Shown: one piece after another, positions 1 through 64,000 of the stretch | Position numbering within the stretch: position 1 is the first letter of the stretch | Layout: each line of letters begins with the position of its first letter | Notes under the pieces: model-generated | Database searches by the model: none | The model's input: the letters and a program-made list of their open reading frames with translations, nothing else | What the model was told of the DNA's origin: nothing | Origin: a gamma proteobacterium SCGC AAA168-P09 | GTDB lineage: Bacteria; Pseudomonadota; Gammaproteobacteria; Magnimaribacterales; D2472 | Assembly: GCA_000385055.1 (NCBI GenBank) | Contig: ARRL01000001.1 | Coordinates: 292,934 to 356,933, forward strand | Reading direction: 5' to 3' | DNA length: 64,000 nt | Position numbers and translations under genes: made by a program

Positions 1-95
1 GCGGAATGAGAGCTAGTATATATAATGCAATGCCTTTGGAGGGAGTTAATGAGCTCGTAGATTTTATGAAAATCTTTGAAGCAAAATATGGTTAA
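1..95 (+). CDS. serC: phosphoserine aminotransferase, C-terminal end only (partial)
   Basis: Frame starting at nt 3 reads [30 protein letters not shown], the typical SerC C-terminus; serC-pheA-hisC synteny. Confidence 0.9.
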
Positions 96-101
96 TACAA
101 G

Positions 102-1190
102 ATGGCTACAGAAAATTTAAAATCCTTAAGATCTAAAATTGATAAAATTGATAAAGATCTTTTAAAATTAATTCAGAAGAGAGCAGCTTTGGCTGTAAGT
201 ATTGGCAAAATTAAATCAAAGACAAGTCCTAATTCATCATTTTATAAGCCTGATAGAGAAGCAACCATATTAAGAAATATTCTTAAAGATAATGAAAACG
301 GAGCTCTTTCGAATGAGAAGATAAAAACAATATATAAAGAGCTTATTTCAGGGTGTCTCTCTTTGGAAGAGGCATTAAAAATATCCTATTTAGGTCCAGA
401 GGGAACACATTCAGAAGCAGCTGTTCATGGACACTTTGGTTCGCTTGTTTCAAGAATACCATCACCAACAATCGATGATGTTTTTCATCAAGTTTTAAAA
501 GGAGAGTCAGATATTGGAGTAGTACCAGTTGAAAATTCATCTGAAGGAGTTATTAATACAACCTTAAACTGTCTTGCTGACAATGAAAGCCTATCAATAA
601 TTGGTGAAATATATCTTGATATTAATCATCAATTAGCCTCTGGCAATAAGTTTGATATAAAGGAAGCTTTTGCTATTGCATCTCATCCTCAAGCTCTTGG
701 ACAATGCAATAAATGGATAGAAAAAAATATTGGGTCAATCAAAAGATTAGAGATGCCAAGTTCTGCGGTAGCTGCGAAGTATGCAAAAGAAAATAAAAAT
801 ATTCTGTGTATTGTTAATGCATTAGCTATTGAAAAATATAAATTGAAATTGCAAAAAAAGGATATCCAAGATTATTCAGATAACAAAACAAGATTCCTTG
901 TCATTGGACAAAATGAGCTCGGCTCAACAGGTAAAGATAAAACATCTTTTCTTATTCAAACAGCAAATCAACCCGGAGCACTTATAAATATCTTAAGACC
1001 TTTTGAAAAAAGAAAAATTAATTTAAGTAAAATTGAAACACGTCCCTCAAGAGGAAATATTAATTCTCACGATTTCTTTATAGATTGTGAAGGCCATAAA
1101 GATGATTCAAAATTAAAGCTTGCAATTAAAGAAGCTAAAAGTGCAGGCTCGCTTGTAAGAATACTTGGTTCTTATCCTCAGCATGTATGA
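102..1190 (+). CDS. pheA: chorismate mutase/prephenate dehydratase (P-protein)
   Basis: N-terminal CM domain (LRSKIDKID), YLGPEGTHS, VPVENSSEG, TRFLVIG, C-terminal ACT domain. Confidence 0.95.
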   Translation: MATENLKSLRSKIDKIDKDLLKLIQKRAALAVSIGKIKSKTSPNSSFYKPDREATILRNILKDNENGALSNEKIKTIYKELISGCLSLEEALKISYLGPEGTHSEAAVHGHFGSLVSRIPSPTIDDVFHQVLKGESDIGVVPVENSSEGVINTTLNCLADNESLSIIGEIYLDINHQLASGNKFDIKEAFAIASHPQALGQCNKWIEKNIGSIKRLEMPSSAVAAKYAKENKNILCIVNALAIEKYKLKLQKKDIQDYSDNKTRFLVIGQNELGSTGKDKTSFLIQTANQPGALINILRPFEKRKINLSKIETRPSRGNINSHDFFIDCEGHKDDSKLKLAIKEAKSAGSLVRILGSYPQHV

Positions 1191-2281
1191 ATAAGCTACT
1201 AGATAATATTAATAAAGGTATTGCTGAGCTTCATCCTTATGAACCTGGTAGATCAATAGATGAGGTTGTGGCCGAATACAAGCCCGATAAAGTAGTTAAA
1301 CTTGCTAGCAATGAAAATCCTCTTGGGCCATCCCCAAAAGCAGCTAAGATCCTGTCACAAGCAAATAATTTGCACTTATATCCTGATGGAGATTCTAAAA
1401 AATTAAAAGCACTTATTGCAAGACATGAGCTATTGACTGAAAAGAATATTATTGTTGGAAATGGATCTAATGAAGTTTTAGAGCTTGCTGCAAGAGCCTT
1501 TCTTAATAAAGATACTAGTGCAGTAATGTCAAAGCATGCTTTTGCTGTATACAAAATTGTTACTCAATCATGTGGCTCTAAAATTATTGAAGTACCTGCT
1601 AAAAACTGGAAACATGCGCTAGATGATTTTCCTGAATTTATAGATGAATCTACACGAATATGTTTTGTAGCTAATCCAAATAATCCTACAGGAACTTATA
1701 ATTCTCATGAAGAATTTGAATCGATGATGAGCAAAATTTCATCATCTGTTTTGGTTATACTTGATTTAGCATATTTTGAGTATGTTGATGCAGAGGATTA
1801 TGTAAATGCAAATGCATTAATGAGTAAATATTCAAATCTTCTTATCACTAAAACTTTTTCAAAAATTCAAGGGTTAGCAAGTCTTAGGATTGGATACGGT
1901 CTTGCACACCCAGACCTAATAGCAGTTTTAAATAAAATTAGACAACCTTTTAATTCTAACTCCCTTGCTCAACATGCAGCTTGCGAAGCTATTTTAGATG
2001 AAGATCATATAAAAAAGAGTGTAGAACTAAATTCATATCAAAGAGATTTTTTATACCAACAACTAACTGATATGGGTATGGAGTGCATACCTTCTCAAGG
2101 AAATTTCATATCTTTTAAAGGTAATTTTGATGCAAAAGATTTATTTACTAGCCTAATGAAGCAAGGGGTGATTGTAAGACCGATAGCTTTATATGATATG
2201 CCTGAATATATTAGAGTCACAGTTGGAACAAAGGATGAGAATGAATATTTCTTAGAAAAATTAAAGGAGGTCCTATCATGA
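1187..2281 (+). CDS. hisC: histidinol-phosphate aminotransferase
   Basis: KLASNENPLG, GNGSNE, NPNNPTG, TFSK motifs; position in operon. Confidence 0.93.
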   Translation: MNKLLDNINKGIAELHPYEPGRSIDEVVAEYKPDKVVKLASNENPLGPSPKAAKILSQANNLHLYPDGDSKKLKALIARHELLTEKNIIVGNGSNEVLELAARAFLNKDTSAVMSKHAFAVYKIVTQSCGSKIIEVPAKNWKHALDDFPEFIDESTRICFVANPNNPTGTYNSHEEFESMMSKISSSVLVILDLAYFEYVDAEDYVNANALMSKYSNLLITKTFSKIQGLASLRIGYGLAHPDLIAVLNKIRQPFNSNSLAQHAACEAILDEDHIKKSVELNSYQRDFLYQQLTDMGMECIPSQGNFISFKGNFDAKDLFTSLMKQGVIVRPIALYDMPEYIRVTVGTKDENEYFLEKLKEVLS

Positions 2282-3150
2282 CCAATCCTGCTCAAGAAAT
2301 ATTAATTATAGGATTAGGTTTAATAGGATCTTCTCTTGCAAAAGCCACTAAAAATAAAGGCTTGGTTGTTCATGGATATGATTTAGATCAAGCAACTTTG
2401 GTTAAGGCTACTGATAACAAAATTATAGATAAAACTTTCGAGTCTCTAGAAGAAATTAATAATAAGGAATTAATAGGCAAAATCGATCTAATTATTGTTG
2501 CTGTTTCTCCAAGGGTAACCCAATCAGTTATTTCATCTTTAAAAAGCCTCTGGAATACTGACATAACCATTACTGAAACGTCTAGTGTTAAAAATCATTT
2601 GAATTTTGATTCACCAAATAATTTAGTTTTTTCTCACCCAATTGCTGGATCTGACAAATCAGGTATATCCGCATTAGATGAGAATCTGTTTACCAATAAA
2701 AAGACTATCATTTGCAATCCTTATGATGCTAAAGAAGATCATATAAATAAGGTTATTAATTTTTGGCAACATGCATTATCTATGAGAGTTTCTGAAATGA
2801 CTGTCAAGGAGCATGATTTATTATTTGCAATGACAAGCCATTTACCCCATTTAATATCTTATGCGCTAATTGATTCTATTAGACTATCTTCAACAGAGGC
2901 GGGTGACAATGCAGGAGGAGGCTTAAAAGAATTCATTAGGTTGAGTGGGTCAAATCCGGAAATGTGGAAAGATATATTTGAGCTGAATGAAAAAAATATA
3001 ATCAAATCTTTAGCTAGCTTTCAACTTTCAATTAACAATTTACTTGAGTTAATCACAAAAATTAAAGAAATCCCATCAACTTTTTCCCATTCTGACATGC
3101 TGAAAAGTGAATTAGATGAGATAAAAAAATATAAAGAAGATACGTTTTGA
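2278..3150 (+). CDS. tyrA: prephenate/arogenate dehydrogenase
   Basis: GLGLIGSS Rossmann motif, SHPIAGS, HD..FA.TSHLPH. Confidence 0.88.
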   Translation: MTNPAQEILIIGLGLIGSSLAKATKNKGLVVHGYDLDQATLVKATDNKIIDKTFESLEEINNKELIGKIDLIIVAVSPRVTQSVISSLKSLWNTDITITETSSVKNHLNFDSPNNLVFSHPIAGSDKSGISALDENLFTNKKTIICNPYDAKEDHINKVINFWQHALSMRVSEMTVKEHDLLFAMTSHLPHLISYALIDSIRLSSTEAGDNAGGGLKEFIRLSGSNPEMWKDIFELNEKNIIKSLASFQLSINNLLELITKIKEIPSTFSHSDMLKSELDEIKKYKEDTF

Positions 3151-4457
3151 ATCTATTTGCTAAATCTAGCACATCAATCTCTGGCGAAGTTGTTTGCCCC
3201 GGTGATAAATCTATTTCGCAACGAGCACTTATTTTAGGCTCAATTCTAAATGAAGATATTTCAATTGAAGGGTTTTTAAATGGCGAGGACCCCATATCAA
3301 CAGCCAATGCATTAAATGCTATAGGCTCATCTATAACAGTCAATGGAACTTCAGTATCTATAAAAAAAAGGCACATTCCATTTAAAAAACCTACAACCGA
3401 AGTAGATTTAGGTAACTCGGGTACTGGGATGAGGCTAATGATGGGTTTAATTTCAAGTTTAGATATTGAAGCAACCTTGATTGGTGATGAGTCATTAACT
3501 AAAAGACCAATGCTGCGAATGGCAAATCCTTTAAATGATATGGGGGCCACTATAAGCTGCAGTGAAGGCAAACCTCCGGTCAAAATTTATCCAGGTAAAG
3601 TAATAGATAATTTTACATATGAGATGCCAATTGCTAGTGCTCAAGTTAAATCTGGGATTATTCTATCTGCTCTAGCTGCAAATAAGAACGTTACCGTTAT
3701 TGAAAAGCATCCAACAAGAAATCATACCGAAAGAATGATCAGTCACTTTCATGGAAATATAGAATCTATTCCTTATAAAGCCGGAAATAAAATAATATAT
3801 TCTCCTTCAAAATTAATACCCTCAAAGTCATATAGGGTTGTTGGAGATTTTTCATCTGCTGCATTTCTTATTGTTGCCGGTTTAATTGCAAAAGAGTCAA
3901 ATATTGTTATTAAAAATGTTGGTTTAAACCCTACACGATGCGGGTTAATAGATGTTCTCAAGTCAATGGGAGGGTCTATAGAAATCAAGAATGAAAAAGT
4001 TATATCCTATGAAGAGGTCGGTGACATACATGTTAGATCTTCTGCTTTAAAAGGAGTAAGCATAAGCGGAGATGTTATCCCTAATATAATCGATGAGATT
4101 CCAATTTTAAGTATTGCTGCAGCTTTTGCAGAAGGAGAAACGTCAATATCGGACGCAGAAGAATTGCGAGTGAAAGAATCTGATAGGCTTCAAGCTATTT
4201 CAGATGGACTTATCAAAATTAATGTAAGTCACCAATTGTATAATGATGGAATTAAAATCACTGGTTCATCTCAAGATATTGTAGATTCAGCTGAAATCGA
4301 TTCTCATGGAGATCATCGTATTGCTATGAGTTTTTTAATTGCTAGCTTAAGATCAACGAATGGAGTTTTTGTAAAAGATTGCAAAAATATTTTTACCTCT
4401 TTTCCTCACTTTATCGAGGTCATGAAAACTCTTGGTATAGATGTTGATGAAAGATAA
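3147..4457 (+). CDS. aroA: 3-phosphoshikimate 1-carboxyvinyltransferase (EPSP synthase)
   Basis: PGDKSISQR, DLGNSGTGMR, SAQVKS, RNHTE, ELRVKESDR, DHRIAM. Confidence 0.97.
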   Translation: MNLFAKSSTSISGEVVCPGDKSISQRALILGSILNEDISIEGFLNGEDPISTANALNAIGSSITVNGTSVSIKKRHIPFKKPTTEVDLGNSGTGMRLMMGLISSLDIEATLIGDESLTKRPMLRMANPLNDMGATISCSEGKPPVKIYPGKVIDNFTYEMPIASAQVKSGIILSALAANKNVTVIEKHPTRNHTERMISHFHGNIESIPYKAGNKIIYSPSKLIPSKSYRVVGDFSSAAFLIVAGLIAKESNIVIKNVGLNPTRCGLIDVLKSMGGSIEIKNEKVISYEEVGDIHVRSSALKGVSISGDVIPNIIDEIPILSIAAAFAEGETSISDAEELRVKESDRLQAISDGLIKINVSHQLYNDGIKITGSSQDIVDSAEIDSHGDHRIAMSFLIASLRSTNGVFVKDCKNIFTSFPHFIEVMKTLGIDVDER

Positions 4458-5106
4458 TATTATTACTATTGATGGGCCATCTGCATCAGGCAAAGGAAGC
4501 TTAGCAAGGAATATTGCTGCTCATCTTAACTTTGATATTTTAGATAGCGGTCTTTTATATAGAGTTTATGCATATCTTTTTGATTCTGGCCTAGAACATA
4601 CAAAAATAGTTGCACATATCAAGAAAAATATATTATTTAAGACTGATAATGAAGGCTTAACTATCCAAGAAGGTTCAGAGGATATTACTGGGAAATTGAG
4701 ATCAGAAAAAACTGCAAAAGCTGCATCAAAAATAAGCTCTTTAAAAGAAACAAGAAATAATTTACTTGAGTTGCAAAGAGGGTTTTATATATCCAAGGGT
4801 TTAGTAGCGGATGGCCGAGATATGGGAACAGTTGTTTTCCCTAATGCTAAATTAAAAATATTTTTAATTGCATCTCCTGAAGTAAGAGCAAAAAGAAGAT
4901 ATTTAGAGTTGCAGAATCGAGGCCAAGAAGTTAATATGCTCGCTCTGATTGAAGACATAAAGCAGAGAGATTTAAAAGATCAGACCAGAGTCTTATCTCC
5001 TTTAATCCCTGCAGAAGATTCAATAGTTATTGATTCTTCTGAAATGTCACTTGACGAAGTACTGAGTTTTACTAAAAAGCTCACAAAAAGGAAATTAAAT
5101 AAATGA
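4441..5106 (+). CDS. cmk: cytidylate kinase (start may be ATG 4447)
   Basis: [13 protein letters not shown]-loop, [19 protein letters not shown]. Confidence 0.96.
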
Positions 5107-6410
5107 CAGAATCATTTGCAGCTTTACTAGATGAAAGTTTAAGCACTTTAGATATGCAGCCTGGCTCAATAGTTTCAGGAGTTGTATTGGATGTAGATAG
5201 TGACTGGGTAACAGTTCACGTTGGTTTAAAATCAGAAGGAGTAGTCTCTCTTGATGAGTTCAGAAATAATGAAGGAGAAGTAAGCATCGCCGTGGGTGAT
5301 GAAGTTGAGGTTGCGCTTGAAGCCGTTGAAGACGGTTATGGCGAAACTAGAATCTCTCGAGAAAAAGCTAGAAAAATTACTACATGGAAAATGCTTGAAG
5401 ACGCTCTTGAAACAGGAGAATTTGTAACAGGTAAAATCCATAATAGAGTTAAGGGAGGTTTTGCGGTTGAAGTCGAGGTTGTAAAAGCATTCCTACCTGG
5501 TTCTCTTGTTGATGTGAGACCTGTTAAAGAGGCTCCGGATATAGAAAATACAGTTCAAGAGTTCAAAGTAATTAAATTAGACTATAAAAGAAATAATGTA
5601 GTTTTATCAAGAAAAGCTGTTTTAGAGAAAAATAACTCTGCTGTTAAAGTTGAGTTATTAAAAAATCTTGAAGAAGGCCAAATAGTTAAAGGTGTTGTTA
5701 AAAACATAACAGACTATGGAGCATTTGTTGATTTAGGCGGCTTAGACGGCCTACTTCATATAACTGACATCTCATGGTCAAGAGTAACAAATCCGGCAGA
5801 ATTTTTAAGTCTTGGTGATGAAATAGATGTAAAGATATTAAGTTTTGATAAAGAAAAACTAAGAGTATCTTTAGGTCTAAAACAAATTCAGAATGATCCT
5901 TGGGAAAATGTTGAAAGTAACTATGCTGTAGGCGGTGTTTATGAAGCATCTGTATCTAACATCACAGATTATGGATGTTTTGCACAACTCGAAGAGGGCA
6001 TAGAAGGCTTAATACATCTATCCGAGCTTGATTGGACTAGTAAAAATATTCATCCATCAAAAGTTGTAGAAATGGAGCAAAAGATCAAGGTTATGATTTT
6101 AGAGATCGACCATGATAAGAGAAGAATATCTCTTGGATTAAAGCAAACTAAAGCTAATCCATGGACAGAATTCGCTAATAAGTATGGTATTGGTGACAAG
6201 GTGGATGGACAAATAAAATCTATAACAGATTTTGGTATATTTGTTGGTCTGGAAGGCGATATCGACGGCTTAATTCATCTATCAGATATATCTGAAGAAG
6301 AAGATCCTAAAGAAGCACTAGAGGAATACAAAAAAGGCGATAAGTTAGAATGCATTGTATTTGCTGTTGATGCCGAGAGAGAAAGAATTTCTTTGAAGTT
6401 GAGTGAGTAG
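5103..6410 (+). CDS. rpsA: 30S ribosomal protein S1, five-domain short form (435 aa)
   Basis: MTESFAALL start, repeated S1 domains ([32 protein letters not shown]); follows cmk. Confidence 0.96.
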
Positions 6411-6696
6411 TAAAAAACAGCCAACTTTTAATCGCTCTGACATTGAATTAGTATTAAGCAAAGAATTTCCAGATCTCAACAAATCTCAAATTTCATTAGC
6501 AATTGATTCTATTTTAGAATCAATTGTTGATGCAGTTGCGCTAGACGATAAAGTTGAAATTAGGGGGTTTGGAACATTTTCTAAAAAATATATTCGACCA
6601 AGAAAATTTATTAATCCAAGGACTAAGGAAGTTTCTTATTTAGGAGAGACTGCAACTATGCATTTCAAGCCTTCAAAGTCATTGATAGAAAAGTAA
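6403..6696 (+). CDS. ihfB: integration host factor beta subunit (HU/IHF family)
   Basis: [14 protein letters not shown] motif; directly after rpsA. Confidence 0.8.
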
Positions 6697-6719
6697 CTTA
6701 AGTTTAATATTTATAAATC

Positions 6720-7388
6720 ATGTCAAAAACTATCATTGTTGCAGTTGATGAAACTCAACTAGAAGATTTTCAAAGCGTCGTCGACTCTCTTGATAGCAAT
6801 TTATGCATGATAAAAATAGGAAGCGTTAGCTTTAATGCTCTTGGTCATCAAGCAATCTCATATGCATCGAGCAAAGGATTTAAAATTTTTTTAGATCTTA
6901 AACTGCACGACATTCCTAACACTGTTAAGAAATCTATGGAGGGTTTGGTATCTTTGCCTATAGACATGATGACAATTCACACTTCCGGTGGTTTAGAAAT
7001 GATGAAAGCTGCAATGAAGGCTGTTGAAGGAAGTGATATCAAGGTATTTGGAGTAACTGCTTTAACAAGTTTGTCAGATGAAGATACATCTTTCATTTTT
7101 AAAAGAACCGCTGAAGAGCAAGTTAATGCAATGTTAGATCTGGCTGAACAAGCAGAAATTGATGGTGTTGTTTGTTCTCCACACGAGCTTTCATTAGTCT
7201 CTAAAAGAAAATCTTTACTATCAATTACACCAGGCATAAGACTTAAAGACTCTAATGATGATCAAAGTAGAGTCATGACACCAAAAGATGCTATTAACCT
7301 TGGAGCTAATTTTCTTGTCATAGGTAGGCCTATTACCGAAGCTGAAAATATTAAAGAAGCTCTGTTAGAAATTCATAATTCCCTTTAA
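6720..7388 (+). CDS. pyrF: orotidine-5'-phosphate decarboxylase
   Basis: FLDLKLHDIPNTV, TPGIR, DDQSRVMTP, VIGRPI. Confidence 0.97.
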   Translation: MSKTIIVAVDETQLEDFQSVVDSLDSNLCMIKIGSVSFNALGHQAISYASSKGFKIFLDLKLHDIPNTVKKSMEGLVSLPIDMMTIHTSGGLEMMKAAMKAVEGSDIKVFGVTALTSLSDEDTSFIFKRTAEEQVNAMLDLAEQAEIDGVVCSPHELSLVSKRKSLLSITPGIRLKDSNDDQSRVMTPKDAINLGANFLVIGRPITEAENIKEALLEIHNSL

Positions 7389-7398
7389 CTAACCGCGT

Positions 7399-8811
7399 AT
7401 GACATTATTTGAAGAAATTAAAAACCTTACTGTTTCTGATAAAGAGGATTGCTATGAATTATTCTTTGCCAGCAATCCAATGCAATATAAATCTCTTTTA
7501 AAAGGTTTTAACAAAGAAATATATAATTTATTTGACTCTCATTTTGATTCATTAAATTTATCAAAACAAATTCATCAATTCTTAAATGGAGCCATAGTTA
7601 ATTCTACTGAAAACCAATCAGCGATTCATCATGCATACAGAGATGCATATTCAGATAGTCCAAATAATTTATTATCTAAAGATATTTTAGATTCATGTAA
7701 TGAATCTATCAATATCTGTATAAAGCTTAAAAACGATCTTCTTGATAGAGGGATTAAGAATATTGTCACCATAGGAATAGGCGGCTCATTTGAGGGTCCT
7801 AAATTATTAATAGAAACCCTAACAGCAGAGCATGAAAGATCTTTTAATCATATCTTCTTAACAGGCCCCGATGTAATTGAGTTTTCTGAAATGATCGAAC
7901 CTCTCAATCAAGAAGAGACGTTCTTTATCGTTTCTTCTAAATCATTTAGCACAGATGAAACTCTTCAAAGCATTGAATTATCAAAAGATTGGAGTGGTAT
8001 GAAGTGCGACTTTGATAAATACTTTATCGCAGTAACTTCACAACCAAAAAAAGCTGAGGCATTTGGTTTTTCCAATAATAATATTATTCCATTCCCTAAT
8101 GAAATTGGGGGAAGGTATTCTATGTGGTCGCCTATCTCTTTACCTGCTATTCTTGAGTTAGGCGAGAGATTTATTGAATTTTTAAAAGGGGGATCTCTAG
8201 CAGATACTCAATTTCTTAATGATGCAAAGTATCAAGAGTTTTTAAAAACTCTATCCTATAGCGATATTTGGTATAACAATTTTCTTGGTAAAGGCACCAG
8301 AGTTTTATTAACCTACAGTTGGAAAATGAGGTTTTTTACAGATTATGCTCAACAACTTGAAATGGAATCGATTGGAAAGCAACCCAATAAAGATTCAATC
8401 TTTCAAAAGACAGGACAGATAGTTTTTGGTGGCTTTGGTTCTACCGCACAACACTCTTACTTTCAATTACTTCATCAAGGAACTGGATCGGTCTGCGCAG
8501 ATGTATTTACAATTGCCGAGAATAAAGAAAAGAATAAACTTTTATATGCACAATCCCAAGCCCAATCAAATTTACTAGCAAATGGAGCTGATGCAGAATT
8601 ACAAGAATTTGAAAAAGTTAATGGAAATGTACCTACAAATCTTTTTACTCTAGAATCTCTTAACCCATTTAACTTTGGTTATCTTATAGCTACCTGGGAG
8701 CACAGAACTTTTCTAACATCACAAATGTTACAAATAAATCCATTTGATCAATACGGAGTGAGTGCAGGCAAGATTTTCACTAAGAAATATCTTGAAGAGC
8801 ATGGCAGTTGA
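7399..8811 (+). CDS. pgi: glucose-6-phosphate isomerase
   Basis: IGIGGS, SSKSFST.ET, IGGRYSMWS, QQLEMESIGK, NPFDQYGV. Confidence 0.93.
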   Translation: MTLFEEIKNLTVSDKEDCYELFFASNPMQYKSLLKGFNKEIYNLFDSHFDSLNLSKQIHQFLNGAIVNSTENQSAIHHAYRDAYSDSPNNLLSKDILDSCNESINICIKLKNDLLDRGIKNIVTIGIGGSFEGPKLLIETLTAEHERSFNHIFLTGPDVIEFSEMIEPLNQEETFFIVSSKSFSTDETLQSIELSKDWSGMKCDFDKYFIAVTSQPKKAEAFGFSNNNIIPFPNEIGGRYSMWSPISLPAILELGERFIEFLKGGSLADTQFLNDAKYQEFLKTLSYSDIWYNNFLGKGTRVLLTYSWKMRFFTDYAQQLEMESIGKQPNKDSIFQKTGQIVFGGFGSTAQHSYFQLLHQGTGSVCADVFTIAENKEKNKLLYAQSQAQSNLLANGADAELQEFEKVNGNVPTNLFTLESLNPFNFGYLIATWEHRTFLTSQMLQINPFDQYGVSAGKIFTKKYLEEHGS

Positions 8812-10582
8812 CGTTTCAAAGGTACCCTCCACCCCAGGGGTGTATAAATTTTTCAGCAATCACGAAATAATTTATATAGGTAAAGCAAAAAATCTTAAAA
8901 AAAGAGTTTCTAGTTATTTTGGTAAATCTATTAAAGATAGAAAGACCTCTCAGATAAAATTTCTTACAGATAACATTGAAACTTTTACTACTAAAAATGA
9001 AGTTGAAGCTTTGCTCTTAGAGCAAATGCTAATAAAAGAAAATAAACCTAAATTTAATATTCTTTTAAGAGATGATAAAACTTATCCATATATTTATTTT
9101 TCACTAGACCATGATTTCCCTGGAATATATTCTAAAAGAACCAAACAGGCTGTGAACTCAAATTTTTTTGGTCCTTTCGTTAGCTCTGGCGCTGTAAAAA
9201 AATCTATAAAAGAAATACAGAAAATTTTTAGGTTAAGAAATTGCAATGATTCCACCTTTTCAAATAGATCTCGCCCATGTATAGAATTTCAAATGAAAAG
9301 GTGCTCAGCTCCATGCGTTCAGAAAATATCGAAAGTTGATTATTTTGAGGATGTAGCAAGTGCTAAATCTTATTTATCCTCATCAGACTCACAAACTATA
9401 AATCGATTAAATTCTGAAATAGAAAAAGCTTCACACAATTTAGAATTTGAAAAGGCCGCAGATATAAGAGATAGATTAAAAAGATTAGAGCTGCTTCGCG
9501 AAGAGCAATCTGTTGTTACCCTTGCTAGGGATGTGGATATATTTTCTGTTTATGCAGAAGATGATTATTTGGGAATATGTATCATCGTTGTTAGAAGAGG
9601 AAAGATTAGAGGAACTAAAACTCATCTTATTAAAAGGGCTTACTACGAATCAATAGATGATGTCTATCAGTCAGCCATTTTAAATTTTTATGATAATCAG
9701 ATAGACATACCTAATAAAATTTTATGCACCAGTTCTCTTGATACAAAAGAATTAATTAAAAAAGTAATTAAGAAAAAATTTAAAATCAAAGTTAATATTA
9801 CCCACTCACCATCAAGAGCCATAAGATCAATCTATAACCTATGTAAAATTAATGCAAAACAAGTAATACAGAATCATTTAAGCAAAGAAGATAGATATAA
9901 TTTTGCATTTAAAGAATTGCAAAGTGCAATGGGTCTCAAGATACCTATCAAGAGGATTGAAGCCTATGATGTTAGTCATATTTCAGGAGATCATGCGGTT
10001 GCGTCTTGTATTGTTTTTTCAGATTCTGGACCAAGTAATCAAGATTATCGATTATTTAATATTCCAAAAGAGTTATCTGGTAATGATGTCGGTTCTCTTA
10101 AGCATGTCATGGAAAGAAGGCTTAAATTTTATAAAGATAAAGAAACACGACCAGACATAATTCTTATTGATGGAGGCAAAACTCAATTGAAATTTGCTGC
10201 ATCTGTTATCAAAGCATCTAAACATAAAGATATAAAAGTAATTTCAATTGCAAAGGGGTCGGATAGGGTTCGTGCTACTGAAACGATCTTGTCTGAAGAG
10301 GGCATTATAGAATTTGATAAATATTCAAAAGCATTTCTTTTGCTTCAAGAAGCCAGAGATGAGTCCCACAGATTTGCAATAATGGCTCAAAGAAAGAAAA
10401 AAAGAGGAGGTATTAATAAATCTAAACTTGATGATATTGATGGAATAGGAGCAGTTCTAAAAAGGAGATTGCTCTTTAAATATAAAAATATTAAGAGCAT
10501 TAAGTTAGCTAACATTGATGATTTAATGACTGTTAAGGGTATTAATGCCAAAATAGCTTATTCAATTAAAGAAAAACTTTAA
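8801..10582 (+). CDS. uvrC: excinuclease ABC subunit C (likely ATG 8801; ORF track extends to 8762)
   Basis: PGVYKF..IIYIGKAKNLKKRVSSYF GIY-YIG, RIEAYDVSH, LIDGG, ARDESHRFA, C-terminal HhH. Confidence 0.96.
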   Translation: MAVDVSKVPSTPGVYKFFSNHEIIYIGKAKNLKKRVSSYFGKSIKDRKTSQIKFLTDNIETFTTKNEVEALLLEQMLIKENKPKFNILLRDDKTYPYIYFSLDHDFPGIYSKRTKQAVNSNFFGPFVSSGAVKKSIKEIQKIFRLRNCNDSTFSNRSRPCIEFQMKRCSAPCVQKISKVDYFEDVASAKSYLSSSDSQTINRLNSEIEKASHNLEFEKAADIRDRLKRLELLREEQSVVTLARDVDIFSVYAEDDYLGICIIVVRRGKIRGTKTHLIKRAYYESIDDVYQSAILNFYDNQIDIPNKILCTSSLDTKELIKKVIKKKFKIKVNITHSPSRAIRSIYNLCKINAKQVIQNHLSKEDRYNFAFKELQSAMGLKIPIKRIEAYDVSHISGDHAVASCIVFSDSGPSNQDYRLFNIPKELSGNDVGSLKHVMERRLKFYKDKETRPDIILIDGGKTQLKFAASVIKASKHKDIKVISIAKGSDRVRATETILSEEGIIEFDKYSKAFLLLQEARDESHRFAIMAQRKKKRGGINKSKLDDIDGIGAVLKRRLLFKYKNIKSIKLANIDDLMTVKGINAKIAYSIKEKL

Positions 10583-10584
10583 TC

Positions 10585-11133
10585 ATGAGAACTTTTATTA
10601 ACATATTAACCTTATCAAGAATTTTTCTTGCAGCAGTCATATTTCTACTTCTAATATCTCCAGATGGGTACCTATTGGCACTTATATTATTTTTTTTAGC
10701 AGGAATAACAGATTACTTTGATGGTTATTTAGCTAGAAAATATAATGCTGTATCTCAACTTGGAGAAATACTGGATCCGATTGCAGACAAAATTCTTGTT
10801 CTTTTTGTTTTATTTGGACTTGCAATAAATCTCTCAAGCTACTTAATAGGTTTTATTGGAGCAATAATTATTACAAGAGAGATTTGGGTAGGAGCTCTTA
10901 GAGATTTAAATGCAAGAAATGGAATAACTGATGCTACTAAAGTTACTTTTCTTGCCAAAATTAAAACAACAGCTCAATTATTCACTCTATCAATATATTT
11001 ATTTGGATTGGCAATAAACAATATGTTAATAATTGTTATAGCAGATATTCTATTATTCATATCGCTTATTATCACTTTGTATACAGGCTTAATTTATACT
11101 TTGAATACTCTTAAAACTGATGAAAAAGCTTAA
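10585..11133 (+). CDS. pgsA: CDP-diacylglycerol--glycerol-3-phosphate 3-phosphatidyltransferase
   Basis: NILTLSR, TDYFDGYLARK, LDPIADK motif; uvrC-pgsA synteny. Confidence 0.93.
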   Translation: MRTFINILTLSRIFLAAVIFLLLISPDGYLLALILFFLAGITDYFDGYLARKYNAVSQLGEILDPIADKILVLFVLFGLAINLSSYLIGFIGAIIITREIWVGALRDLNARNGITDATKVTFLAKIKTTAQLFTLSIYLFGLAINNMLIIVIADILLFISLIITLYTGLIYTLNTLKTDEKA

Positions 11134-12368
11134 TAAAAAGGACTATAAGATTTGTATAGTTGGTTTGGGGTATGTTGGACTTCCTTTGGCGGCAAGATTT
11201 GCACTAAAGGGATTCAATGTAACCGGTTTTGATATAAAAGAAGAAAGAGTTAATCAGTTAAAAGATAATATTGATGTTAATAATGACATATCGAACAAGA
11301 ATCTAGAAGTTTTAAGTAAAAATTGCAATCTAACTTCAAAAATTGAGGAAATTAAAAAAAAGTAATATTTTTATAGTTACTGTTCCTACTCCAATAAATG
11401 AGGACAAAACTCCTGACTTAAGACCGCTTATAACGTCTAGTGAACTAGTCGGAAGTATAATTAAAAAAGGCTCAATAGTTATATATGAGTCCACAGTTTA
11501 TCCAGGAGTAACAGATGAAATATGCACTCCAATTCTAGAAAAAAAATCGGGATTAATTTTTAATAAAGAGTTTTCAACTGGGTATAGCCCTGAAAGAGTA
11601 GTTCCTGGAGATAAAATTAATACAATTGAAAAGATTAAAAAAGTCATTTCAGGTTCTAATATCGAAGCTTTAAAAATTATATCTTTTATCTATTCATAAA
11701 TTATAGAAGCTGGCATTCACGAAGCGCCATCAATTAAGGTTGCTGAAGCAGCAAAAGTTACTGAAAATATTCAAAGAGATGTGAATATTGCACTTATTAA
11801 TGAAATGCATCAACTTTATACTTCAATTGGTATAAATACTAATGATGTTATTGAGGCTGCATCAACTAAATGGAATTTTATGAAATTGATTCCAGGTATG
11901 GTTGGAGGCCATTGTATAAGTATTGATCCTTATTATTTGATGCATAAATCTGAAATATCAGGCTATAGCCCAAACTTGATGAGAACTGCTCGCAAAATTA
12001 ATGATGAAATGCATGAATGGGTTTTGAGAGATTTTATTAGATATATGGATCAGATGAATATTGATTTAGAGTCCACTGAAATAACAGTTTTTGGATATTC
12101 TTTCAAAGAAAATTGTTCAGATACAAGAAATACAAAAGTTAAAAACTTACTTTTATCAATGAGGGATTATAAAATTAAATTTCAATTATGGGACCCATTA
12201 ATCTTTGATCATGACCATAAAGAATTAAATGCACTAGGAATTAAAACTCTCAAGGATGAACCAAAAAATATTAAAGTTGTCTTGCTTTGTGTTAAACACA
12301 CACAATTTGAAGATTTCTTGAAGAAGTTTAATGGTGTTCTATACGATTATAAAACACCTTTGGAATAA
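11120..12368 (+). pseudogene. nucleotide-sugar (UDP-HexNAc, TviB/WbpO-type) dehydrogenase broken into three ORFs
   Basis: ORFs 11120-11365, 11343-11699 and 11781-12368 join into one protein (GLGYVGLP, IVTVPTP, YESTVYPG, SPER, KVAEAAK..EN.QRDVNIA, GGHCI). One extra A in the A8 run 11354-11361 shifts the frame; in-frame TAA at 11697-11699. Could be sequencing error. Confidence 0.8.
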
Positions 12369-12414
12369 GATAAGTAAATAATATAAAATGTGTAAAAAGT
12401 AAATATAAAAAAAT

Positions 12415-13188
12415 ATGAAAGTAATTATTGTAAGCGGCGGCTTTGATCCTCTTCATTCAGGACATATTGCTTATTTTAAATCCGCAAAAGAGCTTGGTGA
12501 TAAATTAATAGTTGCTTTAAATAGTGATGACTGGCTTATAAATAAGAAAGGTAAATTTTTTATGCCTTTTCTTGAACGTAAAGCTATAGTTGAAAACTTG
12601 TCATGTGTTGATCTGGTAATTGATTTTGAAGATGACAAATTAGGAAGTGCAACAAATGCATTATTGAAGGCAAAAGAAATGTACCCAAATGATGAGTTAG
12701 TTTTTGCAAATGGGGGCGATAGAAATAAAGAAAATATTCCTGAAATGTCTGTTGATGATGTAAAGTTTGAGTTTAGTGTTGGAGGAGATGACAAGAAAAA
12801 TTCATCTTCCTGGATACTAAAAAATTGGCAGTATTATCATGAAGAGAGATTATGGGGCTCTTTTTATAATCTTTTTGAAGAGGAACAAGTTAAAGTTAAA
12901 GAGCTTATTGTTGCTCCTGGAAAAGGAATGAGTTTTCAAAAGCATTTTAAGAGAAGCGAAATATGGATGGTAAGCAAAGGTTCATGCGTTGTTAATTATA
13001 GTAAAAATGATCCAAGTCAAAAGCAAAATATTCAACTCAATCAATTTGATCATTACTTAGTTCCTGTCGGTGAGTGGCATCAAATAACTAATCCATTTAA
13101 AGAAACTTGTCACCTTATTGAAATACAATATGGAAAGGAATGTGTTGAAGATGACATAGAGAGGACTGAATATTACCAAGAAAAATAA
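12415..13188 (+). CDS. cytidylyltransferase-family domain fused to a cupin (mannose-6-phosphate isomerase type II C-terminal-like) domain
   Basis: SGGFDPLHSGH (HxGH), FANGGDR; C-terminal ERLWG..Y..VK.L.V.PG..MS.Q.H..RSE.W cupin. Confidence 0.85.
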   Translation: MKVIIVSGGFDPLHSGHIAYFKSAKELGDKLIVALNSDDWLINKKGKFFMPFLERKAIVENLSCVDLVIDFEDDKLGSATNALLKAKEMYPNDELVFANGGDRNKENIPEMSVDDVKFEFSVGGDDKKNSSSWILKNWQYYHEERLWGSFYNLFEEEQVKVKELIVAPGKGMSFQKHFKRSEIWMVSKGSCVVNYSKNDPSQKQNIQLNQFDHYLVPVGEWHQITNPFKETCHLIEIQYGKECVEDDIERTEYYQEK

Positions 13189-13240
13189 CTTTTAAACTTC
13201 TATATTTACTATATTCCTATACAATGCTTTTTGTTGTATT

Positions 13241-13314
13241 GGCTGGATGGCAGAGTGGTTATGCAGCGGCCTGCAAAGCCGTTTACGCCGGTTCGATTCC
13301 GGCTTCAGCCTCCA
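13241..13314 (+). tRNA. tRNA-Cys(GCA)
   Basis: GGCTGGA...TTCAGCC acceptor stem, anticodon loop CTGCAAA, GGTTCGATTCC T-arm, encoded CCA. Confidence 0.97.
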
Positions 13315-13331
13315 TGATATAATTTTTATAA

Positions 13332-13556
13332 ATGCACAATAAAATAAAGAAACTAACTAAGGCTATTATTCCAGTTGCTGGACTCGGAACAAGGATGCTT
13401 CCTGCTACCAAGGCCATACCTAAAAAGCTTTTACCTATATAAGATTGTGGTAATAAAAAAGGGTTCATAGGCGCCAATTTGATGTTTGGCATGAGAGACC
13501 CTGAAATATCAGTTTATTTAAAAGATTTGTTTGATACATTCAATAAAAATATATAG
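13332..13556 (+). pseudogene. galU: UTP--glucose-1-phosphate uridylyltransferase remnant with a large internal deletion
   Basis: 36 N-terminal codons ([27 protein letters not shown]), then TAA, then in the same frame DCGNKKGFIGANLMFGMRDPEI..., resembling the GalU C-terminus. Confidence 0.8.
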
Positions 13557-13596
13557 TAAAATATCAACCTTAATTAGGAGTCTAGTTTTTATATAA

Positions 13597-13683
13597 GCCC
13601 GAGTGGTGGAATTGGTAGACACAAGGGACTTAAAATCCCTCGATAGAAATATCGTGCCGGTTCAAGTCCGGCCTCGGGTACCA
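13597..13683 (+). tRNA. tRNA-Leu(TAA)
   Basis: GCCCGAG...CTCGGGT acceptor stem, anticodon loop CTTAAAA, long variable arm, GGTTCAAGTCC, CCA. Confidence 0.97.
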
Positions 13684-13689
13684 CATATT

Positions 13690-14169
13690 ATGAAAAAAAA
13701 TTGGCTTGTTGCAACATACAAAATTAACGAACTTAGAAGAGTAGAAAGTAATTTATTAAATCAAAAATTTGACTATTGTTTACCAAAAATAACTACAAAA
13801 AAGATTAACTCTAATCCTAAAGTAGAAGAGCTCTTTCCCGGCTACATTTTTGTTAACACTAGTTTTGAAAATTACTCAGCTCTTAAATATACAATGGGTA
13901 TAAGAAATATTATAAAATTTGGAAATAATATCTCCTGCATCTCTGATGAAGAAATTGAAGTCATGCAAATGGTAGAGGAAACATCAAAAATAGATCCAGC
14001 AGCTTCACAAATACAAATAGGTCAAGATGTCATGATTGCAAAGGGTTCTTTAACAGGAAGTATCGTAAAAGTTTGCTCGCTTCCTTCTAAGGAACGAGTT
14101 AGCGTCCTTCTTTCTTTTCTTGGCTCTGTGAGAAGAGTTACTATCCCAGAAAAAGACCTTATCTTTTAA
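13690..14169 (+). CDS. rfaH: RfaH-like (NusG family) transcription antiterminator; true start ATG 13690, not 13603
   Basis: W.VA..K....R...NL..Q, LFPGYIFV, TMGIRNIIKFG, KOW-like GQDV.I.KG.L.G, ERVSVLLSFLG; sits at the head of the glycan cluster. Confidence 0.82.
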   Translation: MKKNWLVATYKINELRRVESNLLNQKFDYCLPKITTKKINSNPKVEELFPGYIFVNTSFENYSALKYTMGIRNIIKFGNNISCISDEEIEVMQMVEETSKIDPAASQIQIGQDVMIAKGSLTGSIVKVCSLPSKERVSVLLSFLGSVRRVTIPEKDLIF

Positions 14170-14175
14170 AATACG

Positions 14176-14204
14176 TTGACTATAAAAACACTTAATATTA
14201 CAAT
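14176..14204 (+). promoter_or_regulatory. sigma70 promoter TTGACT-N17-TACAAT
   Basis: Near-consensus -35 (14176-14181) and -10 (14199-14204) with 17-bp spacer. Confidence 0.75.
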
Positions 14205-14258
14205 AGTTCAAATGTTGAACGGTGCTAATTAAAAAAAATTATTTTAATTATTAATCCG

Positions 14259-14271
14259 TGCGGTAGCTATG
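14259..14271 (+). promoter_or_regulatory. ops-like (RfaH-loading) element
   Basis: TGCGGTAGCTATG versus E. coli ops GGCGGTAGnnTG; lies in the leader between the promoter and the glycan genes, next to rfaH. Confidence 0.65.
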
Positions 14272-14286
14272 TAACCCAATCATTTT

Positions 14287-14318
14287 TTGACACATAAATC
14301 ACTTCTGCTAAATTAGCA
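14287..14318 (+). promoter_or_regulatory. second promoter (TTGACA-N16-TAAATT, extended -10) with overlapping inverted repeat TGCTA-AAT-TAGCA
   Basis: TTGACA 14287-14292; TGcTAAATT 14306-14314; palindrome 14306-14318, just upstream of the MarR-type gene. Confidence 0.5.
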
Positions 14319-14323
14319 ATCTC

Positions 14324-14635
14324 ATGACAAAAGACCAAAGTATTACAGAAGATCAATTAGATCTTATGCATATTATTGAAAAAGATGGCAGAGCATCTCA
14401 AAGACTAATATCTCAAAACTCCGGCTTCAGTATAGGAAAGGTCAATTATTGTCTTAAGGCATTGATAGATATTGGGTTTATTAAAATAAATAACTTTAAT
14501 AATTCAAACAAAAAATTAAATTATGCATATATTTTAACGCCGATGGGTATCCAAGAAAAAACAGCTATAACGAAGCAATTTATTATCAAAAAGAAACAAG
14601 AATACGATAAACTTAATTCATACCTCAATACATAA
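14324..14635 (+). CDS. MarR-family EPS-associated transcriptional regulator
   Basis: SQR.IS...GFSIGKVNYCLKAL...G.IK..NF.NS.KKL.YAY.LTP.G..EK. Confidence 0.88.
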   Translation: MTKDQSITEDQLDLMHIIEKDGRASQRLISQNSGFSIGKVNYCLKALIDIGFIKINNFNNSNKKLNYAYILTPMGIQEKTAITKQFIIKKKQEYDKLNSYLNT

Positions 14636-14641
14636 TTTTTT

Positions 14642-15589
14642 ATGCAAGAAGCACATAGCAATAAACATCCCAATGATTTTGATGATGAAATAGATCTTCG
14701 AGAACTTTTTTATGTTCTATTGGAGGGAAAATGGATTATTGTTTCTCTGACTGCTTTTGTATCTATTATTGGAGTTATTTATAGTTTACTTTTACCAAAT
14801 ATATATGAATCTAAGGCTATGCTAGCTCCAGTTAATTCATCTAGCGGTATTTCTGGAGCTCTTGGAAGTTATAGTGGTCTTGCAGGGCTTGCTGGGATAA
14901 GCCTCCCTACTGGTGGTGATGAGGGTAATTCTGTAAAAGCAATACAAAAGATTAGCTCTCTAAGTTTTTTTGAGAACCATATTCTGGTAAATATTCATCT
15001 ACCTGATCTTATGGCCCTTAAATCTTGGAACTCTATAACAAATAGTCTAGTTTTTGATGATAGTATTTACGACACGAACAAAAAAACTTGGATCAGAGAC
15101 TATTCTTATCCTCAGCAACAAATACCAAGCGCTCAAGAAAGCTTTCAAGTATTTAAATCCGAACACCTACTTTTAAGTGAAGATAAAAAATCTGGTTTTA
15201 TCACCCTGTCAATCAAACATCAATCACCATTCATAGCAAGGCAATGGGTTGAGTTAGTTGTTAATGAAATTAATGCTTTTTATAGACAAAAAGATAAATT
15301 AGAGTCAGAAAAGGCTGTTAGTTATCTCAATCAACAAATTTTAATGAATAGCTTATCTGAAATTAAGGAAGTTCTAGCACAGCTATTGCAAGAAGAAACT
15401 AAAAAATTAACCCTGATTGAAGCCAATGACTATTACGTTTTCGATTATATTGACCCTCCTGCGGTAATGGAAAAAAAATCAGAGCCTAATAGGGCTTTAA
15501 TATGGATTTTAAGTGCTCTATTTGGTGGAATGCTTAGTGCTGTTTTAGTTTTTATAAGGCATTATGTAGCAAAGCAAAAGGCCACTTAA
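14642..15589 (+). CDS. wzz: Wzz/FepE-type polysaccharide chain-length determinant
   Basis: DEIDLRELF..L..GKWII N-terminal TM, ..PP..PEKKSEPNRALI C-terminal TM. Confidence 0.85.
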   Translation: MQEAHSNKHPNDFDDEIDLRELFYVLLEGKWIIVSLTAFVSIIGVIYSLLLPNIYESKAMLAPVNSSSGISGALGSYSGLAGLAGISLPTGGDEGNSVKAIQKISSLSFFENHILVNIHLPDLMALKSWNSITNSLVFDDSIYDTNKKTWIRDYSYPQQQIPSAQESFQVFKSEHLLLSEDKKSGFITLSIKHQSPFIARQWVELVVNEINAFYRQKDKLESEKAVSYLNQQILMNSLSEIKEVLAQLLQEETKKLTLIEANDYYVFDYIDPPAVMEKKSEPNRALIWILSALFGGMLSAVLVFIRHYVAKQKAT

Positions 15590-15672
15590 GCTTCTAGATT
15601 TCAATTATTAAATTTATAGTATCAAGAAAAACCGCTGCGATGACAATATTAATTTTATAGAGAAATGTACTT

Positions 15673-16359
15673 ATGATTGTTTGTATAATTCCTGCTAGAG
15701 GAGGCTCAGAGGGAATACCAAAAAAGAATCTCTTGCCTATATGTGGTCAGCCGCTAATAGGGTGGACAATAGATAGTGCTCTTGAAACGCAAGAAATAGA
15801 CGAGATATTTGTTTCTACCGATGATGATGAGATTGCTAACTTTGCTAAAAGTAAAGGCGTAAAAGTTATTAAAAGGCCAGTCGAGATTTCTGGCGGTGAT
15901 GCTAGTTCTGAATCAGCAATTATACATGCGCTCAATGTGATTGAGGAGTCTGTAGATTGTAAGATCACTTTAACCGTTTTCTTGCAAGCTACTTCTCCTT
16001 TGCGTGTTAGCAAAGACATTTCAGAGGCAATTCTCTTATTTAGGGATAGTAATGCTGATTCCTTGTTCTCTTCAAGCGTTGCTGCTGATCTTACAATTTG
16101 GAATAATGGCCCCTATGGCTTGGAAAGTGTGAATTTCGACTATAAAAAAAGGTTGATTAGGCAGGTGGCTCCAATACAATACGTGGAAAACGGGTCTATT
16201 TATATTTTTCGTCCGAAACTACTTTTAGAAACGGGGAATAGATTAGGGGGACGGATAGAGACCTACATTATGCAGCCATGGCAGATTCATGAGATTGATG
16301 TGCAAGAAGATGCTGAACTTGTTGAATATTATATGGAGAGATATATCATTGGAAAATAG
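15673..16359 (+). CDS. acylneuraminate (nonulosonate) cytidylyltransferase, NeuA-like
   Basis: IIPARGGSEGIPKKN, VSTDD, LQATSPLR, ENGSIY, EID. Confidence 0.9.
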   Translation: MIVCIIPARGGSEGIPKKNLLPICGQPLIGWTIDSALETQEIDEIFVSTDDDEIANFAKSKGVKVIKRPVEISGGDASSESAIIHALNVIEESVDCKITLTVFLQATSPLRVSKDISEAILLFRDSNADSLFSSSVAADLTIWNNGPYGLESVNFDYKKRLIRQVAPIQYVENGSIYIFRPKLLLETGNRLGGRIETYIMQPWQIHEIDVQEDAELVEYYMERYIIGK

Positions 16360-17488
16360 TAAAATAAGCTTTAGATTAAGATCAGATATACTTATAGAGC
16401 AAGGGCTATTAAAAAATTTTAAGGAGCACGTGAATGGCCTTGGTGTGAACAGTCCTCTGTTTCTTTGTGATAAAAATTTAGAAACATCTGAATATTTTGG
16501 AGCTATTAAATCACAACTACAGAGCTTCGCAGAAGGGAGTGAATTCAAGTTTTTGGAGTTGAAGGGTGAGCCCAGCTACGAACTATTGTCCGATCTGCTT
16601 TGTGAGTTAGACATGAGTAGCATTGACTGTATCGTATCAATTGGTGGTGGAAGTACCATGGATATTGGCAAGGGGCTTGCTTTGCTTGCCACTAATCCAG
16701 CAGAGCCAAAGACTTTGAAAGGATTCCCAGTTGGATTAAATAGCCCCTTACCACACATTACCGTTCCTTCGGTCTTGGGTAGTGGTGCTGAAGCTAGCTT
16801 TAACGCTGTCTTTATTGATGAAGCTGAAGGGCGAAAATTGGGGATTAACTCACTAAATAACTTCCCGACTTTAGTATTGGTGGATCCACTTCTCACAATG
16901 AGCGCTCCTAAATCAGTAGTTATCTCATCTGCTTTAGATTGCATGGTCCACTGCGTGGATAGTTTTGGTTCAAAAAAATCTACTCCTATATCTAAGATGT
17001 TTTCAATTGAGGGATTTAAAAATGCCTGGAATTTCCTTGCAATGGGAGATTTAGATGAACCGGAGGCAAGAATGTTTTTGGCACAGGCTAGCATTTTGGG
17101 TATCTACGCGCTGATGAACTCGGGAGATGGCCCCACGAATGGTTTTGCTTATTACTTTGGGGTGCAAGATAATATACCCCATGGTATGGCTGGTGGCATG
17201 TTTCTAAAAGATGTTATGGAGTGGAATTTTATAAACGGGTATGACTCTTATGATAAGTTAATAAGTGATACTCATAATTTGGATATGACTCATTTTTTAT
17301 CTGATTTTTCTAAAGTGCTGAAGGCTTTTTCAGTGCCAAAGTTATCTGATTATGGATACGTAAATACTGATATTGAAGAGTTGAGTTCGAAAGTTGCATT
17401 ATCATTGACGGGGTCATTTTCTGGCAACCCAATACCATTCAACCAAGACTCAGCTAAATGGGTCCTATCTCAACAATTCAAAGGATAA
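16289..17488 (+). CDS. iron-containing alcohol dehydrogenase family protein, KdnB-like (true start probably later, near 16349)
   Basis: GGGSTMDIGK, P...GSGAEAS, RKLGINS, DCMVHCV, HG motif. Confidence 0.8.
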   Translation: MRLMCKKMLNLLNIIWRDISLENSKISFRLRSDILIEQGLLKNFKEHVNGLGVNSPLFLCDKNLETSEYFGAIKSQLQSFAEGSEFKFLELKGEPSYELLSDLLCELDMSSIDCIVSIGGGSTMDIGKGLALLATNPAEPKTLKGFPVGLNSPLPHITVPSVLGSGAEASFNAVFIDEAEGRKLGINSLNNFPTLVLVDPLLTMSAPKSVVISSALDCMVHCVDSFGSKKSTPISKMFSIEGFKNAWNFLAMGDLDEPEARMFLAQASILGIYALMNSGDGPTNGFAYYFGVQDNIPHGMAGGMFLKDVMEWNFINGYDSYDKLISDTHNLDMTHFLSDFSKVLKAFSVPKLSDYGYVNTDIEELSSKVALSLTGSFSGNPIPFNQDSAKWVLSQQFKG

Positions 17489-17496
17489 AATTAATT

Positions 17497-18648
17497 ATGG
17501 CAGGTGCAGAAATAATAGGTAAAGAAGAGCTTAATGAGATTCTCGATTTATTTAGTGGTGATTCGGTGACTCTATATCGCTATGGTCCCAATAATTATAA
17601 AACAAAGGAGTTAGAAAGCAATTTTGCAGAGTACATGGGGGTTAAATATGCCCATGCTGTATCATCTGGAACTGCCGCCATTCATTGTGCTCTTGCTGCG
17701 GCTGGTGTCGGTCCTGGCGATGAAGTTATCACTACTGCATGGACCTTCATTGCTCCTATTGAGGCCATTAGCGCGCTAGGAGCAACCCCAGTTCCTGTAA
17801 ATCTAGATTCGTCTTTCCATATGGATCCAGAGCAAATTGAATCTAAAATAAGTTCAAAGACAAAAGCGATGGTGGTTGTGCCAATGTGGGCATCTCCTGA
17901 TATGCATGCTTTAGTAAACATATGTGAAAAACACTCGATCACTTTAATTGAGGATGCCGCTCAATCGCTCGGTGCAAAATTTAAAGGTAAGAAGCTTGGT
18001 ACTTTTGGGCAATTAGGCTCTTTTTCGTTCGATGCGGGTAAGACGCTTCATGTCGGTGAGGGAGGAATGATAATAACTGACAGTAAGGAGCTTTATGAAA
18101 AAGTTGCTGAGTTCTCAGACCATGGGCATATGCATATCGAAGGCCTTCCAAGAGGAAAGGATCCAAGGCGTATGCCAGGACTGAATTACAGAATGAGTGA
18201 GCTTACGGCTGCAGTGGGTATAGCTCAGTTAAGAAAGATAGATGAGATTTTAAATAAAACTAGGGAAAATAAGTACAAGCTAAAAGCCATGTTGGAGAAT
18301 CTTCCAGGTTTAAAAATGAGAGACTTTCATGATGAAGATGGTGCTCAAGGAGACACCCTTATTTTTTCTCTGGAAACTAATGAATTAGCATTAAAGCTAG
18401 AAAATGCACTTATGAATGCTGGATTTGGGACTAAAATATTGCCCGAGGCGATTGATTGGCATTATGCTGGGGCCTGGAATCATATTTTTACTGACAAGAC
18501 TATTGAGGAGCTAGAAGAAGAGTTTAAAATGTCAGGAGATCTGCTAAGAAGGAGTATTTGCTTAAACATTCCTGTTTTGCTTGATGAAGATGCAATCACA
18601 GCAATGGCGGCGGTTATAAATGAGTTTGTGTCGTCGCAATGCTTCTAA
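17497..18648 (+). CDS. DegT/DnrJ PLP aminotransferase, KdnA-like (likely ATG 17497)
   Basis: SSGTAA, GDEVI, EDAAQSLG, FSFDAGKT..GEGG, FSDHGH, GLNYRMSE. Confidence 0.88.
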   Translation: MAGAEIIGKEELNEILDLFSGDSVTLYRYGPNNYKTKELESNFAEYMGVKYAHAVSSGTAAIHCALAAAGVGPGDEVITTAWTFIAPIEAISALGATPVPVNLDSSFHMDPEQIESKISSKTKAMVVVPMWASPDMHALVNICEKHSITLIEDAAQSLGAKFKGKKLGTFGQLGSFSFDAGKTLHVGEGGMIITDSKELYEKVAEFSDHGHMHIEGLPRGKDPRRMPGLNYRMSELTAAVGIAQLRKIDEILNKTRENKYKLKAMLENLPGLKMRDFHDEDGAQGDTLIFSLETNELALKLENALMNAGFGTKILPEAIDWHYAGAWNHIFTDKTIEELEEEFKMSGDLLRRSICLNIPVLLDEDAITAMAAVINEFVSSQCF

Positions 18649-18681
18649 AAATTCAAGTACCATGGAAAGTCAGATTCAATA

Positions 18682-20928
18682 GTGATCATATCAAATAATA
18701 TAGCTGAGTACGCCTGTAATAAGGACGCTTCAGTAAAGTCAGCGCTAGAGCAGCTGGAAAGAACGGGACTGCAGATTCTTTTCTTAGTCGATTCTGCTGG
18801 AAAGATGTCTGGCGTAGTTACAGATGGTGATGTTAGGCGTTGGTTGTTAGAGCAGCCATTAGCCGATCTCACTCAGTCGATTAGTGTAATTGCACCTTCA
18901 AAATACGTAAGTGCAAGACAAGGACAACGAATTTCAGATTTAAACAATGTCCTTGTTTCAGGCAAGAAGCGAATACCTTTGCTAAATTCACGTGGTATTC
19001 TCGTTGGTGTAGTTGAAGAAAAGACAGATATTATGAAAATTGGGACTAAAAAGATAGGTCCCAATCATCCTGTTTATATAATTGCTGAAATTGGAAACAA
19101 TCACCAAGGAAGTCTTGAAACAGCTAAATCACTTATTGAAATGGCGGCTTCGGCTGGTGTTGATTCAGTAAAGTTTCAGATGAGAAGTATGGATGCCTTA
19201 TACGGCGAAAACGCAAGGGAGGAGTCAAACTCTCTTGACTTAGGGGCACAATATACTGCTGAATTACTATCAAAATATCAACTAACTGATGACGAACTTT
19301 TTCAAGCCTTTGATCATTGTAAAAAAAATGGTGTGGAGCCTATATGCACACCATGGGATCTAGAAAGCTTAGCGAAGCTTGAATCTTACGGTTTGGCTGC
19401 TTACAAGGTTGCATCTGCTGACTTTACCAATCATGAGTTGCTTGTTGCGGTATCAAAGACTAATGCACCGATGATTTGTTCTACCGGAATGTGTAGTGAG
19501 GAAGAAATTAAAAGCAGTTCGGATTTGCTAAAGGATCTTGGGGCTCAAGCTATTCTTTTGCATTGTAATTCAACATATCCAACTCCATTTAAGGATGTGA
19601 ATCTTAAATACTTGCCCGAGCTGAAACGACATGGTTTTGAGGTTGGATACTCAGGTCATGAAAGAGGTGGTTTTATACCACTTGCAGCAGTGGCGATGGG
19701 TGCGTGTGTGATTGAAAAGCATATTACTTTTGACAAAACACAGGATGGTAATGACCATAAAGTGAGCCTTCTTCCTGATGAACTAAATCAAATGGTTAAA
19801 CAAATACGATCGACGGAGATTGCTATTGGTAATTCTGGTCAACGGCTTATGACCCAGGGCGAAATGATAAATAGGGAGGTCTTAGCCAAGAGTCTTTATG
19901 TAAAAAAAGACATCTTAAAAGGTGATACCATAACTCGCGATATCATAGGAATTAAGAGCCCTGGTCAGGGACTTCAGCCAAATATGATTGACCGGTTAAT
20001 CGGAAGAATCTCAAATAGAGATATGAAGACAGGTTCCTTTTTTTTTGATTCGGACTTGAAGCAGTCTTCGTCGAGAAAGAAAAGATACGAATTTTCCAGA
20101 CCATATGGCATCCCAGTTCGGTATCATGACTTTGAAAAAATGTCTTCTCAAGGACATCTCGACTTTGTTGAATTTCATCTTTCATATCAAGATCTGCTGC
20201 TTACTCCATCAGATTTTATCTCTGGTAAACAGAACCTATTTTTTGCCGTTCATGCCCCTGAGCTATTTGAGGGAGAACACATTCTAGACTTGTGTTCATC
20301 TGATCAGGTATACCGGCATAAATCAATTGATAATCTTAATCATGTAATAGAGCATACCGCGCTTATCGCAAAATGTTTTCCAGAACAAGCACCTCCTATA
20401 CTTGTTGTAAATGCAGGAGGATGGAGTAAAAATGATTTTATCAGTTTTGATGAAAAGCAAAATCGCTATGGCAATTTAAAGCTCAGCTTAAATGAAGTTA
20501 ATACCGAATTAGTTCAGATAGCAATTCAAACAATGCCTCCATTCCCATGGCATTTTGGAGGGCAAAGTTACCATAATTTATTCGTTAATCCCGATGAAAT
20601 AGATTCATTTTGCTCTGATACTGGAACGAAAGTTTGTTTAGATGTGTCACATACAATGATGTCTTGTAATTATTATGGTTGGAGTTTATCTTCGTTCATT
20701 AAAAAGATAAGCGGTCATATCAGTTACCTGCACATCGTCGATGCATTGGGCCATGATGGAGAGGGTGTACAAATAGGTAAAGGTGATGTAGATTTCTATG
20801 AATTGGGAGAAATTTTAAGGGAAGCTTGTCCTGAAGCACCATTTATTCCTGAAGTTTGGCAAGGTCATACTGATAATGGCGCTGGTTTCTGGAGCGGGCT
20901 AAATTATCTTGAAAAAACTTTAAAGTAG
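18682..20928 (+). CDS. N-acetylneuraminate synthase (NeuB) family protein with N-terminal CBS domains, SAF domain and C-terminal xylose-isomerase-like TIM barrel
   Basis: TDGDVRR CBS; YIIAEIGNNHQG, KVASAD, LHCNSTYP, GYSGHE, IEKH.T.D; C-terminal CLDVSH, HIVDA, PEVWQGH. Confidence 0.88.
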   Translation: MIISNNIAEYACNKDASVKSALEQLERTGLQILFLVDSAGKMSGVVTDGDVRRWLLEQPLADLTQSISVIAPSKYVSARQGQRISDLNNVLVSGKKRIPLLNSRGILVGVVEEKTDIMKIGTKKIGPNHPVYIIAEIGNNHQGSLETAKSLIEMAASAGVDSVKFQMRSMDALYGENAREESNSLDLGAQYTAELLSKYQLTDDELFQAFDHCKKNGVEPICTPWDLESLAKLESYGLAAYKVASADFTNHELLVAVSKTNAPMICSTGMCSEEEIKSSSDLLKDLGAQAILLHCNSTYPTPFKDVNLKYLPELKRHGFEVGYSGHERGGFIPLAAVAMGACVIEKHITFDKTQDGNDHKVSLLPDELNQMVKQIRSTEIAIGNSGQRLMTQGEMINREVLAKSLYVKKDILKGDTITRDIIGIKSPGQGLQPNMIDRLIGRISNRDMKTGSFFFDSDLKQSSSRKKRYEFSRPYGIPVRYHDFEKMSSQGHLDFVEFHLSYQDLLLTPSDFISGKQNLFFAVHAPELFEGEHILDLCSSDQVYRHKSIDNLNHVIEHTALIAKCFPEQAPPILVVNAGGWSKNDFISFDEKQNRYGNLKLSLNEVNTELVQIAIQTMPPFPWHFGGQSYHNLFVNPDEIDSFCSDTGTKVCLDVSHTMMSCNYYGWSLSSFIKKISGHISYLHIVDALGHDGEGVQIGKGDVDFYELGEILREACPEAPFIPEVWQGHTDNGAGFWSGLNYLEKTLK

Positions 20929-20939
20929 GTTATAGCAAA

Positions 20940-21575
20940 ATGGTTAAAAATAATAATAAAAGCACTAGATACCAAGATTACGTGATAAAAGACGGAAAGT
21001 TTATTGGTGATTTTGAGAAAATGTATCAAAACTGTTCGGATCCATGGGAGCAGTCTGAACGTGAAATTTTTGCTTCCGAAAAAGCTGCGTGTACAAATTT
21101 AATTGAAGCTATGTCTTTTAAATCGGTGGTGGAGATAGGGTGTGGATTTGGCCAGTTTACTAATCAATTAAATCAAGTAGCGGATAATGTTATTGGATTT
21201 GATATCTCTCCGACAGCAATTAATCAAGCTTCTATGAGATATCCTCATTGTAAGTTTGAAGTAAGCTCCTTTCCAGACTTTGAGCGTTTGCGAACTCTTA
21301 AACCAGATTGTATTGTTATGGCCGAGGTGACATGGTATGTACTCGATGAATTAGATTCTTTTTTACATTTTTTAAGAACAGAAATGCCTGAAACATACCT
21401 CATGCATATGCTCATGACATATAAAAAAGGTGAGCAGAAGTATGGTGCAGATAAATTTACCAACTTGTACGAAATTAAAAAGTACTTTGACATGAATTAT
21501 ATCGAAAGTGGTGAGGTAGAGAGGCCTGAATGGGTTGGGGGGAGAAGAACGTATTTTTTAGGTCGTTATGCCTGA
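20940..21575 (+). CDS. class I SAM-dependent methyltransferase
   Basis: VVEIGCGFG, GFDISPTA. Confidence 0.85.
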   Translation: MVKNNNKSTRYQDYVIKDGKFIGDFEKMYQNCSDPWEQSEREIFASEKAACTNLIEAMSFKSVVEIGCGFGQFTNQLNQVADNVIGFDISPTAINQASMRYPHCKFEVSSFPDFERLRTLKPDCIVMAEVTWYVLDELDSFLHFLRTEMPETYLMHMLMTYKKGEQKYGADKFTNLYEIKKYFDMNYIESGEVERPEWVGGRRTYFLGRYA

Positions 21576-21706
21576 AAAATTTTCCTTTGTTTCTTCTTTA
21601 CGCCCTATTACGCTATATTAACAAAGTCGATGATAGCCAGTACAAATTGTATTCTTAAGGTTTGCTATGGCATAGGTAAAGTATATGTTTATTAAGGATA
21701 AAAAAT

Positions 21707-22990
21707 ATGAAAAAAGTTCCAATTCTCGATAAAACCATCGCTGTTATAGGTCTTGGATATGTTGGTTTGCCTTTAGCCCTTGCATTCAGTAAATGCTATA
21801 AAACTCTGGGTTTCGATATTAACGATAATAGAATCTCAGAGCTATCACGTGGGTTTGATAAAACAGGGGAAGCTGAAGAACATGAGCTTCTAGGTGCAAA
21901 ATCTTTGATCTATACTTCTCAACTTGATGAACTTAAAGATGCCGACATTTATATTGTTACAGTGCCCACACCAGTCGACAAATTTAATCGACCAGATCTA
22001 ACTCCTCTTCATAACGCCTCCAAGTCTATTGGTAAGATATTATCTTGTGGAAATCTGGTTATATTTGAGTCAACCGTATATCCTGGTGCAACTGAAGAAG
22101 AGTGTGTGCCATATTTGGAGAGTGAGTCAGGGTTGACTGCTAATGTCGATTTTTTTTATGGATACAGCCCTGAAAGGATAAATCCCGGCGACAAGAATAA
22201 TCGGCTCGAAAGTATTATCAAATTAACATCAGGATCATGCGAATCTGCAGCTTTAGAGGTTGATTCATTATACAAAAGTATTATTAGTGCAGGGACATAT
22301 CTTTGTGCCTCTGTTAGAGTCGCTGAGGCTGCAAAAGCAATTGAAAACACTCAACGAGATGTGAATATTGCGTTTGTTAACGAGTTGACAATGCTATTCA
22401 ACAAACTGGGTCTTGATGTCAATGATGTTTTAGATGCTGCCTCTACAAAATGGAATTTTCTAGACTTTCGGCCTGGACTTGTTGGTGGACATTGTATTGG
22501 AGTCGACCCTTATTATTTATCTCACAAATCTCAGTCTTTAGGTTATTACTCAGAGATTATATCAGTCGCACGCAGAGTCAATGATTCAATGTCTGAGTAC
22601 GTTGTGTCAAAACTCGTTAGAGCTCTTATTACTGCTGGTGCAGATTTGAAATCAGTTAAGTTGTTGATCATGGGATTGACATTTAAGGAAAATTGTCCTG
22701 ACATTCGCAATAGTAAAGTAATCGATATTTGCCAGGAGCTTCAAAAGCTCAATATCTCTTTTGATGTATATGATCCTTATGTTGATGAGGAGGCTGTATA
22801 TAATGAATATGGTATTGGTGTTATCAAAGAGCTTCCTCCGAGCGATTATGATGCCGCCATAGTTACAGTTGGGCATGATACCTTCAAAGAGTTAGGCGCA
22901 GCAGGCGTGCGAAAGTTCTTAAAGTCAGGCTCCATCATTTTTGATGTTAAAGCAATTTACCCTCAAAGAGATGTAGATCTGCGTTTATGA
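21707..22990 (+). CDS. nucleotide-sugar dehydrogenase (UDP-HexNAc 6-dehydrogenase, TviB/WbpO-like), intact
   Basis: GLGYVGLP, IVTVPTP, ESTVYPG, YSPERINPG, ENTQRDVNIAF, GGHCIGVDP, TFKENCPDIRNSK. Confidence 0.92.
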   Translation: MKKVPILDKTIAVIGLGYVGLPLALAFSKCYKTLGFDINDNRISELSRGFDKTGEAEEHELLGAKSLIYTSQLDELKDADIYIVTVPTPVDKFNRPDLTPLHNASKSIGKILSCGNLVIFESTVYPGATEEECVPYLESESGLTANVDFFYGYSPERINPGDKNNRLESIIKLTSGSCESAALEVDSLYKSIISAGTYLCASVRVAEAAKAIENTQRDVNIAFVNELTMLFNKLGLDVNDVLDAASTKWNFLDFRPGLVGGHCIGVDPYYLSHKSQSLGYYSEIISVARRVNDSMSEYVVSKLVRALITAGADLKSVKLLIMGLTFKENCPDIRNSKVIDICQELQKLNISFDVYDPYVDEEAVYNEYGIGVIKELPPSDYDAAIVTVGHDTFKELGAAGVRKFLKSGSIIFDVKAIYPQRDVDLRL

Positions 22991-24024
22991 AAAACCGCGG
23001 GTGTTCAAATTGGTTTTTCGTCGAATCCCCTTTGCAGTTGATAAACGCGTTTGAAGCATTACATTACTTTTTGCTTGAGCACCAAAATAACATAATCTTG
23101 ATTAGAAAATCGTCAAGCGAGCTTGCAAATAAGCAATTAGAAAAGACACTTCAACTTTATGATTTAAGTAAAGTGCGTATCATTTATATTGGAGAATTAT
23201 TCCCAAAGTTATATTTTTTCAATGTTGTAACTATTATAGTTAAAATCTTGAGCCAATCTGGTATGCATAAATTTTATATTGGTGAGTACAGTGCACTATG
23301 GGCTCGAATCATTCCTTATCTTTTTTCAAAATCGTCCTTTATTTTATTTGATGATGGCAGCGCAACTATACCTCTTCATCAATATGAATATGATTTTTCT
23401 AAATATCGTGGCAGCTCGAAGTGGAAAAAATTCATTAAAGCACCTATTTTCAAATTGTTACATGGTGGCGCTAGAAAAGTCACTTTATTCACGATGTTCG
23501 ACTTAAAGCCTTATCCAAGTCAGAAAGTTTTTAAAAATTCTTTTGCCTTCTTGAAACAAAAATTTAGAGAGGAGTCATCAAATCCTGATCTCGTATATTT
23601 TATTGGAGGTAATTGGGTTGAAAGTAATGAAGTGAAAAAAGAAGATTATTTATTACTCTTAACCAACATATTTAAAATATATACAGATCAAAAAAAGAAA
23701 ATAATCTACTTTCCTCATCGTAAAGAAAAACTTGAGAAATTCAATGGACTTAGAGCTATGTTTGATTGTTCGCTCGAGATCATTACGTTAGATGTTCCGG
23801 TTGAAGTTTATTTTCTGCATAAAAAGGAAAAGCCAATTAATATTTGCGGCTTTGGTTCAACCGCATTATTTACACTAAATCAAATGTACACACCAAAGGA
23901 TCTAATTTCCTACCGAATCCCAAGATATATGTTGGCTGGAAATCTTGCAGAGTCGACTGGGATTATTAATAGTTATTATGAAGCATTTTCAGCCATTGAT
24001 TTTAAAGATATAAATGTCTCTTAG
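22987..24024 (+). CDS. hypothetical protein, possibly a sialyltransferase-like glycosyltransferase
   Basis: ESPLQL N-terminus, FDDG and YFPHR motifs, position in a nonulosonate cluster; family assignment inferred. Confidence 0.55.
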   Translation: MKNRGCSNWFFVESPLQLINAFEALHYFLLEHQNNIILIRKSSSELANKQLEKTLQLYDLSKVRIIYIGELFPKLYFFNVVTIIVKILSQSGMHKFYIGEYSALWARIIPYLFSKSSFILFDDGSATIPLHQYEYDFSKYRGSSKWKKFIKAPIFKLLHGGARKVTLFTMFDLKPYPSQKVFKNSFAFLKQKFREESSNPDLVYFIGGNWVESNEVKKEDYLLLLTNIFKIYTDQKKKIIYFPHRKEKLEKFNGLRAMFDCSLEIITLDVPVEVYFLHKKEKPINICGFGSTALFTLNQMYTPKDLISYRIPRYMLAGNLAESTGIINSYYEAFSAIDFKDINVS

Positions 24025-24292
24025 ATTAGGTAGATATTTTTTACAGTAAAATGTATTTTTTAAACTGGTGTGAATGCATAAGAATATACCATTAGTTTAG
24101 GGCTTTCTTTAGTGTTTAAGCACTCATTGTAATCATTGCTGGCTTTATTGTCATTTAGCTAACTCAGTCCAGGTTAAGGTTGATAAGTTGCACAATTTCA
24201 GATCTGTGCCGGCGTTTAGAATTCTGGTTAGAAATACTTCTTTTAGTGAAAAGGCTGTTTGATATGATGGATAAATACAAAAGAGAAATACC

Positions 24293-25546
24293 ATGATAAA
24301 GCACAGTATTATTTATATAAGCTCAAGCTTCCTCAGTAAAGCAACTCCCTTCATACTGTTGCCAGTCTTGACGATGTATTTGAGTCCTGAGGAAATGGGA
24401 AACATTTCCTTATTTCTTTCATTGGTTTCACTTTTTTTAATTTTATGCGGCCTATCCACGGACGGAATTGTTCCTGTTGATTTTTTTCGTCTAGGCAAAG
24501 AAAGGCTTAAATATTCGATTACTGCTATATGCATGATTATCTTTTTTGTTACTGTTTCTATGGGGGCCATATTCTTTTTATATCGTGAATTATTACCATC
24601 AATTACTAATATATCTTATGTCTATTTTAATCTGGCTCTTATAGTTGCTTCTTGTCAAATTTTTACGTTTGTTAACTTATCTTTGTGGCAGTCGGAAGGA
24701 GAACCAATTAAATTTGGTTTTTACGAAGTTAGTCAATCGTTACTAAACATCAGTCTTTCCTTATACTTAGTAGTAGTTTTAAAACTTGGTGATGACGGCC
24801 GTATTTTTGGGTACTCAATATCTTACTTTTTCTTTTTTTTATTGAGTTTACTTATTTTATTTAAAAGAAAGCTAATCGTATTCTCCTTGAATCTTCAGCG
24901 GATTCGAGAAGTATTAAGATTCGGGGTTTTATTAATGCCGCATGCAATTGCCTTATGGATTACCGCAAATATCAGTCGTTTTTTTTTAGCCAATTTGATG
25001 GATAATACATATGTAGGGATATATTTCGTTGCGACGCAGTTAGGCATTGTTATAACTGTTGTTGCATTAGCGACTCAGAAAGCGTTTGTCCCATATATGT
25101 ACAATTTATTAAATGATAAAAGAAATGCTGAACAGAGTAGACGAAAGGTGGTGATAGCAGCATATTATTATTTTATTTTTACATTTATGTTGGCAGCTGC
25201 TGCATTTTTAGTTTTTTCATTAATATTCAAATATTATGAGGTATCTGAATACCTTGCAGCCCTTGATATATTGCCTTGGATATTGGCTGGAGTTCTCTTC
25301 CACTCTTGGGGGATATTTTTCACAAATATCACTCTTTATACAAAAGAGACACAATATTTATCGATTGCAACTTTTATTGCTGCCTGTTTCCACATCATTG
25401 TATCTTATTTTGGCATCAAATTTTACGGGCTCCTTGGAGCTGCAATCTCGTTCACTATCACTAATTTTATAGCACTGGTCTTAAGTGCTTTCACATCTAA
25501 TCTACTTGTCCCACTGTCCTGGCGATTTCATAATACCCCATCTTAG
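24293..25546 (+). CDS. wzx: Wzx-type oligosaccharide flippase
   Basis: Many TM segments, PFILLPVLT.YLSPEEMG, V...G..GR, VGIYFVATQ. Confidence 0.82.
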   Translation: MIKHSIIYISSSFLSKATPFILLPVLTMYLSPEEMGNISLFLSLVSLFLILCGLSTDGIVPVDFFRLGKERLKYSITAICMIIFFVTVSMGAIFFLYRELLPSITNISYVYFNLALIVASCQIFTFVNLSLWQSEGEPIKFGFYEVSQSLLNISLSLYLVVVLKLGDDGRIFGYSISYFFFFLLSLLILFKRKLIVFSLNLQRIREVLRFGVLLMPHAIALWITANISRFFLANLMDNTYVGIYFVATQLGIVITVVALATQKAFVPYMYNLLNDKRNAEQSRRKVVIAAYYYFIFTFMLAAAAFLVFSLIFKYYEVSEYLAALDILPWILAGVLFHSWGIFFTNITLYTKETQYLSIATFIAACFHIIVSYFGIKFYGLLGAAISFTITNFIALVLSAFTSNLLVPLSWRFHNTPS

Positions 25547-25983
25547 TAAGTGTCAATTTAGATCCGAGTTAATAACATCATATTTTCCATATGATCTTGT
25601 ATAGAAAAGTTCTCGATATTTATGCTAGTAGTATCGATCTATTTTGGTTTTGTAATTTTTGGCCTGTCAATCTGTTTCAGAATATGGTTACCTTCAGATT
25701 ATAGGATAAATTACTTTAGTCAGGTAATACATTAATTTTATTTCTTTAAATATAATTATGATTTCATCTATTAGGTGCTTTCATTTCGAATTACAAGAAG
25801 GAGGTAAGCTTGCAGTTAAATTGATAATTTAATATCAATCTAGGCTTTATGAAATCCAATCCTCATTGATCTTATTCACATTCTTTGAGTAATCGTTCAA
25901 CCTTGATTAAGTATGCGTATGGGCTTAATAATTTAATTAATATTTAGTTATACTAATATTATCAATTCAAGATTTAGGTTTAT

Positions 25984-27195
25984 ATGGGTGATTTTTTTGG
26001 TCTTCTAATAATATTTTTTCTAATGGCCTACATCTATTTGTCGCCAGTCTTTAGATCTGAAAAGGGAATATTAACACTAATTTTTGTTTTATTAGCAGTC
26101 AGGGTTGGTATCGCTGCTTGGAATGGTTTTGTCGGACCTACTCTGGGAGCTGACTCTGATGCGTTGCAATTCTTCGAAGAGGCGGTTGATCTTAAAAATG
26201 CGCGTATATTCACTTTAGGTTCTGGTGTTAGGGTATACAGCCAATTTTTGGGATACTTTATGTGGATTGGCGAATCAATATTTCTTGCTTGTATCTTATC
26301 GGTAGTAGCCTTCACTTTTTCTGCAAAACACTTACTTGATATTTGTGATTCTATTGACCGAGGACCGTTTAAGTTTCATATTTTACTTTCGTTCGGCCTT
26401 CTTCCTTCCATGATCTTATTTGGATCAGTAATGTTAAGAGAGTCATTTCAAATATTATTCTTTATTTTTTCTATGAAATCATTCATTACTTTTTATATTG
26501 ATAGGAAAATCGTTCATTATTTTTTAGGTATATTTTCTTTATTTTTGATGGGAAGCTTGCATGAGGCACTGTTGATAATTGCTATTTTGATACTCCCAAT
26601 TATTACTTTATTTAATTACAACAAAATTGGATCTTGGCCTATATATTCGAAAGGTAAACTCTATTCATATATTCTGCTGACTATCGTTACATTGACTAGC
26701 TTTGCTATTCTTCCTTTCGTCATTGAAGAGCTATCTATACTTAGTGCTTTGAATGGAGGAGACATCACCAGATATACATCAAACTATCGAGAGAGCTTAG
26801 TTGGGCTTGGAAGTAGGTCGGCTTATGATGCTGCATTAAATTTTTCTTCATTTGGCTCATTTGTTTCTTCGACGTTTGTAGTGTTGATTCATTATCTATA
26901 CTACCCCTTTCCATGGAAAGTAACAGGCTTTCTAGATATTTATGCATTCATAGAGGTTATTTGGCGCGGAGCTCTGATATTCTTCTCGTTCAAAAGTATT
27001 TTTATTGCAAAGGGAAACATGAGAAGGCTAAACATTTTATTGCTTGCAGTTTATTTCATAATGGCATTAGTCTGGTCCTCAGGTACGAGTAATGTAGGCC
27101 AAAGTTTGAGGCATAATATAGTGCACTATTGGATTCTATTGGTTCTGGGTATGCCATATTTGATGATGTATTTGAGGCGTCTTTTTAAGACATAA
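25984..27195 (+). CDS. putative Wzy-type polymerase (polytopic membrane protein)
   Basis: Multi-TM protein with periplasmic loop, in wzz/wzx cluster. Confidence 0.6.
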   Translation: MGDFFGLLIIFFLMAYIYLSPVFRSEKGILTLIFVLLAVRVGIAAWNGFVGPTLGADSDALQFFEEAVDLKNARIFTLGSGVRVYSQFLGYFMWIGESIFLACILSVVAFTFSAKHLLDICDSIDRGPFKFHILLSFGLLPSMILFGSVMLRESFQILFFIFSMKSFITFYIDRKIVHYFLGIFSLFLMGSLHEALLIIAILILPIITLFNYNKIGSWPIYSKGKLYSYILLTIVTLTSFAILPFVIEELSILSALNGGDITRYTSNYRESLVGLGSRSAYDAALNFSSFGSFVSSTFVVLIHYLYYPFPWKVTGFLDIYAFIEVIWRGALIFFSFKSIFIAKGNMRRLNILLLAVYFIMALVWSSGTSNVGQSLRHNIVHYWILLVLGMPYLMMYLRRLFKT

Positions 27196-27213
27196 TAAAA
27201 ATTACTTTCGCTA

Positions 27214-28356
27214 CTATAGTTGGTTATAGAATTCAATTAATCCATCCCAAACTACCTCAGATTTAAACTCCGCCTCAATTCGTTTACGCCCCATTTTACC
27301 CATTTTGTCTCTTAAGTTTTTATCATTAATAAGTAGAAGAAGTTTGTTGAATAAATCATTTTCATTTTCTTTTTCGACAAGAAATCCGGAAATATTATGA
27401 CTAACGCTTTCTCTGCAACCAATAACGTTATATGAAACGATGGGCAAGAGCATGGCTGATGCTTCCAATGCCACATTTCCAAAGCCTTCTCTATGACTTG
27501 GGAAGGCTAGTATATCAGAGGCTGCATAGGTAACATTAGCACTCCTATTGAAATGAATGTGGTGGATGTTTGCCCTAGTTTTAATTGTCTTCATTACATC
27601 ATCACATAGCGGATCTACATCCTCATAGTGGCCTTGTAAAATAAGATGCACATTTTCCTCAACCTCGGATATTTTTTCGAACACTCTCACTAATTCATTG
27701 ATGCCTTTCTCACGCCTAATTCTTCCCATGGATAATATAACGAGTGCATCTGAAGATATTCCCAATTTTTCTCTTAAATTGCGCGCTTCATAATCAAGGG
27801 TCTTGTTGCGAGTGAATATATTTAGGTCAACTCCGTTTCCAGAACCAGAGCCAATAATATTCATTTTTCTGGATGGACAGAGTCGTTTATTAACGATATC
27901 GTTTCCTAATTCTTTTGAAATAGAAATTACTTTGTTGGCAAGAGTGCAGCTTATAAACTCCAAAAATTCAAATAACTTCAACTTTCGGCCTTCAAAGTTT
28001 TCATATGCTCGACCTCTTATGGTGTAAATAACATTTCGATGAAAAGTCAATCTAGCTGCGATTGATGCAAGTAATGCTGCTTTGGGTGTTGACACGTGAA
28101 CGATATCGTAACGGTGTGTTACAAAGTGCCAGAATAATTTAGTCAGCGATTTGAGATCTTGTAAAATAGACGGCTCTCTAGTTATTGATATTTCATAAGT
28201 TTTAATTCCTTGGTCTCTAAGTAACTGATGCTCTTCCCCTGGCGACGCAATAGCAGTGACTTCAAAGCCGTGTTCTTGAAGGTAAGCCATTTGATTTCTA
28301 TACAATATATATAAAACAAAAGATGGGGCTACTACAATACATATCTTTTTTTTCAT
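27214..28356 (-). CDS. GT4-family glycosyltransferase
   Basis: DIVHVSTPKA, GRIRREKG, FPSHREGFGNV.LEA. Confidence 0.9.
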   Translation of the reverse strand: MKKKICIVVAPSFVLYILYRNQMAYLQEHGFEVTAIASPGEEHQLLRDQGIKTYEISITREPSILQDLKSLTKLFWHFVTHRYDIVHVSTPKAALLASIAARLTFHRNVIYTIRGRAYENFEGRKLKLFEFLEFISCTLANKVISISKELGNDIVNKRLCPSRKMNIIGSGSGNGVDLNIFTRNKTLDYEARNLREKLGISSDALVILSMGRIRREKGINELVRVFEKISEVEENVHLILQGHYEDVDPLCDDVMKTIKTRANIHHIHFNRSANVTYAASDILAFPSHREGFGNVALEASAMLLPIVSYNVIGCRESVSHNISGFLVEKENENDLFNKLLLLINDKNLRDKMGKMGRKRIEAEFKSEVVWDGLIEFYNQL

Positions 28357-28570
28357 TATATGGAAGGGTGAAATACCGTCATTACTGAATAAATCTATCT
28401 GTTCGGAATATTAATTTTAGACTTGGATGATAGAGAAAAAACATTAATTTATTCTACATTAATTAGACTTTATTGCTACTCGTTTATAATGCAGATATAG
28501 GCTAACTACTATATAATTCAAATTTCAAAAAAGATAGTTTTTAAAAGATAGTTATAGTTAAAAATAAAAA

Positions 28571-30064
28571 ATGAAATTCTCCATAAATCCATTAACACAA
28601 CAAAAGTACAATATCCCAGAAACCCTCGACGATTCCAAAAACATTGAGAACTTCATTTGTGCCCACGAAGGAAAGAAGGTCATCGTAGTTCAGGGTTTGG
28701 GCTTTGTAGGTGCAGTTATGTCGTTAGTTTGTGCTAATGCGTTAACAGATGAATATGCTGTTATTGGAGTTGATCTTGCTAATGAAAATACCTATTGGAA
28801 AATTAAATCAATCAATGATGGAATTTTTCCCCTTACTGCAGATGACCCCAAAATAGATAAGTTTTTCGAAAACACAAAAGAGAATGGAAACTTTTTAGCG
28901 ACCTATGATCCAAAAGCGTTTCAATACGCAGATGTAATAATCGTAGATATTAATTTAGATGTTAAAAAACAGTCTAATGAAAACGGTGAACTAAAGAGTT
29001 TTGATGTTAATTTAAGCAATTTTAAAGTGGCCATTCAATCTATCGGTAGGAATTGTCAAGATAATGTACTTATTTTGGTTGAGACTACGGTTCCACCTGG
29101 AACTTGTGATCAAGTTGTTAGGCCAATAATTGAAGAAGAGTTAGTTAAACGAGGTTTTTCTACTAATAAATATCGACTTGGGCATTCGTATGAGAGAGTT
29201 ATGCCGGGTCCTAATTACATCGACTCGATTCGTGAGTTTCCCCGAGTGTATGCAGGCATCAATGAGGCTAGCTCCAATGCAGTTGAAGAGTTTTTAAAGA
29301 CAATTATAGACACATCCAAATGCAAGCTAACAAGGCTTGAGCATACTAATGCTACAGAGATGGCCAAGGTTCTTGAGAATTCGTACCGAGCTATGAATAT
29401 CGCATTTGCAGTGGAGTGGTCGAGATTTGCTGAGGAGGCTGGCGTCGATTTATATGCAATGGTTAAGGCTATTAGGGCTCGGCCAACGCATGCTAATTTG
29501 ATGTTACCAGGTATTGGTGTTGGTGGTTATTGCTTAACAAAGGATCCTTTGCTTGCAAGCTGGGCACGTAAATCTCACTTTGGATCTATGTCAGATCTTG
29601 AAATGAGCATTAAAGGTGTATCAGTTAATGATCAAATGCCGAAGTTTGCTTTTAGCCGACTTAAACAAGTGTTCGGTGATATCAGTGATAAAAAGGTTGT
29701 TTTTCTAGGTGTGTCATATCGAGGAGATGTTGGCGATACGCGTTTTTCTCCAGCTGAACCGTTAGTAGAAATGGTTCGAGAGACTGGAGCAAAAGTAGCA
29801 TTACATGATCCATTTGTTTCATATTGGGAAGAGCAGAAGTGTAACGTTGAGTCCGATTTAAACGCCGTGCTTGATTCAACTACCAATCTAATAGTTGTAT
29901 CTGCTGGTCATAGTCAATACAAGCTAGAATCAACGATTGAAAAATTGTTGGAATTAAATCCGGCGTTAATTTTCGATACTATTGGCTTATTCGATAAAGA
30001 GCAGTTATCGATTTTACAAAGCAAACACAAAGTATCCGTGCTAGGACGTGGTGATTTAAAGTAA
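28571..30064 (+). CDS. nucleotide-sugar dehydrogenase family protein
   Basis: QGLGFVG, ETTVPPGT, SYERVMPG, EMAKVLENSYRA, GVGGYCL.KD, GVSYRGDVGDTR. Confidence 0.88.
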   Translation: MKFSINPLTQQKYNIPETLDDSKNIENFICAHEGKKVIVVQGLGFVGAVMSLVCANALTDEYAVIGVDLANENTYWKIKSINDGIFPLTADDPKIDKFFENTKENGNFLATYDPKAFQYADVIIVDINLDVKKQSNENGELKSFDVNLSNFKVAIQSIGRNCQDNVLILVETTVPPGTCDQVVRPIIEEELVKRGFSTNKYRLGHSYERVMPGPNYIDSIREFPRVYAGINEASSNAVEEFLKTIIDTSKCKLTRLEHTNATEMAKVLENSYRAMNIAFAVEWSRFAEEAGVDLYAMVKAIRARPTHANLMLPGIGVGGYCLTKDPLLASWARKSHFGSMSDLEMSIKGVSVNDQMPKFAFSRLKQVFGDISDKKVVFLGVSYRGDVGDTRFSPAEPLVEMVRETGAKVALHDPFVSYWEEQKCNVESDLNAVLDSTTNLIVVSAGHSQYKLESTIEKLLELNPALIFDTIGLFDKEQLSILQSKHKVSVLGRGDLK

Positions 30065-30080
30065 TTGTTTAGGGGAAAGA

Positions 30081-31124
30081 ATGAAGGAAGTATTAGTATT
30101 AGGCGGTGGAGGATTTATTGGTAGAAATATTGTTGAGTTTCTCGTGAATAGGGAAGATTGCAATGTTACTGCAGCTGATATTAAGGAAGGTTCTAATTGG
30201 CATGAAATATCTAAGGATGAAAGTAGACGTGATCGTTTCAAAGCTGTGTTAGCAGATTTCACTGATATTTCTGCTTTTGATAACTTAAATCAAAGTTTTG
30301 ATGAGATTTATATGTTGGCTGCTGTTGTAGGCGTCAACCGTACGTTAAAATTTCCTCAAGATGTCATCAGAATAAATACGCTTTTAACGATGAATACTCT
30401 GGATTGGATATCTCGAAATCCTATTAAAAGATTATTATTTTCTTCATCCAGTGAAAACTATGCTGGTACGTCAGATTTATTTAACATAGAGATTCCTACC
30501 TCGGAGAATGTACCTTTATGTATTGGAGATATAAAGCACCCTCGTTGGACCTATGCCATGACAAAAATGCATGGTGAATCCGCTTTTATTCATTCAGCTG
30601 AGGCATATGATTACGAATGCACCATTGTCAGGTATCAGAATATCATTGGCCCAGAAATGGGCTTTGGTCATGCGATTCCACACATTGTTGAGCGCTTCGT
30701 TAAGGGTGAAAAGTCCCCATTTAAAATTTATGGCCATGATCAAACACGAGCATTTTGTTATATAGATGATGCCGTTATGGGCACAGTAGGAGCTATGGAG
30801 AGTGATAGGGCGGTGGGTGAAATTTATCATATAGGCAAGCAAGACGAAATTAATATGGAAACTCTAACTACCTACATAGGCGACCTAATGGGCTATAAAG
30901 AGGAGTATGAGGCAGCAATGACTTATCCGGGTTCGGTTGCAAGACGTTCTCCAAACATCGATAAAGCAAAGTCACACTTTGGTTATTCACCTAGCATTGA
31001 TTGGAAAAAAGCTGTTAGTTTGACTGCCGATTGGTATCGTGCCTTTTTTACCTCTGGTCAATCTCCAAAGTCGGGTGGTTTTGAAACTCCAGAAACTGTT
31101 TTAGCTAAGATAAAAAAGCAATGA
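30081..31124 (+). CDS. NAD-dependent epimerase/dehydratase
   Basis: GGGGFIG, YxxxK (YAMTK), QTRAFCYIDD. Confidence 0.9.
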   Translation: MKEVLVLGGGGFIGRNIVEFLVNREDCNVTAADIKEGSNWHEISKDESRRDRFKAVLADFTDISAFDNLNQSFDEIYMLAAVVGVNRTLKFPQDVIRINTLLTMNTLDWISRNPIKRLLFSSSSENYAGTSDLFNIEIPTSENVPLCIGDIKHPRWTYAMTKMHGESAFIHSAEAYDYECTIVRYQNIIGPEMGFGHAIPHIVERFVKGEKSPFKIYGHDQTRAFCYIDDAVMGTVGAMESDRAVGEIYHIGKQDEINMETLTTYIGDLMGYKEEYEAAMTYPGSVARRSPNIDKAKSHFGYSPSIDWKKAVSLTADWYRAFFTSGQSPKSGGFETPETVLAKIKKQ

Positions 31125-31780
31125 AAAGAATTTTAGATATCTTGCTTAGTTTTTTGTCGTTAGTGGTTCTGACGCCATTCCTACTCCCAGTAGTAGTTAT
31201 TTTGAGATTTACGGGAGAAGGTGAGATTTTTTATATTCAGGAGCGAGTTGGTCGTGGGGGTAAGTCATTCGGTTTATATAAATTCGCGACAATGTTAAAA
31301 AATAGCCCAAACATAGGTGCGGGTGAGATAACAGTGCGAGAGGATCCTAGAGTACTTCCTTTCGGAAAGTTTCTAAGGAAAACAAAGCTAAATGAATTGC
31401 CTCAGTTGTGGAATATTTTTATTGGTGATATGAGTGTGGTTGGCCCCAGGCCTATGGTACTAAATACGTATGCTTATTATCCAGAGGAGGCGCGTGAGAA
31501 ATTAAATACGATTAGACCTGGATTGACTGGAATTGGATCCATTGTTTTTAGGGATGAAGAACGTTACTTGGCCGATCTTGATGAACCAATGGTATTTTAC
31601 AGGGAACACATCATCCCTTATAAAAGCGATTTAGAGATTTGGTTTGCTAAAAACAACACACTTTGGTTATACATTAAAATCATTTTTGTTACAGCTTGGG
31701 TAGTAATCTTTCCGTCAAGCACTATAGCTAATAAGGCATTTATTGGGATTCCTAAATTGCCAGAGAGTTTATTTAAATAA
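31121..31780 (+). CDS. bacterial sugar transferase (initiating polyprenyl-phosphate hexose-1-P transferase)
   Basis: KRILDI, YKFATM, GKFLRKTKLNELPQLWN..GDMS.VGPRP, RPGLTG. Confidence 0.92.
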   Translation: MKRILDILLSFLSLVVLTPFLLPVVVILRFTGEGEIFYIQERVGRGGKSFGLYKFATMLKNSPNIGAGEITVREDPRVLPFGKFLRKTKLNELPQLWNIFIGDMSVVGPRPMVLNTYAYYPEEAREKLNTIRPGLTGIGSIVFRDEERYLADLDEPMVFYREHIIPYKSDLEIWFAKNNTLWLYIKIIFVTAWVVIFPSSTIANKAFIGIPKLPESLFK

Positions 31781-31803
31781 TTGTTATATGGCAACATCCC
31801 CTC

Positions 31804-31836
31804 AATAAAAAAGCTATATTATGTAGCTTTTTTATT
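31804..31836. terminator. intrinsic (probably bidirectional) terminator hairpin
   Basis: Perfect 13-bp stem AATAAAAAAGCTA-tattatg-TAGCTTTTTTATT, mostly A/T, after the last glycan gene. Confidence 0.65.
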
Positions 31837-31896
31837 TATAGGCTTTGTTGATAAAAATTTAAATTAGTAATAAGGTAAGCTGCTTAAATTAATACA

Positions 31897-32493
31897 ATGA
31901 TTAAATTTAATAAATTAAACCAAGAAACACCTTATCAACTTTTTAAAGAGAAATATAATGAGGCTATTGATGCAGGTCAAAAAGGTATTGAGGCCATTTC
32001 AATTTCTTCCTACAACAAGCAGATAAGCGAGATTGATTCAAGATACGTGAATCTGAAATTTATTACAAATGATGAATTTATTTTTTTTAGTAATTACCAC
32101 TCTCCAAAAGCACTTTCTTTTAATTCTCATAACCAAATAGCCGCATTAGTATATTGGCCTAGTATTAATGTTCAGATTAGAATGAGGGCTAAAATAAAAA
32201 GAACAACCGATGAATTTAATCAAAAATATTTTTTTGATAGATCAGAAGAAAAAAATGCATTAGCTATTTCATCTAACCAATCAAAGCCAATAGATTCTTA
32301 TAGCCAAGTTAAAGAAAATTATAATAAATCTTTAAAAAATGATGACTTAAAAAAATGTCCAGAATTTTGGGGAGGTTATTCATTTACTCCATACTATTTT
32401 GAATTCTGGGAAGGACATGAATCAAGAATAAATAAAAGAGAAGCTTTTAATATGACTGATGGTGTCTGGAGGCGTTTATTTCTTCAGCCATAG
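31897..32493 (+). CDS. pdxH: pyridoxamine 5'-phosphate oxidase family protein
   Basis: SRYVNLK, F.FFSNY.S.K, Q.R..., ALA.SS.QS, PEFWGGY...P..FEFW.G..SR...R. Confidence 0.8.
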   Translation: MIKFNKLNQETPYQLFKEKYNEAIDAGQKGIEAISISSYNKQISEIDSRYVNLKFITNDEFIFFSNYHSPKALSFNSHNQIAALVYWPSINVQIRMRAKIKRTTDEFNQKYFFDRSEEKNALAISSNQSKPIDSYSQVKENYNKSLKNDDLKKCPEFWGGYSFTPYYFEFWEGHESRINKREAFNMTDGVWRRLFLQP

Positions 32494-32629
32494 ATATTGC
32501 CAAATATAATTTTTAGTATAAAATTCACGCTCATTATGTATAGATTAGACACACTAAAAAATAACCATTTATTACATCTTTAATGTTGTATATTTTATTT
32601 TCTTATAATTCCTAGGTACTCTCATAGCT

Positions 32630-33157
32630 TTGTCAAAGAAAAATATTACTCCTATTAATGAAAAAATAAGAGCGGAAGAAGTCATGCTTATTGGAGCTAA
32701 TGGCGAGAAGATGGGCATCCTGCCATTTAGCGAAGCTCTTAAGTCAGCGAGTTCAGCTTCATTGGATTTGGTGCAAGTCTCACCCTCTGATGCAAATCCT
32801 ATTGTTTGTAAACTTTTAGACTATGGTAAACATCTTTTTGATAAGAAGAAAAGTGTTTCATCAACAAAGGTTAAAGTTAAAAGAAATACTACAAAAGAAA
32901 TAAAATTTAGACCTACAACCGATGTTGGTGATTACAATATTAAATTAAAAAAGATTAAAAGCTTTATTCTTGACGGAGATAAGACTAAAATAAGCGTCCG
33001 TTTTAGAGGTAGAGAAATACTGAATAGTGATATGGGATTAGATCTTTTAAATAAATTGAGATTAGAGCTTGAAGAAATAGCTCAAGTTGACCAAGAGCCC
33101 TCCTTAGAGGGAAGACAATTACTAATGGTTTTATCGCCAATAAAAAGGAAAAGTTGA
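32630..33157 (+). CDS. infC: translation initiation factor IF-3 (start may be non-canonical ATA 32624)
   Basis: INEKIRAEEV, LDLVQV, CKLLDYGK, KEIKFRP, K.SVRFRGRE. Confidence 0.96.
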   Translation: MSKKNITPINEKIRAEEVMLIGANGEKMGILPFSEALKSASSASLDLVQVSPSDANPIVCKLLDYGKHLFDKKKSVSSTKVKVKRNTTKEIKFRPTTDVGDYNIKLKKIKSFILDGDKTKISVRFRGREILNSDMGLDLLNKLRLELEEIAQVDQEPSLEGRQLLMVLSPIKRKS

Positions 33158-33178
33158 ATATAAATTACAAGAGCCAAT

Positions 33179-33373
33179 ATGGGATATAAACTTAAAACAC
33201 ATTCAGGAGCTGCAAAGCGCTTTAAAAAGACAGGATCATCTGTGAAAAGCAAAAGTGCAAATAGAAATCATATTCTTACGAAGCAATCTACCAAAAGAAA
33301 AAGACATAATAGAGGTCTTAATAAGTTAACAGGAACTGTTCTTAAGATGGCTTCTGCATTAATTAGAAGGTAA
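33179..33373 (+). CDS. rpmI: 50S ribosomal protein L35
   Basis: [21 protein letters not shown]. Confidence 0.95.
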
Positions 33374-33379
33374 TAAATC

Positions 33380-33727
33380 ATGCCAAGAGTAACAAAATCA
33401 GTCACAGCTAAAGCTAAACATAAGAAAGTATTAAGTGCTACTAAAGGCCATTACGGAGCTAGAAGCAGATTATTCAGAACTGCTAAACAATCTAATATCA
33501 AATCTCTTCAATATGCATTTAGGGATAGAAAAAATAGAAAAAGAGCTTTCAGATCATTGTGGATTTCTAGAATAAATGCTGCATCAAGAGCTATAGGTAT
33601 CTCATACTCTAAGTTAATTAATGGAATGACTACAAATAATATTATTATTGATAGAAAAATTCTTTCAGATATTGCAATTCATGATCCATCAACTTTTGAA
33701 AAGATAGTTCAATCTGCCAATAAGTAA
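33380..33727 (+). CDS. rplT: 50S ribosomal protein L20
   Basis: MPRV, YAFRDRKNRKRAFRSLWISRINAA, IDRKILSDIA. Confidence 0.97.
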   Translation: MPRVTKSVTAKAKHKKVLSATKGHYGARSRLFRTAKQSNIKSLQYAFRDRKNRKRAFRSLWISRINAASRAIGISYSKLINGMTTNNIIIDRKILSDIAIHDPSTFEKIVQSANK

Positions 33728-33739
33728 TAAAATTGTTAA

Positions 33740-34465
33740 ATGTCATCATTTAACGATATCCAGCCTCCCAAGTTAAGACAACAATTGGGTGCTATACACC
33801 CAATAAATCAAGTCAAAGATTTCCTCATTGATCTTCTTCAAGGTTATGGGTTTACCGCAGTTGATGGACCAGAAATAGAATCAGAAGAATTTAATTTTGA
33901 TATGCTCAACATCAAAAAAACACACCCAGCTAGGCAAATGCATGACACCTTTTATGTTAATAATAAAACTAAAGTCCTTAGAACACATACTTCACCTGTT
34001 CAAATTAGAAGCATGCTCGATTCAAAACCACCTTTAGCTATAACCTCTGCTGGAAAGGTTTTTAGGAAAGATGACGATGCAACACATTTACCAATGTTTC
34101 ATCAAGTTGAAGGTATATACGTTGATGAACAGGTAACTTTTTCCCAACTTAAAGACCTAATTCATAAAATTATTTATGCAATATTTGGTCAAGAGATACA
34201 AATTAGATTTAGGCCTTCATATTTTCCATTTACAGAACCCTCAGCAGAAGTTGACATCCTTTCAGAGAATGGCAAGTGGCTTGAGGTTTTAGGATGCGGC
34301 ATTGTTAACCCTGTTGTGCTTGAAAACTGCAACATAGATTCAACTAAGTTTAGCGGCCTTGCTTTTGGTTTAGGTGTAGAGAGAATAGCTATGTTGAAAT
34401 ACGGAGTTAATGACATAAGAGACTTTTACAAGTCTAATTTAGATTTTTTAAATCAATTTAAATGA
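33740..34465 (+). CDS. pheS: phenylalanine--tRNA ligase alpha subunit, N-terminally shortened (241 aa)
   Basis: HPARQMHDTF, LRTHTSPVQIR, FHQVEG, FRPSYFPFTEPS, GLAFGLGVER. Confidence 0.95.
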   Translation: MSSFNDIQPPKLRQQLGAIHPINQVKDFLIDLLQGYGFTAVDGPEIESEEFNFDMLNIKKTHPARQMHDTFYVNNKTKVLRTHTSPVQIRSMLDSKPPLAITSAGKVFRKDDDATHLPMFHQVEGIYVDEQVTFSQLKDLIHKIIYAIFGQEIQIRFRPSYFPFTEPSAEVDILSENGKWLEVLGCGIVNPVVLENCNIDSTKFSGLAFGLGVERIAMLKYGVNDIRDFYKSNLDFLNQFK

Positions 34466-36399
34466 AAGTTGCATATAAACACTTAATAAGCTGTATCCCA
34501 TCTAAACCAAGTATTGATGAGATCTCTGAGAGGTTCTTTCAGCTTGGACATGAGCATGAAATAGAAGATGAAATTTTTAATATGGAGCTCACTCCAAACA
34601 GAGGGGATTGTTTGTCTGCTCATGGTCTGGTTAGAGATCTGGCACCTTTTTATGAAATAGATTTATCTAGTGATATTTATGAAAAGGAATTAAAAAAATT
34701 AGATATAGGTTTTGTTAATCATGCTCCAGAAGCATGTTCCCATATCTCATTTTTGAAAATAGATATAGAAGGTGAAATAACCTCTTATGGTGGAAAACTT
34801 AAAGAATATTTCAAAGATTTAAATATTAATAAAAATAATTTTTTTACGGATATCTCTAACTATATTTCATATGAGATGGGCCAACCAACTCACTGCTATG
34901 ATGCAAAAAAAATTGGTAATTTGTTTTCATTAGAAATCATAGAAAAAGACAAAAAGTTTCATACTTTGCTTGAAAAAGAAATAGTTATAAAAGGCAGGAA
35001 CCTTGTATTTTTACAGGATGGAGAAGTAATTAATCTTGCTGGAGTTATGGGAGGTAAAAATACCTCATGCTCAACTAATACGAAATCAATTATTGTTGAA
35101 TGCGCTCATTTTAATCCTGAAGAAATTATAGGTAAATCTGTTAAATATGATATTAAGTCAGATTCTGCTCACAAATTTGAAAGGGGTGTCGACCCGCTTT
35201 GTCATGAAGAGGTTTTAAGAAGATTTATTAAGATTGTTTCCGATCATGCAAATATAAAAAATATAGAAATATATAAGGATACTTTTGTTGACTATACTCC
35301 TTTTAAAATACCCTTTGATGTTAATAAAATAAGTGATATTTTAGGTATTTCTAATGATAAAAAGGCTTTTAAAGAATATTTACTAAAGTTAGGTTTTGAG
35401 GTTCTAGATAATAAAATTATTGTACCCTCATATAGAAATGATATAAAAAATTTAAACGATATAGCTGAAGAGATTGCCAGAGTTATAGGGTATAACAATA
35501 TTCCAACCACATCTTTTAAAATGCCTCCTGCAAATACAGTTACAGATATCAAAATACTTGAACAAAATGTAAAAGATTTTTTAATAAAGAATGGTTTTTT
35601 TGAGGTAGTAAATAATCCGTTTGTAAGTGTTGAAGAAAATCATACTATTAAAGTAGATAATCCGCTTGATTCTAATAGACAATACATCAGGACAAATCTA
35701 GAAAGATCTCTTATAGAAAATCTTTTATATAACGAAAGGAGACAGCAAGATTCTATTAAATTATTTGAAATTTCTGATGTTTATTCTATCGATAGAAATT
35801 TAAAAAATAAAAAAGTTCTTGGAATCATATGTAGTGGGAGGGTTGGTAAAAATTATTTAGATTTCTCAAAAAAAATCAATATCAAATATATTAGAAATCT
35901 TATAAAAGAGTTATCTCCGACAATAAATATAAATCCTATAATCGTAGATAGAAAAAACCTAAATACAAAGTTAAATAACGAGATAATTTATCTTGAATTA
36001 GAACTCAATTCATTAAATGGTCTTATTCCAGACTTCATAAGTAATCAAAAAAGGCGTTCAAAAGATCATAATTTTATCAAATATATACCAGTTTCAGAAT
36101 TTCCATCCTCCTCAAGAGATCTATCTTTTTCAATAAAAAATATTGATAAATATTATGAAATTCAAGATTATCTTTTAGGTTATAAAAGCGATCTAATAAA
36201 AGAAGTATTTATATTTGATTTTTATAATAATCAAAAAAATGATGAAATTAAGATTGGCTTTAGATTTATCTTTCAATCTTATCAAGCGACCATAACAGAC
36301 AAAGAGGTTAATAATATTATGAAAGTTATAATGACACATACTAATTCCATTGAAGGCATAACCATACCCGGTATAAGCAAAGATTATTTTGAAGAATAA
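34462..36399 (+). CDS. pheT: phenylalanine--tRNA ligase beta subunit, lacking B2 domain (645 aa)
   Basis: ELTPNRGDCLS, NY...E.GQP.H.YD, LAGVMGG, FERGVD, PSYR.DI...DI.EEIARV.GY, C-terminal FP...RDLS. Confidence 0.93.
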   Translation: MKVAYKHLISCIPSKPSIDEISERFFQLGHEHEIEDEIFNMELTPNRGDCLSAHGLVRDLAPFYEIDLSSDIYEKELKKLDIGFVNHAPEACSHISFLKIDIEGEITSYGGKLKEYFKDLNINKNNFFTDISNYISYEMGQPTHCYDAKKIGNLFSLEIIEKDKKFHTLLEKEIVIKGRNLVFLQDGEVINLAGVMGGKNTSCSTNTKSIIVECAHFNPEEIIGKSVKYDIKSDSAHKFERGVDPLCHEEVLRRFIKIVSDHANIKNIEIYKDTFVDYTPFKIPFDVNKISDILGISNDKKAFKEYLLKLGFEVLDNKIIVPSYRNDIKNLNDIAEEIARVIGYNNIPTTSFKMPPANTVTDIKILEQNVKDFLIKNGFFEVVNNPFVSVEENHTIKVDNPLDSNRQYIRTNLERSLIENLLYNERRQQDSIKLFEISDVYSIDRNLKNKKVLGIICSGRVGKNYLDFSKKINIKYIRNLIKELSPTININPIIVDRKNLNTKLNNEIIYLELELNSLNGLIPDFISNQKRRSKDHNFIKYIPVSEFPSSSRDLSFSIKNIDKYYEIQDYLLGYKSDLIKEVFIFDFYNNQKNDEIKIGFRFIFQSYQATITDKEVNNIMKVIMTHTNSIEGITIPGISKDYFEE

Positions 36400-36431
36400 G
36401 ATTTTAATTAAATTATAGGTATAATAATAAG

Positions 36432-38255
36432 ATGAAAAATACATTGATTTTAATGTTCAGCTTTCTTTTAACGGCATCTCTTAATTCTCAAGAACTAGAC
36501 TCAAGTTTCTTAGATAGTTTACCGGAAGATATTCAAAAAGATCTAATGGAAAAGAACTCCAAACAAGGCCTCAATTCTCAAGAAAATTACAAACCTTATC
36601 TTTACTCATCTAAGTTAAGCCAAACTGAAGAACTAATCACCCTTAAAGAAAGGTTGGAATTAGATCTAAAAGAGCTTGAAAGAAGATTAAGTTTTGATAA
36701 TGACTTCACTGTTAATGATGGTTTAAAGCTTTATGGCAGTGACTTTTTTAACACATTTCAAACTTCCTTTATGCCTACAAATGAACCAAATCCTGATTCA
36801 GATTATTTCTTAGATACTGGTGATGTCATAAATATTCAATTAGTTGGTCAAAAGGATAAAATTAATGACCATATTGTTGGTGGGGATGGATCTATTTCTT
36901 TAGAAGATATTGGTAAAGTAATTATAGCTGGAATGTCTTTAGGCGAAGCCTCATCGTTTATAAAATCAAAAGTAAATTCTGCATACATTGGTACTGAAGT
37001 TTTTATAAGCTTAAGTGAAATTAGGGATGTAAATGTATTGATAACTGGTAATGCAAAAAATCCTGGCATTTACACTTTGACAGGTAATTCTAATATCCTA
37101 CATGCTATATCTGCTGCAGGGGGAATAAGTGAGTTTGGATCTTATAGAGAAATTAATCTTATTAGAAATGATAAGGTTGTTGAATCTTTAGATGTCTATA
37201 AGCTATTAATCAATGGTCAATATAATCTAAAAAAACGCCTAAGATCTGGTGACGTAATTTTTGTTGAGGCTAGAAAATCCATAGTTGCTATTGATGGTGC
37301 TGTTTATAGGCCAGCAAAATATGAAGTTCTTGATGGACAAAATCTTGATAGCGTTATTGAATTTGCTAATGGTATTAAACGAACCGCAGACCTACAAAAT
37401 GTTTCTCTTGAAAGAATTCTTGATGGAACTTTGAAGACTATACCTATAGTCAATAAATCACAGTTCAAAACCATTACCGCATTGGATGGCGATCTAGTCT
37501 ATATTAGAGAACATCCTTACAGAGAGGCAAAAATTTCTGGTGCAGTCCTCAAACCAGGAAGCTATACTATGGCACCAAATGAAAGTCTTAACGATCTTAT
37601 TCAAAAAGCCGGTGGATACACAAATAATGCATATTTGTTTGGTGCTGTTTATATTAATGAAGATGCAAAAGAAATTAATAAGAAAGCTAAGGATATTTTG
37701 TATCAAGAATTTTTAGATAATATAATTTCAGTAAGTCAACAGAATATTAGTGAAAATTTTGATTTGACCCCAATTGTTCAACTTACTAAGGAAATTAAAG
37801 ATAATCAGTCTAATGGTAGGGTTGTTATAGATTTGCAAGATCAAGAAACTTTAGATCTTTACTCTGTGAAGGAAAATGATAGTTTATATGTTCCTGAAAC
37901 TAATAATGTGGTTTATGTTTATGGTGAGACTTCCATTGAGGGAGCTGTTATGTTCTCTGAAAATCAGACTGCAGAATATTTTATAAAAAAATCAGGAGGA
38001 TATAAAAAATATGCTGACAAGGAATCTATATATGTTCTTCATCCAAACGGAGAATCACAATTATTTTCAAGCAAAAGAAATATTTTTGAAAGCTCTCCAC
38101 AAAGTTCAACAACTATATATCCTGGCTCAATTATCTTTGTTCCTAGAGAGCTTGATGAAGCAACACCCAGAAGATTGGCAGCACAAGCTTATGTGTCTAT
38201 TCTTGGTAATTTAGGAATTGCTTTAGCATCTTTATCATCTATAAATAATAATTAG
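36432..38255 (+). CDS. SLBB-domain polysaccharide export protein (Wza/GfcE-like)
   Basis: Signal peptide, YG.DFF, L..GD.I.IQL.G, repeated G.V..PG/PA beta-grasp units, GS.IFVP. Confidence 0.82.
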   Translation: MKNTLILMFSFLLTASLNSQELDSSFLDSLPEDIQKDLMEKNSKQGLNSQENYKPYLYSSKLSQTEELITLKERLELDLKELERRLSFDNDFTVNDGLKLYGSDFFNTFQTSFMPTNEPNPDSDYFLDTGDVINIQLVGQKDKINDHIVGGDGSISLEDIGKVIIAGMSLGEASSFIKSKVNSAYIGTEVFISLSEIRDVNVLITGNAKNPGIYTLTGNSNILHAISAAGGISEFGSYREINLIRNDKVVESLDVYKLLINGQYNLKKRLRSGDVIFVEARKSIVAIDGAVYRPAKYEVLDGQNLDSVIEFANGIKRTADLQNVSLERILDGTLKTIPIVNKSQFKTITALDGDLVYIREHPYREAKISGAVLKPGSYTMAPNESLNDLIQKAGGYTNNAYLFGAVYINEDAKEINKKAKDILYQEFLDNIISVSQQNISENFDLTPIVQLTKEIKDNQSNGRVVIDLQDQETLDLYSVKENDSLYVPETNNVVYVYGETSIEGAVMFSENQTAEYFIKKSGGYKKYADKESIYVLHPNGESQLFSSKRNIFESSPQSSTTIYPGSIIFVPRELDEATPRRLAAQAYVSILGNLGIALASLSSINNN

Positions 38256-38262
38256 AATAAAG

Positions 38263-40208
38263 ATGAAAAAAAAAAAAATTTTATTAAAAAAAAGTTAATA
38301 TTAATTATTAGCTTTGCTAACTTTAGTTATACAGATAGCTTTGACAATAATTTTTATAACAACCATGGCTCAGTTGGCTTAATTAATACTCCAACAGCGA
38401 GATTTTATGATGAAGGAGTCCACGGTATCACTTTCTATGATGGAACTCCTGATCAAAAAATAACTCTCATATCAAATCCGTATGATTGGCTTGAAGCTTC
38501 TTTTTTTTATACAAATATTCAAGGGAAGCCCTATCCTGGATTTGAATTTCAGGATTATAAAGATAAAGGTTTTAATTTAAAGATAAGATTAAAAAAAGAA
38601 GGTTCTTTACCTGCAATTGCTATTGGGTTAAATGATTTTGCTGGAACTGGTTTTTATAGCTCTGAATACATTGTCTCTAGTTATGGAGTAGGAAATATTG
38701 ACATGCATTTTGGTCTTGGTTGGGGTCAACTAAATGGCACTAGTGACTTCAAGAATCCTTTAAGTTATGTACATGATAGTTTTTTAGATAGGCCAGCAGA
38801 AACCGCAGGTAGGGGAGGAGCATTTAATCCAAGCCAATATTTTTCAGGACCTAGTGTTTCACCCTTTTACGGTATTTCATACCGATTAAACAAAAATTTA
38901 TTTTTAAATTTTGAAAAAGATACAATACTCATTGATGGACCTAGAATGCCATATCCAGATAAAGAAAATGATTACTCTTTCGGTTTAAAATACAGCCTCA
39001 ATAAAAATTTATCATTAGGTTTGTCATATGAGCGCGGTAGTTATTTTTCCTTAGGCTTTGTTTATAAAAACGATCCAAGAGCAACAAAAAGCTATGAATA
39101 TCAAAAAGCAAATACGAGTGTTGGCGATAATAAGTACACTCAATTGATTAAGAATTTAGAAGAAAATGGTATTGGTGTAAATAAAATCACCGAAACCTCA
39201 CGATCACTTGGGCTGGAGTTAACACAATTCATTCATTCAGACATTGCATTAGTTGAACAAATTATTAAAGAATCTGGCAGGGATGCAGGAATTAATAAAA
39301 GTATAAAAAAAGATGTCAAAATTGCTAACTTATCTGCCGTTACAGAGATTGATGAATCATTTAAAAGGAATGCAAAAGTAATATACGAAAGAGATACTGC
39401 AAGAGTATTTAGTACAAATACAACAGCAAGATTTAGACCATTTTTTGCTTCAAGAGAAGAGTTTTTTAAAGGTGCTTTTTTATTGGAGAATGATTCAGAG
39501 TTTGTTCTGAAAGAGAATTTATTTTTTAACACGAATCTTAAATACAGCATAGCAAATAATTTTGATGATTTAAGATTTCCTCCGGTTGATACTTATCCAG
39601 CTCAAGTTAGGTCTGATATTAAACAATATTTAAAGAATATGGATAAAGGTATTTTGGTTGGTAGGGCTCAACTTGATTACCATCTAACACCAAAGAAGAA
39701 TCATCATTTAATGATTTCTGGAGGAATACTTGAGGATATGTTTTCTGGATATGGATTAGAGTATTTATATTTTAAGCAAAATACTAATTATGCCTATGGA
39801 TTTGAAGTTTTTAATGTACGCAAAAGAGACTATGATTGGGGTTTTGGTCATTTAGATTATAAAAATTTAACCTATAGTGCTAATTTATACTATAGGAATT
39901 ATGGCTCAATTCCTTTTGATATGAAAATTTCTGCAGGTGAGTATCTTGCAGGAGATTTAGGCTCAACTATTGAATTTAAAAGACAATTTTCTAATGGAGT
40001 AAGTTTTGGCGTATTTGCTACCTTCACAGATGTATCAACTGAACAATTTGGTGAGGGAAGCTTTGACAAAGGAATAATTTTTAACATTCCTATATATGGA
40101 AATTTTATAAATTACACTTGGAGGCCTTTAACAAAAGACCCCGGAGCAAAAATAATTAGAAAAAATTCTTTACATGATCTATTGGTTAAATTTCAACCCA
40201 TTAATTAA
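38263..40208 (+). CDS. YjbH-domain outer-membrane protein (GfcD-like); start codon out of frame by an A13 tract
   Basis: Frame of 38703-40208 is open without stops back to 38256 (G.VGLINTPTARF, PYDWLEASFFY, DYKDKG, DMHFGLGWG). ATG 38263 plus A13 is one base out of phase. Confidence 0.75.
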
Positions 40209-40247
40209 TTAATTCTTTTAATAGTTAATATTTTTAGTAGAGATTAA

Positions 40248-40271
40248 ATATATATATATATATATATATAT
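40248..40271. repeat. (AT)12 microsatellite, intergenic
   Basis: atatat... perfect 24-bp run upstream of the Ig-like surface protein. Confidence 0.95.
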
Positions 40272-40399
40272 TATGGACATTTTTAAACATAAATAAAATT
40301 TTTCTATACAAGACATATAAAGACATATATGTGCAATTATTATCGATAATTACATTGTTTTATTTAATTTTATGATTAATAATGTAGTAAAATTTTAAA

Positions 40400-42032
<1,633 letters not shown>

Positions 42033-42033
42033 T

Positions 42034-42110
42034 TGGTCGGGATGGCCGGATTTGAACCGACGACCACTACACCCCCAGTGTAGTGCGCTACCAGGCTGCG
42101 CTACATCCCG
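42034..42110 (-). tRNA. tRNA-Pro(GGG)
   Basis: Reverse complement CGGGATGTAGCGCAGCCTGGTAGCGCACTACACTGGGGGTGTAGTGGTCGTCGGTTCAAATCCGGCCATCCCGACCA (77 nt). Confidence 0.97.
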
Positions 42111-42146
42111 AATTGGAGTATTATATTCTCTATTTGGTAAAATATT

Positions 42147-43937
42147 ATGATTAGATTTAATTATGTTGTATTGACTAGTATTTTATTTATTGCATCTTAT
42201 ACTTTTGGTAATAATTATATAATTGAGTCTAGTTCTGGAATTATTAAGGGATATGTTAATAACAATGTTGTTCATTGGGATGATATTCCGTATGCAGAAC
42301 CCCCTATTGGTGATCTCAGATGGAAAGCGCCTAGAGAACTCAACCCATCTTCAAAAGAAAAATTTATAGAACCAAAAGAAAACAATTTTTGTGTACAGGA
42401 ACCATCAGGCCTTGGTGGATCAGATGGAATTGGTTTTTTTTCAGGAAATGAAGATTGTTTATATCTTGATATCAAAGCTCCAGCAACTAATATAAAAAAA
42501 CTACCTGTCATGTTTTGGATTCATGGTGGCGGCAATACTAGCGGTTTAAAAGATTTATATGATTTTTCTACTATGATTAAAAATCATAATGTTATTGTTG
42601 TTTCGATTAACTATAGATTGGGTCCTTTTGGGTGGTTTACACACCCTTCAATACAAAACATGCAGTCTGGTATAGATCAAACTTCTAATTTTGGTACCTT
42701 AGATATAATTCAGGCACTAAAGTGGGTGCAATCAAATATATCTTTATTTGGAGGAGATCCAAATAATGTTACAATTTTTGGTGAGTCAGCTGGTGGCCAT
42801 AATGTTTTATCTTTATTGGTTGCTAAACAAGCAAAAGGACTTTTTCACAAAGCAATATCACAATCTGGATATACCACAACATACTCAAAACAAGATGCCT
42901 ACAAGCCAAACAAAATTACATCTTCATCTAGATATTCAAGTTGGAGTATTGTTGATAAGATTATCAAAGATAAATCTTTAATAATTTCGCAAGAGGGCAA
43001 TGATAATAAAATTAGAGAATTATTAAAAAACCTACCTTCGGATGATTTTTTTAAATATTACTCAAAAAGACCTTCTTATGAAAATCTTCCAATACTAACC
43101 GCAGATAAAATTGTAATTCCAGAAATTGGTTTAAGTGAAGCTTTATCAAAAAAAGAATATGTTAATAACGTTCCATTAATAGCTGGATCAAACAGAGATG
43201 AAGTTAAATTATGGCTTGCATCAGCTAAATATTTTGTTGATTTAGATTATTCATTTCTTGGATCAATTCTTGGAGTGCCTAAAGTTTCTCTTAATGATAA
43301 AGATACTTTTAATCTTTTTAATTCTTATAGGAGTAGAGCATGGAAAATCAGAGGAGTTGATGATCCATTAAGAAGCTTATTCTTGGCTGGTAATAACGAA
43401 TTATATGCTTATAGATATGACTGGGATGACCATAGAAGGTTTATTATTGCTGACTTTAAAGAACTTATTGGCGCAGCTCACGCTACAGAGATCTCTTTAT
43501 TGACAGGAAATAATAAATTAGTTGGTGATTACGGCTTTTTAATTTACCCAAGAGGCCCATCAAAAAAATTTACTTCTAAAAATATGATGCAGTTTTGGAC
43601 TAATTTTGCAAAAACCGGCAAACCTGGTAAATCTACAAATGGTGTTGAATGGAAAAAATATGACGGACTAAAAAATATGCCTTCATATTATATGGTTTTG
43701 GATAAAAGAAGAGATCTTAAAATGCAATATGATAGCTTTTCATTTTCTTCTCTTATACAAGATTTACACAAAGAAGATGCTTTAAGTAGCTTAGAAAAAT
43801 GTGTTGTACTTCTTCAGGTATTAACATATGTTGGCGAGGATTTATATGATGAGTATGTTGATGAATATCCTGGTAATTGCAGCAGAAGTCAGTCAGAGCA
43901 ATTCCTACAAGATAACTCTAGCTTTATAGACTATTAA
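42147..43937 (+). CDS. type-B carboxylesterase/lipase family protein
   Basis: IPYAEPPIGDLRWKAP, EDCLYL, WIHGGG, GGDPNNVTIFGESAGG, GAAH..E. Confidence 0.93.
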   Translation: MIRFNYVVLTSILFIASYTFGNNYIIESSSGIIKGYVNNNVVHWDDIPYAEPPIGDLRWKAPRELNPSSKEKFIEPKENNFCVQEPSGLGGSDGIGFFSGNEDCLYLDIKAPATNIKKLPVMFWIHGGGNTSGLKDLYDFSTMIKNHNVIVVSINYRLGPFGWFTHPSIQNMQSGIDQTSNFGTLDIIQALKWVQSNISLFGGDPNNVTIFGESAGGHNVLSLLVAKQAKGLFHKAISQSGYTTTYSKQDAYKPNKITSSSRYSSWSIVDKIIKDKSLIISQEGNDNKIRELLKNLPSDDFFKYYSKRPSYENLPILTADKIVIPEIGLSEALSKKEYVNNVPLIAGSNRDEVKLWLASAKYFVDLDYSFLGSILGVPKVSLNDKDTFNLFNSYRSRAWKIRGVDDPLRSLFLAGNNELYAYRYDWDDHRRFIIADFKELIGAAHATEISLLTGNNKLVGDYGFLIYPRGPSKKFTSKNMMQFWTNFAKTGKPGKSTNGVEWKKYDGLKNMPSYYMVLDKRRDLKMQYDSFSFSSLIQDLHKEDALSSLEKCVVLLQVLTYVGEDLYDEYVDEYPGNCSRSQSEQFLQDNSSFIDY

Positions 43938-43944
43938 TTAAAAG

Positions 43945-44391
43945 CTAATTAATTATTTTCCCATTCTTTGAAGCATCTTTAATTTTAAGGACTTCTATGT
44001 CTTTTATTTTTATCATATCAGCAATTCTTCTAATAAGCCTTTCTTCATTTACTTCTAGTATTTTATCAGCGAATGCAACATCGTATAGGAATCGAATCAA
44101 GGAAAGTTTGTTGCCTTTAGAATAATCTTTATTTATATCATCTATAAATTCATAAAAAGAGACACTGTTCTTACTATACTTCTCTATGATTTCCAAAACC
44201 TTCTTTGGTTCTTTGCCAACTTTAGTACTAATTTTTTTTATTTCATCCAAAAGTATCGCAAGCTCAGGTTCTGAGATATCACCATCAGATCTAGCAATCT
44301 CATAAGCTAATATAGATGCAGTTAATTCTATATCAAAATCATTTTTATTTTCTTTGATTTCAGGCTTTTTTTTCTTAAAAAAATTAAACAT
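43945..44391 (-). CDS. TerB-like (tellurite-resistance family) protein
   Basis: L.YEIARSDG.I...E, L.DVAFAD..L...EERLIRRIA. Confidence 0.8.
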   Translation of the reverse strand: MFNFFKKKKPEIKENKNDFDIELTASILAYEIARSDGDISEPELAILLDEIKKISTKVGKEPKKVLEIIEKYSKNSVSFYEFIDDINKDYSKGNKLSLIRFLYDVAFADKILEVNEERLIRRIADMIKIKDIEVLKIKDASKNGKIIN

Positions 44392-45448
44392 TTTTAAATA
44401 ATCTCTTTTGGATATAATTATATCTATATGAAAACAGATAATAAGTTGTTGAATATATCATGAAAAGGTATGTCGAAATCCATGGATCAAAATAATTATC
44501 TAAGAATATACCCATTAAACCTGCAAAGAATGATAACAATAAAATAATTCCTAAAGCACCTTCTGATGAATAACGAAGCATCAGTTTATGATGGATATGG
44601 TCTCTGCCAGGGGACATAATACCTATACCTTGAATTATTCTTGAAAAAATAAGCCTAATACAATCAAGAAGTGGAATAGATACAAACCAAAGCATTGTAA
44701 TTGGCTCTACCTCATAAAGTGTGTTTTGTGATGAATAAATAGCAATCCAAGCAACCCAAAAACCTATTAGATTTGAGCCACTATCACCCAAAAATACGCC
44801 TCTTTTTTTACCGAAGAACCTTAGATTAAATATTAAAAAACCTATTACAGATCCAATCAGAATTATCATCATTGAATCATAGATTAGTCCTGAATAAAAA
44901 CCAGTGAATAATAATGCCATCATGGCTGAGCCAGCACACAAGCCATTGATTCCATCTATCATATTAAATGCATTCATTATTCCTACAACACAAAAGACTG
45001 TAATTGGAATACCAAAGATGCCTAAATTTATTTCACCAAAACCAAATAAATTACCAAAATTAGCTAAATATATATCTGTTGAATAAATTACATATAAACT
45101 CAATATAATTTGAATGAAAAGCCTAAACATGGGTTTCAAAGGCTTAAAATCATCAATTAAAAACAAAAGCAAAAGAGGTATAGAGGCTAAATATAGTCTT
45201 TGACTAAATTCAGGCAAATATCCTTTAAGATTATTAAGATTTAAATATATTTCTGAAGAAACAAGGACTGCTAAAAGTATACCAATACCTCCAGTAAGAG
45301 GCGTTGCTCTTTTATGAAATTTTCTGCTTCTATCAGGAATATCTACAAGTATATTATTTTGTTTAGCAAAGTTTCGTAATATAGAATTAATAGCTAAAGA
45401 TGCCATTATGCTTATAATTAAATAACTTATGATTATATTTAATTCCAT
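44384..45448 (-). CDS. MraY/WecA-family undecaprenyl-phosphate GlcNAc-1-P transferase
   Basis: D.PD..RK.HK..TPL.GG, IDD, NAFNMIDGINGL, FLGDSGS, H.HH. Confidence 0.9.
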   Translation of the reverse strand: MELNIIISYLIISIMASLAINSILRNFAKQNNILVDIPDRSRKFHKRATPLTGGIGILLAVLVSSEIYLNLNNLKGYLPEFSQRLYLASIPLLLLFLIDDFKPLKPMFRLFIQIILSLYVIYSTDIYLANFGNLFGFGEINLGIFGIPITVFCVVGIMNAFNMIDGINGLCAGSAMMALLFTGFYSGLIYDSMMIILIGSVIGFLIFNLRFFGKKRGVFLGDSGSNLIGFWVAWIAIYSSQNTLYEVEPITMLWFVSIPLLDCIRLIFSRIIQGIGIMSPGRDHIHHKLMLRYSSEGALGIILLLSFFAGLMGIFLDNYFDPWISTYLFMIYSTTYYLFSYRYNYIQKRLFKNV

Positions 45449-45541
45449 AAATGCTAATCTTACATCTTTGGCAACAAATAGTATGCACTTTGACCAAAAA
45501 AAATGTTTTTTAAAAAAACATTTGCATAAAAAATAAACACT

Positions 45542-46291
45542 ATGAATATAGATTGTAAAAAAGAAATAGATATTGCTAAAAAAGCAGCATTAGAAGCTGG
45601 AAAATATCTTAGAAATAACAAGGTTAAACTTAATCAAGTATTATCATCAACAAATAGAGATATTAAACTCAAGGCAGATAATGAAGCAGAAAGAATCATT
45701 AAAGATATTATCAAAAGAGAGTCTAGTATTGGGATATTAGCAGAAGAAAGTGGAATGTCTTCCGATGCATCTTTTAAGAGTTTATGGGTTGTTGATCCTC
45801 TTGACGGAACGGCTAATTACTCCAGAGACATACCCATATGTTGTGTCTCGATAGCTTTAATATCCGATTTCAAACCAATTATTGGTGTTATATATGACTT
45901 TAATAATGATCATCTCTATGAGGGATCTATAAATACAAATGCTTGTTTAAATGGAAAAGAAATCACAGTTTCAAAAATCACAAAAAGCAATCAAGGTATT
46001 TTAATCACTGGTTTGCCTAATGATACGGATTATTCTGATGAAGCGTTATTAAATATGATTAAAAATTTTCAAAACTGGCGAAAAGTTAGAATGATTGGTT
46101 CAGCTGCTTTAGCTTCTGCATATATTGCATCTGGCAAAGCAGATGTATACATGGAACATAAAACCTATTTATGGGATGTCGCCGCTGGCGCAGCTATAGT
46201 TAATGCTGCTGGCGGAGAAGCTTTAATTATTAATCAAAATGAAAAATTTCAAGTTGATGTATTTTTCTCAAATGGCAATATTCTAAAATAG
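45542..46291 (+). CDS. inositol monophosphatase family protein
   Basis: LAEES, WVVDPLDGT.NY, WDVAAG. Confidence 0.92.
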   Translation: MNIDCKKEIDIAKKAALEAGKYLRNNKVKLNQVLSSTNRDIKLKADNEAERIIKDIIKRESSIGILAEESGMSSDASFKSLWVVDPLDGTANYSRDIPICCVSIALISDFKPIIGVIYDFNNDHLYEGSINTNACLNGKEITVSKITKSNQGILITGLPNDTDYSDEALLNMIKNFQNWRKVRMIGSAALASAYIASGKADVYMEHKTYLWDVAAGAAIVNAAGGEALIINQNEKFQVDVFFSNGNILK

Positions 46292-46298
46292 ATAATTC

Positions 46299-47288
46299 AT
46301 GAGAATATTAATCCTTAGTGATGGTATACCAGGTCACTTTAATCAATCTCTCGGAATTGTAAAAATTTTATCTGAAGAAATTAAGATTGATTATGAAATT
46401 ATTGAGAGTAAATTAAAATATAAGTTGTTAAGGTCTTTTCTAATGCAATTGCAAAAGTTGCTATCAATGAATTTTAATCTTATTAACGCAAAGATAATTC
46501 TTGGCTTTTTTCATAAAATTGATTTAACTAAATTTGATTTAATTGTCTCAACGGGAAAAAAAGTTTCATACCACTCTGCATCTTTAAGTTTAGTTTCAGG
46601 CATAAAAAACATCCATGCTGGAACTATAAAAAACATAGATATGAAATTCTATTCAGCTCACATCACAGGGGCCCCAAACAATAAATCACCTAATAATATT
46701 GTAACAACAATACCTCCAACGAGATTTAAGCCAATTGAAAACAAAATTAATTTAGAAAATAAATTAGCTCTTTTTCTAATAGGGGGTGATGGAGCAGGTT
46801 ATTCTTATGATTTAAATGATTGGAATATGCTTACTAATAATATTGAGTATATATTTGATAAGGATAACATTAGACCAATTATTGTGACTTCTAGACGAAC
46901 GAACAAAGCTCACGAGCAATTTTTATTTAATAAATTAAATCATTTAGCTGATAATGATTCTATTTGGTTTCATAAAGAAAAAACTAAACTAAATTTAGAA
47001 CAACTTTTTATCAAAGCTAGTTTTATTTTTGTTACTGAAGAAAGTGCAACAATGACTGCTGAAGCCATATCAAGTGGGCTGCCTGTTACCACTTTATATC
47101 CTGATAACTTAAATATAAAACATAATTTCTTGAGTCATATAAGAAAATACGAAAAAATGAGATTTATTAGAAGACTTAACCTTAGCGAAAATTTAGCTAG
47201 CTACAATAATGATATTACAATATCAGAAGCTGTAATTCAGATCAGAGATGAGCTTAAGCAAAATATTTTAGAAAAAATTAATATATGA
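46299..47288 (+). CDS. ELM1/GtrOC1-like putative glycosyltransferase-related protein
   Basis: LSDG.PGH.NQS.G, LIGGD, TSRRT, VTEES..M..EA..SG.P. Confidence 0.75.
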   Translation: MRILILSDGIPGHFNQSLGIVKILSEEIKIDYEIIESKLKYKLLRSFLMQLQKLLSMNFNLINAKIILGFFHKIDLTKFDLIVSTGKKVSYHSASLSLVSGIKNIHAGTIKNIDMKFYSAHITGAPNNKSPNNIVTTIPPTRFKPIENKINLENKLALFLIGGDGAGYSYDLNDWNMLTNNIEYIFDKDNIRPIIVTSRRTNKAHEQFLFNKLNHLADNDSIWFHKEKTKLNLEQLFIKASFIFVTEESATMTAEAISSGLPVTTLYPDNLNIKHNFLSHIRKYEKMRFIRRLNLSENLASYNNDITISEAVIQIRDELKQNILEKINI

Positions 47289-48700
47289 AAAGCTTAGTAT
47301 GGTTTAGATCAGATATAAGAATGGATGATAATCCTGCATTAAGGGAGGCATGCACAAACTATTCAGAAGTTCATGCAATCTATCTTTATTCTCCAAAACA
47401 GCTCAATGCGCATAACGAATCAAATGTAAAGATTGATTTCTTAATACAAAATCTTACTATTCTTACCAACAATCTGAATAAATTTAATATTCCATTAACT
47501 GTTTTGGAAAGTGATGGCTTTGATAATGATTCTTTATTGATAAAAGATATCTCAATAGAGAGACAAATAGATAAAGTATTTTGGAATAATCAGATAGGTG
47601 AGGATGAGCAAGCAAGAGATCGAAAAACCATTGAGTTTCTTAGCAAAATTAATATTGAACATGAATCGTTTTTTGATCAGGTGGTTTATGAACCAGGAAC
47701 ATTAAAAACAGGACAAGGAGGACCTTATTCAGTATTTACTCCCTTTAAGAGAAAATGGATAGAAAATTTTGATATGGATTTCTTAGATATTAATTTTAAA
47801 TATGAAGTAAAGAAACCATCTAAGATATCTTCAAATATTGAGAGCTTTAATTTTCAGTTTATTCAAAATCATACTGTTGATATGAATCAATGGAGACCTG
47901 GTGAAGATGAAGCTGCAGCCAGGCTTAATGATTTTTTAAAAAATAAAATAATTGATTATTCTAAAAATAGAAACGATCCAATAATAGATGGAACAAGTAG
48001 AATATCTCCATATTTAGCACTTGGAATTATTTCTTCCAAAAGGTGTATTTTAGAAGCATTAAAACTAAATAACTTTGAATTTAATTCAGGGCACACTGGC
48101 ATTACAAAATGGATTGATGAAATTGTTTGGCGAGAATTCTATAAAAATATAATGTTTTGTTTTCCAAAAGTTAGTAAAGGCCAGCCCTTTCAAGATTACT
48201 CAAAGTTAATTAAATGGCGATATGTTGAATCTGAGTTTAACGCTTGGAAGGAGGGCATGACAGGATTTCCAATAGTAGATGCTGCAATGCGTCAGCTTCA
48301 GAATGAAGGCTGGATGCATAATAGATTAAGAATGGTTGTGGCAATGTTTTTTACAAAAAATATGCTTCACGACTGGCGACTAGGAGAAGCATACTTTATG
48401 CAAAATTTAATTGATGGAGATTTTGCATCTAATAATGGAGGCTGGCAGTGGAGTAGTTCCACTGGTACTGATGCTGCTCCTTATTTCAGGATATTTAACC
48501 CAATAACCCAATCAACTAATTTTGATAAAGAGGGGCTTTTTATTAAAAAATACATCCCAGAGCTAAAGGATTTAGACAAATCAGTTATACATAATCCTCC
48601 AAAAGAGCATAGAAAATATTGTAAATATCCTGAGCCAATTTTAGATTTAAAGGAATCAAGGTTGAGAGCAATAGCGGCCTTTAAAGAATCTAAATCGTAA
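47285..48700 (+). CDS. phrB: deoxyribodipyrimidine photo-lyase (class I CPD photolyase)
   Basis: WFRSD.R..DN.AL, TSRISPYL..G, WREFY, G.TGFPIVDAAMRQL...GWMHNR.RM, NNGGWQW. Confidence 0.93.
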   Translation: MKSLVWFRSDIRMDDNPALREACTNYSEVHAIYLYSPKQLNAHNESNVKIDFLIQNLTILTNNLNKFNIPLTVLESDGFDNDSLLIKDISIERQIDKVFWNNQIGEDEQARDRKTIEFLSKINIEHESFFDQVVYEPGTLKTGQGGPYSVFTPFKRKWIENFDMDFLDINFKYEVKKPSKISSNIESFNFQFIQNHTVDMNQWRPGEDEAAARLNDFLKNKIIDYSKNRNDPIIDGTSRISPYLALGIISSKRCILEALKLNNFEFNSGHTGITKWIDEIVWREFYKNIMFCFPKVSKGQPFQDYSKLIKWRYVESEFNAWKEGMTGFPIVDAAMRQLQNEGWMHNRLRMVVAMFFTKNMLHDWRLGEAYFMQNLIDGDFASNNGGWQWSSSTGTDAAPYFRIFNPITQSTNFDKEGLFIKKYIPELKDLDKSVIHNPPKEHRKYCKYPEPILDLKESRLRAIAAFKESKS

Positions 48701-48771
48701 CTTAAAAACTCATAGTCTGCATAATTAAACTTATGTATACTTCAATTATATTATTCTGTAGAAAAGTTCAT

Positions 48772-50445
48772 ATGTACAAAACTGATTTAGAAATAGCAAA
48801 TAATGCTTCAAAAAAACATATTAAAGATATAGCTGCATTATTAAACATTCCCGAGGATGCATTAATTGTATACGGCAATGATAAGGCTAAAATTAATTAT
48901 AATTTTTTAGATTCTTGCAAAGATAAAAAAGATGGAAAATTAATACTTGTCACAGCAATTTCCCCCACTCCAGCTGGAGAGGGAAAAACAACCACTAGCG
49001 TTGGCTTAGTTGATGGCCTATGTCATATAGGTAAAAAAGCAATGATATGTCTTAGAGAGCCTAGCTTAGGCCCATGTTTTGGAATGAAGGGTGGTGCTGC
49101 TGGTGGTGGCTATGCACAAGTTGTTCCTATGACAGATATCAATCTTCATTTTACTGGTGATTTTCATGCAATTGGAGCTGCTCATAATTTGCTTTCTGCA
49201 TTAGTTGATAATCATATTCATTGGGAAAATACTTTAAGCCTTGATCCAAGAAGAATTACTTGGAGACGAGTAGTTGACATGAACGATAGATCATTAAGAG
49301 ATATTACATGCGGACTCGGAGGAACAGGTAATGGTATTCCACGGCAGAGTGGTTTTGATATTACTGTAGCATCAGAAATCATGGCTGTTTTTTGTCTAGC
49401 AAGTGATTTAGAAGATTTGCAACATAGAATTGGTAATATTGTAGTTGGGTATACAAAAACTCAAGAGGCTGTAAAAGTAAGTCAATTAAATGCTCAGGGT
49501 GCAATAACTGCTTTGTTAAGAGATGCTTTTCAACCTAACTTAGTTCAAACCCTTGAAAATAACCCAGCATTAATGCATGGGGGTCCTTTTGCAAATATTG
49601 CTCATGGATGTAATTCCGTTATGGCAACAAAAAGCGCTTTAAAAATGGCTGACTTTGTTGTTACTGAAGCAGGTTTTGGTGCTGACTTGGGAGCTGAAAA
49701 ATTCTTTAATATTAAATGTAGAAAAGCGGGTCTATCTCCAGATGCTGTAGTTCTAGTTGCAACAACCAAAGCCCTTAAAATGCATGGTGGTGTTAAAAAA
49801 GAAGACTTAAAAGAAGAAAATATACAGGCAGTAAAAGATGGATGTAAAAACCTTGAAAGGCATATCCAAAACATAGGTAAATTTGGAGTTCCAGTAACGG
49901 TTGGCATTAATGAATATTACACTGATACTAAAGATGAGCATCAAGCAATAATAGATTTTTGTCAAAGTCATGGCGTTGCTTGCATAATATCTTCCCATTG
50001 GGAAAATGGCGGAAAAGGGGCTGCGGATTTAGCCTCACATGTTGCAGAACTAGTAGATGGCAATGAGTCCTCATTTAAAACTTTATATGATGATGAAATG
50101 TCCTTATGGGAAAAGACTAAACATATTGCTACAAGTATTTATGGCGCTAGTGATATTATCGCCGATAAAAAAGTAAGAAATAAATTTAAGAAATTAGAAG
50201 ATGATGGTTATGGAAAGTACCCAATTTGTATGGCAAAAACTCAATATAGTTTTTCTACAGATCCATTGCTTATGGGGGCACCATCTGGGCATGAAGTACC
50301 TATTAGAGAGGTGAGACTTTGTGCTGGAGCAGAGTTTGTTGTTGTTATCTGTGGTGAGATTATGACGATGCCTGGGTTGCCTAGAAAGCCAGCATCTGAA
50401 AGTATTGGAATTGATGAGAATAAGAATATAGAAGGCTTATTCTAA
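48772..50445 (+). CDS. fhs: formate--tetrahydrofolate ligase (likely ATG 48772)
   Basis: [62 protein letters not shown]. Confidence 0.97.
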
Positions 50446-50470
50446 TTTACAAAAATTTTAAGAGTATATT

Positions 50471-51889
50471 ATGAAAGATAAATTACAGTTTTATATAAAC
50501 GGCACTTGGGTTGAGTCTAATTCAAGTGAAATGATTGAGGTTATAAATCCTGCAAATGAAGAAATAGTAGGTCATGTAACTGCTGGAACAAAAGTTGATA
50601 TTGATAAGGCAGTTCAGGCAGCAAACAAAGCCTTCAAGACATATCAATATACTTCAAAGGATGATCGCATTGAGATTTTAAATAATATTATTACAGAATA
50701 TGAAAATAGGTACGATGATTTTGTTCAAACTATTACAGAAGAAATGGGAGCTCCTATATGGCTTTCAGAAAAAGCTCAGGCATCTACAGGAATTAAAAAT
50801 TTACATGAAACCCTTGATGCATTAAAAGAATATCAATTTGAAAAAAAAGAAGGTGATTACACTCTCATAAGAGAGCCTATTGGTGTCATAGGAATGATTA
50901 CCCCTTGGAATTGGCCTATGAATCAAATAACTACCAAGGTCTCAGCAGCTCTAGCTGCTGGCTGTACCATGGTGCTGAAGCCTAGTGAAATTTCGCCATA
51001 TTGCGCAATGCTATTGGCCGAAGTTTTTGATAAAGCTGGAGTTCCAAATGGAGTTTTTAATCTTGTAAATGGATATGGACCCACAGTAGGTGCAGCTTTA
51101 TCTGATCACCCAAATGTGGCTATGATGTCATTTACAGGATCTACTAGAGCTGGAATAGCAGTTGCTCAAGCATCTGCAGTCTCAGTAAAAAGAGTTCATC
51201 AAGAACTTGGCGGCAAATCTTCAAATATCATCCTTGATGATGTTGCAGACTTAGAAAAATCTGTAAAAGGTGGTGCAGGGCACTGTTTTTTGAACTCAGG
51301 ACAATCATGTAATGCACCAACAAAAATGCTAGTTTCTGAAAAAAATTATGATAAAGCTGTTGAAATTGCAGCTCAAACTGCAAATAACACAACCGTAGGT
51401 GATCCTCATGGCGAGTTTAGAATTGGTCCTATAGCTAATAAAGCTCAGTATGAAAAGATTATAAAAATGATAGAAATTGGTATTGAAGAGGGCGCTACTT
51501 TAGTTGCAGGCGGCATAGAAAAGCCAGAAGGTTATGACAAAGGCTATTATATAAAACCTACTGTATTTGCAAACGTTACTAACGACATGACAATTGCAAA
51601 AGAAGAGATTTTTGGTCCTGTCCTATCAATTCTTAAGTACAGCTCTGAAGATGAGGCAATAGATATAGCAAATGACACTGAGTATGGTTTAGCAGGGTAT
51701 GTTCAAGGTGAACCAGCACACGCAAATGAAGTTGCAAGAAAGATTAGAGCAGGACAAGTTATTATAAATGGTGGAGCAAGAGGAACTGGGGCACCATTTG
51801 GTGGCTACAAATCATCAGGAAACGGAAGAGAGCATGGTATGCATGGATTAGAAGAGTGCCTAGAAACTAAAGCAGTTATAGCTCCTTAA
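50471..51889 (+). CDS. aldehyde dehydrogenase family protein
   Basis: ITPWNWP, LKPSE, SFTGST, QELGGKS, NSGQSC, EEIFGPV, PFGGYKSSGNGRE. Confidence 0.95.
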   Translation: MKDKLQFYINGTWVESNSSEMIEVINPANEEIVGHVTAGTKVDIDKAVQAANKAFKTYQYTSKDDRIEILNNIITEYENRYDDFVQTITEEMGAPIWLSEKAQASTGIKNLHETLDALKEYQFEKKEGDYTLIREPIGVIGMITPWNWPMNQITTKVSAALAAGCTMVLKPSEISPYCAMLLAEVFDKAGVPNGVFNLVNGYGPTVGAALSDHPNVAMMSFTGSTRAGIAVAQASAVSVKRVHQELGGKSSNIILDDVADLEKSVKGGAGHCFLNSGQSCNAPTKMLVSEKNYDKAVEIAAQTANNTTVGDPHGEFRIGPIANKAQYEKIIKMIEIGIEEGATLVAGGIEKPEGYDKGYYIKPTVFANVTNDMTIAKEEIFGPVLSILKYSSEDEAIDIANDTEYGLAGYVQGEPAHANEVARKIRAGQVIINGGARGTGAPFGGYKSSGNGREHGMHGLEECLETKAVIAP

Positions 51890-51890
51890 T

Positions 51891-52700
51891 TTAATCTAAT
51901 AAATCCGGTTCTCTTTTAAGAATCATGTCATATGCAGGCTGATAGCTTGCCCATGCTGCGATATCATTTGCTATAAAATCTCTAGTCTTTATAGCAGTTT
52001 CATGAGGAATAACTACAGGTGTACCCGCTGCTTCGGCCATTAGTTGAGCCTGGCAACATCTTTCCATTGACATATAAAACCATAGAGCAATATCCACAGA
52101 CGGGCCTGTAGTTAGAATTCCGTGATTTTGAAGAATAATAACTTTTTTATCACCCAAAGCTTTTGCAATCTCATCACCCTCATCAATCTCCTCTACAACT
52201 CCTGAAAAATCCTTATACATTGCCTGTGTTTCATAAAAAGCACATGCATCTTGTGAAATAGGATCGAGAGGTTTACCAAGAGTAGAAAAAGTTCTTCCGT
52301 AAATAGAATGAGAGTGAGCAGCAGCATTTACATCTGGTCTTGCTGCATGAAGCCTAGAGTGGATTGCAAAGGCAGCAACATTAACATCTTTATCTCCTTG
52401 GACAACCTTTCCCTCATGATTGACTAAAATTAAATCTGAAACAGAAATTTGTGAAAAATGGACTCCAAGAGGATTTACCCAAAAATGATCAGGAAATTCT
52501 GGATCTCTTAGAGTTATATGTCCAGCAACACCTTCATTAAAGCCAAAGTAGGCAAACATTCTAAAACCCGCAGCAAGTTTTTCGAGCTGGTTTCTTCTTA
52601 GTTCTGCTGTATTGGCAAACTCAGTCATTTCAAGACCTTTTCCCTTCATAGGAAGTCTTCCGTCAGTAGTATCTATCTTTATTGGTGAAACATTTGTCAT
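51891..52700 (-). CDS. class II aldolase/adducin family protein
   Basis: GHIT.RDP, FW.NP.G, AAF.IHS..H.ARPD...A.H.H, L.NHG. Confidence 0.92.
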   Translation of the reverse strand: MTNVSPIKIDTTDGRLPMKGKGLEMTEFANTAELRRNQLEKLAAGFRMFAYFGFNEGVAGHITLRDPEFPDHFWVNPLGVHFSQISVSDLILVNHEGKVVQGDKDVNVAAFAIHSRLHAARPDVNAAAHSHSIYGRTFSTLGKPLDPISQDACAFYETQAMYKDFSGVVEEIDEGDEIAKALGDKKVIILQNHGILTTGPSVDIALWFYMSMERCCQAQLMAEAAGTPVVIPHETAIKTRDFIANDIAAWASYQPAYDMILKREPDLLD

Positions 52701-52758
52701 TCTATATCCCTCTATTCCTTATTGAATGTTAAAATAGCTTACCAAAAAAAGAGATATT

Positions 52759-54150
52759 ATGAAATTTAGAATTGAAAAAGATAGTCTTGGAGAAGTTAAG
52801 GTTCCTCAAAAGGCTTTGTGGGGAGCTCAAACTCAAAGAGCTCTAGATAACTTTACTATAAGCGGCATTAAATTTGCCTTCCCTTTTGGAAGATCTTTTA
52901 TTGAAGCTTTGGGCATAATCAAGTATTCAGCAGCAGCAGCTAATAATAATTTAAAGTTATTACCTTCAAATAAGGCTAAAGCTATTAAATCAGCTGCAAA
53001 AGATGTATTAAATGGTTTACATGACGACTCATTCCCTCTTGATGTTTTTCAAACAGGATCTGGAACAAGCACCAATATGAATGCTAATGAAGTCATTGCT
53101 AATTTAGCTTCAAAAAGATCAAAACTAAAAATTGATGCTAATGATGATGTTAATATGAGCCAAAGCTCAAATGATGTCATTCCAACAGCAATTTGCGTAA
53201 GTGCTCTAATAGATATGCATAGATTGCTTCTCCCAAATCTTGATCATTTAATTAAAGCAATTGATACAAAAATGAAGCAAGTAAAAGGCAACGTAAAAAC
53301 AGGCAGGACACATTTAATGGATGCCATGCCAATTGATTTTTCACAAGAGTTATCTGGATGGAAAGCTCAGCTAGAAGCGAATAAGAAAATTATAGTATTA
53401 GCTACAAACAGAATGAATGAACTTCCTCAGGGCGGAACAGCTATTGGGACCGGCATAAATACTCATAAAGATTTTTCAAAAAACTTCTGTTATGAATTAA
53501 ACAAACTCTCTAAGTTTAAAACCAAACCTTCTAAGAATTTTTATCAAGGTTTAAGTTCCGTTGATAATGCAGTAGAGCTTTCTTCAGCTATTAAAAATTT
53601 AAGTATTATTTTGATGAAAATTTCTAATGATCTTAGATGGATGAATAGTGGACCATTAACAGGTTTGGCAGAAATAGAGCTTGAAGCGCTTCAACCTGGA
53701 AGCAGCATAATGCCTGGCAAGGTAAATCCGGTAATACCAGAGGCCGTGGCAATGGCTTGTGCTGATGTGATTGGAAATGATGTTACTGTAACTCTTGCAG
53801 GTCAAAGCGGTAATTTTCAATTAAATGTGATGTTGCCTGTTGTAGCTTATAACCTTTTAAAAAGTATTAATCTTTTAGGTAATGCAATGCCGCTTCTTGC
53901 AAACAAGGCTATAAAAACATTTAAAGTAAATTCAAAAAATATAAATGAATCTTTATCAAAAAATCCCATTCTTGTAACGGCACTCAATAGAATAATTGGT
54001 TATAGCAAGGCAGCAGCTATTGCTAAAAAAGCTTATAAAGAAAGTAAATCGATAATTGACGTAGCATATGAAGAAACTGGTATGAGCAAAGCTGAGTTAA
54101 AAAAATTATTAGATCCGGTAAAATTAACCAAAGGTGGCATTAGTGAATGA
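52759..54150 (+). CDS. fumC: class II fumarate hydratase
   Basis: RIEKDSLG, WGAQTQR, QTGSGTS.NMN.NEV, KTGRTHLMDA, GSSIMPGKVNP. Confidence 0.92.
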   Translation: MKFRIEKDSLGEVKVPQKALWGAQTQRALDNFTISGIKFAFPFGRSFIEALGIIKYSAAAANNNLKLLPSNKAKAIKSAAKDVLNGLHDDSFPLDVFQTGSGTSTNMNANEVIANLASKRSKLKIDANDDVNMSQSSNDVIPTAICVSALIDMHRLLLPNLDHLIKAIDTKMKQVKGNVKTGRTHLMDAMPIDFSQELSGWKAQLEANKKIIVLATNRMNELPQGGTAIGTGINTHKDFSKNFCYELNKLSKFKTKPSKNFYQGLSSVDNAVELSSAIKNLSIILMKISNDLRWMNSGPLTGLAEIELEALQPGSSIMPGKVNPVIPEAVAMACADVIGNDVTVTLAGQSGNFQLNVMLPVVAYNLLKSINLLGNAMPLLANKAIKTFKVNSKNINESLSKNPILVTALNRIIGYSKAAAIAKKAYKESKSIIDVAYEETGMSKAELKKLLDPVKLTKGGISE

Positions 54151-54481
54151 TTTAGCTTCAAATGCTTGTGAGGCATGCAGAATTGACGCCCCCAAAGTTT
54201 CAGATGATGAAGTAAATATATTGCTAAAAGAAATTGATAATTGGGATTTAATGAACGAAGGTATTAAAAAGTTAAAAAAAACTTTTAGCTTTTCAAGCTA
54301 TAAAGATTCCTTAGATTTTACTAATAAAGTCGGTGATATGGCTGATAAAGAAGATCATCACCCAGAAATTACTCTCGAATGGGGTAAAGTGACTGTTGTT
54401 TGGTGGTCTCATAAAATTGAAGGCCTCCACAAAAATGACTTTATATGTGCGGCAAAAACAGACCAATTAAATAATTACTAA
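54134..54481 (+). CDS. phhB: pterin-4-alpha-carbinolamine dehydratase
   Basis: CEACRIDAP, A..EDHHPEI..EWGKV.V.WW.H.I.GLH.NDFI.AAKTD. Confidence 0.9.
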   Translation: MALVNDLASNACEACRIDAPKVSDDEVNILLKEIDNWDLMNEGIKKLKKTFSFSSYKDSLDFTNKVGDMADKEDHHPEITLEWGKVTVVWWSHKIEGLHKNDFICAAKTDQLNNY

Positions 54482-54486
54482 CTAAT

Positions 54487-54714
54487 ATGGAACAAAACGA
54501 AAAACCTTATCAATCATTAGCATGGCTTGCCACTGGCATTCTTATTATTGCAGCTGCATTGGCCAGCTTTGTACCAGAGCTAGAATATCATCACTGGGCT
54601 TTTATATCCGCTAATACATTGTGGGTATATGTTGGGTGGTTGTGGAAAGAGCAATCATTGATAGTCCTTAATGCTGGATTAACATTGATTTATATTTTAG
54701 GACTAATATTCTAA
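54487..54714 (+). CDS. small membrane protein (DUF6552-like hypothetical)
   Basis: 75 aa, three hydrophobic segments, W..VG.LWKE.SL..LN. Confidence 0.65.
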   Translation: MEQNEKPYQSLAWLATGILIIAAALASFVPELEYHHWAFISANTLWVYVGWLWKEQSLIVLNAGLTLIYILGLIF

Positions 54715-54740
54715 GAATTATTTTTTTTTAAATTTAGTCT

Positions 54741-54749
54741 TGCTATAAT
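54741..54749 (+). promoter_or_regulatory. extended -10 promoter TGcTATAAT directly upstream of guaB
   Basis: Perfect extended -10 ending 5 nt before ATG 54755. Confidence 0.55.
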
Positions 54750-54754
54750 CCGAC

Positions 54755-56218
54755 ATGGAAAAAGTAAAACAAAAAGCACTAACATTCGATGATGTCCTGC
54801 TTTTGCCAAGGTACAGTGACTTTATACCTAGCGAAGCATCAACTCAAACAAAACTCACAAAAAATATAACTATCAAGGTACCCTTGGTATCTGCTGCTAT
54901 GGATACCGTCACTGAATCAAGCATGGCAATAGCTCTAGCTGAAGTAGGTGGGATTGGTATTATTCATAAGAATAACTCTATTGAAGAACAAGTATCTCAA
55001 ATAAAAACTGTCAAAAAATATGAAAGTGGTGTTGTTAGAAACCCTATTACAATTGAATCAGACAAATCAATAGGCGAATTAATTCAACTAACTACCGAAC
55101 TAAATATCTCTGGGATGCCTGTTGTTGATGATAATAAATTAAAAGGAATAGTAACAAGTAGAGATTTTAGATATGCAGATAATTTGGGTGCTTTAGTCTC
55201 TTCAATCATGACCCCATTTGACGAGCTAATTACAGTAGTAGAGGGAACCTCACAAGACTCAGTAAAAAAATTAATGCATGAAAATCGAATCGAAAAAGTG
55301 TTAGTGATAGATAAATCAGGAATGCTTAGCGGACTAGTTACTATGAAAGATATTGAAAAGTCAGCAGAGCACCCAGATGCAACTAAAGATGATTCAGGTA
55401 GCTTAATGGTTGGTGCTGCACTTGGAACTGGATCGGATACTCTAGAACGAGCAATAGCATTAAGTGAGGCTGGAGTGGATGTATTTGTTATTGATAGCGC
55501 ACACGGTCATTCAAAAAACGTTGTTGATACAATTAAAATGATTAAAAAAGAGCTACCAGGCATCGATATAATTGGTGGTAATGTAGCAACACCTGAAGGA
55601 GCATTAGATTTAGTAAAGGCTGGGGTTGATGGGGTGAAGGTGGGAATGGGACCTGGTTCTATTTGTACAACACGTATTATTGCTGGGATTGGTGTACCAC
55701 AAATAACCGCAATACTTGATATTAAAGATGCTATCAAAAAACATGATGTGGGTATTATTGCTGATGGTGGAATAAGATTTTCAGGTGACATTGCAAAAGC
55801 TATAGCAGCAGGTGCTGACTCGGTCATGCTTGGAGGTTTATTTGCTGGAACAGAAGAAGCGCCAGGCAAAGTTGAACTATTTCAAGGAAGAAGTTTTAAA
55901 ACATATCGAGGTATGGGCTCGATTGGTGCCATGACCGAAAGACATGATGCAAATAGATACATGCAAGAAGATTTAGATTCTGAAAAATTAGTACCTGAGG
56001 GTATTGAAGGAAGAGTTCCCTATAAAGGCCTTGTAGCTAATGTAATAAATCAGTTAGTTGGTGGATTAAGGCAGTCGATGGGCTACATTGGTTGTAAAAC
56101 CATTAAAGCAGTTCATGAAGATAGTGAGTTTGTTGAAATTACAAACGCAGGTATGACCGAAAGCCATGTTCATGATGTCATGATTACAAAGGAAGCACCT
56201 AACTACCAAAGAAGTTAA
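54755..56218 (+). CDS. guaB: IMP dehydrogenase
   Basis: [20 protein letters not shown] pair, [28 protein letters not shown]. Confidence 0.98.
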
Positions 56219-56227
56219 TCATTAAAT

Positions 56228-57796
56228 ATGGCTGCCAATTTATCAACCACATCTAAACAGATAGATACCATTCTAGTTCTAGATTTTGGATCTCAATATA
56301 CACAGTTAATTGCAAGAAGGATAAGAGAGAGTAACGTCTACTCAGAAATACTGCCTTGGGATATTAATGAAGAAAAAATCAAATCAATTAACCCTAAAGG
56401 TATTATTTTGTCTGGAGGTCCAGACTCAGTTACGAATAGCTATACACCACGAGTTCCCCAAGTAATTTTTGATTTAAATATTCCCATTTTAGGTATTTGT
56501 TATGGAATGCAAACACTTGCAGAACAACTTGGAGGACAAGTTATTTCATCTGAGCAAAAGGAATTTGGATATTCAGAACTTAACATTACTGCAGATTGCA
56601 TATTATTTTCTGAATTGGGTAAAACGTTAAATGTATGGATGAGCCATGGAGATCAGGTGCAAGATCTGCCAGATAATTTTGATTTAGTAGCAGCAACATC
56701 TACCGCTCCAATTGCTGCAATGCAGCATACAAGCAAGCCTATCTATGCCTTGCAATTTCACCCTGAGGTAACTCATACAGAAGATGGTAAAACAGTCTTA
56801 GATAATTTTATTTTTAAAGTATGTGATGCAAAGACAGACTGGAAAATGGACGATTTAATAGGACAAAGAATTCAAGAAATTAAAAATCAAGTTCAAGATA
56901 ATAAAGTCCTGCTTGGTCTCTCGGGCGGAGTTGATTCTTCAGTCACTGCTGCACTTTTGCATCAAGCTATAGGCAAAAAGCTTGTATGCGTCTTTGTAGA
57001 TAATGGCTTATTAAGAAAAGGCGAAGCTGAAGAAGTTATGAATACTTTTAAAGAGAATATGAATTTAAATGTTATAAAGTCAGACAGTGAAGAGGTATTC
57101 TTAAGACATTTAAAAGATGTAAAAGATCCTGAACAAAAAAGAAAAATTATTGGGAGAACTTTTATTGATGTTTTTGATGCTGAGGCAACAAAATTAAAAG
57201 ACGTTAATTTTTTAGCACAAGGAACTATTTACCCTGACGTAATTGAATCTTCCGGTTCAGAATCTAAAGAAGCAAGGGTTATAAAATCTCATCATAATGT
57301 TGGCGGATTACCAGAAGAAATGAAGATGGAATTAGTTGAACCATTAAGAGACTTATTTAAAGATGAAGTCAGAAGAATGGGTGTTGAACTTGGCTTGTCA
57401 TCAGAAATGTTAAACAGGCATCCGTTTCCAGGTCCAGGTCTTGGAGTTAGAATTTTAGGAGATATTACCAAAGAGAAAACAAGAATTTTAAAAGAGGCTG
57501 ATCATATTTTCATAGAAGAGCTCTTAAAAGCAGATCTATATAAAACAGTTAGCCAGGCTTTCGCAGTTTATTTACCAATAAAATCAGTTGGTGTTGTTGG
57601 TGACGAGAGGAGATATGCTGAAGTTATAGCTCTAAGAGCAGTAGAGACAGTAGATTTTATGACTGCAAGATGGGCGCATCTTCCTTATGAGTTTTTAGAG
57701 CATGTATCTAATAGAATAGTAAATGAGATAGAAGAAGTTAGCAGGGTGGTCTATGACATCTCAAGTAAACCTCCAGCTACAATTGAGTGGGAATAA
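56228..57796 (+). CDS. guaA: GMP synthase (glutamine-hydrolysing)
   Basis: [58 protein letters not shown]. Confidence 0.98.
57779..57796 (+). repeat. att core copy 1 (natural guaA 3' end, ACAATTGAGTGGGAATAA)
   Basis: Last codons T-I-E-W-E-stop of guaA. Confidence 0.95.
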
Positions 57797-57857
57797 TGAG
57801 AAATTTTTAAAAAAAATATAAAATGTTTTTTTATTCAAATTTAAAGGAGGTAGAGAG

Positions 57858-58139
57858 ATGGAATTGAAACTAATATTTATGCTATCGAGTGATGTGGAAG
57901 TATCAGATACTGCATACGGACTAAACTTCAGAAAAGAAATCGAAGAGGTTTATGTTGGTGATACTTGGCAAGAGTGCTGCGATGAAGCATCTGATTATTG
58001 GGATTACGATACAACTATGTTTCCAACAGACGAAAATGGAGACATTGGAGATACTAGAAAAGACCTAATAAAAGTCCGTAAAAAAGTAGACTCAAATTGG
58101 GAAGAATACAGCGAAGAAGAAGAAGAAAAAAATTATTGA
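57858..58139 (+). CDS. hypothetical acidic protein, cassette 1 cargo
   Basis: 93-aa ORF with strong SD AAGGAGGT (57844-57851) 6 nt before ATG. Confidence 0.75.
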   Translation: MELKLIFMLSSDVEVSDTAYGLNFRKEIEEVYVGDTWQECCDEASDYWDYDTTMFPTDENGDIGDTRKDLIKVRKKVDSNWEEYSEEEEEKNY

Positions 58140-58272
58140 TTACTTCGACGAACTGTATGAAAAAAAAATGATGGCTGGTTAAATTGCAGTTTTGAAAAAG
58201 ACTTGTAAACTACTTGTAAACTCGATTTTGCCCCTCGTAAACCCTTGCTACATAAGGCTTTGTAAAAGGGTA

Positions 58273-58290
58273 ACTATTGAGTGGGAATAG
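58273..58290 (+). repeat. att core copy 2 (ACTATTGAGTGGGAATAG)
   Basis: 16/18 identical to the guaA 3' end; still reads TIEWE*. Confidence 0.95.
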
Positions 58291-58509
58291 TCGTTTTCCT
58301 CGCAAACCCCCATTCTTAAAGGGTTTAGCATTCTAAAAACAGTTACAAACTTGTTACAAACTCCTCTGTAGACTCCATTCCTTCGTAGCAGTTACAAACT
58401 TACTCGACTATTGCGATTCATTAAATGTTTTTAAGTATTACGTTTATTTATGTTGAACAAAAATACAAATTATAATAAGTTATATAATTAGATCCAATTC
58501 AAAAAACTT

Positions 58510-58998
58510 ATGAAAAAACTACTTCAAAAAACACAACTCACAATTCTATTATTTACAACTATTTTTTTTAGTACAAGTATATATTCTGAAGGTTGGTTGG
58601 ATAGTGATGGAAATTACCTTTCAATCATTAGAGCAAAAGAAGGTAACCGATTTGATGCTCAAGCATGGGCTCAGGTTAATCAGAGTATGAATTGTGAATT
58701 AAATGTCTTTCTTAACATGGATTCATTTAGCAATACTCTCCCAGCCATTATAGCAACAGTCAATGATGTTAGGGTTAGTTTTACATTATTTCTGAAGAGT
58801 GGAAATACAGCAGTTTATCAAGCGACATCTATTAAAGGCAGAAAATATTTCAAAGATCAGTTTTTTAAAAGCACCGCAGTAAACATAAAATTTTCCAATG
58901 GTGGTTTTGAAAGAGATAATTTAGTTTCAACGAAATATTTCACAGAAGCCTCAAATCATTTTGTTGAAGAATGCAGGAAAAAGGGCGAGATTCTATAA
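58510..58998 (+). CDS. hypothetical exported protein, cassette 2 cargo
   Basis: 162-aa ORF with N-terminal signal-peptide-like segment. Confidence 0.75.
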   Translation: MKKLLQKTQLTILLFTTIFFSTSIYSEGWLDSDGNYLSIIRAKEGNRFDAQAWAQVNQSMNCELNVFLNMDSFSNTLPAIIATVNDVRVSFTLFLKSGNTAVYQATSIKGRKYFKDQFFKSTAVNIKFSNGGFERDNLVSTKYFTEASNHFVEECRKKGEIL

Positions 58999-59256
58999 AT
59001 ATGCAAATATCAGTATTAAATATGCAATGTAGCTAATCGTGTAACTGACCTATTAATCTTTGCATACAACCCTTAGTAAATTTATAGTCCTCCTTAAGGT
59101 TACAATGTTTGTAACTCGGCATCTGCTAAAGTGTTGATATTACAAGGGTTTTGAGAGGTTATGACAGTAAGAAAAATAGGCAAGAGTTACAAAGTAGTTA
59201 CAAACTACAGAATGCCCCTTGTAAACCATTGTTCTTACAAGGTTTTTTATAACACT

Positions 59257-59274
59257 ACTGTTGAGTGGGAATAG
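59257..59274 (+). repeat. att core copy 3 (ACTGTTGAGTGGGAATAG)
   Basis: Reads TVEWE*; one change versus copy 2. Confidence 0.93.
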
Positions 59275-59696
59275 TTGTAAATAGCACGAAACCCTGTTCT
59301 ATAGGGGTTTAAAGCAATATAAAGTGTGACAAACTCTGTCATGGCAAAGAAAGAATGCGGGTTTCAGGGTACTAAAATCAAACATACGGCAAACTCTTGC
59401 TGCTATTGAAAGTCATAAGTTCATGACGTAATAATTAAACGAGATGATTAAAAATGAAAATTACTGCCAACAGAGAGGAATATTTTCTAAAGTGGATGCA
59501 GTGAGGACGGGATTAAATAATGTAATCAAAGACTACGAATTAACTACACTCGGAACGCAATAAAACAGTATTCGTGTTGGGAGAGGTGTTAGTCCTAATC
59601 ACCTTTTCAGTTGGGAGTAAAATTCAAGAACTCTTATATTTCAAAAATTCTTTAATTTATTATAGACTTGAGGTCTATTAATTAAAAAATGATGAC

Positions 59697-60302
59697 TTGA
59701 ATATGAATAAAATTTACATCTTCTTTGGATTGATTCTTCTTGCCTCTTGTGCCCCCCTCAATGAAGTCCCCTCTAGAAACCTCGTTGAAAGAAATGGAAT
59801 CAAATACGAAATTAACTCCCAAACACCTTTTACTGGTATTTCTGTTAGTTCATGGAACAATGGTCAATTAGGAAAAAAACAAACCTACAAAGACGGAAAA
59901 CTAGACGGACTTTCTGAGAGGTACCTCGAAAACGGTCAATTGTTTTGGAAAACAACCTACAAAAACGGAAAACAAGACGGACTTTTTGTGGAGTATTATA
60001 TGAACGGTCAATTAGCATCTAAAAATATCTTCAAAGAAGGAAAAGTAGACAAATTTTGGGAGGATTATTGGATAAATGGTCAATTAGAATCTAGAACAAC
60101 CTACAAAGACGGAAAAGAAGACGGACCTTTTGAGACCTACTACGAGAACGGTCAATTGAAATCTAAAGGAAACTACAAAGACGGAAAACAAGACGGACTT
60201 GTGGAGAGATACGACGAGAACGGTCAATTGAAATCTAAAGGAAACTACAAAGACGGAAAACAAGACGGACTTGTGGAGAGATACGACGAGAACGGTCTTT
60301 AG
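59697..60302 (+). CDS. MORN-variant repeat lipoprotein (YwqK-antitoxin-like family), cassette 3 cargo; likely ATG 59703
   Basis: Lipobox LASC; repeated ENGQL..K.TYKDGK.DG..E.Y units. Confidence 0.82.
   Translation: MNMNKIYIFFGLILLASCAPLNEVPSRNLVERNGIKYEINSQTPFTGISVSSWNNGQLGKKQTYKDGKLDGLSERYLENGQLFWKTTYKNGKQDGLFVEYYMNGQLASKNIFKEGKVDKFWEDYWINGQLESRTTYKDGKEDGPFETYYENGQLKSKGNYKDGKQDGLVERYDENGQLKSKGNYKDGKQDGLVERYDENGL
60142..60297 (+). repeat. exact 72-bp tandem repeat (about 2.2 copies) in the MORN-repeat gene
   Basis: ACGAGAACGGTC starts at 60142, 60214 and 60286 with identical intervening sequence. Confidence 0.95.
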
Positions 60303-60667
60303 AATTCTTCTAGAAACGGTTGATACGCAGATATGTCTTTCTGCGAGAAATAATTAGTCATCCCCTTGTTGAAGAGGAGGTGTGTTCATCAAATTAAACT
60401 TGTATGAACACTTTTATTCAATTTGTAAGTATTGTATTTAATGGGGTTCTAGAGACTCTATATTTGATATTTTATAGGGGCATTGATGAAGACAATTTTT
60501 CTATTATTGAGTATGAATAAGGTGGTTTTATAGAGACTATCTTTGTCACAAAATAGGTTAAAATGAGGAAGATGATAGTAAAAACACAAAACAGTCATGA
60601 CAAACTTATGACAAACTATTTTTTTCATCTCTGTATCCCTTTTTTTATAAGGGTTTAAAATATTGCA

Positions 60668-60685
60668 ACTATTGAGTGGGAATAG
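60668..60685 (+). repeat. att core copy 4 (ACTATTGAGTGGGAATAG)
   Basis: Identical to copy 2. Confidence 0.95.
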
Positions 60686-60915
60686 ATTGTCGCCCTACAA
60701 CCCCCATTCCTACAATATTCTATAGTTACACGATAGTTACTAAGTCCTTGTAACTAAAGCATTCCTTAATTCGAGTTACACGAAATCTCCACTATTGCAA
60801 TCTAATAGAAGGCAACGCCTATTTAGGTATGATTTTAAAGAAAGAATCCATATATTATGCTGGAATTTATATGGTACTGAGGGCGAAAAATAGGAATAAA
60901 ATAACTCTCTATAAT

Positions 60916-61323
60916 TTAAGCAAAGATTTGAGAATAAGCCATATAAGCAATAATTAACCACCCAGTCACAAAAATACCAAATCGTACCACTACTATATTA
61001 AATGTTAATTGCCATAGTGAATGGACAATTCTTAAAATTACATATACCCATGCCAATTGAATCATTAAAGCATCAAAATTATTTATAATGGCAATGCATA
61101 TCGTAAGTGCATAAAATGCAACCGGCTGCTCAAAAAGATGATTGTAATTATCTGAAGTTCTTTCCACCCAAGCAGGCATTAATCCTCTTAAGTCTTTTGT
61201 ATGGGCTGCATCCTTCTGCGGATTTTTAGTGTATTTAAATCTGCCATAAGCCATTATTAAAAAAATAGTAAAAGTCCAAAGTACTAAAACCAATACCGGT
61301 GTTAAAAGTGCTGTCTGATTCAT
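60916..61323 (-). CDS. MAPEG-family membrane protein, cassette 4 cargo
   Basis: R...NYNHLFEQPV.FY, LAW.YV.LRI.HS, three to four TM segments. Confidence 0.85.
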   Translation of the reverse strand: MNQTALLTPVLVLVLWTFTIFLIMAYGRFKYTKNPQKDAAHTKDLRGLMPAWVERTSDNYNHLFEQPVAFYALTICIAIINNFDALMIQLAWVYVILRIVHSLWQLTFNIVVVRFGIFVTGWLIIAYMAYSQIFA

Positions 61324-61559
61324 AATTTTTTCCTCTACCTTATTAACAATAACAGAGATGTAAATATTTGAAAAGGGTATGTTTGGAGTAGGGCATTAAG
61401 GTTACAATGTTTGTAACTTACAAGTCGCTAAGTTACTGATACAACAGAGGAATTGGTTTAATGGGTAGAACAAAAAAAGAAGGTAAGAGTTACACGAAAG
61501 TTACACGCTTTTATTTTCGTGCTTGTAGCCCTTTGTCTATACGGCTCTATAAATCAGCG

Positions 61560-61577
61560 ACTATTGAGTGGGAGTAA
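61560..61577 (+). repeat. att core copy 5 (ACTATTGAGTGGGAGTAA), right boundary of the array
   Basis: Reads TIEWE*; followed after 12 bp by the NCS2 permease stop codon, with no arm motifs beyond it. Confidence 0.93.
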
Positions 61578-61589
61578 ATTCTTTCTAAA

Positions 61590-62891
61590 TTAATCTAGCA
61601 CAATAAATTTTAATAAGAAAATTAAAAAAAGAAACCAGGCTCCAAAACTAATATCTGATTTTTTTCCTGCAGCAAATTTAAGCACAACGTAACTAATAAA
61701 CCCTATAGCTATTCCATTGGCTATAGAGAAGGTTAAAGGAATCATAATAATCATAATTAAAGCTGGCAATAGTTCGGTATTATCCGACCAATCAAGTTTC
61801 TCCATGCCGCCTAGCATTAAAATTGCAACATAAATAAGAGCCCCTGCTGTTGCATAACTTGGAACCATAGATGCAAGAGGTGAGAAGAAAATTGCTATTA
61901 AGAAAAATATACCTACTGTTATTGCAGTTAATCCCGTTCTTCCGCCAGCCTCTACACCTGCTGAACTCTCAACATAACTTGTAACAGGCGAACAGCCAAA
62001 AAATGATCCAGCAACACTGGCAGTGCTATCGGCCTTTAAAGCCCTATCAAGATTTTTTATTTTTCCCGATTCATCTATCAAGTTTGCTCGAGATGCAACA
62101 CCAAGTAGGGTGCCAGCAGTATCAAATAAATTAACAAAAAGAAAAGAAATAATAACGCTTATCATTGCAACGTCTAATGCTCCAACAATATCTAATTTCA
62201 TCAACGTTGGCATCAAATCTGGTGGAGAAGAAACGAAGCCATTAAAATTAATTAACCCAAGCAATAACCCTGAAATAGTAACAGTGAGAACTCCAATGAT
62301 TATCGCACCAGTTACTTTTCTTATAGCCAGTATTAAAATCAAAAGAAAACCAACAGCTGCAAGCAAGGTTTCAATATTTTTAAAATTACCCATACTTAAA
62401 AAAGTTGCTTCATTTTGAATGATAATCCCACCTGTTTTTAAGCCAATAAAACCCACAAATAAGCCAACACCTGCTCCCATAGCAATCCTAAGATTCATAG
62501 GAATACTATTAAGCATCCACTGTCTTAAGGGAGTAACGCTGATGATTACAAATAAAATACCAGCTAAAAAGACTGCTCCAAGAGCTACCTCCCAGGAATA
62601 ACCCATTTCTCCAACAACTGTATAAGTAAAGAAAGCATTTAACCCCATCCCTGGAGCTAAACCAACAGGCCAGTTTGCATAAAGACCCATTGCAAAACAT
62701 GCAATAGCAGCAGCAATGCATGTTCCAACAAAACTTGCTCCATAATCCATGCCACTTGATGCCATCATTTGTGGATTAACAAAGATAATGTAAGCCATTG
62801 TTATAAAAGTGGTGAAACCAGCTAAGAATTCTTGTTTAATGGAAGTGCGGTTTAATTTAAGCTGAAAGGTTTTTTCTAAAAATTTTTCCAT
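61590..62891 (-). CDS. NCS2/AzgA-family purine permease
   Basis: E..AG.TTF.TMAYIIFVNP, LAPGMGLNAFF, FVNLFDT.GT, TSYVES.AGV.AGGRTGL. Confidence 0.93.
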   Translation of the reverse strand: MEKFLEKTFQLKLNRTSIKQEFLAGFTTFITMAYIIFVNPQMMASSGMDYGASFVGTCIAAAIACFAMGLYANWPVGLAPGMGLNAFFTYTVVGEMGYSWEVALGAVFLAGILFVIISVTPLRQWMLNSIPMNLRIAMGAGVGLFVGFIGLKTGGIIIQNEATFLSMGNFKNIETLLAAVGFLLILILAIRKVTGAIIIGVLTVTISGLLLGLINFNGFVSSPPDLMPTLMKLDIVGALDVAMISVIISFLFVNLFDTAGTLLGVASRANLIDESGKIKNLDRALKADSTASVAGSFFGCSPVTSYVESSAGVEAGGRTGLTAITVGIFFLIAIFFSPLASMVPSYATAGALIYVAILMLGGMEKLDWSDNTELLPALIMIIMIPLTFSIANGIAIGFISYVVLKFAAGKKSDISFGAWFLFLIFLLKFIVLD

Positions 62892-63068
62892 AATTTTACT
62901 AGATTATAATTTACATAATCATTCTACAATGCATAATGTTAGATTACTTAACATACTTGCTCTTTACACCATTTTTTGGCATGTAAATTGCTTTTTATAA
63001 TAATATAAACAACTTAATTATGTGCTGCACTAAAGTTTTTACCATAAGCACAAGGGGATATTAAACCA

Positions 63069-64000
63069 ATGAAAATTTTAAAATTGCATTCAGTAATATA
63101 TTTATCACTGTTTTTTTTGTTTAATTTTGATGCTCAAGCACAAAGTTCAGCTATTGAAGAGGTGATTGTTTCTGCAGAAAAAAGAGATGAAAGTCTTCAA
63201 GATGTTTCCTTGTCTGTAACAGCATTAACAGAGCAGGAACTTGAAATTAAAAATATTACTGATTTTGTAGGACTAAGTGCAATAGCGCCAGGTGTTACCG
63301 TTGCTAAAAATGAAGGATATAAAACAATTATCTCTATAAGAGGTGTTGGTGATGAAACCAATCAAAACGCTATTGCGGCACCCTCTGTAGCGCTTCACAT
63401 GGATGGTATCTTTGTTGCTTCTAAGTTCTCACTAAGAACAGATTTTATTGACTTAGAAAGAATTGAGGTATTACGTGGTCCACAGGGCACTTTGTTTGGT
63501 CAAAATTCAACTGGCGGAACTATTAATATTATTAGTCAGAAACCATCTTTTGATGAAGCTAAAGGAAAAGCAGATATAGCTCTTGGAAATTATGGTCTAG
63601 TAAAACTTAGAGGTGCATTAAACTTGCCATTAACTGAAAAAGTTGCAACAAGAATGTCATTTGTTTCAACTGATAGGGATGGTTTTAGTAAAAATATTTT
63701 GAATAATCAAGATTTAGATGATGCTAATCATACTAGCTTCAGATCAGATTGGTTTTTTGACATATCTGAAAATACTTCCTTAAGGGTTTTTGGTCAATTT
63801 TTTGACGCAGATAATAATGGAGCTGCTATGAAGGGTTTGGATGATCCAACTCCAAATCCCAGAATGCTAGCACAGGATTCTTCATCTGATTATGAGCTTT
63901 CCTCTGAAATTATTGCAGGTATATTAAATGTAGAACTTGGCTTTGCTGATTTAAAAATACTTGCTAGCTCACAAGAAGATGATATATACGTTAGCAGAGA
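63069..64000 (+). CDS. TonB-dependent receptor, N-terminal part (runs off the window; absent from the ORF track)
   Basis: MKILKLHS... signal peptide, IEEVIVSAEKRDESLQDV, plug motif ERIEVLRGPQGTLFGQNSTGG.INI. Confidence 0.93.
   Translation, partial: MKILKLHSVIYLSLFFLFNFDAQAQSSAIEEVIVSAEKRDESLQDVSLSVTALTEQELEIKNITDFVGLSAIAPGVTVAKNEGYKTIISIRGVGDETNQNAIAAPSVALHMDGIFVASKFSLRTDFIDLERIEVLRGPQGTLFGQNSTGGTINIISQKPSFDEAKGKADIALGNYGLVKLRGALNLPLTEKVATRMSFVSTDRDGFSKNILNNQDLDDANHTSFRSDWFFDISENTSLRVFGQFFDADNNGAAMKGLDDPTPNPRMLAQDSSSDYELSSEIIAGILNVELGFADLKILASSQEDDIYVSR

Follow-up and report, generated by a model that had tools for sequence, protein, structure and literature searches.

Integrase-less gene cassettes arrayed in tandem downstream of guaA in a SAR86 bacterium

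Organization of the guaA locus

In the 64-kb stretch of SAR86 DNA analyzed here (hereinafter, the window), the 3.8-kb interval downstream of guaA is a tandem array of four integrase-less cassettes of 0.5-1.4 kb, each bounded by copies of a short core sequence (Table 1). The sequence TTGAGTGGGA has five exact matches, all on the plus strand (at 57783, 58277, 59261, 60672 and 61564), and no others in the 64 kb, compared to 0.08 expected by chance; none of 100 shuffled sequences contained five or more. The first-pass annotation of this DNA had reported five recurrences of the guaA end, with starts 4 nt upstream of these matches and spacings of 494, 984, 1411 and 892 bp, and both the recurrences and the spacings are confirmed. 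Translation of all five copies also bears out its statement that each retains the T-I/V-E-W-E-stop reading. Because each bounding 18-nt core copies the guaA terminus, the gene is left intact after every insertion.

Table 1. Features of the guaA array and its flanks (window coordinates)
Feature	Coordinates	Strand	Remarks
guaA (GMP synthase, 522 aa)	56228..57796	+	Pfam GATase (E 6e-50) and GMP_synt_C (E 3e-43); last 18 nt are core copy 1
Core copy 1, ACAATTGAGTGGGAATAA	57779..57796	+	attL-type junction: left half guaA, right half (GGGAA TAA) from cassette 1
Cassette 1	57797..58272	+	Acidic 93-aa ORF, 57858-58139; no Pfam match
Core copy 2, ACTATTGAGTGGGAATAG	58273..58290	+	Perfect inverted repeat ACTATT / AATAGT around GAGTGGG
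Cassette 2	58291..59256	+	162-aa ORF, 58510-58998, signal-peptide-like N-terminus; no Pfam match
Core copy 3, ACTGTTGAGTGGGAATAG	59257..59274	+	Junction of cassettes 2 and 3 also in single-cell genome L113
Cassette 3	59275..60667	+	MORN-repeat lipoprotein, 59697-60302, 201 aa; Pfam MORN_2 (E 5e-25)
Core copy 4, ACTATTGAGTGGGAATAG	60668..60685	+	Contains the exact TTGAGTGGGA match at 60672
Cassette 4	60686..61559	-	MAPEG gene, 60916-61323, minus strand, 135 aa; Pfam MAPEG (E 1.9e-21)
Core copy 5, ACTATTGAGTGGGAGTAA	61560..61577	+	attR-type junction; right half and DNA beyond match empty-site sequence of L001/L114
NCS2-type permease	61590..62891	-	Pfam Xan_ur_permease (E 1e-46); conserved neighbour to the right of the site

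In the core, ACTATT-GAGTGGG-AATAGT, inverted half-sites are arranged around a 7-bp spacer; the inverted repeat is perfect in copy 2 and has one mismatch in each of copies 3 and 4. The outermost core halves of the array agree with the empty site of the relatives L001 and L114, which have GGGAG TAG at the core position where the window has GGGAA TAA. The cargo had been described in the first-pass annotation as an acidic hypothetical protein, an exported hypothetical protein, a MORN lipoprotein and a MAPEG protein, and these assignments hold, the latter two with Pfam matches. In cassette 3, approximately 350 bp without a long ORF separate the left arm from the MORN gene.

Attachment arms of the cassettes

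Core copies 2-5 are each preceded by a member of a 78-nt sequence family (62-72% identity). The arm repeats are variants of TnACAAA, set in tandem at a fixed distance from the core: in all four right arms of the window, the two repeats of the tandem are 11 bp apart and the second starts 63-64 bp before the core. In particular, the right arms contain tandem CTTGTAAAC in cassette 1 (58202 and 58213), GTTACAAAG/GTTACAAAC in cassette 2 (59186 and 59197), ATGACAAAC in cassette 3 (60597 and 60608) and GTTACACG in cassette 4 (61489 and 61500), along with palindromes in cassettes 2 (GGTTACAATGTTTGTAACT, 59098-59116) and 4 (61400-61418). Cassettes 2-4 have matching motifs on both sides, the left arms containing a short inverted repeat and GTTACAAAC (58342, 58353 and 58391) in cassette 2, the inverted repeat GAAACCC..GGGGTTT and TGACAAAC (59327) in cassette 3, and GTTACACG (60725 and 60775) in cassette 4. 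The left arm of cassette 1 contains no recognisable arm repeats; the related non-coding ends proposed in the first-pass annotation are thus present ahead of copies 2-5, with cassette 1 contributing its right arm only.

Of the copies present in the 64 kb, the array contains 6 of 6 copies of GTTACAAAC, 5 of 5 of GTTACACG and 3 of 3 of CTTGTAAAC, as well as all three plus-strand copies of TGACAAAC. The same design is seen across SAR86 loci, where the 11-bp tandem is found in 28 of 34 distinct core-preceding sequences, and the right-arm motif is repeated in the left arm of the same family in 8 of 15 families, compared to 9 of 194 cross-family pairs.

Lambda-type attP sites are used by tyrosine integrases that bind both core and arm sites. 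The combination of core and arms described here has the layout of such a site, with inverted half-sites around a 7-bp spacer (6-8 bp being expected of the overlap region), duplicated at both ends, and arm repeats at fixed positions on both sides (those on the left missing from cassette 1).

Integrases encoded at the guaA site in relatives

Of the 42 ORFs of 130 aa or more listed between positions 102 and 50445, 40 were scanned against Pfam (the other two lie within or across other features), and no recombinase was detected; the genes between 50.4 and 56.2 kb correspond to annotated housekeeping genes of L112. A profile built from 109 members of the guaA-site integrase family described below likewise has no match in the window, even among stop-to-stop segments of at least 30 aa. 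These scans agree with the first-pass annotation, in which no recombinase was noticed in the array or elsewhere in the window.

The same annotation suggested a search for guaA-type integrases, and relatives encode a dedicated family at this exact site, approximately 150 bp after guaA. These divergent tyrosine integrases (417-436 aa; 294 homologues) are often followed by a resolvase; in the present scans they score below the gathering threshold of Pfam PF00589 (E 2e-4 to 1e-3), and some family members have a precomputed PF00589 match. Integrases P0134, P0162 and P0171 all adjoin guaA, in several host backgrounds, and integrase-bearing sibling elements occupy the site in L358, L364-L371 and L379-L385. 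The P0134 element spans 4426 bp from core to core, has both arms of the cassette design, with integrase-less cassettes coming after it; a matching left arm is present at the other integrase-bearing loci. In the SAR86 locus L358, the integrase gene directly follows the left arm, to which the left arm in L115, with a GuaA identical to that of the window, is 82% identical.

Arms located ahead of an integrase gene or stub share 79% identity with the left arm of cassette 4. An arm of this type is followed by an integrase N-terminus in L330 and by N-terminal integrase stubs in L378 and L372-L377. All integrase sequences found with this arm type (GTTACACG) are fragments (76-147 aa), so the integrase proper to it may be rare or even extinct. 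Given that integrases are encoded in same-site siblings and none in the array or the window, the window units appear to be non-autonomous derivatives rather than full members of a lambda-type system. The arms shared with integrase-bearing elements, together with the integrase stubs in some cassettes, point to the cassettes being integrase-less derivatives of such elements.

Variation of the site among SAR86 relatives

The guaA-permease site is empty in the near-identical strains L001 and L114, is occupied by cassette 1 alone in L112 (99.6% identical to that of the window), and contains cassette 2 and a long, 4.7-kb cassette 3 in L113. The window cassette 3 is a shortened form of the latter: it lacks a segment of approximately 2.1 kb that in L113 is bounded by two copies of the 137-bp sequence 59486-59622, and has 132 bp in place of 1.2 kb. 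Among 52 SAR86 loci, we identified 38 bounded cassettes of 22 families in shuffled orders; cassettes and elements at guaA range from 0.2 to 7 kb, are mostly single-gene, and most are without an integrase. In particular, cassette 2 is 98% identical in L113, L324 and L325, and is placed after the MAPEG cassette in L324, and L326 has a cargo-less cassette of 168 bp formed between two GAGTTACACGAAA repeats. The first-pass annotation had proposed comparing the site across related genomes, with the expectation of empty sites and of cassettes that vary in number, order and cargo while keeping the same ends, and this is what the relatives display.

The MAPEG cassette of the window recurs at 96-98% identity in 8 other loci, where its array position is 1 or 2 (4 in the window), including genomes in which guaA is 71-80% identical to that of the window. 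Variation among the 9 copies is greatest in the arms, with 20% and 9% of columns variable, against 0.2% in the gene (1 of 408 columns of the MAPEG coding sequence). The window copy is 12 bp short, with one GTTACACGAAA repeat missing. The exact MAPEG protein of cassette 4 is indexed in 238 blocks of the sequence collection.

An array of this kind could in principle be a chimeric assembly, in which cassettes of different strains were joined via the common repeat. Three of the five junctions (between cassettes 1 and 2, between cassettes 3 and 4, and between cassette 4 and the flank) are seen in the window and in no other assembly, and many metagenome contigs stop at the guaA end (for example, L236, L241, L242 and L360-L362), indicating that the locus is hard to assemble. 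However, the guaA-cassette 1 and cassette 2-cassette 3 junctions recur in independent assemblies (including a single-cell genome), many independent genome assemblies contain multi-cassette arrays of the same design, and the common repeat, 14-18 nt of exact match, is too short to mislead the usual assemblers. An artefact is therefore very improbable.

Another possibility is that the cassettes are inert fossils, i.e., remnants of separate integrations that lost their integrase and no longer undergo site-specific movement, so that strain differences reflect deletion between repeats and vertical inheritance. The left-arm-adjacent integrase stubs of L378 and L372-L377 fit this explanation, as do the internal deletions (the window cassette 3 compared with the 4.7-kb form in L113, and the 168-bp cassette in L326), the arm repeat lost from the window cassette 4 and the missing left-arm repeats of cassette 1. 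It is nevertheless unlikely, given that a MAPEG cassette with the same ends is found in at least 9 loci with guaA 71-98% identical, at position 1, 2 or 4 and with differing neighbours; independent decay would not repeatedly yield one product with an almost invariant gene, and 97% identity beside 75% identity is beyond vertical descent. The first-pass annotation had named large islands decayed to integrase remnants as a finding that would count against its reading. Such remnants do exist, but the one parent element mapped to its ends is only 4.4 kb long, and the integrase-less forms, too, have spread.

Finally, cassettes might be swapped by RecA-dependent homologous recombination after DNA uptake, with the arms, the core and the guaA end serving as portable homology and no dedicated integrase involved. 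Recombination does act in the region, as indicated by the contrast between guaA, 96-99.5% identical to that of the window in L001, L112 and L113 (blastn, three strains) and 99.5% identical in nucleotides in the latter two, and the NCS2-type permease on the right flank, just 88-90% identical in the same three strains (about 89% against the 99.5% of guaA in L112 and L113). Furthermore, chimeric cassettes in L313 and L321 cross over inside a common 23-bp motif, TTAAGGTTACAATGTTTGTAACT, and right arms of different families are 94-96% alike over approximately 160 nt. Yet, next to a guaA that is only 71-80% identical, the homology on the left extends little beyond the 18-nt core, and the breakpoints coincide exactly with the cores on both sides. 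This explanation, which also leaves the arm design and the same-site integrase family without a role, appears even less likely than inert fossils.

Proposed mode of mobilization

Taken together, the sequence data make it likely, if far from certain, that the array consists of non-autonomous cassettes from guaA-specific integrative elements that are inserted and excised by an integrase acting in trans. A full cassette consists of one cargo gene between a left arm (P') and a right arm (P); cassette 1, without left-arm repeats, is the exception. Such cassettes would originate when an autonomous guaA-site element loses its integrase gene; an autonomous sibling would then supply the integrase in trans, allowing excision and insertion at any core copy, and the cassettes might travel from cell to cell, possibly in virions or vesicles. 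No circular or excised junction was found for any cassette. Some cassettes may no longer be substrates, considering that the arms are the most variable part, that one arm repeat has been lost, and that the left repeats of cassette 1 are absent. The cassettes, their stacking and their exchange between genomes, as envisaged in the first-pass annotation, are upheld by this analysis, whereas its P4-like and integron-like labels are analogies only.

Relationship to known integrative systems

The closest precedent for the target site is GIsul2 of Gammaproteobacteria, whose tyrosine integrase acts at GAGTGGGA in the guaA 3' end, recombines any pair of att copies, and excises and integrates the internal, integrase-less CR2-sul2 unit; tandem units at this att site have been reported (PMC9376610). 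The SAR86 core contains GAGTGGGA, so that both the target and the core are the same. However, GIsul2 is a multi-gene island that encompasses int, alpA, replication, transfer-related, toxin-antitoxin and arsenic-resistance genes along with the CR2-sul2 unit (PMC9376610), in contrast to the small, mostly integrase-less SAR86 units. A member of the GIsul2 family would have a homologous Int together with alpA and replication or transfer genes; tblastn with GIsul2 Int and AlpA yielded no match in the window or the SAR86 loci. The SAR86 integrase shows no significant similarity to GIsul2 Int (blastp E 0.035), and the SAR86 integrases escaped a profile that had been seeded with GIsul2-like integrases. 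In this respect, the P4-like label of the first-pass annotation is an analogy.

Cis-mobilizable elements (CIMEs) are att-flanked elements without recombination genes that derive from autonomous elements and are thought to be moved by the integrase of a sibling. In Streptococcus, they accrete in tandem where a protein-coding gene ends (ICESt1/ICESt3 at the 3' end of fda); they are few in number, each spans several kb, and they are linked to conjugative elements. The SAR86 cassettes are similarly att-flanked and in tandem at a protein-coding 3' end, encode no integrase or excisionase, and are kin to autonomous elements of the same site. The difference is that the SAR86 site hosts dozens of cassette families of approximately 1 kb, common to several species, and that no conjugation genes were seen.

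The additive flexible genomic islands known from streamlined aquatic bacteria are variable regions with copies of the integration target throughout; those of Methylophilaceae measure 330 bp to 42 kb and repeat the last 20 nt of tRNA-Lys (PMC10872708; bioRxiv 10.1101/2020.12.28.424599). In these and in tycheposon islands, successive integrations push older elements inward, and the cargo is mostly of unknown function (PMC10872708; bioRxiv 10.1101/2020.12.28.424599). Tycheposons would be expected to integrate at one of a set of tRNA genes and to leave partial tRNA repeats. Unlike these islands, which use tRNA genes, the SAR86 site is the protein-coding guaA; all three tRNA genes in the window are 15-44 kb away, and the array has none of the tycheposon hallmark genes (integrase and replication genes).

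With integrons, the array shares a fixed chromosomal platform and ordered, small, mostly single-gene cassettes drawn from a common pool, such that the integron-like platform of the first-pass annotation captures a similar outcome. Mechanistically, it is an analogy only: there is no intI, attI or Pc promoter beside the SAR86 array, and the cassettes end in direct repeats of the guaA terminus rather than in attC palindromes. The cassettes also differ from those of integrons in that they lie in either orientation and retain 60-250 bp upstream of the gene, and therefore probably carry their own promoters.

VEIMEs are small marine phage satellites found in virions, of which approximately 20% lack an integrase and some subgroups have both a tyrosine integrase and a serine recombinase (PMC9618062). 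The integrase-plus-resolvase elements at guaA resemble these subgroups, and both are small marine integrative elements. The VEIME paper mentions neither SAR86 nor guaA (PMC9618062), and neither P0134 nor the SAR86 arms have relatives among the IMG/VR viral contigs.

The guaA array is thus a variant on the already known GIsul2/CR2-sul2, cis-mobilizable and additive-island systems; its arm architecture, the cassettes identical across species and the dedicated integrase family are not mentioned in the literature searched. Because the same cassettes are found in different orders in other SAR86 species, the guaA 3' end in SAR86 emerges as a shared docking site for the swapping of single genes, with the presumed mover enzyme encoded only in related genomes.

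Composition of the array at the guaA terminus

The 10-mer TTGAGTGGGA is present in five copies in the window, all on the plus strand, compared to 0.08 copies expected by chance, and five copies were reached in none of 100 shuffles. All five copies belong to 18-nt cores that repeat the 3' terminus of guaA and encode T-I/V-E-W-E followed by a stop codon. The spacings between the cores are 494, 984, 1411 and 892 bp, in agreement with the first-pass annotation that reported the guaA end five times at these intervals. The same annotation assigned one main gene (acidic, exported, MORN and MAPEG, respectively) to each interval, which is borne out by the ORFs and by the MORN_2 and MAPEG matches. Exact-protein look-ups for the cargo of cassettes 1 and 3 returned no record, and no Rfam family matches the region 57600-61800. 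Scans for promoter-like sites (21 versus 16.8 expected) and terminator-like sites (1 versus 2.0 expected) were uninformative. The MORN gene encodes 201 aa in the window and 160 aa in L113, the corresponding locus of a single-cell genome, so that the repeat number seems to be variable.

Features of the window and of related loci (positions are those of the window unless a locus is named; core positions are those of the 10-mer)
Feature	Position	Strand	Content
Surface-polysaccharide gene region	11700-32000 and 36400-45500		
UDP-glucose dehydrogenase ORF	11781-12368		without N-terminal domain
tRNA-Cys, tRNA-Leu	13.2-13.7 kb		
Core copy 1	57783	+	ACAATTGAGTGGGAATAA, guaA stop; guaA is the left flank of the array
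Cassette 1	57797-58272		acidic 93-aa ORF; right-arm repeat CTTGTAAAC
Core copy 2	58277	+	ACT[A/G]TTGAGTGGGAATAG
Cassette 2	58291-59256		162-aa ORF with signal-like N-terminus; right-arm repeat GTTACAAA(G/C)
Core copy 3	59261	+	ACT[A/G]TTGAGTGGGAATAG
Cassette 3	59275-60667		lipoprotein, MORN_2 (E 5e-25); right-arm repeat ATGACAAAC
137-bp stretch in cassette 3	59486-59622		two copies in L113
MORN gene repeats	59853-60350		72-bp units x5, head-to-tail
Core copy 4	60672	+	ACT[A/G]TTGAGTGGGAATAG
Cassette 4	60686-61559		MAPEG protein on the minus strand (E 1.9e-21); right-arm repeat GTTACACG
23-bp motif opening right arms	59094-59116 (cassette 2), 61396-61418 (cassette 4)		TTAAGGTTACAATGTTTGTAACT
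Core copy 5	61564	+	ACTATTGAGTGGGAGTAA
Permease side	61560-62993		NCS2-type permease (Pfam Xan_ur_permease), right flank of the array
Cargo-less mini-cassette	L317: 8649-8870		211 bp, between cores
Cargo-less mini-cassette	L326: 1682-1860		168 bp, between cores
Serine resolvase gene	L364-L371: 11287-11898		directly after the integrase gene

Anatomy of the attachment sites

In core copy 2, ACTATT and AATAGT flank the 7-bp spacer GAGTGGG as a perfect inverted repeat, from which copies 3 and 4 each deviate by one base. Upstream of core copies 2-5, there is a related 78-nt right arm (P; 62-72% identity), which accounts for the related non-coding ends noticed previously around the cassettes. All four right arms contain a tandem repeat at 11-bp spacing, the second unit of which begins 63-64 bp before the core; the arm repeats come in several variants (ATACAAAC, TTACAAAG, GTTACAAAC, TGACAAAC, GTTACACGA and CTTGTAAAC). 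In cassettes 2, 3 and 4, the left arm (P'), which follows the core, again contains the variant found in the right arm of the same cassette; cassette 1 lacks left-arm repeats and has a right arm only. Within the 64 kb, all copies of GTTACAAAC (6/6), GTTACACG (5/5) and CTTGTAAAC (3/3) as well as all plus-strand copies of TGACAAAC (3/3) are confined to the array. An attP of the lambda type, which is recognized by heterobivalent tyrosine integrases, consists of a core inverted repeat with phased arm repeats on both sides and, by analogy, this is the layout of the cassettes.

Core copies 1-4 end with GGGAA-TAR on the element side and copy 5 ends with GGGAG-TAA. The DNA that follows copy 5 is the sequence found after guaA in the empty sites (guaA ends without a cassette) of two SAR86 loci, L001 and L114. 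Judging by sequence, the outer halves of the array are consistent with simple integration. Short inverted repeats beside the core fold weakly (Z of -2.6 and -1.9, others not significant), and no function is assigned to them. The 23-bp motif TTAAGGTTACAATGTTTGTAACT is also the exact point of the switch from cassette-4 to cassette-2 sequence in chimeric cassettes of L313 and L321.

Variation of the site among SAR86 loci

By guaA, the window falls in the SAR86 cluster. Exactly the same GuaA protein is encoded in four contigs (L112-L115), and guaA of L001 is 96% identical. These close relatives differ at the site, which is empty in L114 and L001, holds cassette 1 alone in L112 (99.6% identical), contains cassette 2 (98.5%) and a 4.7-kb version of cassette 3 without cassettes 1 and 4 in L113, and in L115 starts with a left arm of another type followed by the contig end. 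Altogether, 38 cassettes bounded on both sides, 168-4721 bp in length and comprising 22 families, with 0 to 4 bounded cassettes per array, were identified in 52 SAR86-type loci from genomes and metagenomes, some of which are possibly redundant. The order of the cassettes is not fixed. For example, the MAPEG cassette is the first one in L314, L315, L317-L320 and L324, the second in L322 and the fourth in the window, and the order in L324 is guaA-MAPEG-cassette 2. The 11-bp tandem is present in 28 of the 34 distinct pre-core sequences, indicating that the right-arm design is general, and in 8 of 15 families the left arm of a cassette contains the motif of its right arm, versus 9 of 194 cross-family comparisons. 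The comparison of the guaA-NCS2 interval in relatives, which was proposed at the first pass, thus reveals empty sites and variable number, order and cargo of cassettes with the same arm design. The possibility that the array is an artefact of assembly is unlikely because two of its junctions are seen again in independent assemblies and the design is repeated in many genomes.

Many metagenome contigs (L236, L241, L242, L360-L362) break off a few bases from the guaA stop, and L244 and L246 end 70-80 bp past it; contig ends at guaA fit assembly breakage where co-occurring cells differ. The permease side is 88-90% identical to L112, L113 and L001, compared to 96-99.5% for guaA, so that a sharp change of relatedness falls at the array. 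The MAPEG cassette of L316, which does not lie within 8 kb of guaA, was considered as a second integration site but probably is not one; given that two more cores precede it, it more likely represents the distal part of a long array.

Spread of integrase-less cassettes

The MAPEG cassette in its entirety, including the arms, is 96-98% identical in loci where guaA is only 71-80% identical to that of the window, and the copy of cassette 2 in L324, with guaA at 79.6% identity, is 98% identical. The exact MAPEG protein is found in 238 indexed blocks of the assembly collection, and only one of the 408 columns of its coding sequence varies among nine copies. The neighbours on either side differ between genomes, and hence the high identity of the shared cassettes starts and stops at the cores. 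No other observation argues as strongly as this core-bounded identity for movement of the integrase-less form itself. The rival explanations are that the cassettes are exchanged by homologous recombination via their conserved arms or that they are inert relics. The variable arms of the MAPEG cassette, the one-armed cassette 1 and the failure to find an intact GTTACACG-type integrase all speak against continuing mobility. No other part of the MAPEG cassette varies as much as the arms, albeit largely in the form of two arm haplotypes rather than random decay.

Integrases at guaA and proposed derivation of the cassettes

No integrase was detected in the window when 40 of the 42 listed ORFs with 130 aa or more at 102-50445 were scanned against Pfam (the remaining two lie within or across other features); the scanned ORFs include only housekeeping and polysaccharide genes, and the segment at 50.4-56.2 kb matches annotated housekeeping genes of L112. 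A profile of 109 members of the integrase family found at guaA matched nothing in the window either, nor in the other arrays without an integrase, and the earlier statement that the array and the window contain no recombinase stands. The first profile, which was iterated from the integrase of GIsul2, a known genomic island inserted at the guaA 3' end, and included 17 sequences, was too narrow: it recovered integrases encoded next to guaA in Pseudomonas, Porticoccaceae and others, and nothing in SAR86 loci. Because it misses the true integrase of the SAR86 locus L358 (a false negative), the family profile was rebuilt from the 109 sequences and the window was scanned with Pfam.

A dedicated family of integrases is encoded at the guaA site in relatives. 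In L358, guaA and the core are followed by a left arm with ATA(T/C)AAAC repeats and a 409-aa ORF that is truncated by the contig end and contains the motif LISTNTCMRVGELRQLTWGDIE. This integrase has 294 homologues, mostly of 417-436 aa, several of which are annotated as integrase at the source, and several have precomputed PF00589, PF13102 or PF20172 matches. Three family members match PF00589 with E-values of 2e-4 to 1e-3, below the gathering score, so that the family is one of divergent tyrosine recombinases. In the three members checked (P0134, P0162 and P0171), the integrase gene lies 150-165 bp downstream of the guaA stop codon across several host backgrounds. The P0134 element spans 4426 bp from core to core and consists of a left arm (CATACAAACTTCATACAAACT), the integrase, a serine resolvase (PF00239, E 1.5e-36), three small ORFs, an acetyltransferase and a right arm (CATACAAACTTCATACAAAGT); integrase-less cassettes of 368-3857 bp come after it. 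The P0134 integrase protein and gene set are present at guaA in three host backgrounds, with loci of 36% and 42-43% GC. The repeats of the P0162 element, CTTACAAAGTCATTACAAAG, are similar to those of window cassette 2. The resolvase gene directly follows the integrase gene in the P0134 and P0162 elements (L364-L371 and L379-L381), with a 4-nt overlap in the former and a 2-nt gap in the latter; in the P0171 element, a second small PF00589 protein takes the place of the resolvase.

We interpret the cassettes as non-autonomous units derived from small integrative elements specific for guaA. In particular, the left arm in L330 shares 79% identity with the left arm of cassette 4 in the window and precedes an integrase N-terminus where the contig stops, and in the 6924-bp unit of L378, a cassette-4-type left arm precedes a 78-aa integrase stub, RND efflux genes and a cassette-4-type right arm. 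A 94-aa stub occupies the same position in L372-L377. The database relatives of the cassette-4-type N-terminus are all fragments of 76-147 aa, and the search found no intact full-length integrase for this arm type (GTTACACG). The left arm of L115, which shares its GuaA with the window, is 82% identical over 112 nt to that of the integrase-bearing L358. There are also signs of decay. Compared to L113, cassette 3 of the window lacks a segment of about 2.1 kb, flanked in L113 by two copies of the 137-bp stretch, and has 132 bp in place of 1.2 kb. The cargo-less cassette of L326 is made up entirely of fused cassette-4 arm sequence and arose between two GAGTTACACGAAA repeats; cassette 4 of the window has lost one repeat of this kind.

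The IMG/VR viral contigs were scanned for the core with the stop codon, the arm repeats, two arm consensus patterns, SAR86 guaA and the P0134 integrase; no SAR86-type element was found, the matches being guaA ends of unrelated bacteria or chance. Two of these contigs, L334 (IMGVR_UViG_3300033273_000460) and L340 (IMGVR_UViG_3300033273_000374), of 108 and 203 kb and with GC of 0.38-0.40, contain a guaA-terminus-like core, caccgcaACTATTGAGTGGGAGTAA, preceded by an 11-bp-spaced tandem, GTTAGAAAC TT GTTAGAAAA, arranged like the right arms of SAR86. The two sequences part about 18 nt past the core, and the narrow GIsul2-seeded profile found no integrase in their stored flanks.

A possible polysaccharide island elsewhere in the window

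The large surface-polysaccharide gene region encodes Wzz, a CMP-sugar cytidylyltransferase, a DegT aminotransferase, NeuB, a polysialyltransferase-like protein, a flippase, glycosyltransferases, sugar dehydrogenases, and the Poly_export and YjbH export proteins. GC reaches 0.40 at 16-23 kb and the AT skew is negative at 24-27 kb. This region looks like a replacement-type flexible island.

Known systems and implications

The array is site-specific, modular and variable in the population, and its integrase-less cassettes spread across species. Cis-mobilizable elements and accretion of integrative elements are known in streptococci, and the logic of the SAR86 array matches theirs as well as that of tycheposon islands. 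A further match is found in the streamlined Methylophilaceae, whose additive flexible genomic islands contain recurrent repeats of tRNA ends (PMC10872708). Among known systems, GIsul2, together with its internal CR2-sul2 unit, comes closest, with the same target and core as the SAR86 array; the GIsul2 integrase, which is not detectably related to the SAR86 guaA integrase, acts at the GAGTGGGA core within guaA and mobilizes a unit that has no integrase (PMC9376610). On the strength of the common arm design, the spread of forms without an integrase and this experimental precedent, we infer that the guaA integrase family probably moves the cassettes in trans. The array had been called integron-like at the first pass, which is apt for the behaviour of the cassette platform but not for its recombination design: there is no intI, attI or attC, so that the array is not an integron. 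We put at somewhat less than an even chance the broader scenario in which SAR86 may run integron-like gene sharing, with single-gene cassettes of about 1 kb that lack an integrase and have complete arms being shuffled in trans at the guaA terminus by a few autonomous integrase-plus-resolvase elements, and passing between species, perhaps in virions or vesicles.

In the papers searched for SAR86 together with guaA, integrases, genomic islands or GMP synthase, there is no account of this locus. What is new is the miniaturisation of a known process to single-gene units of about 1 kb that are mostly integrase-less and shared among SAR86 species. Tandem accretion of integrative elements thereby gains a miniature version, mostly without integrases, which resembles an integron in its behaviour. 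The guaA-to-permease interval is a practical marker for strain-level diversity and explains the assembly breaks observed there.

SAR86 are among the most abundant uncultured heterotrophs of the surface ocean and have small genomes with few classical mobile elements, which raises the question of how these cells exchange genes. For one site, the guaA locus answers this question in concrete, testable terms. The terminus of an essential gene serves as a fixed dock, the att sites have a defined design, there is an integrase family as candidate recombinase, and the cassettes form a pool that crosses species, as exemplified by the MAPEG gene that is near-identical in genomes with guaA 20-29% different from that of the window.

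Follow-up and report, generated by a model that had tools for sequence, protein, structure and literature searches.

The 3' end of guaA in this SAR86 genome is occupied by an array of four cassettes inserted in tandem. In the window, the whole 64-kb stretch of DNA analyzed here, guaA (GMP synthase, 56228-57796, plus strand; Pfam GATase and GMP_synt_C) ends in a copy of a short core sequence, J0, located by core search, that coincides with the last 18 nucleotides of the gene (ACAATTGAGTGGGAATAA, 57779-57796) and forms an attL-type junction. The cassettes are separated by the cores J1 (ACTATT-GAGTGGG-AATAGT, 58273-58290, a P-O-P' type junction), J2 (ACTGTTGAGTGGGAATAG, 59257-59274) and J3 (60668-60685), and the array is closed by the attR-type J4 (ACTATTGAGTGGGAGTAA, 61560-61577; J1 to J4 all on the plus strand), the right half of which, together with the downstream sequence, is that of the empty site of relatives. 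Beyond J4 lies, on the minus strand, a gene for a xanthine/uracil-family permease (61590-62891; Pfam PF00860), the native neighbor of guaA that occupies the same place in three related loci (L001, L113 and L114). The cores that start at 58273, 59257, 60668 and 61560 have the form ACT(A/G)TTGAGTGGGA(A/G)TA(G/A), the natural guaA end being the fifth copy; a search of the window for the core word ATTGAGTGGGA with at most one mismatch returned 5 copies compared to 1.27 expected. In J1, inverted half-sites surround a 7-bp spacer. A 14-nt block, ACTATTGAGTGGGA, is common to the five window copies and to more than 100 related junctions; since the right half-site varies (ARTRR), the exact core overlap is one that we infer.

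The cassettes share a common frame and differ in cargo. Cassette 1 (57797-58272, plus strand) contains an ORF for 93 amino acids that belong to no family (57858-58139) and only a right arm, with ACTTGTAAAC at 58201-58210 and 58212-58221 and an imperfect dyad at 58239-58261; left-arm repeats are absent. The related contig L113 carries this cassette alone, at 99.6% identity, and in other contigs compared with it (L140, L209 and L222), CTTGTAAAC arms flank both sides. The left arm of cassette 2 (58291-58425, plus strand) comprises a dyad (58304-58326), copies of GTTACAAAC at 58342 and, 11 bp further, at 58353, as well as at 58391, and a core-like inverted repeat, ACTATT-N7-ATTAAA (58407-58425). 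It is followed by a cargo ORF on the plus strand (58510-58998; 162 amino acids, no family match) and by the right arm (59099-59256, plus strand), which consists of a distal inverted pair GTTACAATGTTTGTAAC (59099-59115), an exact IHF-consensus word (59127-59139), the proximal pair AGTTACAAA (59185 and 59196) and a dyad (59223-59245). The left arm is 84-94% conserved in five loci (L127, L006, L173, L149 and L141), in one of which, L141, it leads into the N-terminus of an integrase, and a 163-bp block at the right end recurs with 92-94% conservation in L127, L006, L157, L173 and L187, where the cargo is unrelated; compared to L114, L141 and L006, cassette 2 is short of one 11-bp arm copy.

Cassette 3 opens with a left arm (59275-59420, plus strand) that includes a dyad (59289-59310), an arm copy GTGACAAAC (59326-59334) and a core-like and promoter-like motif, GCTATTGAAAGTCATAAGT (59402-59420), with a promoter-like match TTGAAA/AATAAT at 59406-59435. 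Its cargo is a 201-aa MORN_2-repeat protein (59697-60302, plus strand; Pfam PF07661), the gene for which contains 72-nt tandem repeats (repeat family D1), and its right arm (60542-60667, plus strand; right end also found in L114) consists of an inverted copy TTTGTCAC (60542-60549), the proximal pair (C/T)ATGACAAAC (60596 and 60607) and a dyad (60634-60656). In cassette 4, the left arm (60686-60809, plus strand) carries GTTACACG at 60725, GTTACTAAG 11 bp later at 60736, GTTACACG again at 60775 and the core-like ACTATT-GCAATCT-AATAGA (60791-60809); the cargo, a 135-aa membrane protein of the MAPEG family (60916-61323; Pfam PF01124), is encoded on the minus strand; and the right arm (61401-61559, plus strand) contains a distal inverted pair (61401-61417), an IHF-like word with one mismatch (61429-61441), the proximal pair AGTTACACG (61488 and 61499) and a dyad (61526-61548), repeat families D4 and D7 being noted for this arm.

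Thus, each of the four right ends contains a direct repeat with an 11-bp period, and from the second copy to the core the distance is 61 bp in all four cases, exactly as the preliminary description of this DNA had it; the palindrome that it placed before each core is likewise there, in the form of the dyad AAACCnTT-N7-AAGGnTTT. Over the 78 nucleotides before and through the four cores (repeat family D2), the ends are alignable free of gaps at 62-72% identity. Exact 9-nt direct repeats with a period of 11 bp occur five times in the 64-kb window, namely at the four right ends and at the left end at 58342, so that all fall within the 3.8-kb array, with none in the other 60 kb; periods of 8-10 and 12-14 bp yield 0-2 such repeats each across the window, and none inside the array.

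The same geometry extends to a family of about 120 related metagenome loci, from which 126 non-redundant right ends were compared. The best direct repeat has a period of 11 bp in 57 of these, and each other period between 8 and 14 bp was found in 1-4 ends. In a common register, the second copy precedes ATTGAG by 61 bp (21-25 ends), 62-63 bp (6 ends) or 52 bp (8-11 ends). The spacing previously described as invariant is therefore constant within one spacing class but not across the family, which splits into classes of 61-63 bp and 52 bp; its conservation in homologous ends elsewhere does hold, in many SAR86-type contigs. Furthermore, 24 diverged ends of the 61-bp class, with at least 5 different arm words, are gapless over 89 columns at a mean identity of 71%. 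On the left side, the pairs lie at +56/57 or +66-68. The word on one arm of a cassette agrees with that on the other, the matching score of 7.6 exceeding the null (3.0 +/- 0.6) and all of 5000 permutations; in two cassettes, L155 and L190, the two words disagree. The dyads are centered 26 bp before ATTGAG on the right and 38-40 bp after it on the left (63 ends), symmetrically about the T of GAG-T-GGG, and a second inverted repeat, ACTATT-N7-AWTARGT, at +120 to +145, echoes the core half-sites. At least six contigs carry the arms of cassette 2 (left, ~130-148 bp; right, 163 bp) at 88-94% identity with unrelated cargo between them, a pattern that we count in support of selection on the arms rather than on the cargo. 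Single-gene cassettes that lack an integrase far outnumber those that encode one, and retain full arms.

Could the dyads be sites of DNA bending? The word at 58238-58250 (TAAACCCTTGCTA) indeed differs from the IHF consensus YAANNNNTTGATW by one mismatch, as pointed out before, but one-mismatch matches are found in the window at chance level (211 versus 204 +/- 16 expected). An IHF-type bend at the dyad or IHF-like word is plausible only because the position of the dyad, ~32 bp either side of the crossover center, is conserved and because three distant relatives (L237, L238 and L240) show the exact IHF consensus in the corresponding position; compensatory change (covariation) within the dyad was not seen. 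With regard to the claim that the window encodes both IHF-like subunits, there are two HU-family proteins (PF00216), both on the plus strand, with best matches to IHF-beta (6403-6696; NCBIfam, 58 bits) and to IHF-alpha (41760-42032; NCBIfam, 74 bits), although these scores are below the curated cut-offs of 115 and 111 bits, respectively. The IHF-beta-like protein is a possible candidate for the host bending factor.

Searched by tblastn up to E = 10, the window yielded no integrase of any kind; none is present either among the ORF listings or recorded Pfam hits for the arrays in contigs of the same species and in further SAR86 genomes. Relatives with the same arm layout do encode a tyrosine integrase (L117, L218 in two copies, L129/L170, L196, L168/L232, L141, L237 and L240), the gene being on the same strand as guaA and beginning ~150-340 bp past the core, immediately following the left arm. 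These integrases combine Phage_integrase and SAM_5 domains with a weak DUF6538-like N-terminus, for which the matches to arm-binding families are below threshold (DUF6538 up to 24 bits; Arm-DNA-bind_3, E = 0.014). In the AlphaFold model of one of them, P0001 (pLDDT 84.6), the N-terminal region folds into a four-strand sheet and a helix, and the best PDB match of the model is full-length lambda Int (1z1b, E = 3.5e-9). The relatives also encode a conserved second recombinase of 190-200 amino acids that consists of the catalytic domain only, along with small unknown ORFs.

Taken together, these findings make it probable that the 11-bp-phased repeats are the arm-type sites (P arm) of lambda-style att sites that belong to tyrosine integrases targeting the last codons of guaA. 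The lambda-style reading proposed earlier is thus borne out by the conserved spacing, the matching of arm words within cassettes, the location of the integrase after the left arm in relatives and the structural match to lambda Int. The best explanation for the window is that its four elements each lost, or never carried, the integrase gene. Three of the four (cassettes 2-4) keep complete left (P') and right (P) arms, and therefore every internal junction is an attP-like P-core-P' site. In such a complex, the catalytic and core-binding domains of the integrase would act on ACTATT-GAGTGGG-ARTRRn, its N-terminal domain would bind the phased arm words, and the arm would be folded onto the core by a bending protein that occupies the dyad or the IHF-like word ~32 bp to each side of the crossover. 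The fixed arm-to-core distance would presumably let the arm and core sites reach each other with the correct helical phase. Lacking an integrase of their own, the cassettes could move only with a matching one provided in trans. What the comparison shows is the anatomy, its conservation, the agreement of arm words between cassette ends and the existence of integrase-bearing relatives; the assignment of proteins to sites is an inference, and so would be any activity of these copies today, which the earlier description thought possible.

Related strains show both empty and occupied sites. In the closest genomes, L001 and L115, the core links guaA to the permease flank with nothing in between. Contigs with an identical GuaA carry cassette 1 alone (L113), a different cassette (L116) or, in L114, cassette 2 together with a cassette 3 of larger size, the junctions in the compared contigs always lying at the core. 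Between strains, the upstream flanks are 99.3-99.7% identical and the downstream flanks only 85-91%, so the differences between the arrays need not reflect integrase activity and could come from homologous replacement. This is the basis of the strongest alternative, doubtful in our view but to be taken seriously, in which the ends are inert relics of once-autonomous guaA islands that look alike through young shared ancestry and are exchanged between strains with the whole region. The uneven flanks are what homologous exchange would be expected to leave, and the missing integrases of the window and of all same-species arrays, the incomplete arms of cassettes 1 and 2 and the decayed integrase of L144 would all fit. 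Inert ends, however, would not be expected to remain free of indels at 62-72% identity, to persist as conserved arms around unrelated cargo or to have left and right words that co-vary; moreover, the same cassette frame is present in a host with a GuaA that is only 81% identical (L006) and in a contig of 46% G+C (L141), and the prevalence of integrase-less cassettes with full arms also speaks against mere decay.

Even if the sites are functional, the phased repeats might bind, instead of the integrase N-terminal domain, an accessory protein, be it excisionase/RDF-like or another DNA-binding protein encoded by the element or the host. There is a precedent in lambda Xis, whose sites in the P arm are direct repeats in tandem, phased with the helix, and the weak resemblance of the integrase N-terminal domain to known arm-binding families, together with the second, catalytic-domain-only recombinase and the small ORFs of the relatives, leaves some room for such a protein. 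We nevertheless consider this unlikely, given that the same word recurs on both arms and in distal inverted copies, as expected of Int arm sites but not of Xis sites, that elements with different arm words have different integrases as well, and that integrase-less cassettes keep the sites while encoding no accessory protein. Far less probable still is a role apart from recombination, as regulatory operators or replication iterons for the cargo genes. Both kinds of site typically consist of direct repeats that face one side of the helix, and a promoter-like motif closes the left arms immediately ahead of the cargo or integrase start. The pairs at the right ends, however, come after the cargo, and it is the core, not any gene, to which they keep a fixed distance; cassettes with common arms carry unrelated cargo, and no replication gene is among the Pfam/NCBIfam matches of the cassettes. 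Finally, a chance origin, to which an A+T-rich genome with short words such as the IHF consensus at chance frequency might seem conducive, is refuted by the clustering of all five exact 11-bp-period repeats in the array and by the dominance of this period in the related ends.

How do these sites, read as lambda-style att sites, compare to known systems? Lambda attP is bound by the heterobivalent Int at the arm-type sites P1, P2 and P'1-3 and by IHF at H1, H2 and H'. It shares with the sites described here a core of inverted half-sites around a 7-bp spacer, arm words that are unrelated to the core and present on both sides, neighboring arm copies about one helical turn apart, a bending site (here, a candidate one) interposed between the core and each arm and a total size of ~330 bp, in addition to the structural match of the relatives' integrase to lambda Int. 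In contrast to lambda, the relatives' integrase belongs to another sequence family, the putative site of bending has dyad symmetry (AAACCC..GGGTTT) where a canonical IHF site is asymmetric, a single core is common to all elements while their arm words differ, and the elements of the window lack an integrase.

The target is shared with the guaA islands (GIsul2, ICERspD18B and relatives), which reside at the guaA 3' end, are flanked by a direct repeat containing GAGTGGGA and recombine at this sequence through their own integrase, which also moves an integrase-less unit (PMC9376610, PMC7775301), namely CR2-sul2, bounded by att copies (PMC9376610). The insertion at the guaA 3' end, the core (ACTATTGAGTGGGA here, repeats containing GAGTGGGA there), the restoration of the guaA reading frame by the element and the existence of att-bounded units without an integrase are all common features. 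However, GIsul2-type islands are described with P4-type integrases and AlpA (PMC7775301), whereas no P4-type integrase lies beside guaA in the window and that of the relatives is of the Phage_integrase plus SAM_5 type; a tblastn search of GIsul2-bearing plasmids in PLSDB with the SAR86-type integrase gave no match, only 4 weak, unrelated hits. The islands are also 15-30 kb in size, with resistance or conjugation genes, compared to the 0.5-1.4 kb single-gene cassettes of this streamlined marine genome.

Like CIMEs, which lack genes for integration and transfer but keep intact attL and attR, cassettes 2-4 each hold one cargo ORF between two complete arms; cassette 1, with no left arm, shares this only in part. 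CIMEs, however, are defined by mobilization in cis by an adjacent ICE, and ORF and Pfam analysis found no ICE, conjugation genes or integrase between guaA and the permease; the cassettes are also far smaller, and each has its own arm word. Altogether, the sites of the window are best read as belonging to a known kind, that of guaA islands and CIME-like elements, here in a new lineage. The tycheposons of Prochlorococcus islands, likewise found in a streamlined marine host, target tRNA-type sites, unlike the guaA target here, and are likened to the present array by their described layout. They are a tyrosine-recombinase family that builds hypervariable islands at a fixed chromosomal site, with tandem junctions and cargo segments bounded by target repeats, as here; guaA and SAR86 are not mentioned in that report (10.1101/2020.12.28.424599).

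Integrons, too, accumulate mostly single-gene, promoter-dependent cassettes in tandem at a single site, with a tyrosine recombinase that comes from outside the cassette. The present cassettes differ in having no attC-type folded site and no adjacent intI/attI/Pc platform, and in carrying double-stranded lambda-type arms with a promoter-like motif of their own. The lack of covariation in the dyads, of a nearby integrase and of any Rfam match in 57500-61900 sets the array apart from an integron cassette array proper. A more tentative possibility, which we regard as speculative, is that the guaA site of SAR86 exchanges cassettes in the manner of an integron but with lambda-type components. One core would serve many integrase lineages, among which the arm words would have diversified, the reverse of lambda/HK022; the arm word would serve as an address, such that an integrase acting in trans moves exactly one cassette among identical cores; the left-arm promoter, once that of the integrase gene, would drive the cargo; and the integrase-less single-gene cassettes would be selected non-autonomous riders, not debris. 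If arm words do address individual cassettes, this would be a new principle for organizing tandem mobile elements.

Few uncultured bacterial groups are as abundant in the surface ocean as SAR86, and the gain and loss of flexible genes in such streamlined genomes are still largely unexplained. The guaA end offers a concrete route, a single site that gathers small cassettes bounded by complete att sites of conserved architecture, and the natural variants, which combine one core with roughly twelve arm words and with two classes of spacing that differ by 9 bp, amount to a test series for the constraints that arm-to-core geometry places on tyrosine-integrase complexes. Integrase-bearing relatives circulate in the same waters. 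Two of these, L168 and L232, are circular permutations of a ~10.6-kb element that comprises P-core-P' and int, without guaA, and the ends of L232 share a 184-bp repeat, as might be expected of a circular or a tandem form.

The end of guaA (56228-57796; Pfam GATase and GMP_synt_C), whose last bases are ACAATTGAGTGGGAATAA, is followed by four tandem cassettes bounded by copies of a common core (J0 at the guaA end, J1 to J4). The core word ATTGAGTGGGA appears again at 58276, 59260 (there GTTGAG), 60671 and 61563, and is present in five copies in the window against 1.27 expected. Cassette 1 (57797-58272) and cassette 2 (58291-59256) contain ORFs of 93 and 162 aa, respectively, without a family match, cassette 3 (59275-60667) encodes a MORN_2-repeat protein, and the minus strand of cassette 4 (60686-61559) a MAPEG protein; next after the array is a convergent gene for a xanthine/uracil-family permease (61590-62891). 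A search of 57500-61900 for RNA families returned none at E <= 1. The host belongs to SAR86 by its GuaA, and its relatives differ in the occupancy of the site. In L001, from the closest genome, and in L115, with identical GuaA, the site is empty, and guaA directly adjoins the permease flank (...ACTATTGAGTGGGAGTAGATTC...). Among other contigs with identical GuaA, L113 carries cassette 1 by itself, L114 carries cassette 2 and a 4.7-kb form of cassette 3, and L116 another cassette; in other SAR86 species, the same site holds one to three cassettes with different arm words. Taken together, these empty, single and other occupancies lead to the conclusion that the last codons of guaA are an insertion hot spot, with the end of the guaA frame supplied by each element. 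In a comparison with L113, L114, L115, L116 and L001, identity is 99.3-99.7% in the upstream flank (50000-57778) but only 85-91% in the downstream one (61578-64000), so that whole arrays may also be exchanged by homologous recombination. The boundary of divergence at the guaA end is sharp, the less identical side being the permease/TonB-receptor flank. The GuaA match in L001 (10001-11964) is 1964 nt long, against about 1569 nt expected, which may be due to an insertion or to a split match.

The arms of the cassettes carry short repeated words (CTTGTAAAC, GTTACAAAC, TGACAAAC and GTTACACG in cassettes 1 to 4). The preliminary description reported that the word is paired at an 11-bp period in each right end, or P arm (58201/58212, 59185/59196, 60596/60607 and 61488/61499), with the second copy 61 bp before ACT(A/G)TTGAG, and this is indeed the case for all four ends. 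Exact 9-nt direct repeats with this period number five in the window, all within the array, namely the four right ends and the left end at 58342, compared to 0-2 in the window and zero in the array for each of the periods 8-10 and 12-14. Over the 78 nt comprising the second copy and the core, the four ends align without gaps at 62-72% identity. The conservation of the spacing extends well beyond the window, so that a lack of conserved spacing in homologous ends elsewhere, named in the preliminary description as refuting its reading, is not what is observed. A metagenome scan with the left-end pattern yielded 120 loci, and in the 126 non-redundant right ends analysed, the best direct repeat has an 11-bp period in 57, compared to 1-4 for any other period. 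Measured in a common register, from the second copy to ATTGAG, in which the 61 bp to ACT of the window ends corresponds to class 61, the distance is 61 bp in 21-25 ends, 62-63 bp in 6 and 52 bp in 8-11. Twenty-four ends of class 61 align without gaps over 89 columns with a mean identity of 71%, and at least five arm words are found among them (TGTAAAC, TACAAAC, GACAAAC, AACAAAC and TACACG/A). The claim that the 61-bp spacing is invariant thus stands for class 61, but strict invariance is ruled out by the 52-bp class, which includes the integrase-bearing loci L117 and L240, and the spacing is more aptly described as quantised. The 9-bp difference between the two classes falls between the arm pair and an imperfect dyad, AAACCnTT-N7-AAGGnTTT, whose distance to the core is equal in both. 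The left ends (P' arms) show a similar behaviour: the period is 11 bp in 49 of 177 and 12 bp in 25 of 177, with the first copy placed at +56/57 or +66-68.

What could be the role of the dyad? It was correctly described in all four window ends (58239-58261, 59223-59245, 60634-60656 and 61526-61548) and occupies a fixed place between the core and the arm pair on both sides. A hairpin or terminator is not a tenable interpretation: the paired fraction is 71.4% compared to 70.4% in shuffled sequences, compensatory changes are not in excess, and a terminator scan scores none at the dyads. Because pairing is at the shuffled level and terminators are lacking at these positions, we treat the palindrome as a dyad conserved in sequence rather than as a selected fold. 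The match to the IHF consensus at 58238, pointed out previously, is at chance level (expected matches, 204 +/- 16; observed, 211) and by itself carries no weight as evidence. Nevertheless, IHF-type bending at the junctions is possible, and a bending site is made plausible by the fixed position of the dyad, the motif YAANNNNTTG kept at -38 in many class-61 ends, the exact TAAGTCATTGATT about 20 bp past the core in the more distant guaA elements L237, L238 and L240, and the exact IHF consensus of cassette 2 (59127-59139), between the distal and proximal arm sites. The last word has one-mismatch counterparts in cassette 4 (61429-61441) and L205, and L240 has TAAGCGATTGAAA at -39. As for the proposal that the window encodes both IHF-like subunits, two HU-family proteins are present and score best as IHF-beta and IHF-alpha, in both cases below the NCBI cut-offs. 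In L240 (GCA_947466375.1), the guaA site of a high-G+C genome (59% G+C) is occupied by an A+T-rich element with an integrase of the family described below; its arms have the 52-bp spacing, and words of the IHF consensus stand where the AAACCC dyad would be.

The reading of these ends as lambda-style att sites is supported by the match between left and right arm words, the conservation of arms around unrelated cargo, and the existence of integrase-bearing relatives. The left and right words of a cassette agree with a mean score of 7.6 compared to 3.0 +/- 0.6 under permutation, a value reached in none of 5000 permutations; in the window, both arms use one word in cassette 2 (GTTACAAAC), cassette 3 ((G/A)TGACAAAC) and cassette 4 (GTTACACG), and cassette 1 has no left arm. 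In other contigs, conservation of cassette 2 is limited to its arms, a left block of about 130-148 bp and a right block of 163 bp whose start coincides with the distal inverted pair (59099); these arms are 88-94% identical in at least six contigs with unrelated cargo. A rule that neighbouring cassettes always differ in their arm words fails in L135 and L197, where neighbours use the same word. In the left arm of cassette 2, there is a single GTTACAAAC copy at 58391-58399 where L114, L141 and L006 have two, 11 bp apart, that is, an 11-bp deletion; arm indels are whole repeat units.

Some relatives have a gene for a tyrosine integrase (380-460 aa) on the guaA strand, with its start about 150-340 bp past the core. 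Such loci include L117 (an island of 12.5 kb whose two end arms carry GTTACCTAC), L218 (a tandem pair of elements), L129/L170, L196, L168/L232, L237 and L240; in L141, the left arm of cassette 2 is followed by an integrase start. These proteins match Phage_integrase and Phage_int_SAM_5 in Pfam, with weak N-terminal matches to DUF6538 and Arm-DNA-bind_3; an AlphaFold model (pLDDT 84.6) has an N-terminal four-strand sheet and helix, and the PDB entry that it matches best is that of the full-length lambda integrase (1z1b, E = 3.5e-9). At least 388 metagenomic proteins belong to the family, and some are encoded elsewhere than at guaA. L168 and L232 represent one element of about 10.6 kb, with P-core-P' and int but without guaA, in two circularly permuted forms, and the 184-bp repeat at the ends of L232 (95.7% identical) is compatible with a circle as well as with a tandem copy. 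In this element, the arm word GTTTGTCG corresponds to the common GACAAAC word read on the opposite strand, and a resolvase-like serine recombinase (184-187 aa) directly precedes the P arm, with the tyrosine integrase directly after the P' arm. The integrase-bearing relatives also encode a conserved protein of 190-200 aa that consists of the tyrosine-recombinase catalytic domain only (PF00589, E = 3.7e-22) and is often convergent with the integrase gene (L117, oriented, 9099-9698; L218, 5594-6202 and 7781-8350; L129, 1885-2457; L237, 9408-10004).

The phased repeats are quite probably the arm-type sites of att sites. In the scenario that appears most likely, each junction would be a lambda-style att site on which the integrase contacts core and phased arm words at once; the DNA would be bent about 32 bp from the crossover so that core and arm meet, and the fixed arm-to-core spacing would reflect this geometry. 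The window cassettes would be integrase-less derivatives, capable of movement only with a matching integrase in trans; within the 64 kb, tblastn with three integrase-family members found no tyrosine recombinase (noise only, up to E = 10). That these particular copies are still usable is a possibility to be taken seriously, with an even chance or somewhat less. The view that they are inert relics, which implies the same identity of the sites and differs only with respect to present function, appears rather unlikely. It is improbable that the repeats are sites for an accessory protein instead of Int, and highly improbable that they are operators or iterons, whereas chance, considering the counts for the other periods, is excluded.

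The core itself is compatible with the att reading. J1 is ACTATT-GAGTGGG-AATAGT, that is, 6-bp inverted half-sites with 7 bp between them. Across the junctions compared, the left half and GAGTGGGA are constant, and the right half-site, ARTRR, doubles as the last Glu codon and stop of guaA. Relative to the A of ATTGAG, the dyads are centred 26 bp upstream and 38-40 bp downstream, and are therefore symmetric about the T of GAG-T-GGG. The sequence GAGTGGGA, constant in the SAR86 junctions, has been published as the core of guaA islands, among them GIsul2 and ICERspD18B (PMC9376610, PMC7775301); for the GIsul2 integrase, att recombination and movement of an integrase-less att-bounded unit have been shown (PMC9376610, PMC7775301). 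By definition, the window cassettes also qualify as cis-mobilizable elements (PMC6323972). The kind is an already known one, in that att architecture of the lambda type, islands at guaA and att-bounded units lacking an integrase have been described before. No description of a SAR86 guaA island was found in the literature searched, guaA is unmentioned in the preprint on tycheposons and in two marine papers, on phage satellites and on structural variants, and tblastn gave no match in PLSDB that would relate the integrase to that of GIsul2. The host lineage, cassettes of such small size with one gene each, the combination of one core with many arm words, and an integrase lineage without detectable similarity to GIsul2-bearing plasmids appear to be undescribed in that literature. 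A viral origin was considered and rejected: the core matches in IMG/VR come from the guaA ends of prophage-carrying, unrelated bacteria of low G+C content, and the SAR86-type left-end pattern produced two irrelevant matches. These prophage-type insertions (L084, L087, L093, L105, L109 and L111) occupy the same guaA codons and have their own 11-bp-phased arm words (GGACTTAAAAT twice; TTTGCAAACAATTTGCAAAC). Different elements have thus converged on the guaA end as a target, and phased arm pairs are common at it.

Many left arms contain a second inverted repeat, ACTATT-N7-A(A/T)TA(A/G)GT, at +120 to +145 (for example, L007, L129, L141, L150 and L160; in the window, 58407-58425, 59402-59420 and 60791-60809). 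It marks the inner edge of the arm, directly before the start of the integrase or cargo, and a motif resembling a promoter, TTGAAA/TTGCGA ... TAAT, overlaps it. One possible role for the repeat is that of an operator for the integrase at the integrase's own promoter, co-opted to drive cargo. With regard to the cargo, guaA cassettes of different SAR86 lineages repeatedly encode MORN-repeat (PF07661-like) proteins (59697-60302 in the window; 11712-12896 in L007; 6408-7169 and 9731-10285 in L117, oriented), some of which have a lipoprotein-like N-terminus, and the region of the window protein contains five 72-nt tandem repeats (59853-60350). Cassette 3 and its counterpart in L114 (12552-17283) are alike at both ends and share the interior in parts only; either cassette 3 is a deletion derivative of the 4.7-kb L114 cassette or the latter is a fused cassette pair.

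Follow-up and report, generated by a model that had tools for sequence, protein, structure and literature searches.

The region at 57793-61573 of the window, which is the whole 64-kb stretch of DNA analysed here, is interpreted with a probability of about 80% as a tandem array of four small elements at the guaA site, which have lost their integrase genes and whose ends carry the arm sites of a lambda-like integrase. The organism is a marine SAR86 bacterium, and the elements are four small gene cassettes arranged in tandem after guaA. The evidence comes from the repeated core, the arm motifs at the cassette ends, and related marine contigs in which elements of like layout occupy the same core and encode integrases of about 420 aa.

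The guaA attachment site and its four cassettes

The guaA gene (GMP synthase; 56228-57796, plus strand; Pfam GATase and GMP_synt_C) provides the chromosomal attachment site in its last codons (..TIEWE and stop), which the gene has retained. An 11-bp repeat of this 3' end, ATTGAGTGGGA, is present in five copies on the plus strand, and the full element-type core reads directly as ACTATT-GAGTGGG-AATAGT, a 7-bp spacer between 6-bp inverted repeats. The first copy lies inside the guaA end at the guaA/cassette 1 junction (57782-57792), followed by those at the cassette 1/2 (58276-58286), cassette 2/3 (59260-59270) and cassette 3/4 (60671-60681) junctions, while the fifth (61563-61573) leads via GTAA into the native downstream flank with a permease gene (61590-62891, minus strand). 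The copy at the cassette 2/3 junction is a variant, GTTGAGTGGGA, and the identical variant occupies the same junction in locus L114. The flank matches two empty-site alleles, L033 (GuaA 99% identical) and L115 (GuaA identical), in which ATTGAGTGGGA-GTAG runs straight into the permease flank. The guaA 3' end therefore carries an insertion bounded by direct repeats, with the target gene restored. No tyrosine recombinase, and hence no integrase of their own, was found in the four cassettes or elsewhere in the 64-kb window.

All four cassettes are read on the plus strand. Cassette 1 (57793-58275) has a cargo ORF of 93 aa (57858-58139) and cassette 2 (58287-59259) one of 162 aa (58510-58998), both without a family match. 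Cassette 3 (59271-60670) encodes a MORN_2 repeat protein (59697-60302), and cassette 4 (60682-61562) encodes a MAPEG family membrane protein on the minus strand (60916-61323). A search of NCBIfam assigned the cargo proteins of cassettes 1, 2 and 4 to no family, and for the MORN protein it gave just one adhesin-family match below threshold.

The hairpins after the cores were considered as a replacement guaA terminator, a role left unsupported by the terminator scan, which flagged none of them, and by the absence of a T run. In another taxon, the prophage at L118 has a terminator-like hairpin at the corresponding place.

Probable arm motifs, their pairing and the integrases of related elements

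The motifs listed by the initial annotation at the cassette ends are all present in the sequence. They are near relatives of one 9-mer, among which GTTACAAAC, GTGACAAAC, GTTACACG and CTTGTAAAC differ by 1-3 bases. In cassette 2, the left arm (58341-58399, plus strand) consists of AGTTACAAAC, TGTTACAAAC and AGTTACAAAC at 58341, 58352 and 58390, the first two 11 bp apart, with a CATTCCTT box on the same strand at 58376; the right arm (59185-59205, plus strand) consists of AGTTACAAAG and AGTTACAAAC at 59185 and 59196, spaced 11 bp and 64 bp before the core. All sites of both arms conform to the consensus [A/T]GTTACAAA[C/G]. A distal palindrome, GGTTACAATGTTTGTAACT, at 59098-59116 forms an inverted pair of arm-like half-sites at the right end.

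The left arm of cassette 3 (59326-59394, plus strand) has GTGACAAAC at 59326 and degenerate GGCAAA copies at 59341 and 59386, followed by the palindrome GTCAT-N6-ATGAC at 59412. GGCAAA variants had been reported for both ends of this cassette, which the sequence bears out for the left end only; the right arm (60597-60616, plus strand) has ATGACAAAC twice, at 60597 and 60608, spaced 11 bp and 63 bp before the core, and is preceded by a distal near-palindrome with inverted TTTGTCACAAA (60542-60552). A promoter-like site, TTGAAA-18-AATAAT (59406-59435, plus strand; 10 of 12 matches), points into cassette 3 and might act as a promoter. It overlaps the conserved block ACTATTGAAAGTCATAAGTTCATG, which is kept across cassette types, and promoter-like sites across the array are no commoner than chance.

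Cassette 4 has a left arm (60724-60782, plus strand) with AGTTACACG at 60724, AGTTACTAAG 11 bp further on at 60735, inverted TTGTAACT at 60748, CATTCCTT at 60760 and again AGTTACACG at 60774, and a right arm (61488-61507, plus strand) with AGTTACACG at 61488 and 61499, spaced 11 bp and 64 bp before the core. Its distal palindrome (61400-61418) is GGTTACAATGTTTGTAACT, the cassette-2-like version and not the AGTTACACG variant, and is identical in L361. Cassette 1 has arms at the right end only, namely ACTTGTAAAC at 58201 and 58212 (58201-58221, plus strand; spaced 11 bp, 64 bp before the core), with zero copies of an arm site at its left end.

The geometry of these sites is strict. Tandem arm pairs are spaced 11 bp without exception in the window, and tandem right-arm pairs likewise in 27 of 27 non-redundant cases from related loci; the proximal right-arm site starts 63-64 bp ahead of the core in all four cassettes, and the first left-arm site 53-65 bp after the core start. 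Counts in the window exceed expectation for AGTTACACG (5 against 0.07, all 5 within the array), GTTACAAA (11 against 3.2, with 7 of the 11 in the 3.8-kb array) and CTTGTAAAC (3 against 0.54). For TGACAAAC, the count alone (5 against 2.1) is not significant, and 3 of the 5 copies lie at the ends of cassette 3. By pattern and geometry, arm-type sites distinct from the core-type sites appear to lie on both sides of the core, and the best interpretation of the motifs is that a lambda-like tyrosine integrase uses them as arm-type binding sites.

The initial annotation had also proposed that the two ends of each cassette share a private arm variant, as a paired 'barcode'. The variant does switch at each core in the window, and the same variant is present at both ends of cassettes 2, 3 and 4, but not in cassette 1, and about half of the related cassettes are either chimeric or without matching left arms. 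In a set of 38 non-redundant cassettes, a word of at least 9 bases is common to a cassette's own left and right ends in 37%, compared with 7% of mismatched pairings (Mann-Whitney p=2.5e-6); in a motif-based count, the right-arm motif recurs in the own left end of 12 of 27 cassettes, compared with 12% for the left ends of other cassettes (p=3.5e-5). Pairing of the ends holds as a rule without being universal, and to this extent the initial proposal was overstated. A special barcode design is not needed, because each cassette descends from one attP and its ends match for that reason. In most cassette types, the distal palindrome bears the type's own variant. The one exception noted within a cassette, an inverted AGTTACACG in the cargo part of cassette 2 (59038-59046, minus strand), is real; across the window, 0.07 copies would be expected. 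Its minus-strand sequence is AGTTACACGAT-TAGCTAC, compared with AGTTACACGAT-AGTTAC in the left arm of cassette 4, and it is missing from the cassette-2-type unit of L038; it is probably a relic of a cassette-4-type left-arm pair.

The suggestion that several integrase lineages with different arm motifs share one core was supported by related loci, in which about ten lineages were found on this core, each adjoining its own arm variant, with at least 15 arm variants in total. L241 is a 12.5-kb element with an integrase and GTTACCTAC arms at both ends; L360 and L361 carry AGTTACACG, the cassette 4 variant, and full-length integrases of 435 and 428 aa; and L288 carries AGTTACAAAC, the cassette 2 variant, in the left-arm layout of cassette 2 ahead of an integrase N-terminus. 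Further integrase-bearing elements with their own variants are L264, L336, L265, L291, L362, L366, L367 and L369. Among related loci, only N-terminal integrase fragments were found for the arm variant of cassette 2, and no matching integrase for those of cassettes 1 and 3. The integrases form a series of decay, from full length (L360, L361) through truncated (L270, 220 aa; L265, 143 aa; L291) to none in the window. IMG/VR was scanned with the core alone, with core and hairpin together, and with the arm pair of cassette 2; no SAR86-type element came up, only guaA prophages of other phyla and unrelated matches.

In these integrases, the two customary tyrosine-recombinase domains are preceded by an additional N-terminal module, which structure prediction models with high confidence as four beta strands and a helix. 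The remainder matches the folds of XerH, lambda Int (75-356), Tn1549 Int and Cre; the catalytic domain belongs to Pfam Phage_integrase with a profile match to XerA (9e-9), and sequence similarity to solved structures is confined to it. When the N-terminal domain was searched by itself for similar folds, nothing significant emerged; the sole hit of relevance, to the arm-binding domain of a P4-like integrase (3rmp), had E=0.85. The motifs are presumably bound by this N-terminal domain, and differences between variants may restrict cross-reaction between integrase lineages. Likeness between arm motifs follows likeness between the N-terminal parts of the integrases (Spearman -0.58, permutation p=0.003, for a small set with hand-assigned motif registers).

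An opposing account holds that one relaxed specificity serves the whole family, with variants drifting within a degenerate GTTACAAAC-like consensus, any family integrase acting on all of them, and matched ends reflecting shared attP descent without a functional address. The small distance of 1-3 bases between variants suits this account, as do the cassette-2-like distal palindrome of cassette 4 and the pair L288 and P0043, whose N-terminal domains are only 55% identical and yet both adjoin a GTTACAAAC motif. Relaxed recognition should, however, mix the copies within an element, whereas these are near-identical over 5-7 sites with the distal palindrome included; N-terminal domains beside different variants are only about 40% identical, and their similarity correlates with that of the motifs. 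We regard relaxed specificity as unlikely, though it deserves to be kept in mind.

Assembly and spread of the array

The unit of the array runs from core to core, as had been inferred initially. The insert varies within the species, other arrays included. Genomes with the same or 99% identical GuaA have an empty site, cassette 1 alone or cassettes 2 and 3: L113 carries an identical cassette 1 as its sole insert, and L114 carries cassettes 2 and 3 without 1 and 4, its cassette 2 being 98.5% identical to the window copy and its cassette 3 ends surrounding 4.7 kb of cargo. A cassette-2-type unit stands alone in L038, and L287 is a two-armed full relative of cassette 1. The ends are modular, since same-type cassettes differ in cargo, L340 carrying a type I restriction-modification system; the match of cassette 2 to L038, L259, L301, L320 and L341 is confined to the ends, and L321, from a host of 40% GC, has ends as in cassette 3. 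Conservation is higher in the non-coding ends than in the guaA 3' end, the ends of cassette 2 being 87-89% identical between loci with guaA 68-78% identical.

Cassette 4 is 96-97% identical to copies in L372-L378, where the guaA ends are only 78-82% identical to that of the window, and in L371-L378 it stands at array position 1, 2 or 4 with different neighbours; in L371, where the 3' end of guaA and that of the window are 97% identical, it follows a cassette-2-type unit. Its cargo protein is listed by 239 blocks of the collection. The left ~115 bp and right ~205 bp are 90-98% identical to L360, L361 and L270, which have full or truncated integrases, and the left arm recurs ahead of the full-length integrases of L360 (P0033) and L361 (P0026). 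Judged by these identities, the integrase-less cassette 4 has spread across species. L343 was considered as a right end-core-left end junction of cassette 4, and proved to be a truncated left-arm remnant followed by host DNA. Exact terminal overlaps indicative of circular forms were not found in L241, L336 and other contigs.

It could be argued that the cassettes are immobile remains whose arms persist through recent decay, with strain variation arising by homologous recombination of whole arrays. The many one-ended or chimeric cassettes, the common truncation of integrases, and the inheritance of the cassette 2/3 junction and its variant core as one block, in both the window and L114, are in keeping with such dead relics. 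Against this stand the recurrence of cassette 4 at 96-97% identity where guaA ends are ~78% identical, in differing positions and with different neighbours, the wide listing of its cargo protein, and the conservation of the non-coding ends beyond that of guaA, which together make the relic account rather improbable.

Much less probable still is that the repeats are replication-origin iterons, or operators bound by a regulator that controls the integrase promoter, instead of arm sites. Some autonomous relatives do encode replication proteins (L366 a Rep, Pfam REP_ORF2-G2P; L336 large ORFs resembling primase and Rep by eye only), and left-arm sites lie directly upstream of the integrase start in autonomous relatives. 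The replication genes nevertheless vary from element to element, whereas the integrase accompanies the sites throughout. The sites also flank the core on both sides at set distances and recur at the two ends of integrated elements, as expected for attL and attR arms, and tandem repeats occupy the same +60 position in confirmed guaA prophages of other phyla. That a single cassette was duplicated locally and then diverged has a negligible probability, even though the core copies are direct repeats and the end architecture is common to all four cassettes. This account yields to separate insertions, as initially proposed, because the cargos are not related to one another, same-type cassettes elsewhere have only ~150-210 bp per end in common, and each cassette occurs alone or in other combinations elsewhere with ends that match different lineages in other genomes.

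Under the preferred reading of four integrated elements with arm sites, each element would have arisen from a circular form, in which attP had the order of a distal inverted arm pair, ~75 bp, tandem arms 11 bp apart, ~50 bp and the core, and then, beyond the core, ~50 bp, two tandem arms, one or two more arm sites, and the integrase gene with its promoter. Recombination at the core would split attP, sending one arm set to the left end of the cassette and the other to the right end. Both arm sets would have evolved to fit the N-terminal domain of the element's own integrase, so that the same private variant would be expected at both ends, changing at each core. The integrase gene would later have been lost in all four elements. 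For the integrase-less, two-armed cassettes, a cognate helper integrase encoded by an autonomous element of the same cell could then carry out integration and excision in trans, and each cassette might be excised selectively by its matching helper only.

Comparison with known systems

The array is a new form of the known tandem accretion of decayed integrative elements. In CIME-like accretions, units also keep attL and attR, have lost their integration genes, and accumulate in tandem, one site-specific integration after another, at the 3' end of a conserved gene, and integrases with a common target are often only distantly related. Cassettes 2, 3 and 4 keep both arm sets, while cassette 1 keeps the right one only; descent from an autonomous element of the same family is traced through the cassette 4 ends in L360, L361 and L270. 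Unlike those accretions, the units here are 0.5-1.4 kb with one gene each in a streamlined marine bacterium, the one core is shared by the full range of arm variants, and at least one integrase-less unit has spread across species alone. No conjugation genes were seen among the scanned ORFs, and a search of the literature on SAR86 together with guaA found nothing relevant.

A previous study showed that the tyrosine integrase of GIsul2, which also targets the 3' end of guaA, experimentally excises and integrates both its own island and an integrase-less att-bounded unit, CR2-sul2 (PMC9376610). Target and movement in trans of an integrase-less unit thus resemble those proposed for the array, whereas the integrase lineage is probably different, the host range is different too, and that work describes neither arm-site variants nor many-lineage arrays (PMC9376610). 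The array resembles the lambda Int-type system in its inverted core sites around a 7-bp spacer and its tandem arms one helical turn apart on both sides, and the integrases of its relatives in their extra N-terminal domain and in the position of the integrase gene beside the P' arm; unlike that of lambda Int, this domain has four predicted strands and no significant structural match.

In the tycheposons and tRNA-linked islands of the marine oligotroph Prochlorococcus, older elements are displaced inward as new ones keep integrating at the same site, remnants with fragmented integrases and partial target repeats occur, and the cargo is adaptive or defensive (bioRxiv 10.1101/2020.12.28.424599). 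Host type, repeated one-site integration and remnants are common to both systems, but tycheposons use tRNA or tmRNA genes, whereas the target of the array is the protein gene guaA; the preprint makes no mention of arm sites, guaA or SAR86 (bioRxiv 10.1101/2020.12.28.424599).

The array details the build-up of one flexible gene region in an uncultured and very abundant ocean bacterium, where small cassettes that lack an integrase but have complete attachment ends pile up at the end of one gene and pass between species. In addition, about ten integrase lineages and at least 15 arm variants on one core provide paired data on how N-terminal domains read arm sites, and if the lineages were mutually exclusive, they would offer a ready set of recombinases with a common landing site, addressing different cargo.

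Integron arrays, finally, also consist mostly of single-gene cassettes without a recombinase, added at one site by a tyrosine recombinase in trans. Unlike integrons, the window has no resident intI with attI and no attC sites; its boundaries are guaA-derived cores with lambda-type attL/attR arms, and a cognate integrase lineage would be needed per cassette. Tentatively, and with the odds against it, SAR86 and its neighbours might hold at least 15 non-cross-reacting integrase/arm pairs on one core, an integron-like store without a resident integrase in which the ~160-210 bp ends are under selection, each cassette is moved only by its matching helper, and the common truncated integrases, of which just the arm-binding part is left, guard or regulate their own cassette.

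The cassette array at the guaA end

The window belongs to a SAR86 bacterium and is AT-rich (33.5% GC); its nearest genome records are SAR86 assemblies, in one of which GuaA is 99% identical. The guaB gene (54755-56218) is followed by guaA (56228-57796) and a 3.8-kb repeat-bearing stretch, in which the 11-base end of the guaA reading frame, ATTGAGTGGGA, appears again as four further core copies at 58276, 59260 (as GTTGAGTGGGA), 60671 and 61563; after the last copy, GTAA leads into the flank with a xanthine/uracil-family permease gene (61590-62891, minus strand). These guaA-end repeats bound four cassettes with a single gene each: a 93-aa ORF in cassette 1 and a 162-aa ORF in cassette 2, both without a family match, a MORN-repeat protein in cassette 3, and a MAPEG membrane protein of 135 aa in cassette 4. 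No recombinase gene is present in cassettes 1-4, and an integrase-family profile matched none of the window ORFs of at least 80 aa. Read directly, element-type core copies have the form ACTATT-GAGTGGG-AATAGT, with 6-bp inverted repeats flanking a 7-bp spacer; tyrosine-recombinase crossover sites usually look like this. Since the junction core between cassettes 2 and 3 is GTTGAGTGGGA both in the window and in the related locus L114 (12551), these two cassettes were inherited together. The same core is also listed in contig L241 (flipped, 12609); its change affects the left core-type half-site, where it might make recombination across the junction less efficient.

Across 52 non-redundant ends, the guaA frame upstream of most cassette cores is open, with a median of 25.5 codons, compared with medians of 8 and 6 for the two remaining frames (p=9e-4 and 1e-6). 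Usually the open stretch is an ORF of 26-42 aa with an ATG start, spanning the tandem arm sites up to the stop codon of the core and terminating in ..TIEWE or ..TVEWE, as at 59161-59274 and 61461-61577 in the window and in related loci, while in L253 and L262 the cargo gene itself finishes at the core.

All of the arm motifs listed in the initial annotation were found at their positions. AGTTACACG occurs in five copies against 0.07 expected, every one within the array. With 3.2 copies expected, GTTACAAA occurs 11 times, including seven within the array. The arm variants are near relatives of a single 9-mer, 1-3 bases apart; tandem pairs are spaced by exactly 11 bp in each case, i.e., one helical turn, and the right-hand pair lies at a fixed 63-64 bp from the core in 4/4 cassettes. 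A private variant at both ends, as had been proposed for each cassette, is borne out for cassettes 2, 3 and 4, while cassette 1 carries its variant at the right end only. The private variant recurs, in most cassette types, within a palindrome situated about 160 bp ahead of the core, giving 5-7 own-variant copies per element with the palindrome counted; the palindrome of cassette 4, a cassette-2-like sequence, is an exception to this rule. The inverted AGTTACACG at 59038-59046 is no chance match: its minus-strand sequence, AGTTACACGAT-TAGCTAC, resembles sites one and two of the cassette 4 left arm, AGTTACACGAT-AGTTAC. It lies within the variable cargo part of cassette 2, is absent from the cassette-2-type unit of L038, and is read as a putative relic of a cassette-4-type arm.

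Left ends close with ACTATTG or GCTATTG, which repeats the left core half (58407-58414, 59402-59409 and 60791-60798 in the window) and in many cassette types is followed by TCATAAGT; conservation of this block extends across variants. Its possible roles are those of a promoter/operator or of a secondary recombination site, and use as the latter would delete the left arm. In addition, many cassette types have an AAACCC...GGGTTT inverted repeat that separates the core from the arm sites at one side or both (58304-58326 and 59289-59310 in the window), which cassette 4 lacks; this hairpin is without a T run, and a terminator scan did not flag it.

Separate insertion and pairing of ends

Genomes with the same or near-identical GuaA differ in the state of the locus downstream of guaA. 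In L033 and L115 the site is empty and guaA is directly joined to the permease flank, L113 has cassette 1 as its sole unit, L114 has cassettes 2 and 3 without 1 and 4 (cassette 3 cargo of 4.7 kb vs 1.4 kb), and L371 has a cassette-2-type unit and then cassette 4. Further SAR86 species have their own arrays with additional variants. Same-type cassettes from different genomes match only at their left ends (about 145-165 bp) and right ends (about 175-215 bp), and their cargo is unlike; for one cassette type, the cargo is a complete type I restriction-modification system in one contig, and another contig has unrelated genes in its place. The core-to-core unit and its separate insertion, both put forward in the initial annotation, are supported by empty, single-cassette and differently combined array states. 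Defence-type cargo found in related cassettes includes a type I restriction-modification system (L340:269-5144), as well as a C5 cytosine methylase and a Schlafen/AlbA_2 protein (L241, ORFs 9411-10436 and 285-1667, minus strand).

In 37% of 38 non-redundant cassettes, the left and right ends have a word of at least 9 bases in common, compared with 7% of mismatched pairings (p=2.5e-6); for ends opposed across a core, the common word is mostly just 5-8 bases long. By a stricter count, taking cassettes with a tandem right-arm pair and overlooking at least one matched case, the right-arm motif is present in the own left end in 12/27, compared with 12% for the left ends of other cassettes (p=3.5e-5). 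End pairing is well above chance, yet not universal: one-ended cassettes such as cassette 1 and chimeras with two end types (L317, L275, L323 and one in L375) together make up about half of the set, and deletions fusing adjacent cassettes would generate such chimeras.

Integrase-bearing relatives and proposed movement in trans

A metagenome scan with the core and its usual hairpin as query returned 120 contigs, several with a tyrosine integrase of about 420 aa directly after the left-arm sites. One of them, L241, holds a 12.5-kb element at the guaA end with GTTACCTAC sites at both ends and an integrase gene starting about 160 bp past the core. A protein search with guaA-element integrases gave 469 relatives, and looking up their contigs revealed more integrases on the same core, each beside its own arm motif: ACTACACAC in L264, GTTTGTCG in L336, TGTTGTAAAG in L265, GTTTCACAC in L291, GTTACTAAA in L362, GTTACCAAC in L366, TCACGGA in L367 and GTTACAAAC in L369. 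These contigs support the earlier proposal that several integrase lineages share one core. For cassette 4, L360 shows in order a guaA end near-identical to that of the window's species, a core, the cassette 4 left arm (AGTTACACG) and a full 435-aa integrase, with a 154-aa ORF after it. L361 runs from the cassette 4 right end through a core and the cassette 4 left arm to a 428-aa integrase, and represents either a circular form at its joined site or a tandem of two same-type elements. A decay series is also seen, with the integrase shortened to 220 aa in the cassette-4-type unit of L270. The series also includes L288, where the contig breaks off within an integrase, just its N-terminus remaining after the cassette 2 left arm; the database relatives of this N-terminus are all short fragments. 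No integrase for the cassette 1 or cassette 3 variants (ACTTGTAAAC, TGACAAAC) was found among the integrase relatives and contigs examined.

Integrases cut to their N-terminal part (72-220 aa) are frequent (proteins P0121-P0129, with 109 sequences in cluster P0127; L270:1298-1960, L265:319-750, L291 about 2349-2762), and may be relics surviving beside the left arm or arm-binding proteins with a role of their own. Several elements also have a second small tyrosine recombinase of 198-199 aa shortly past the large integrase on the opposite strand (L264:1885-2484, L362:3289-3885, L363:2931-3527 and L368:2047-2643, all minus). L366:1967-2446 encodes a rolling-circle Rep (Pfam REP_ORF2-G2P), while L336 has, by eye only, a 664-aa primase-like ORF (775-2769), a small serine-recombinase-like ORF (3052-3615) and a Rep-like ORF (7200-7775), adjoining a right arm-core-left arm-integrase junction. 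Such Rep- and primase-like gene content suggests a possible extrachromosomal replicating phase.

The sequence collection lists the MAPEG protein of cassette 4 in 239 blocks. Eight genome assemblies contain the entire cassette at 96-97% identity to the window copy over about 900 bp, while the last 600 bases of guaA in the same assemblies are just 78-82% identical; its array position is first, second or fourth, and its neighbours vary. Cassette 2 ends are 87-89% identical, and the guaA ends of those hosts 68-78%. The simplest reading is that an integrase supplied in trans inserts the integrase-less cassette site-specifically, and the integrase type of L360 and L361 (P0033 and P0026, respectively) would be the obvious candidate for moving cassette 4. 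Selective excision of each cassette by its cognate helper, an integrase of an autonomous element with the same arm variant, would be plausible.

Candidate arm sites and known integrative systems

Ahead of the standard pair of recombinase domains, the integrases carry an additional N-terminal module, for which four beta strands and a helix are predicted with high confidence. Without this module, the fold matches XerH, lambda Int, Tn1549 Int and Cre; the module alone gave no significant match in a fold search, where the arm-binding domain of a P4-like integrase, at E=0.85, was the sole hit of relevance. The co-variation of N-terminus and motif that the initial annotation proposed to look for was recovered as a correlation between N-terminal identity and motif similarity (Spearman -0.58, permutation p=0.003) in a small set of eleven integrase/motif pairs with motif registers set by hand, and is not separable from whole-protein history.

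The private motifs, as candidate integrase arm sites, follow the plan of lambda-type attachment sites, with tandem copies one turn apart to either side of the core, outer extra sites and, in the integrase-bearing relatives, the integrase gene adjoining one arm. Matched ends in themselves are what ordinary lambda-type integration yields. Tandem repeats occupy the same position, about 60 bp past the core, in confirmed guaA prophages of unrelated bacteria. Integrative elements in several phyla are known to target the guaA 3' end, including ATE-1, a Brucella suis island and GIsul2 (PMC5704250), and experiments have demonstrated that the GIsul2 integrase moves a unit which has no integrase and is delimited by att core sites (PMC9376610). 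CIMEs, decayed elements retaining attL and attR, and tandem accretion are both established concepts (PMC5704250), and repeated integration with remnants has been described for Prochlorococcus islands (bioRxiv 10.1101/2020.12.28.424599). What is new here is the SAR86 setting, the small units, at least 15 arm variants on one core, the spread of an integrase-less unit across species, and the explicit link between arm variant and integrase lineage.
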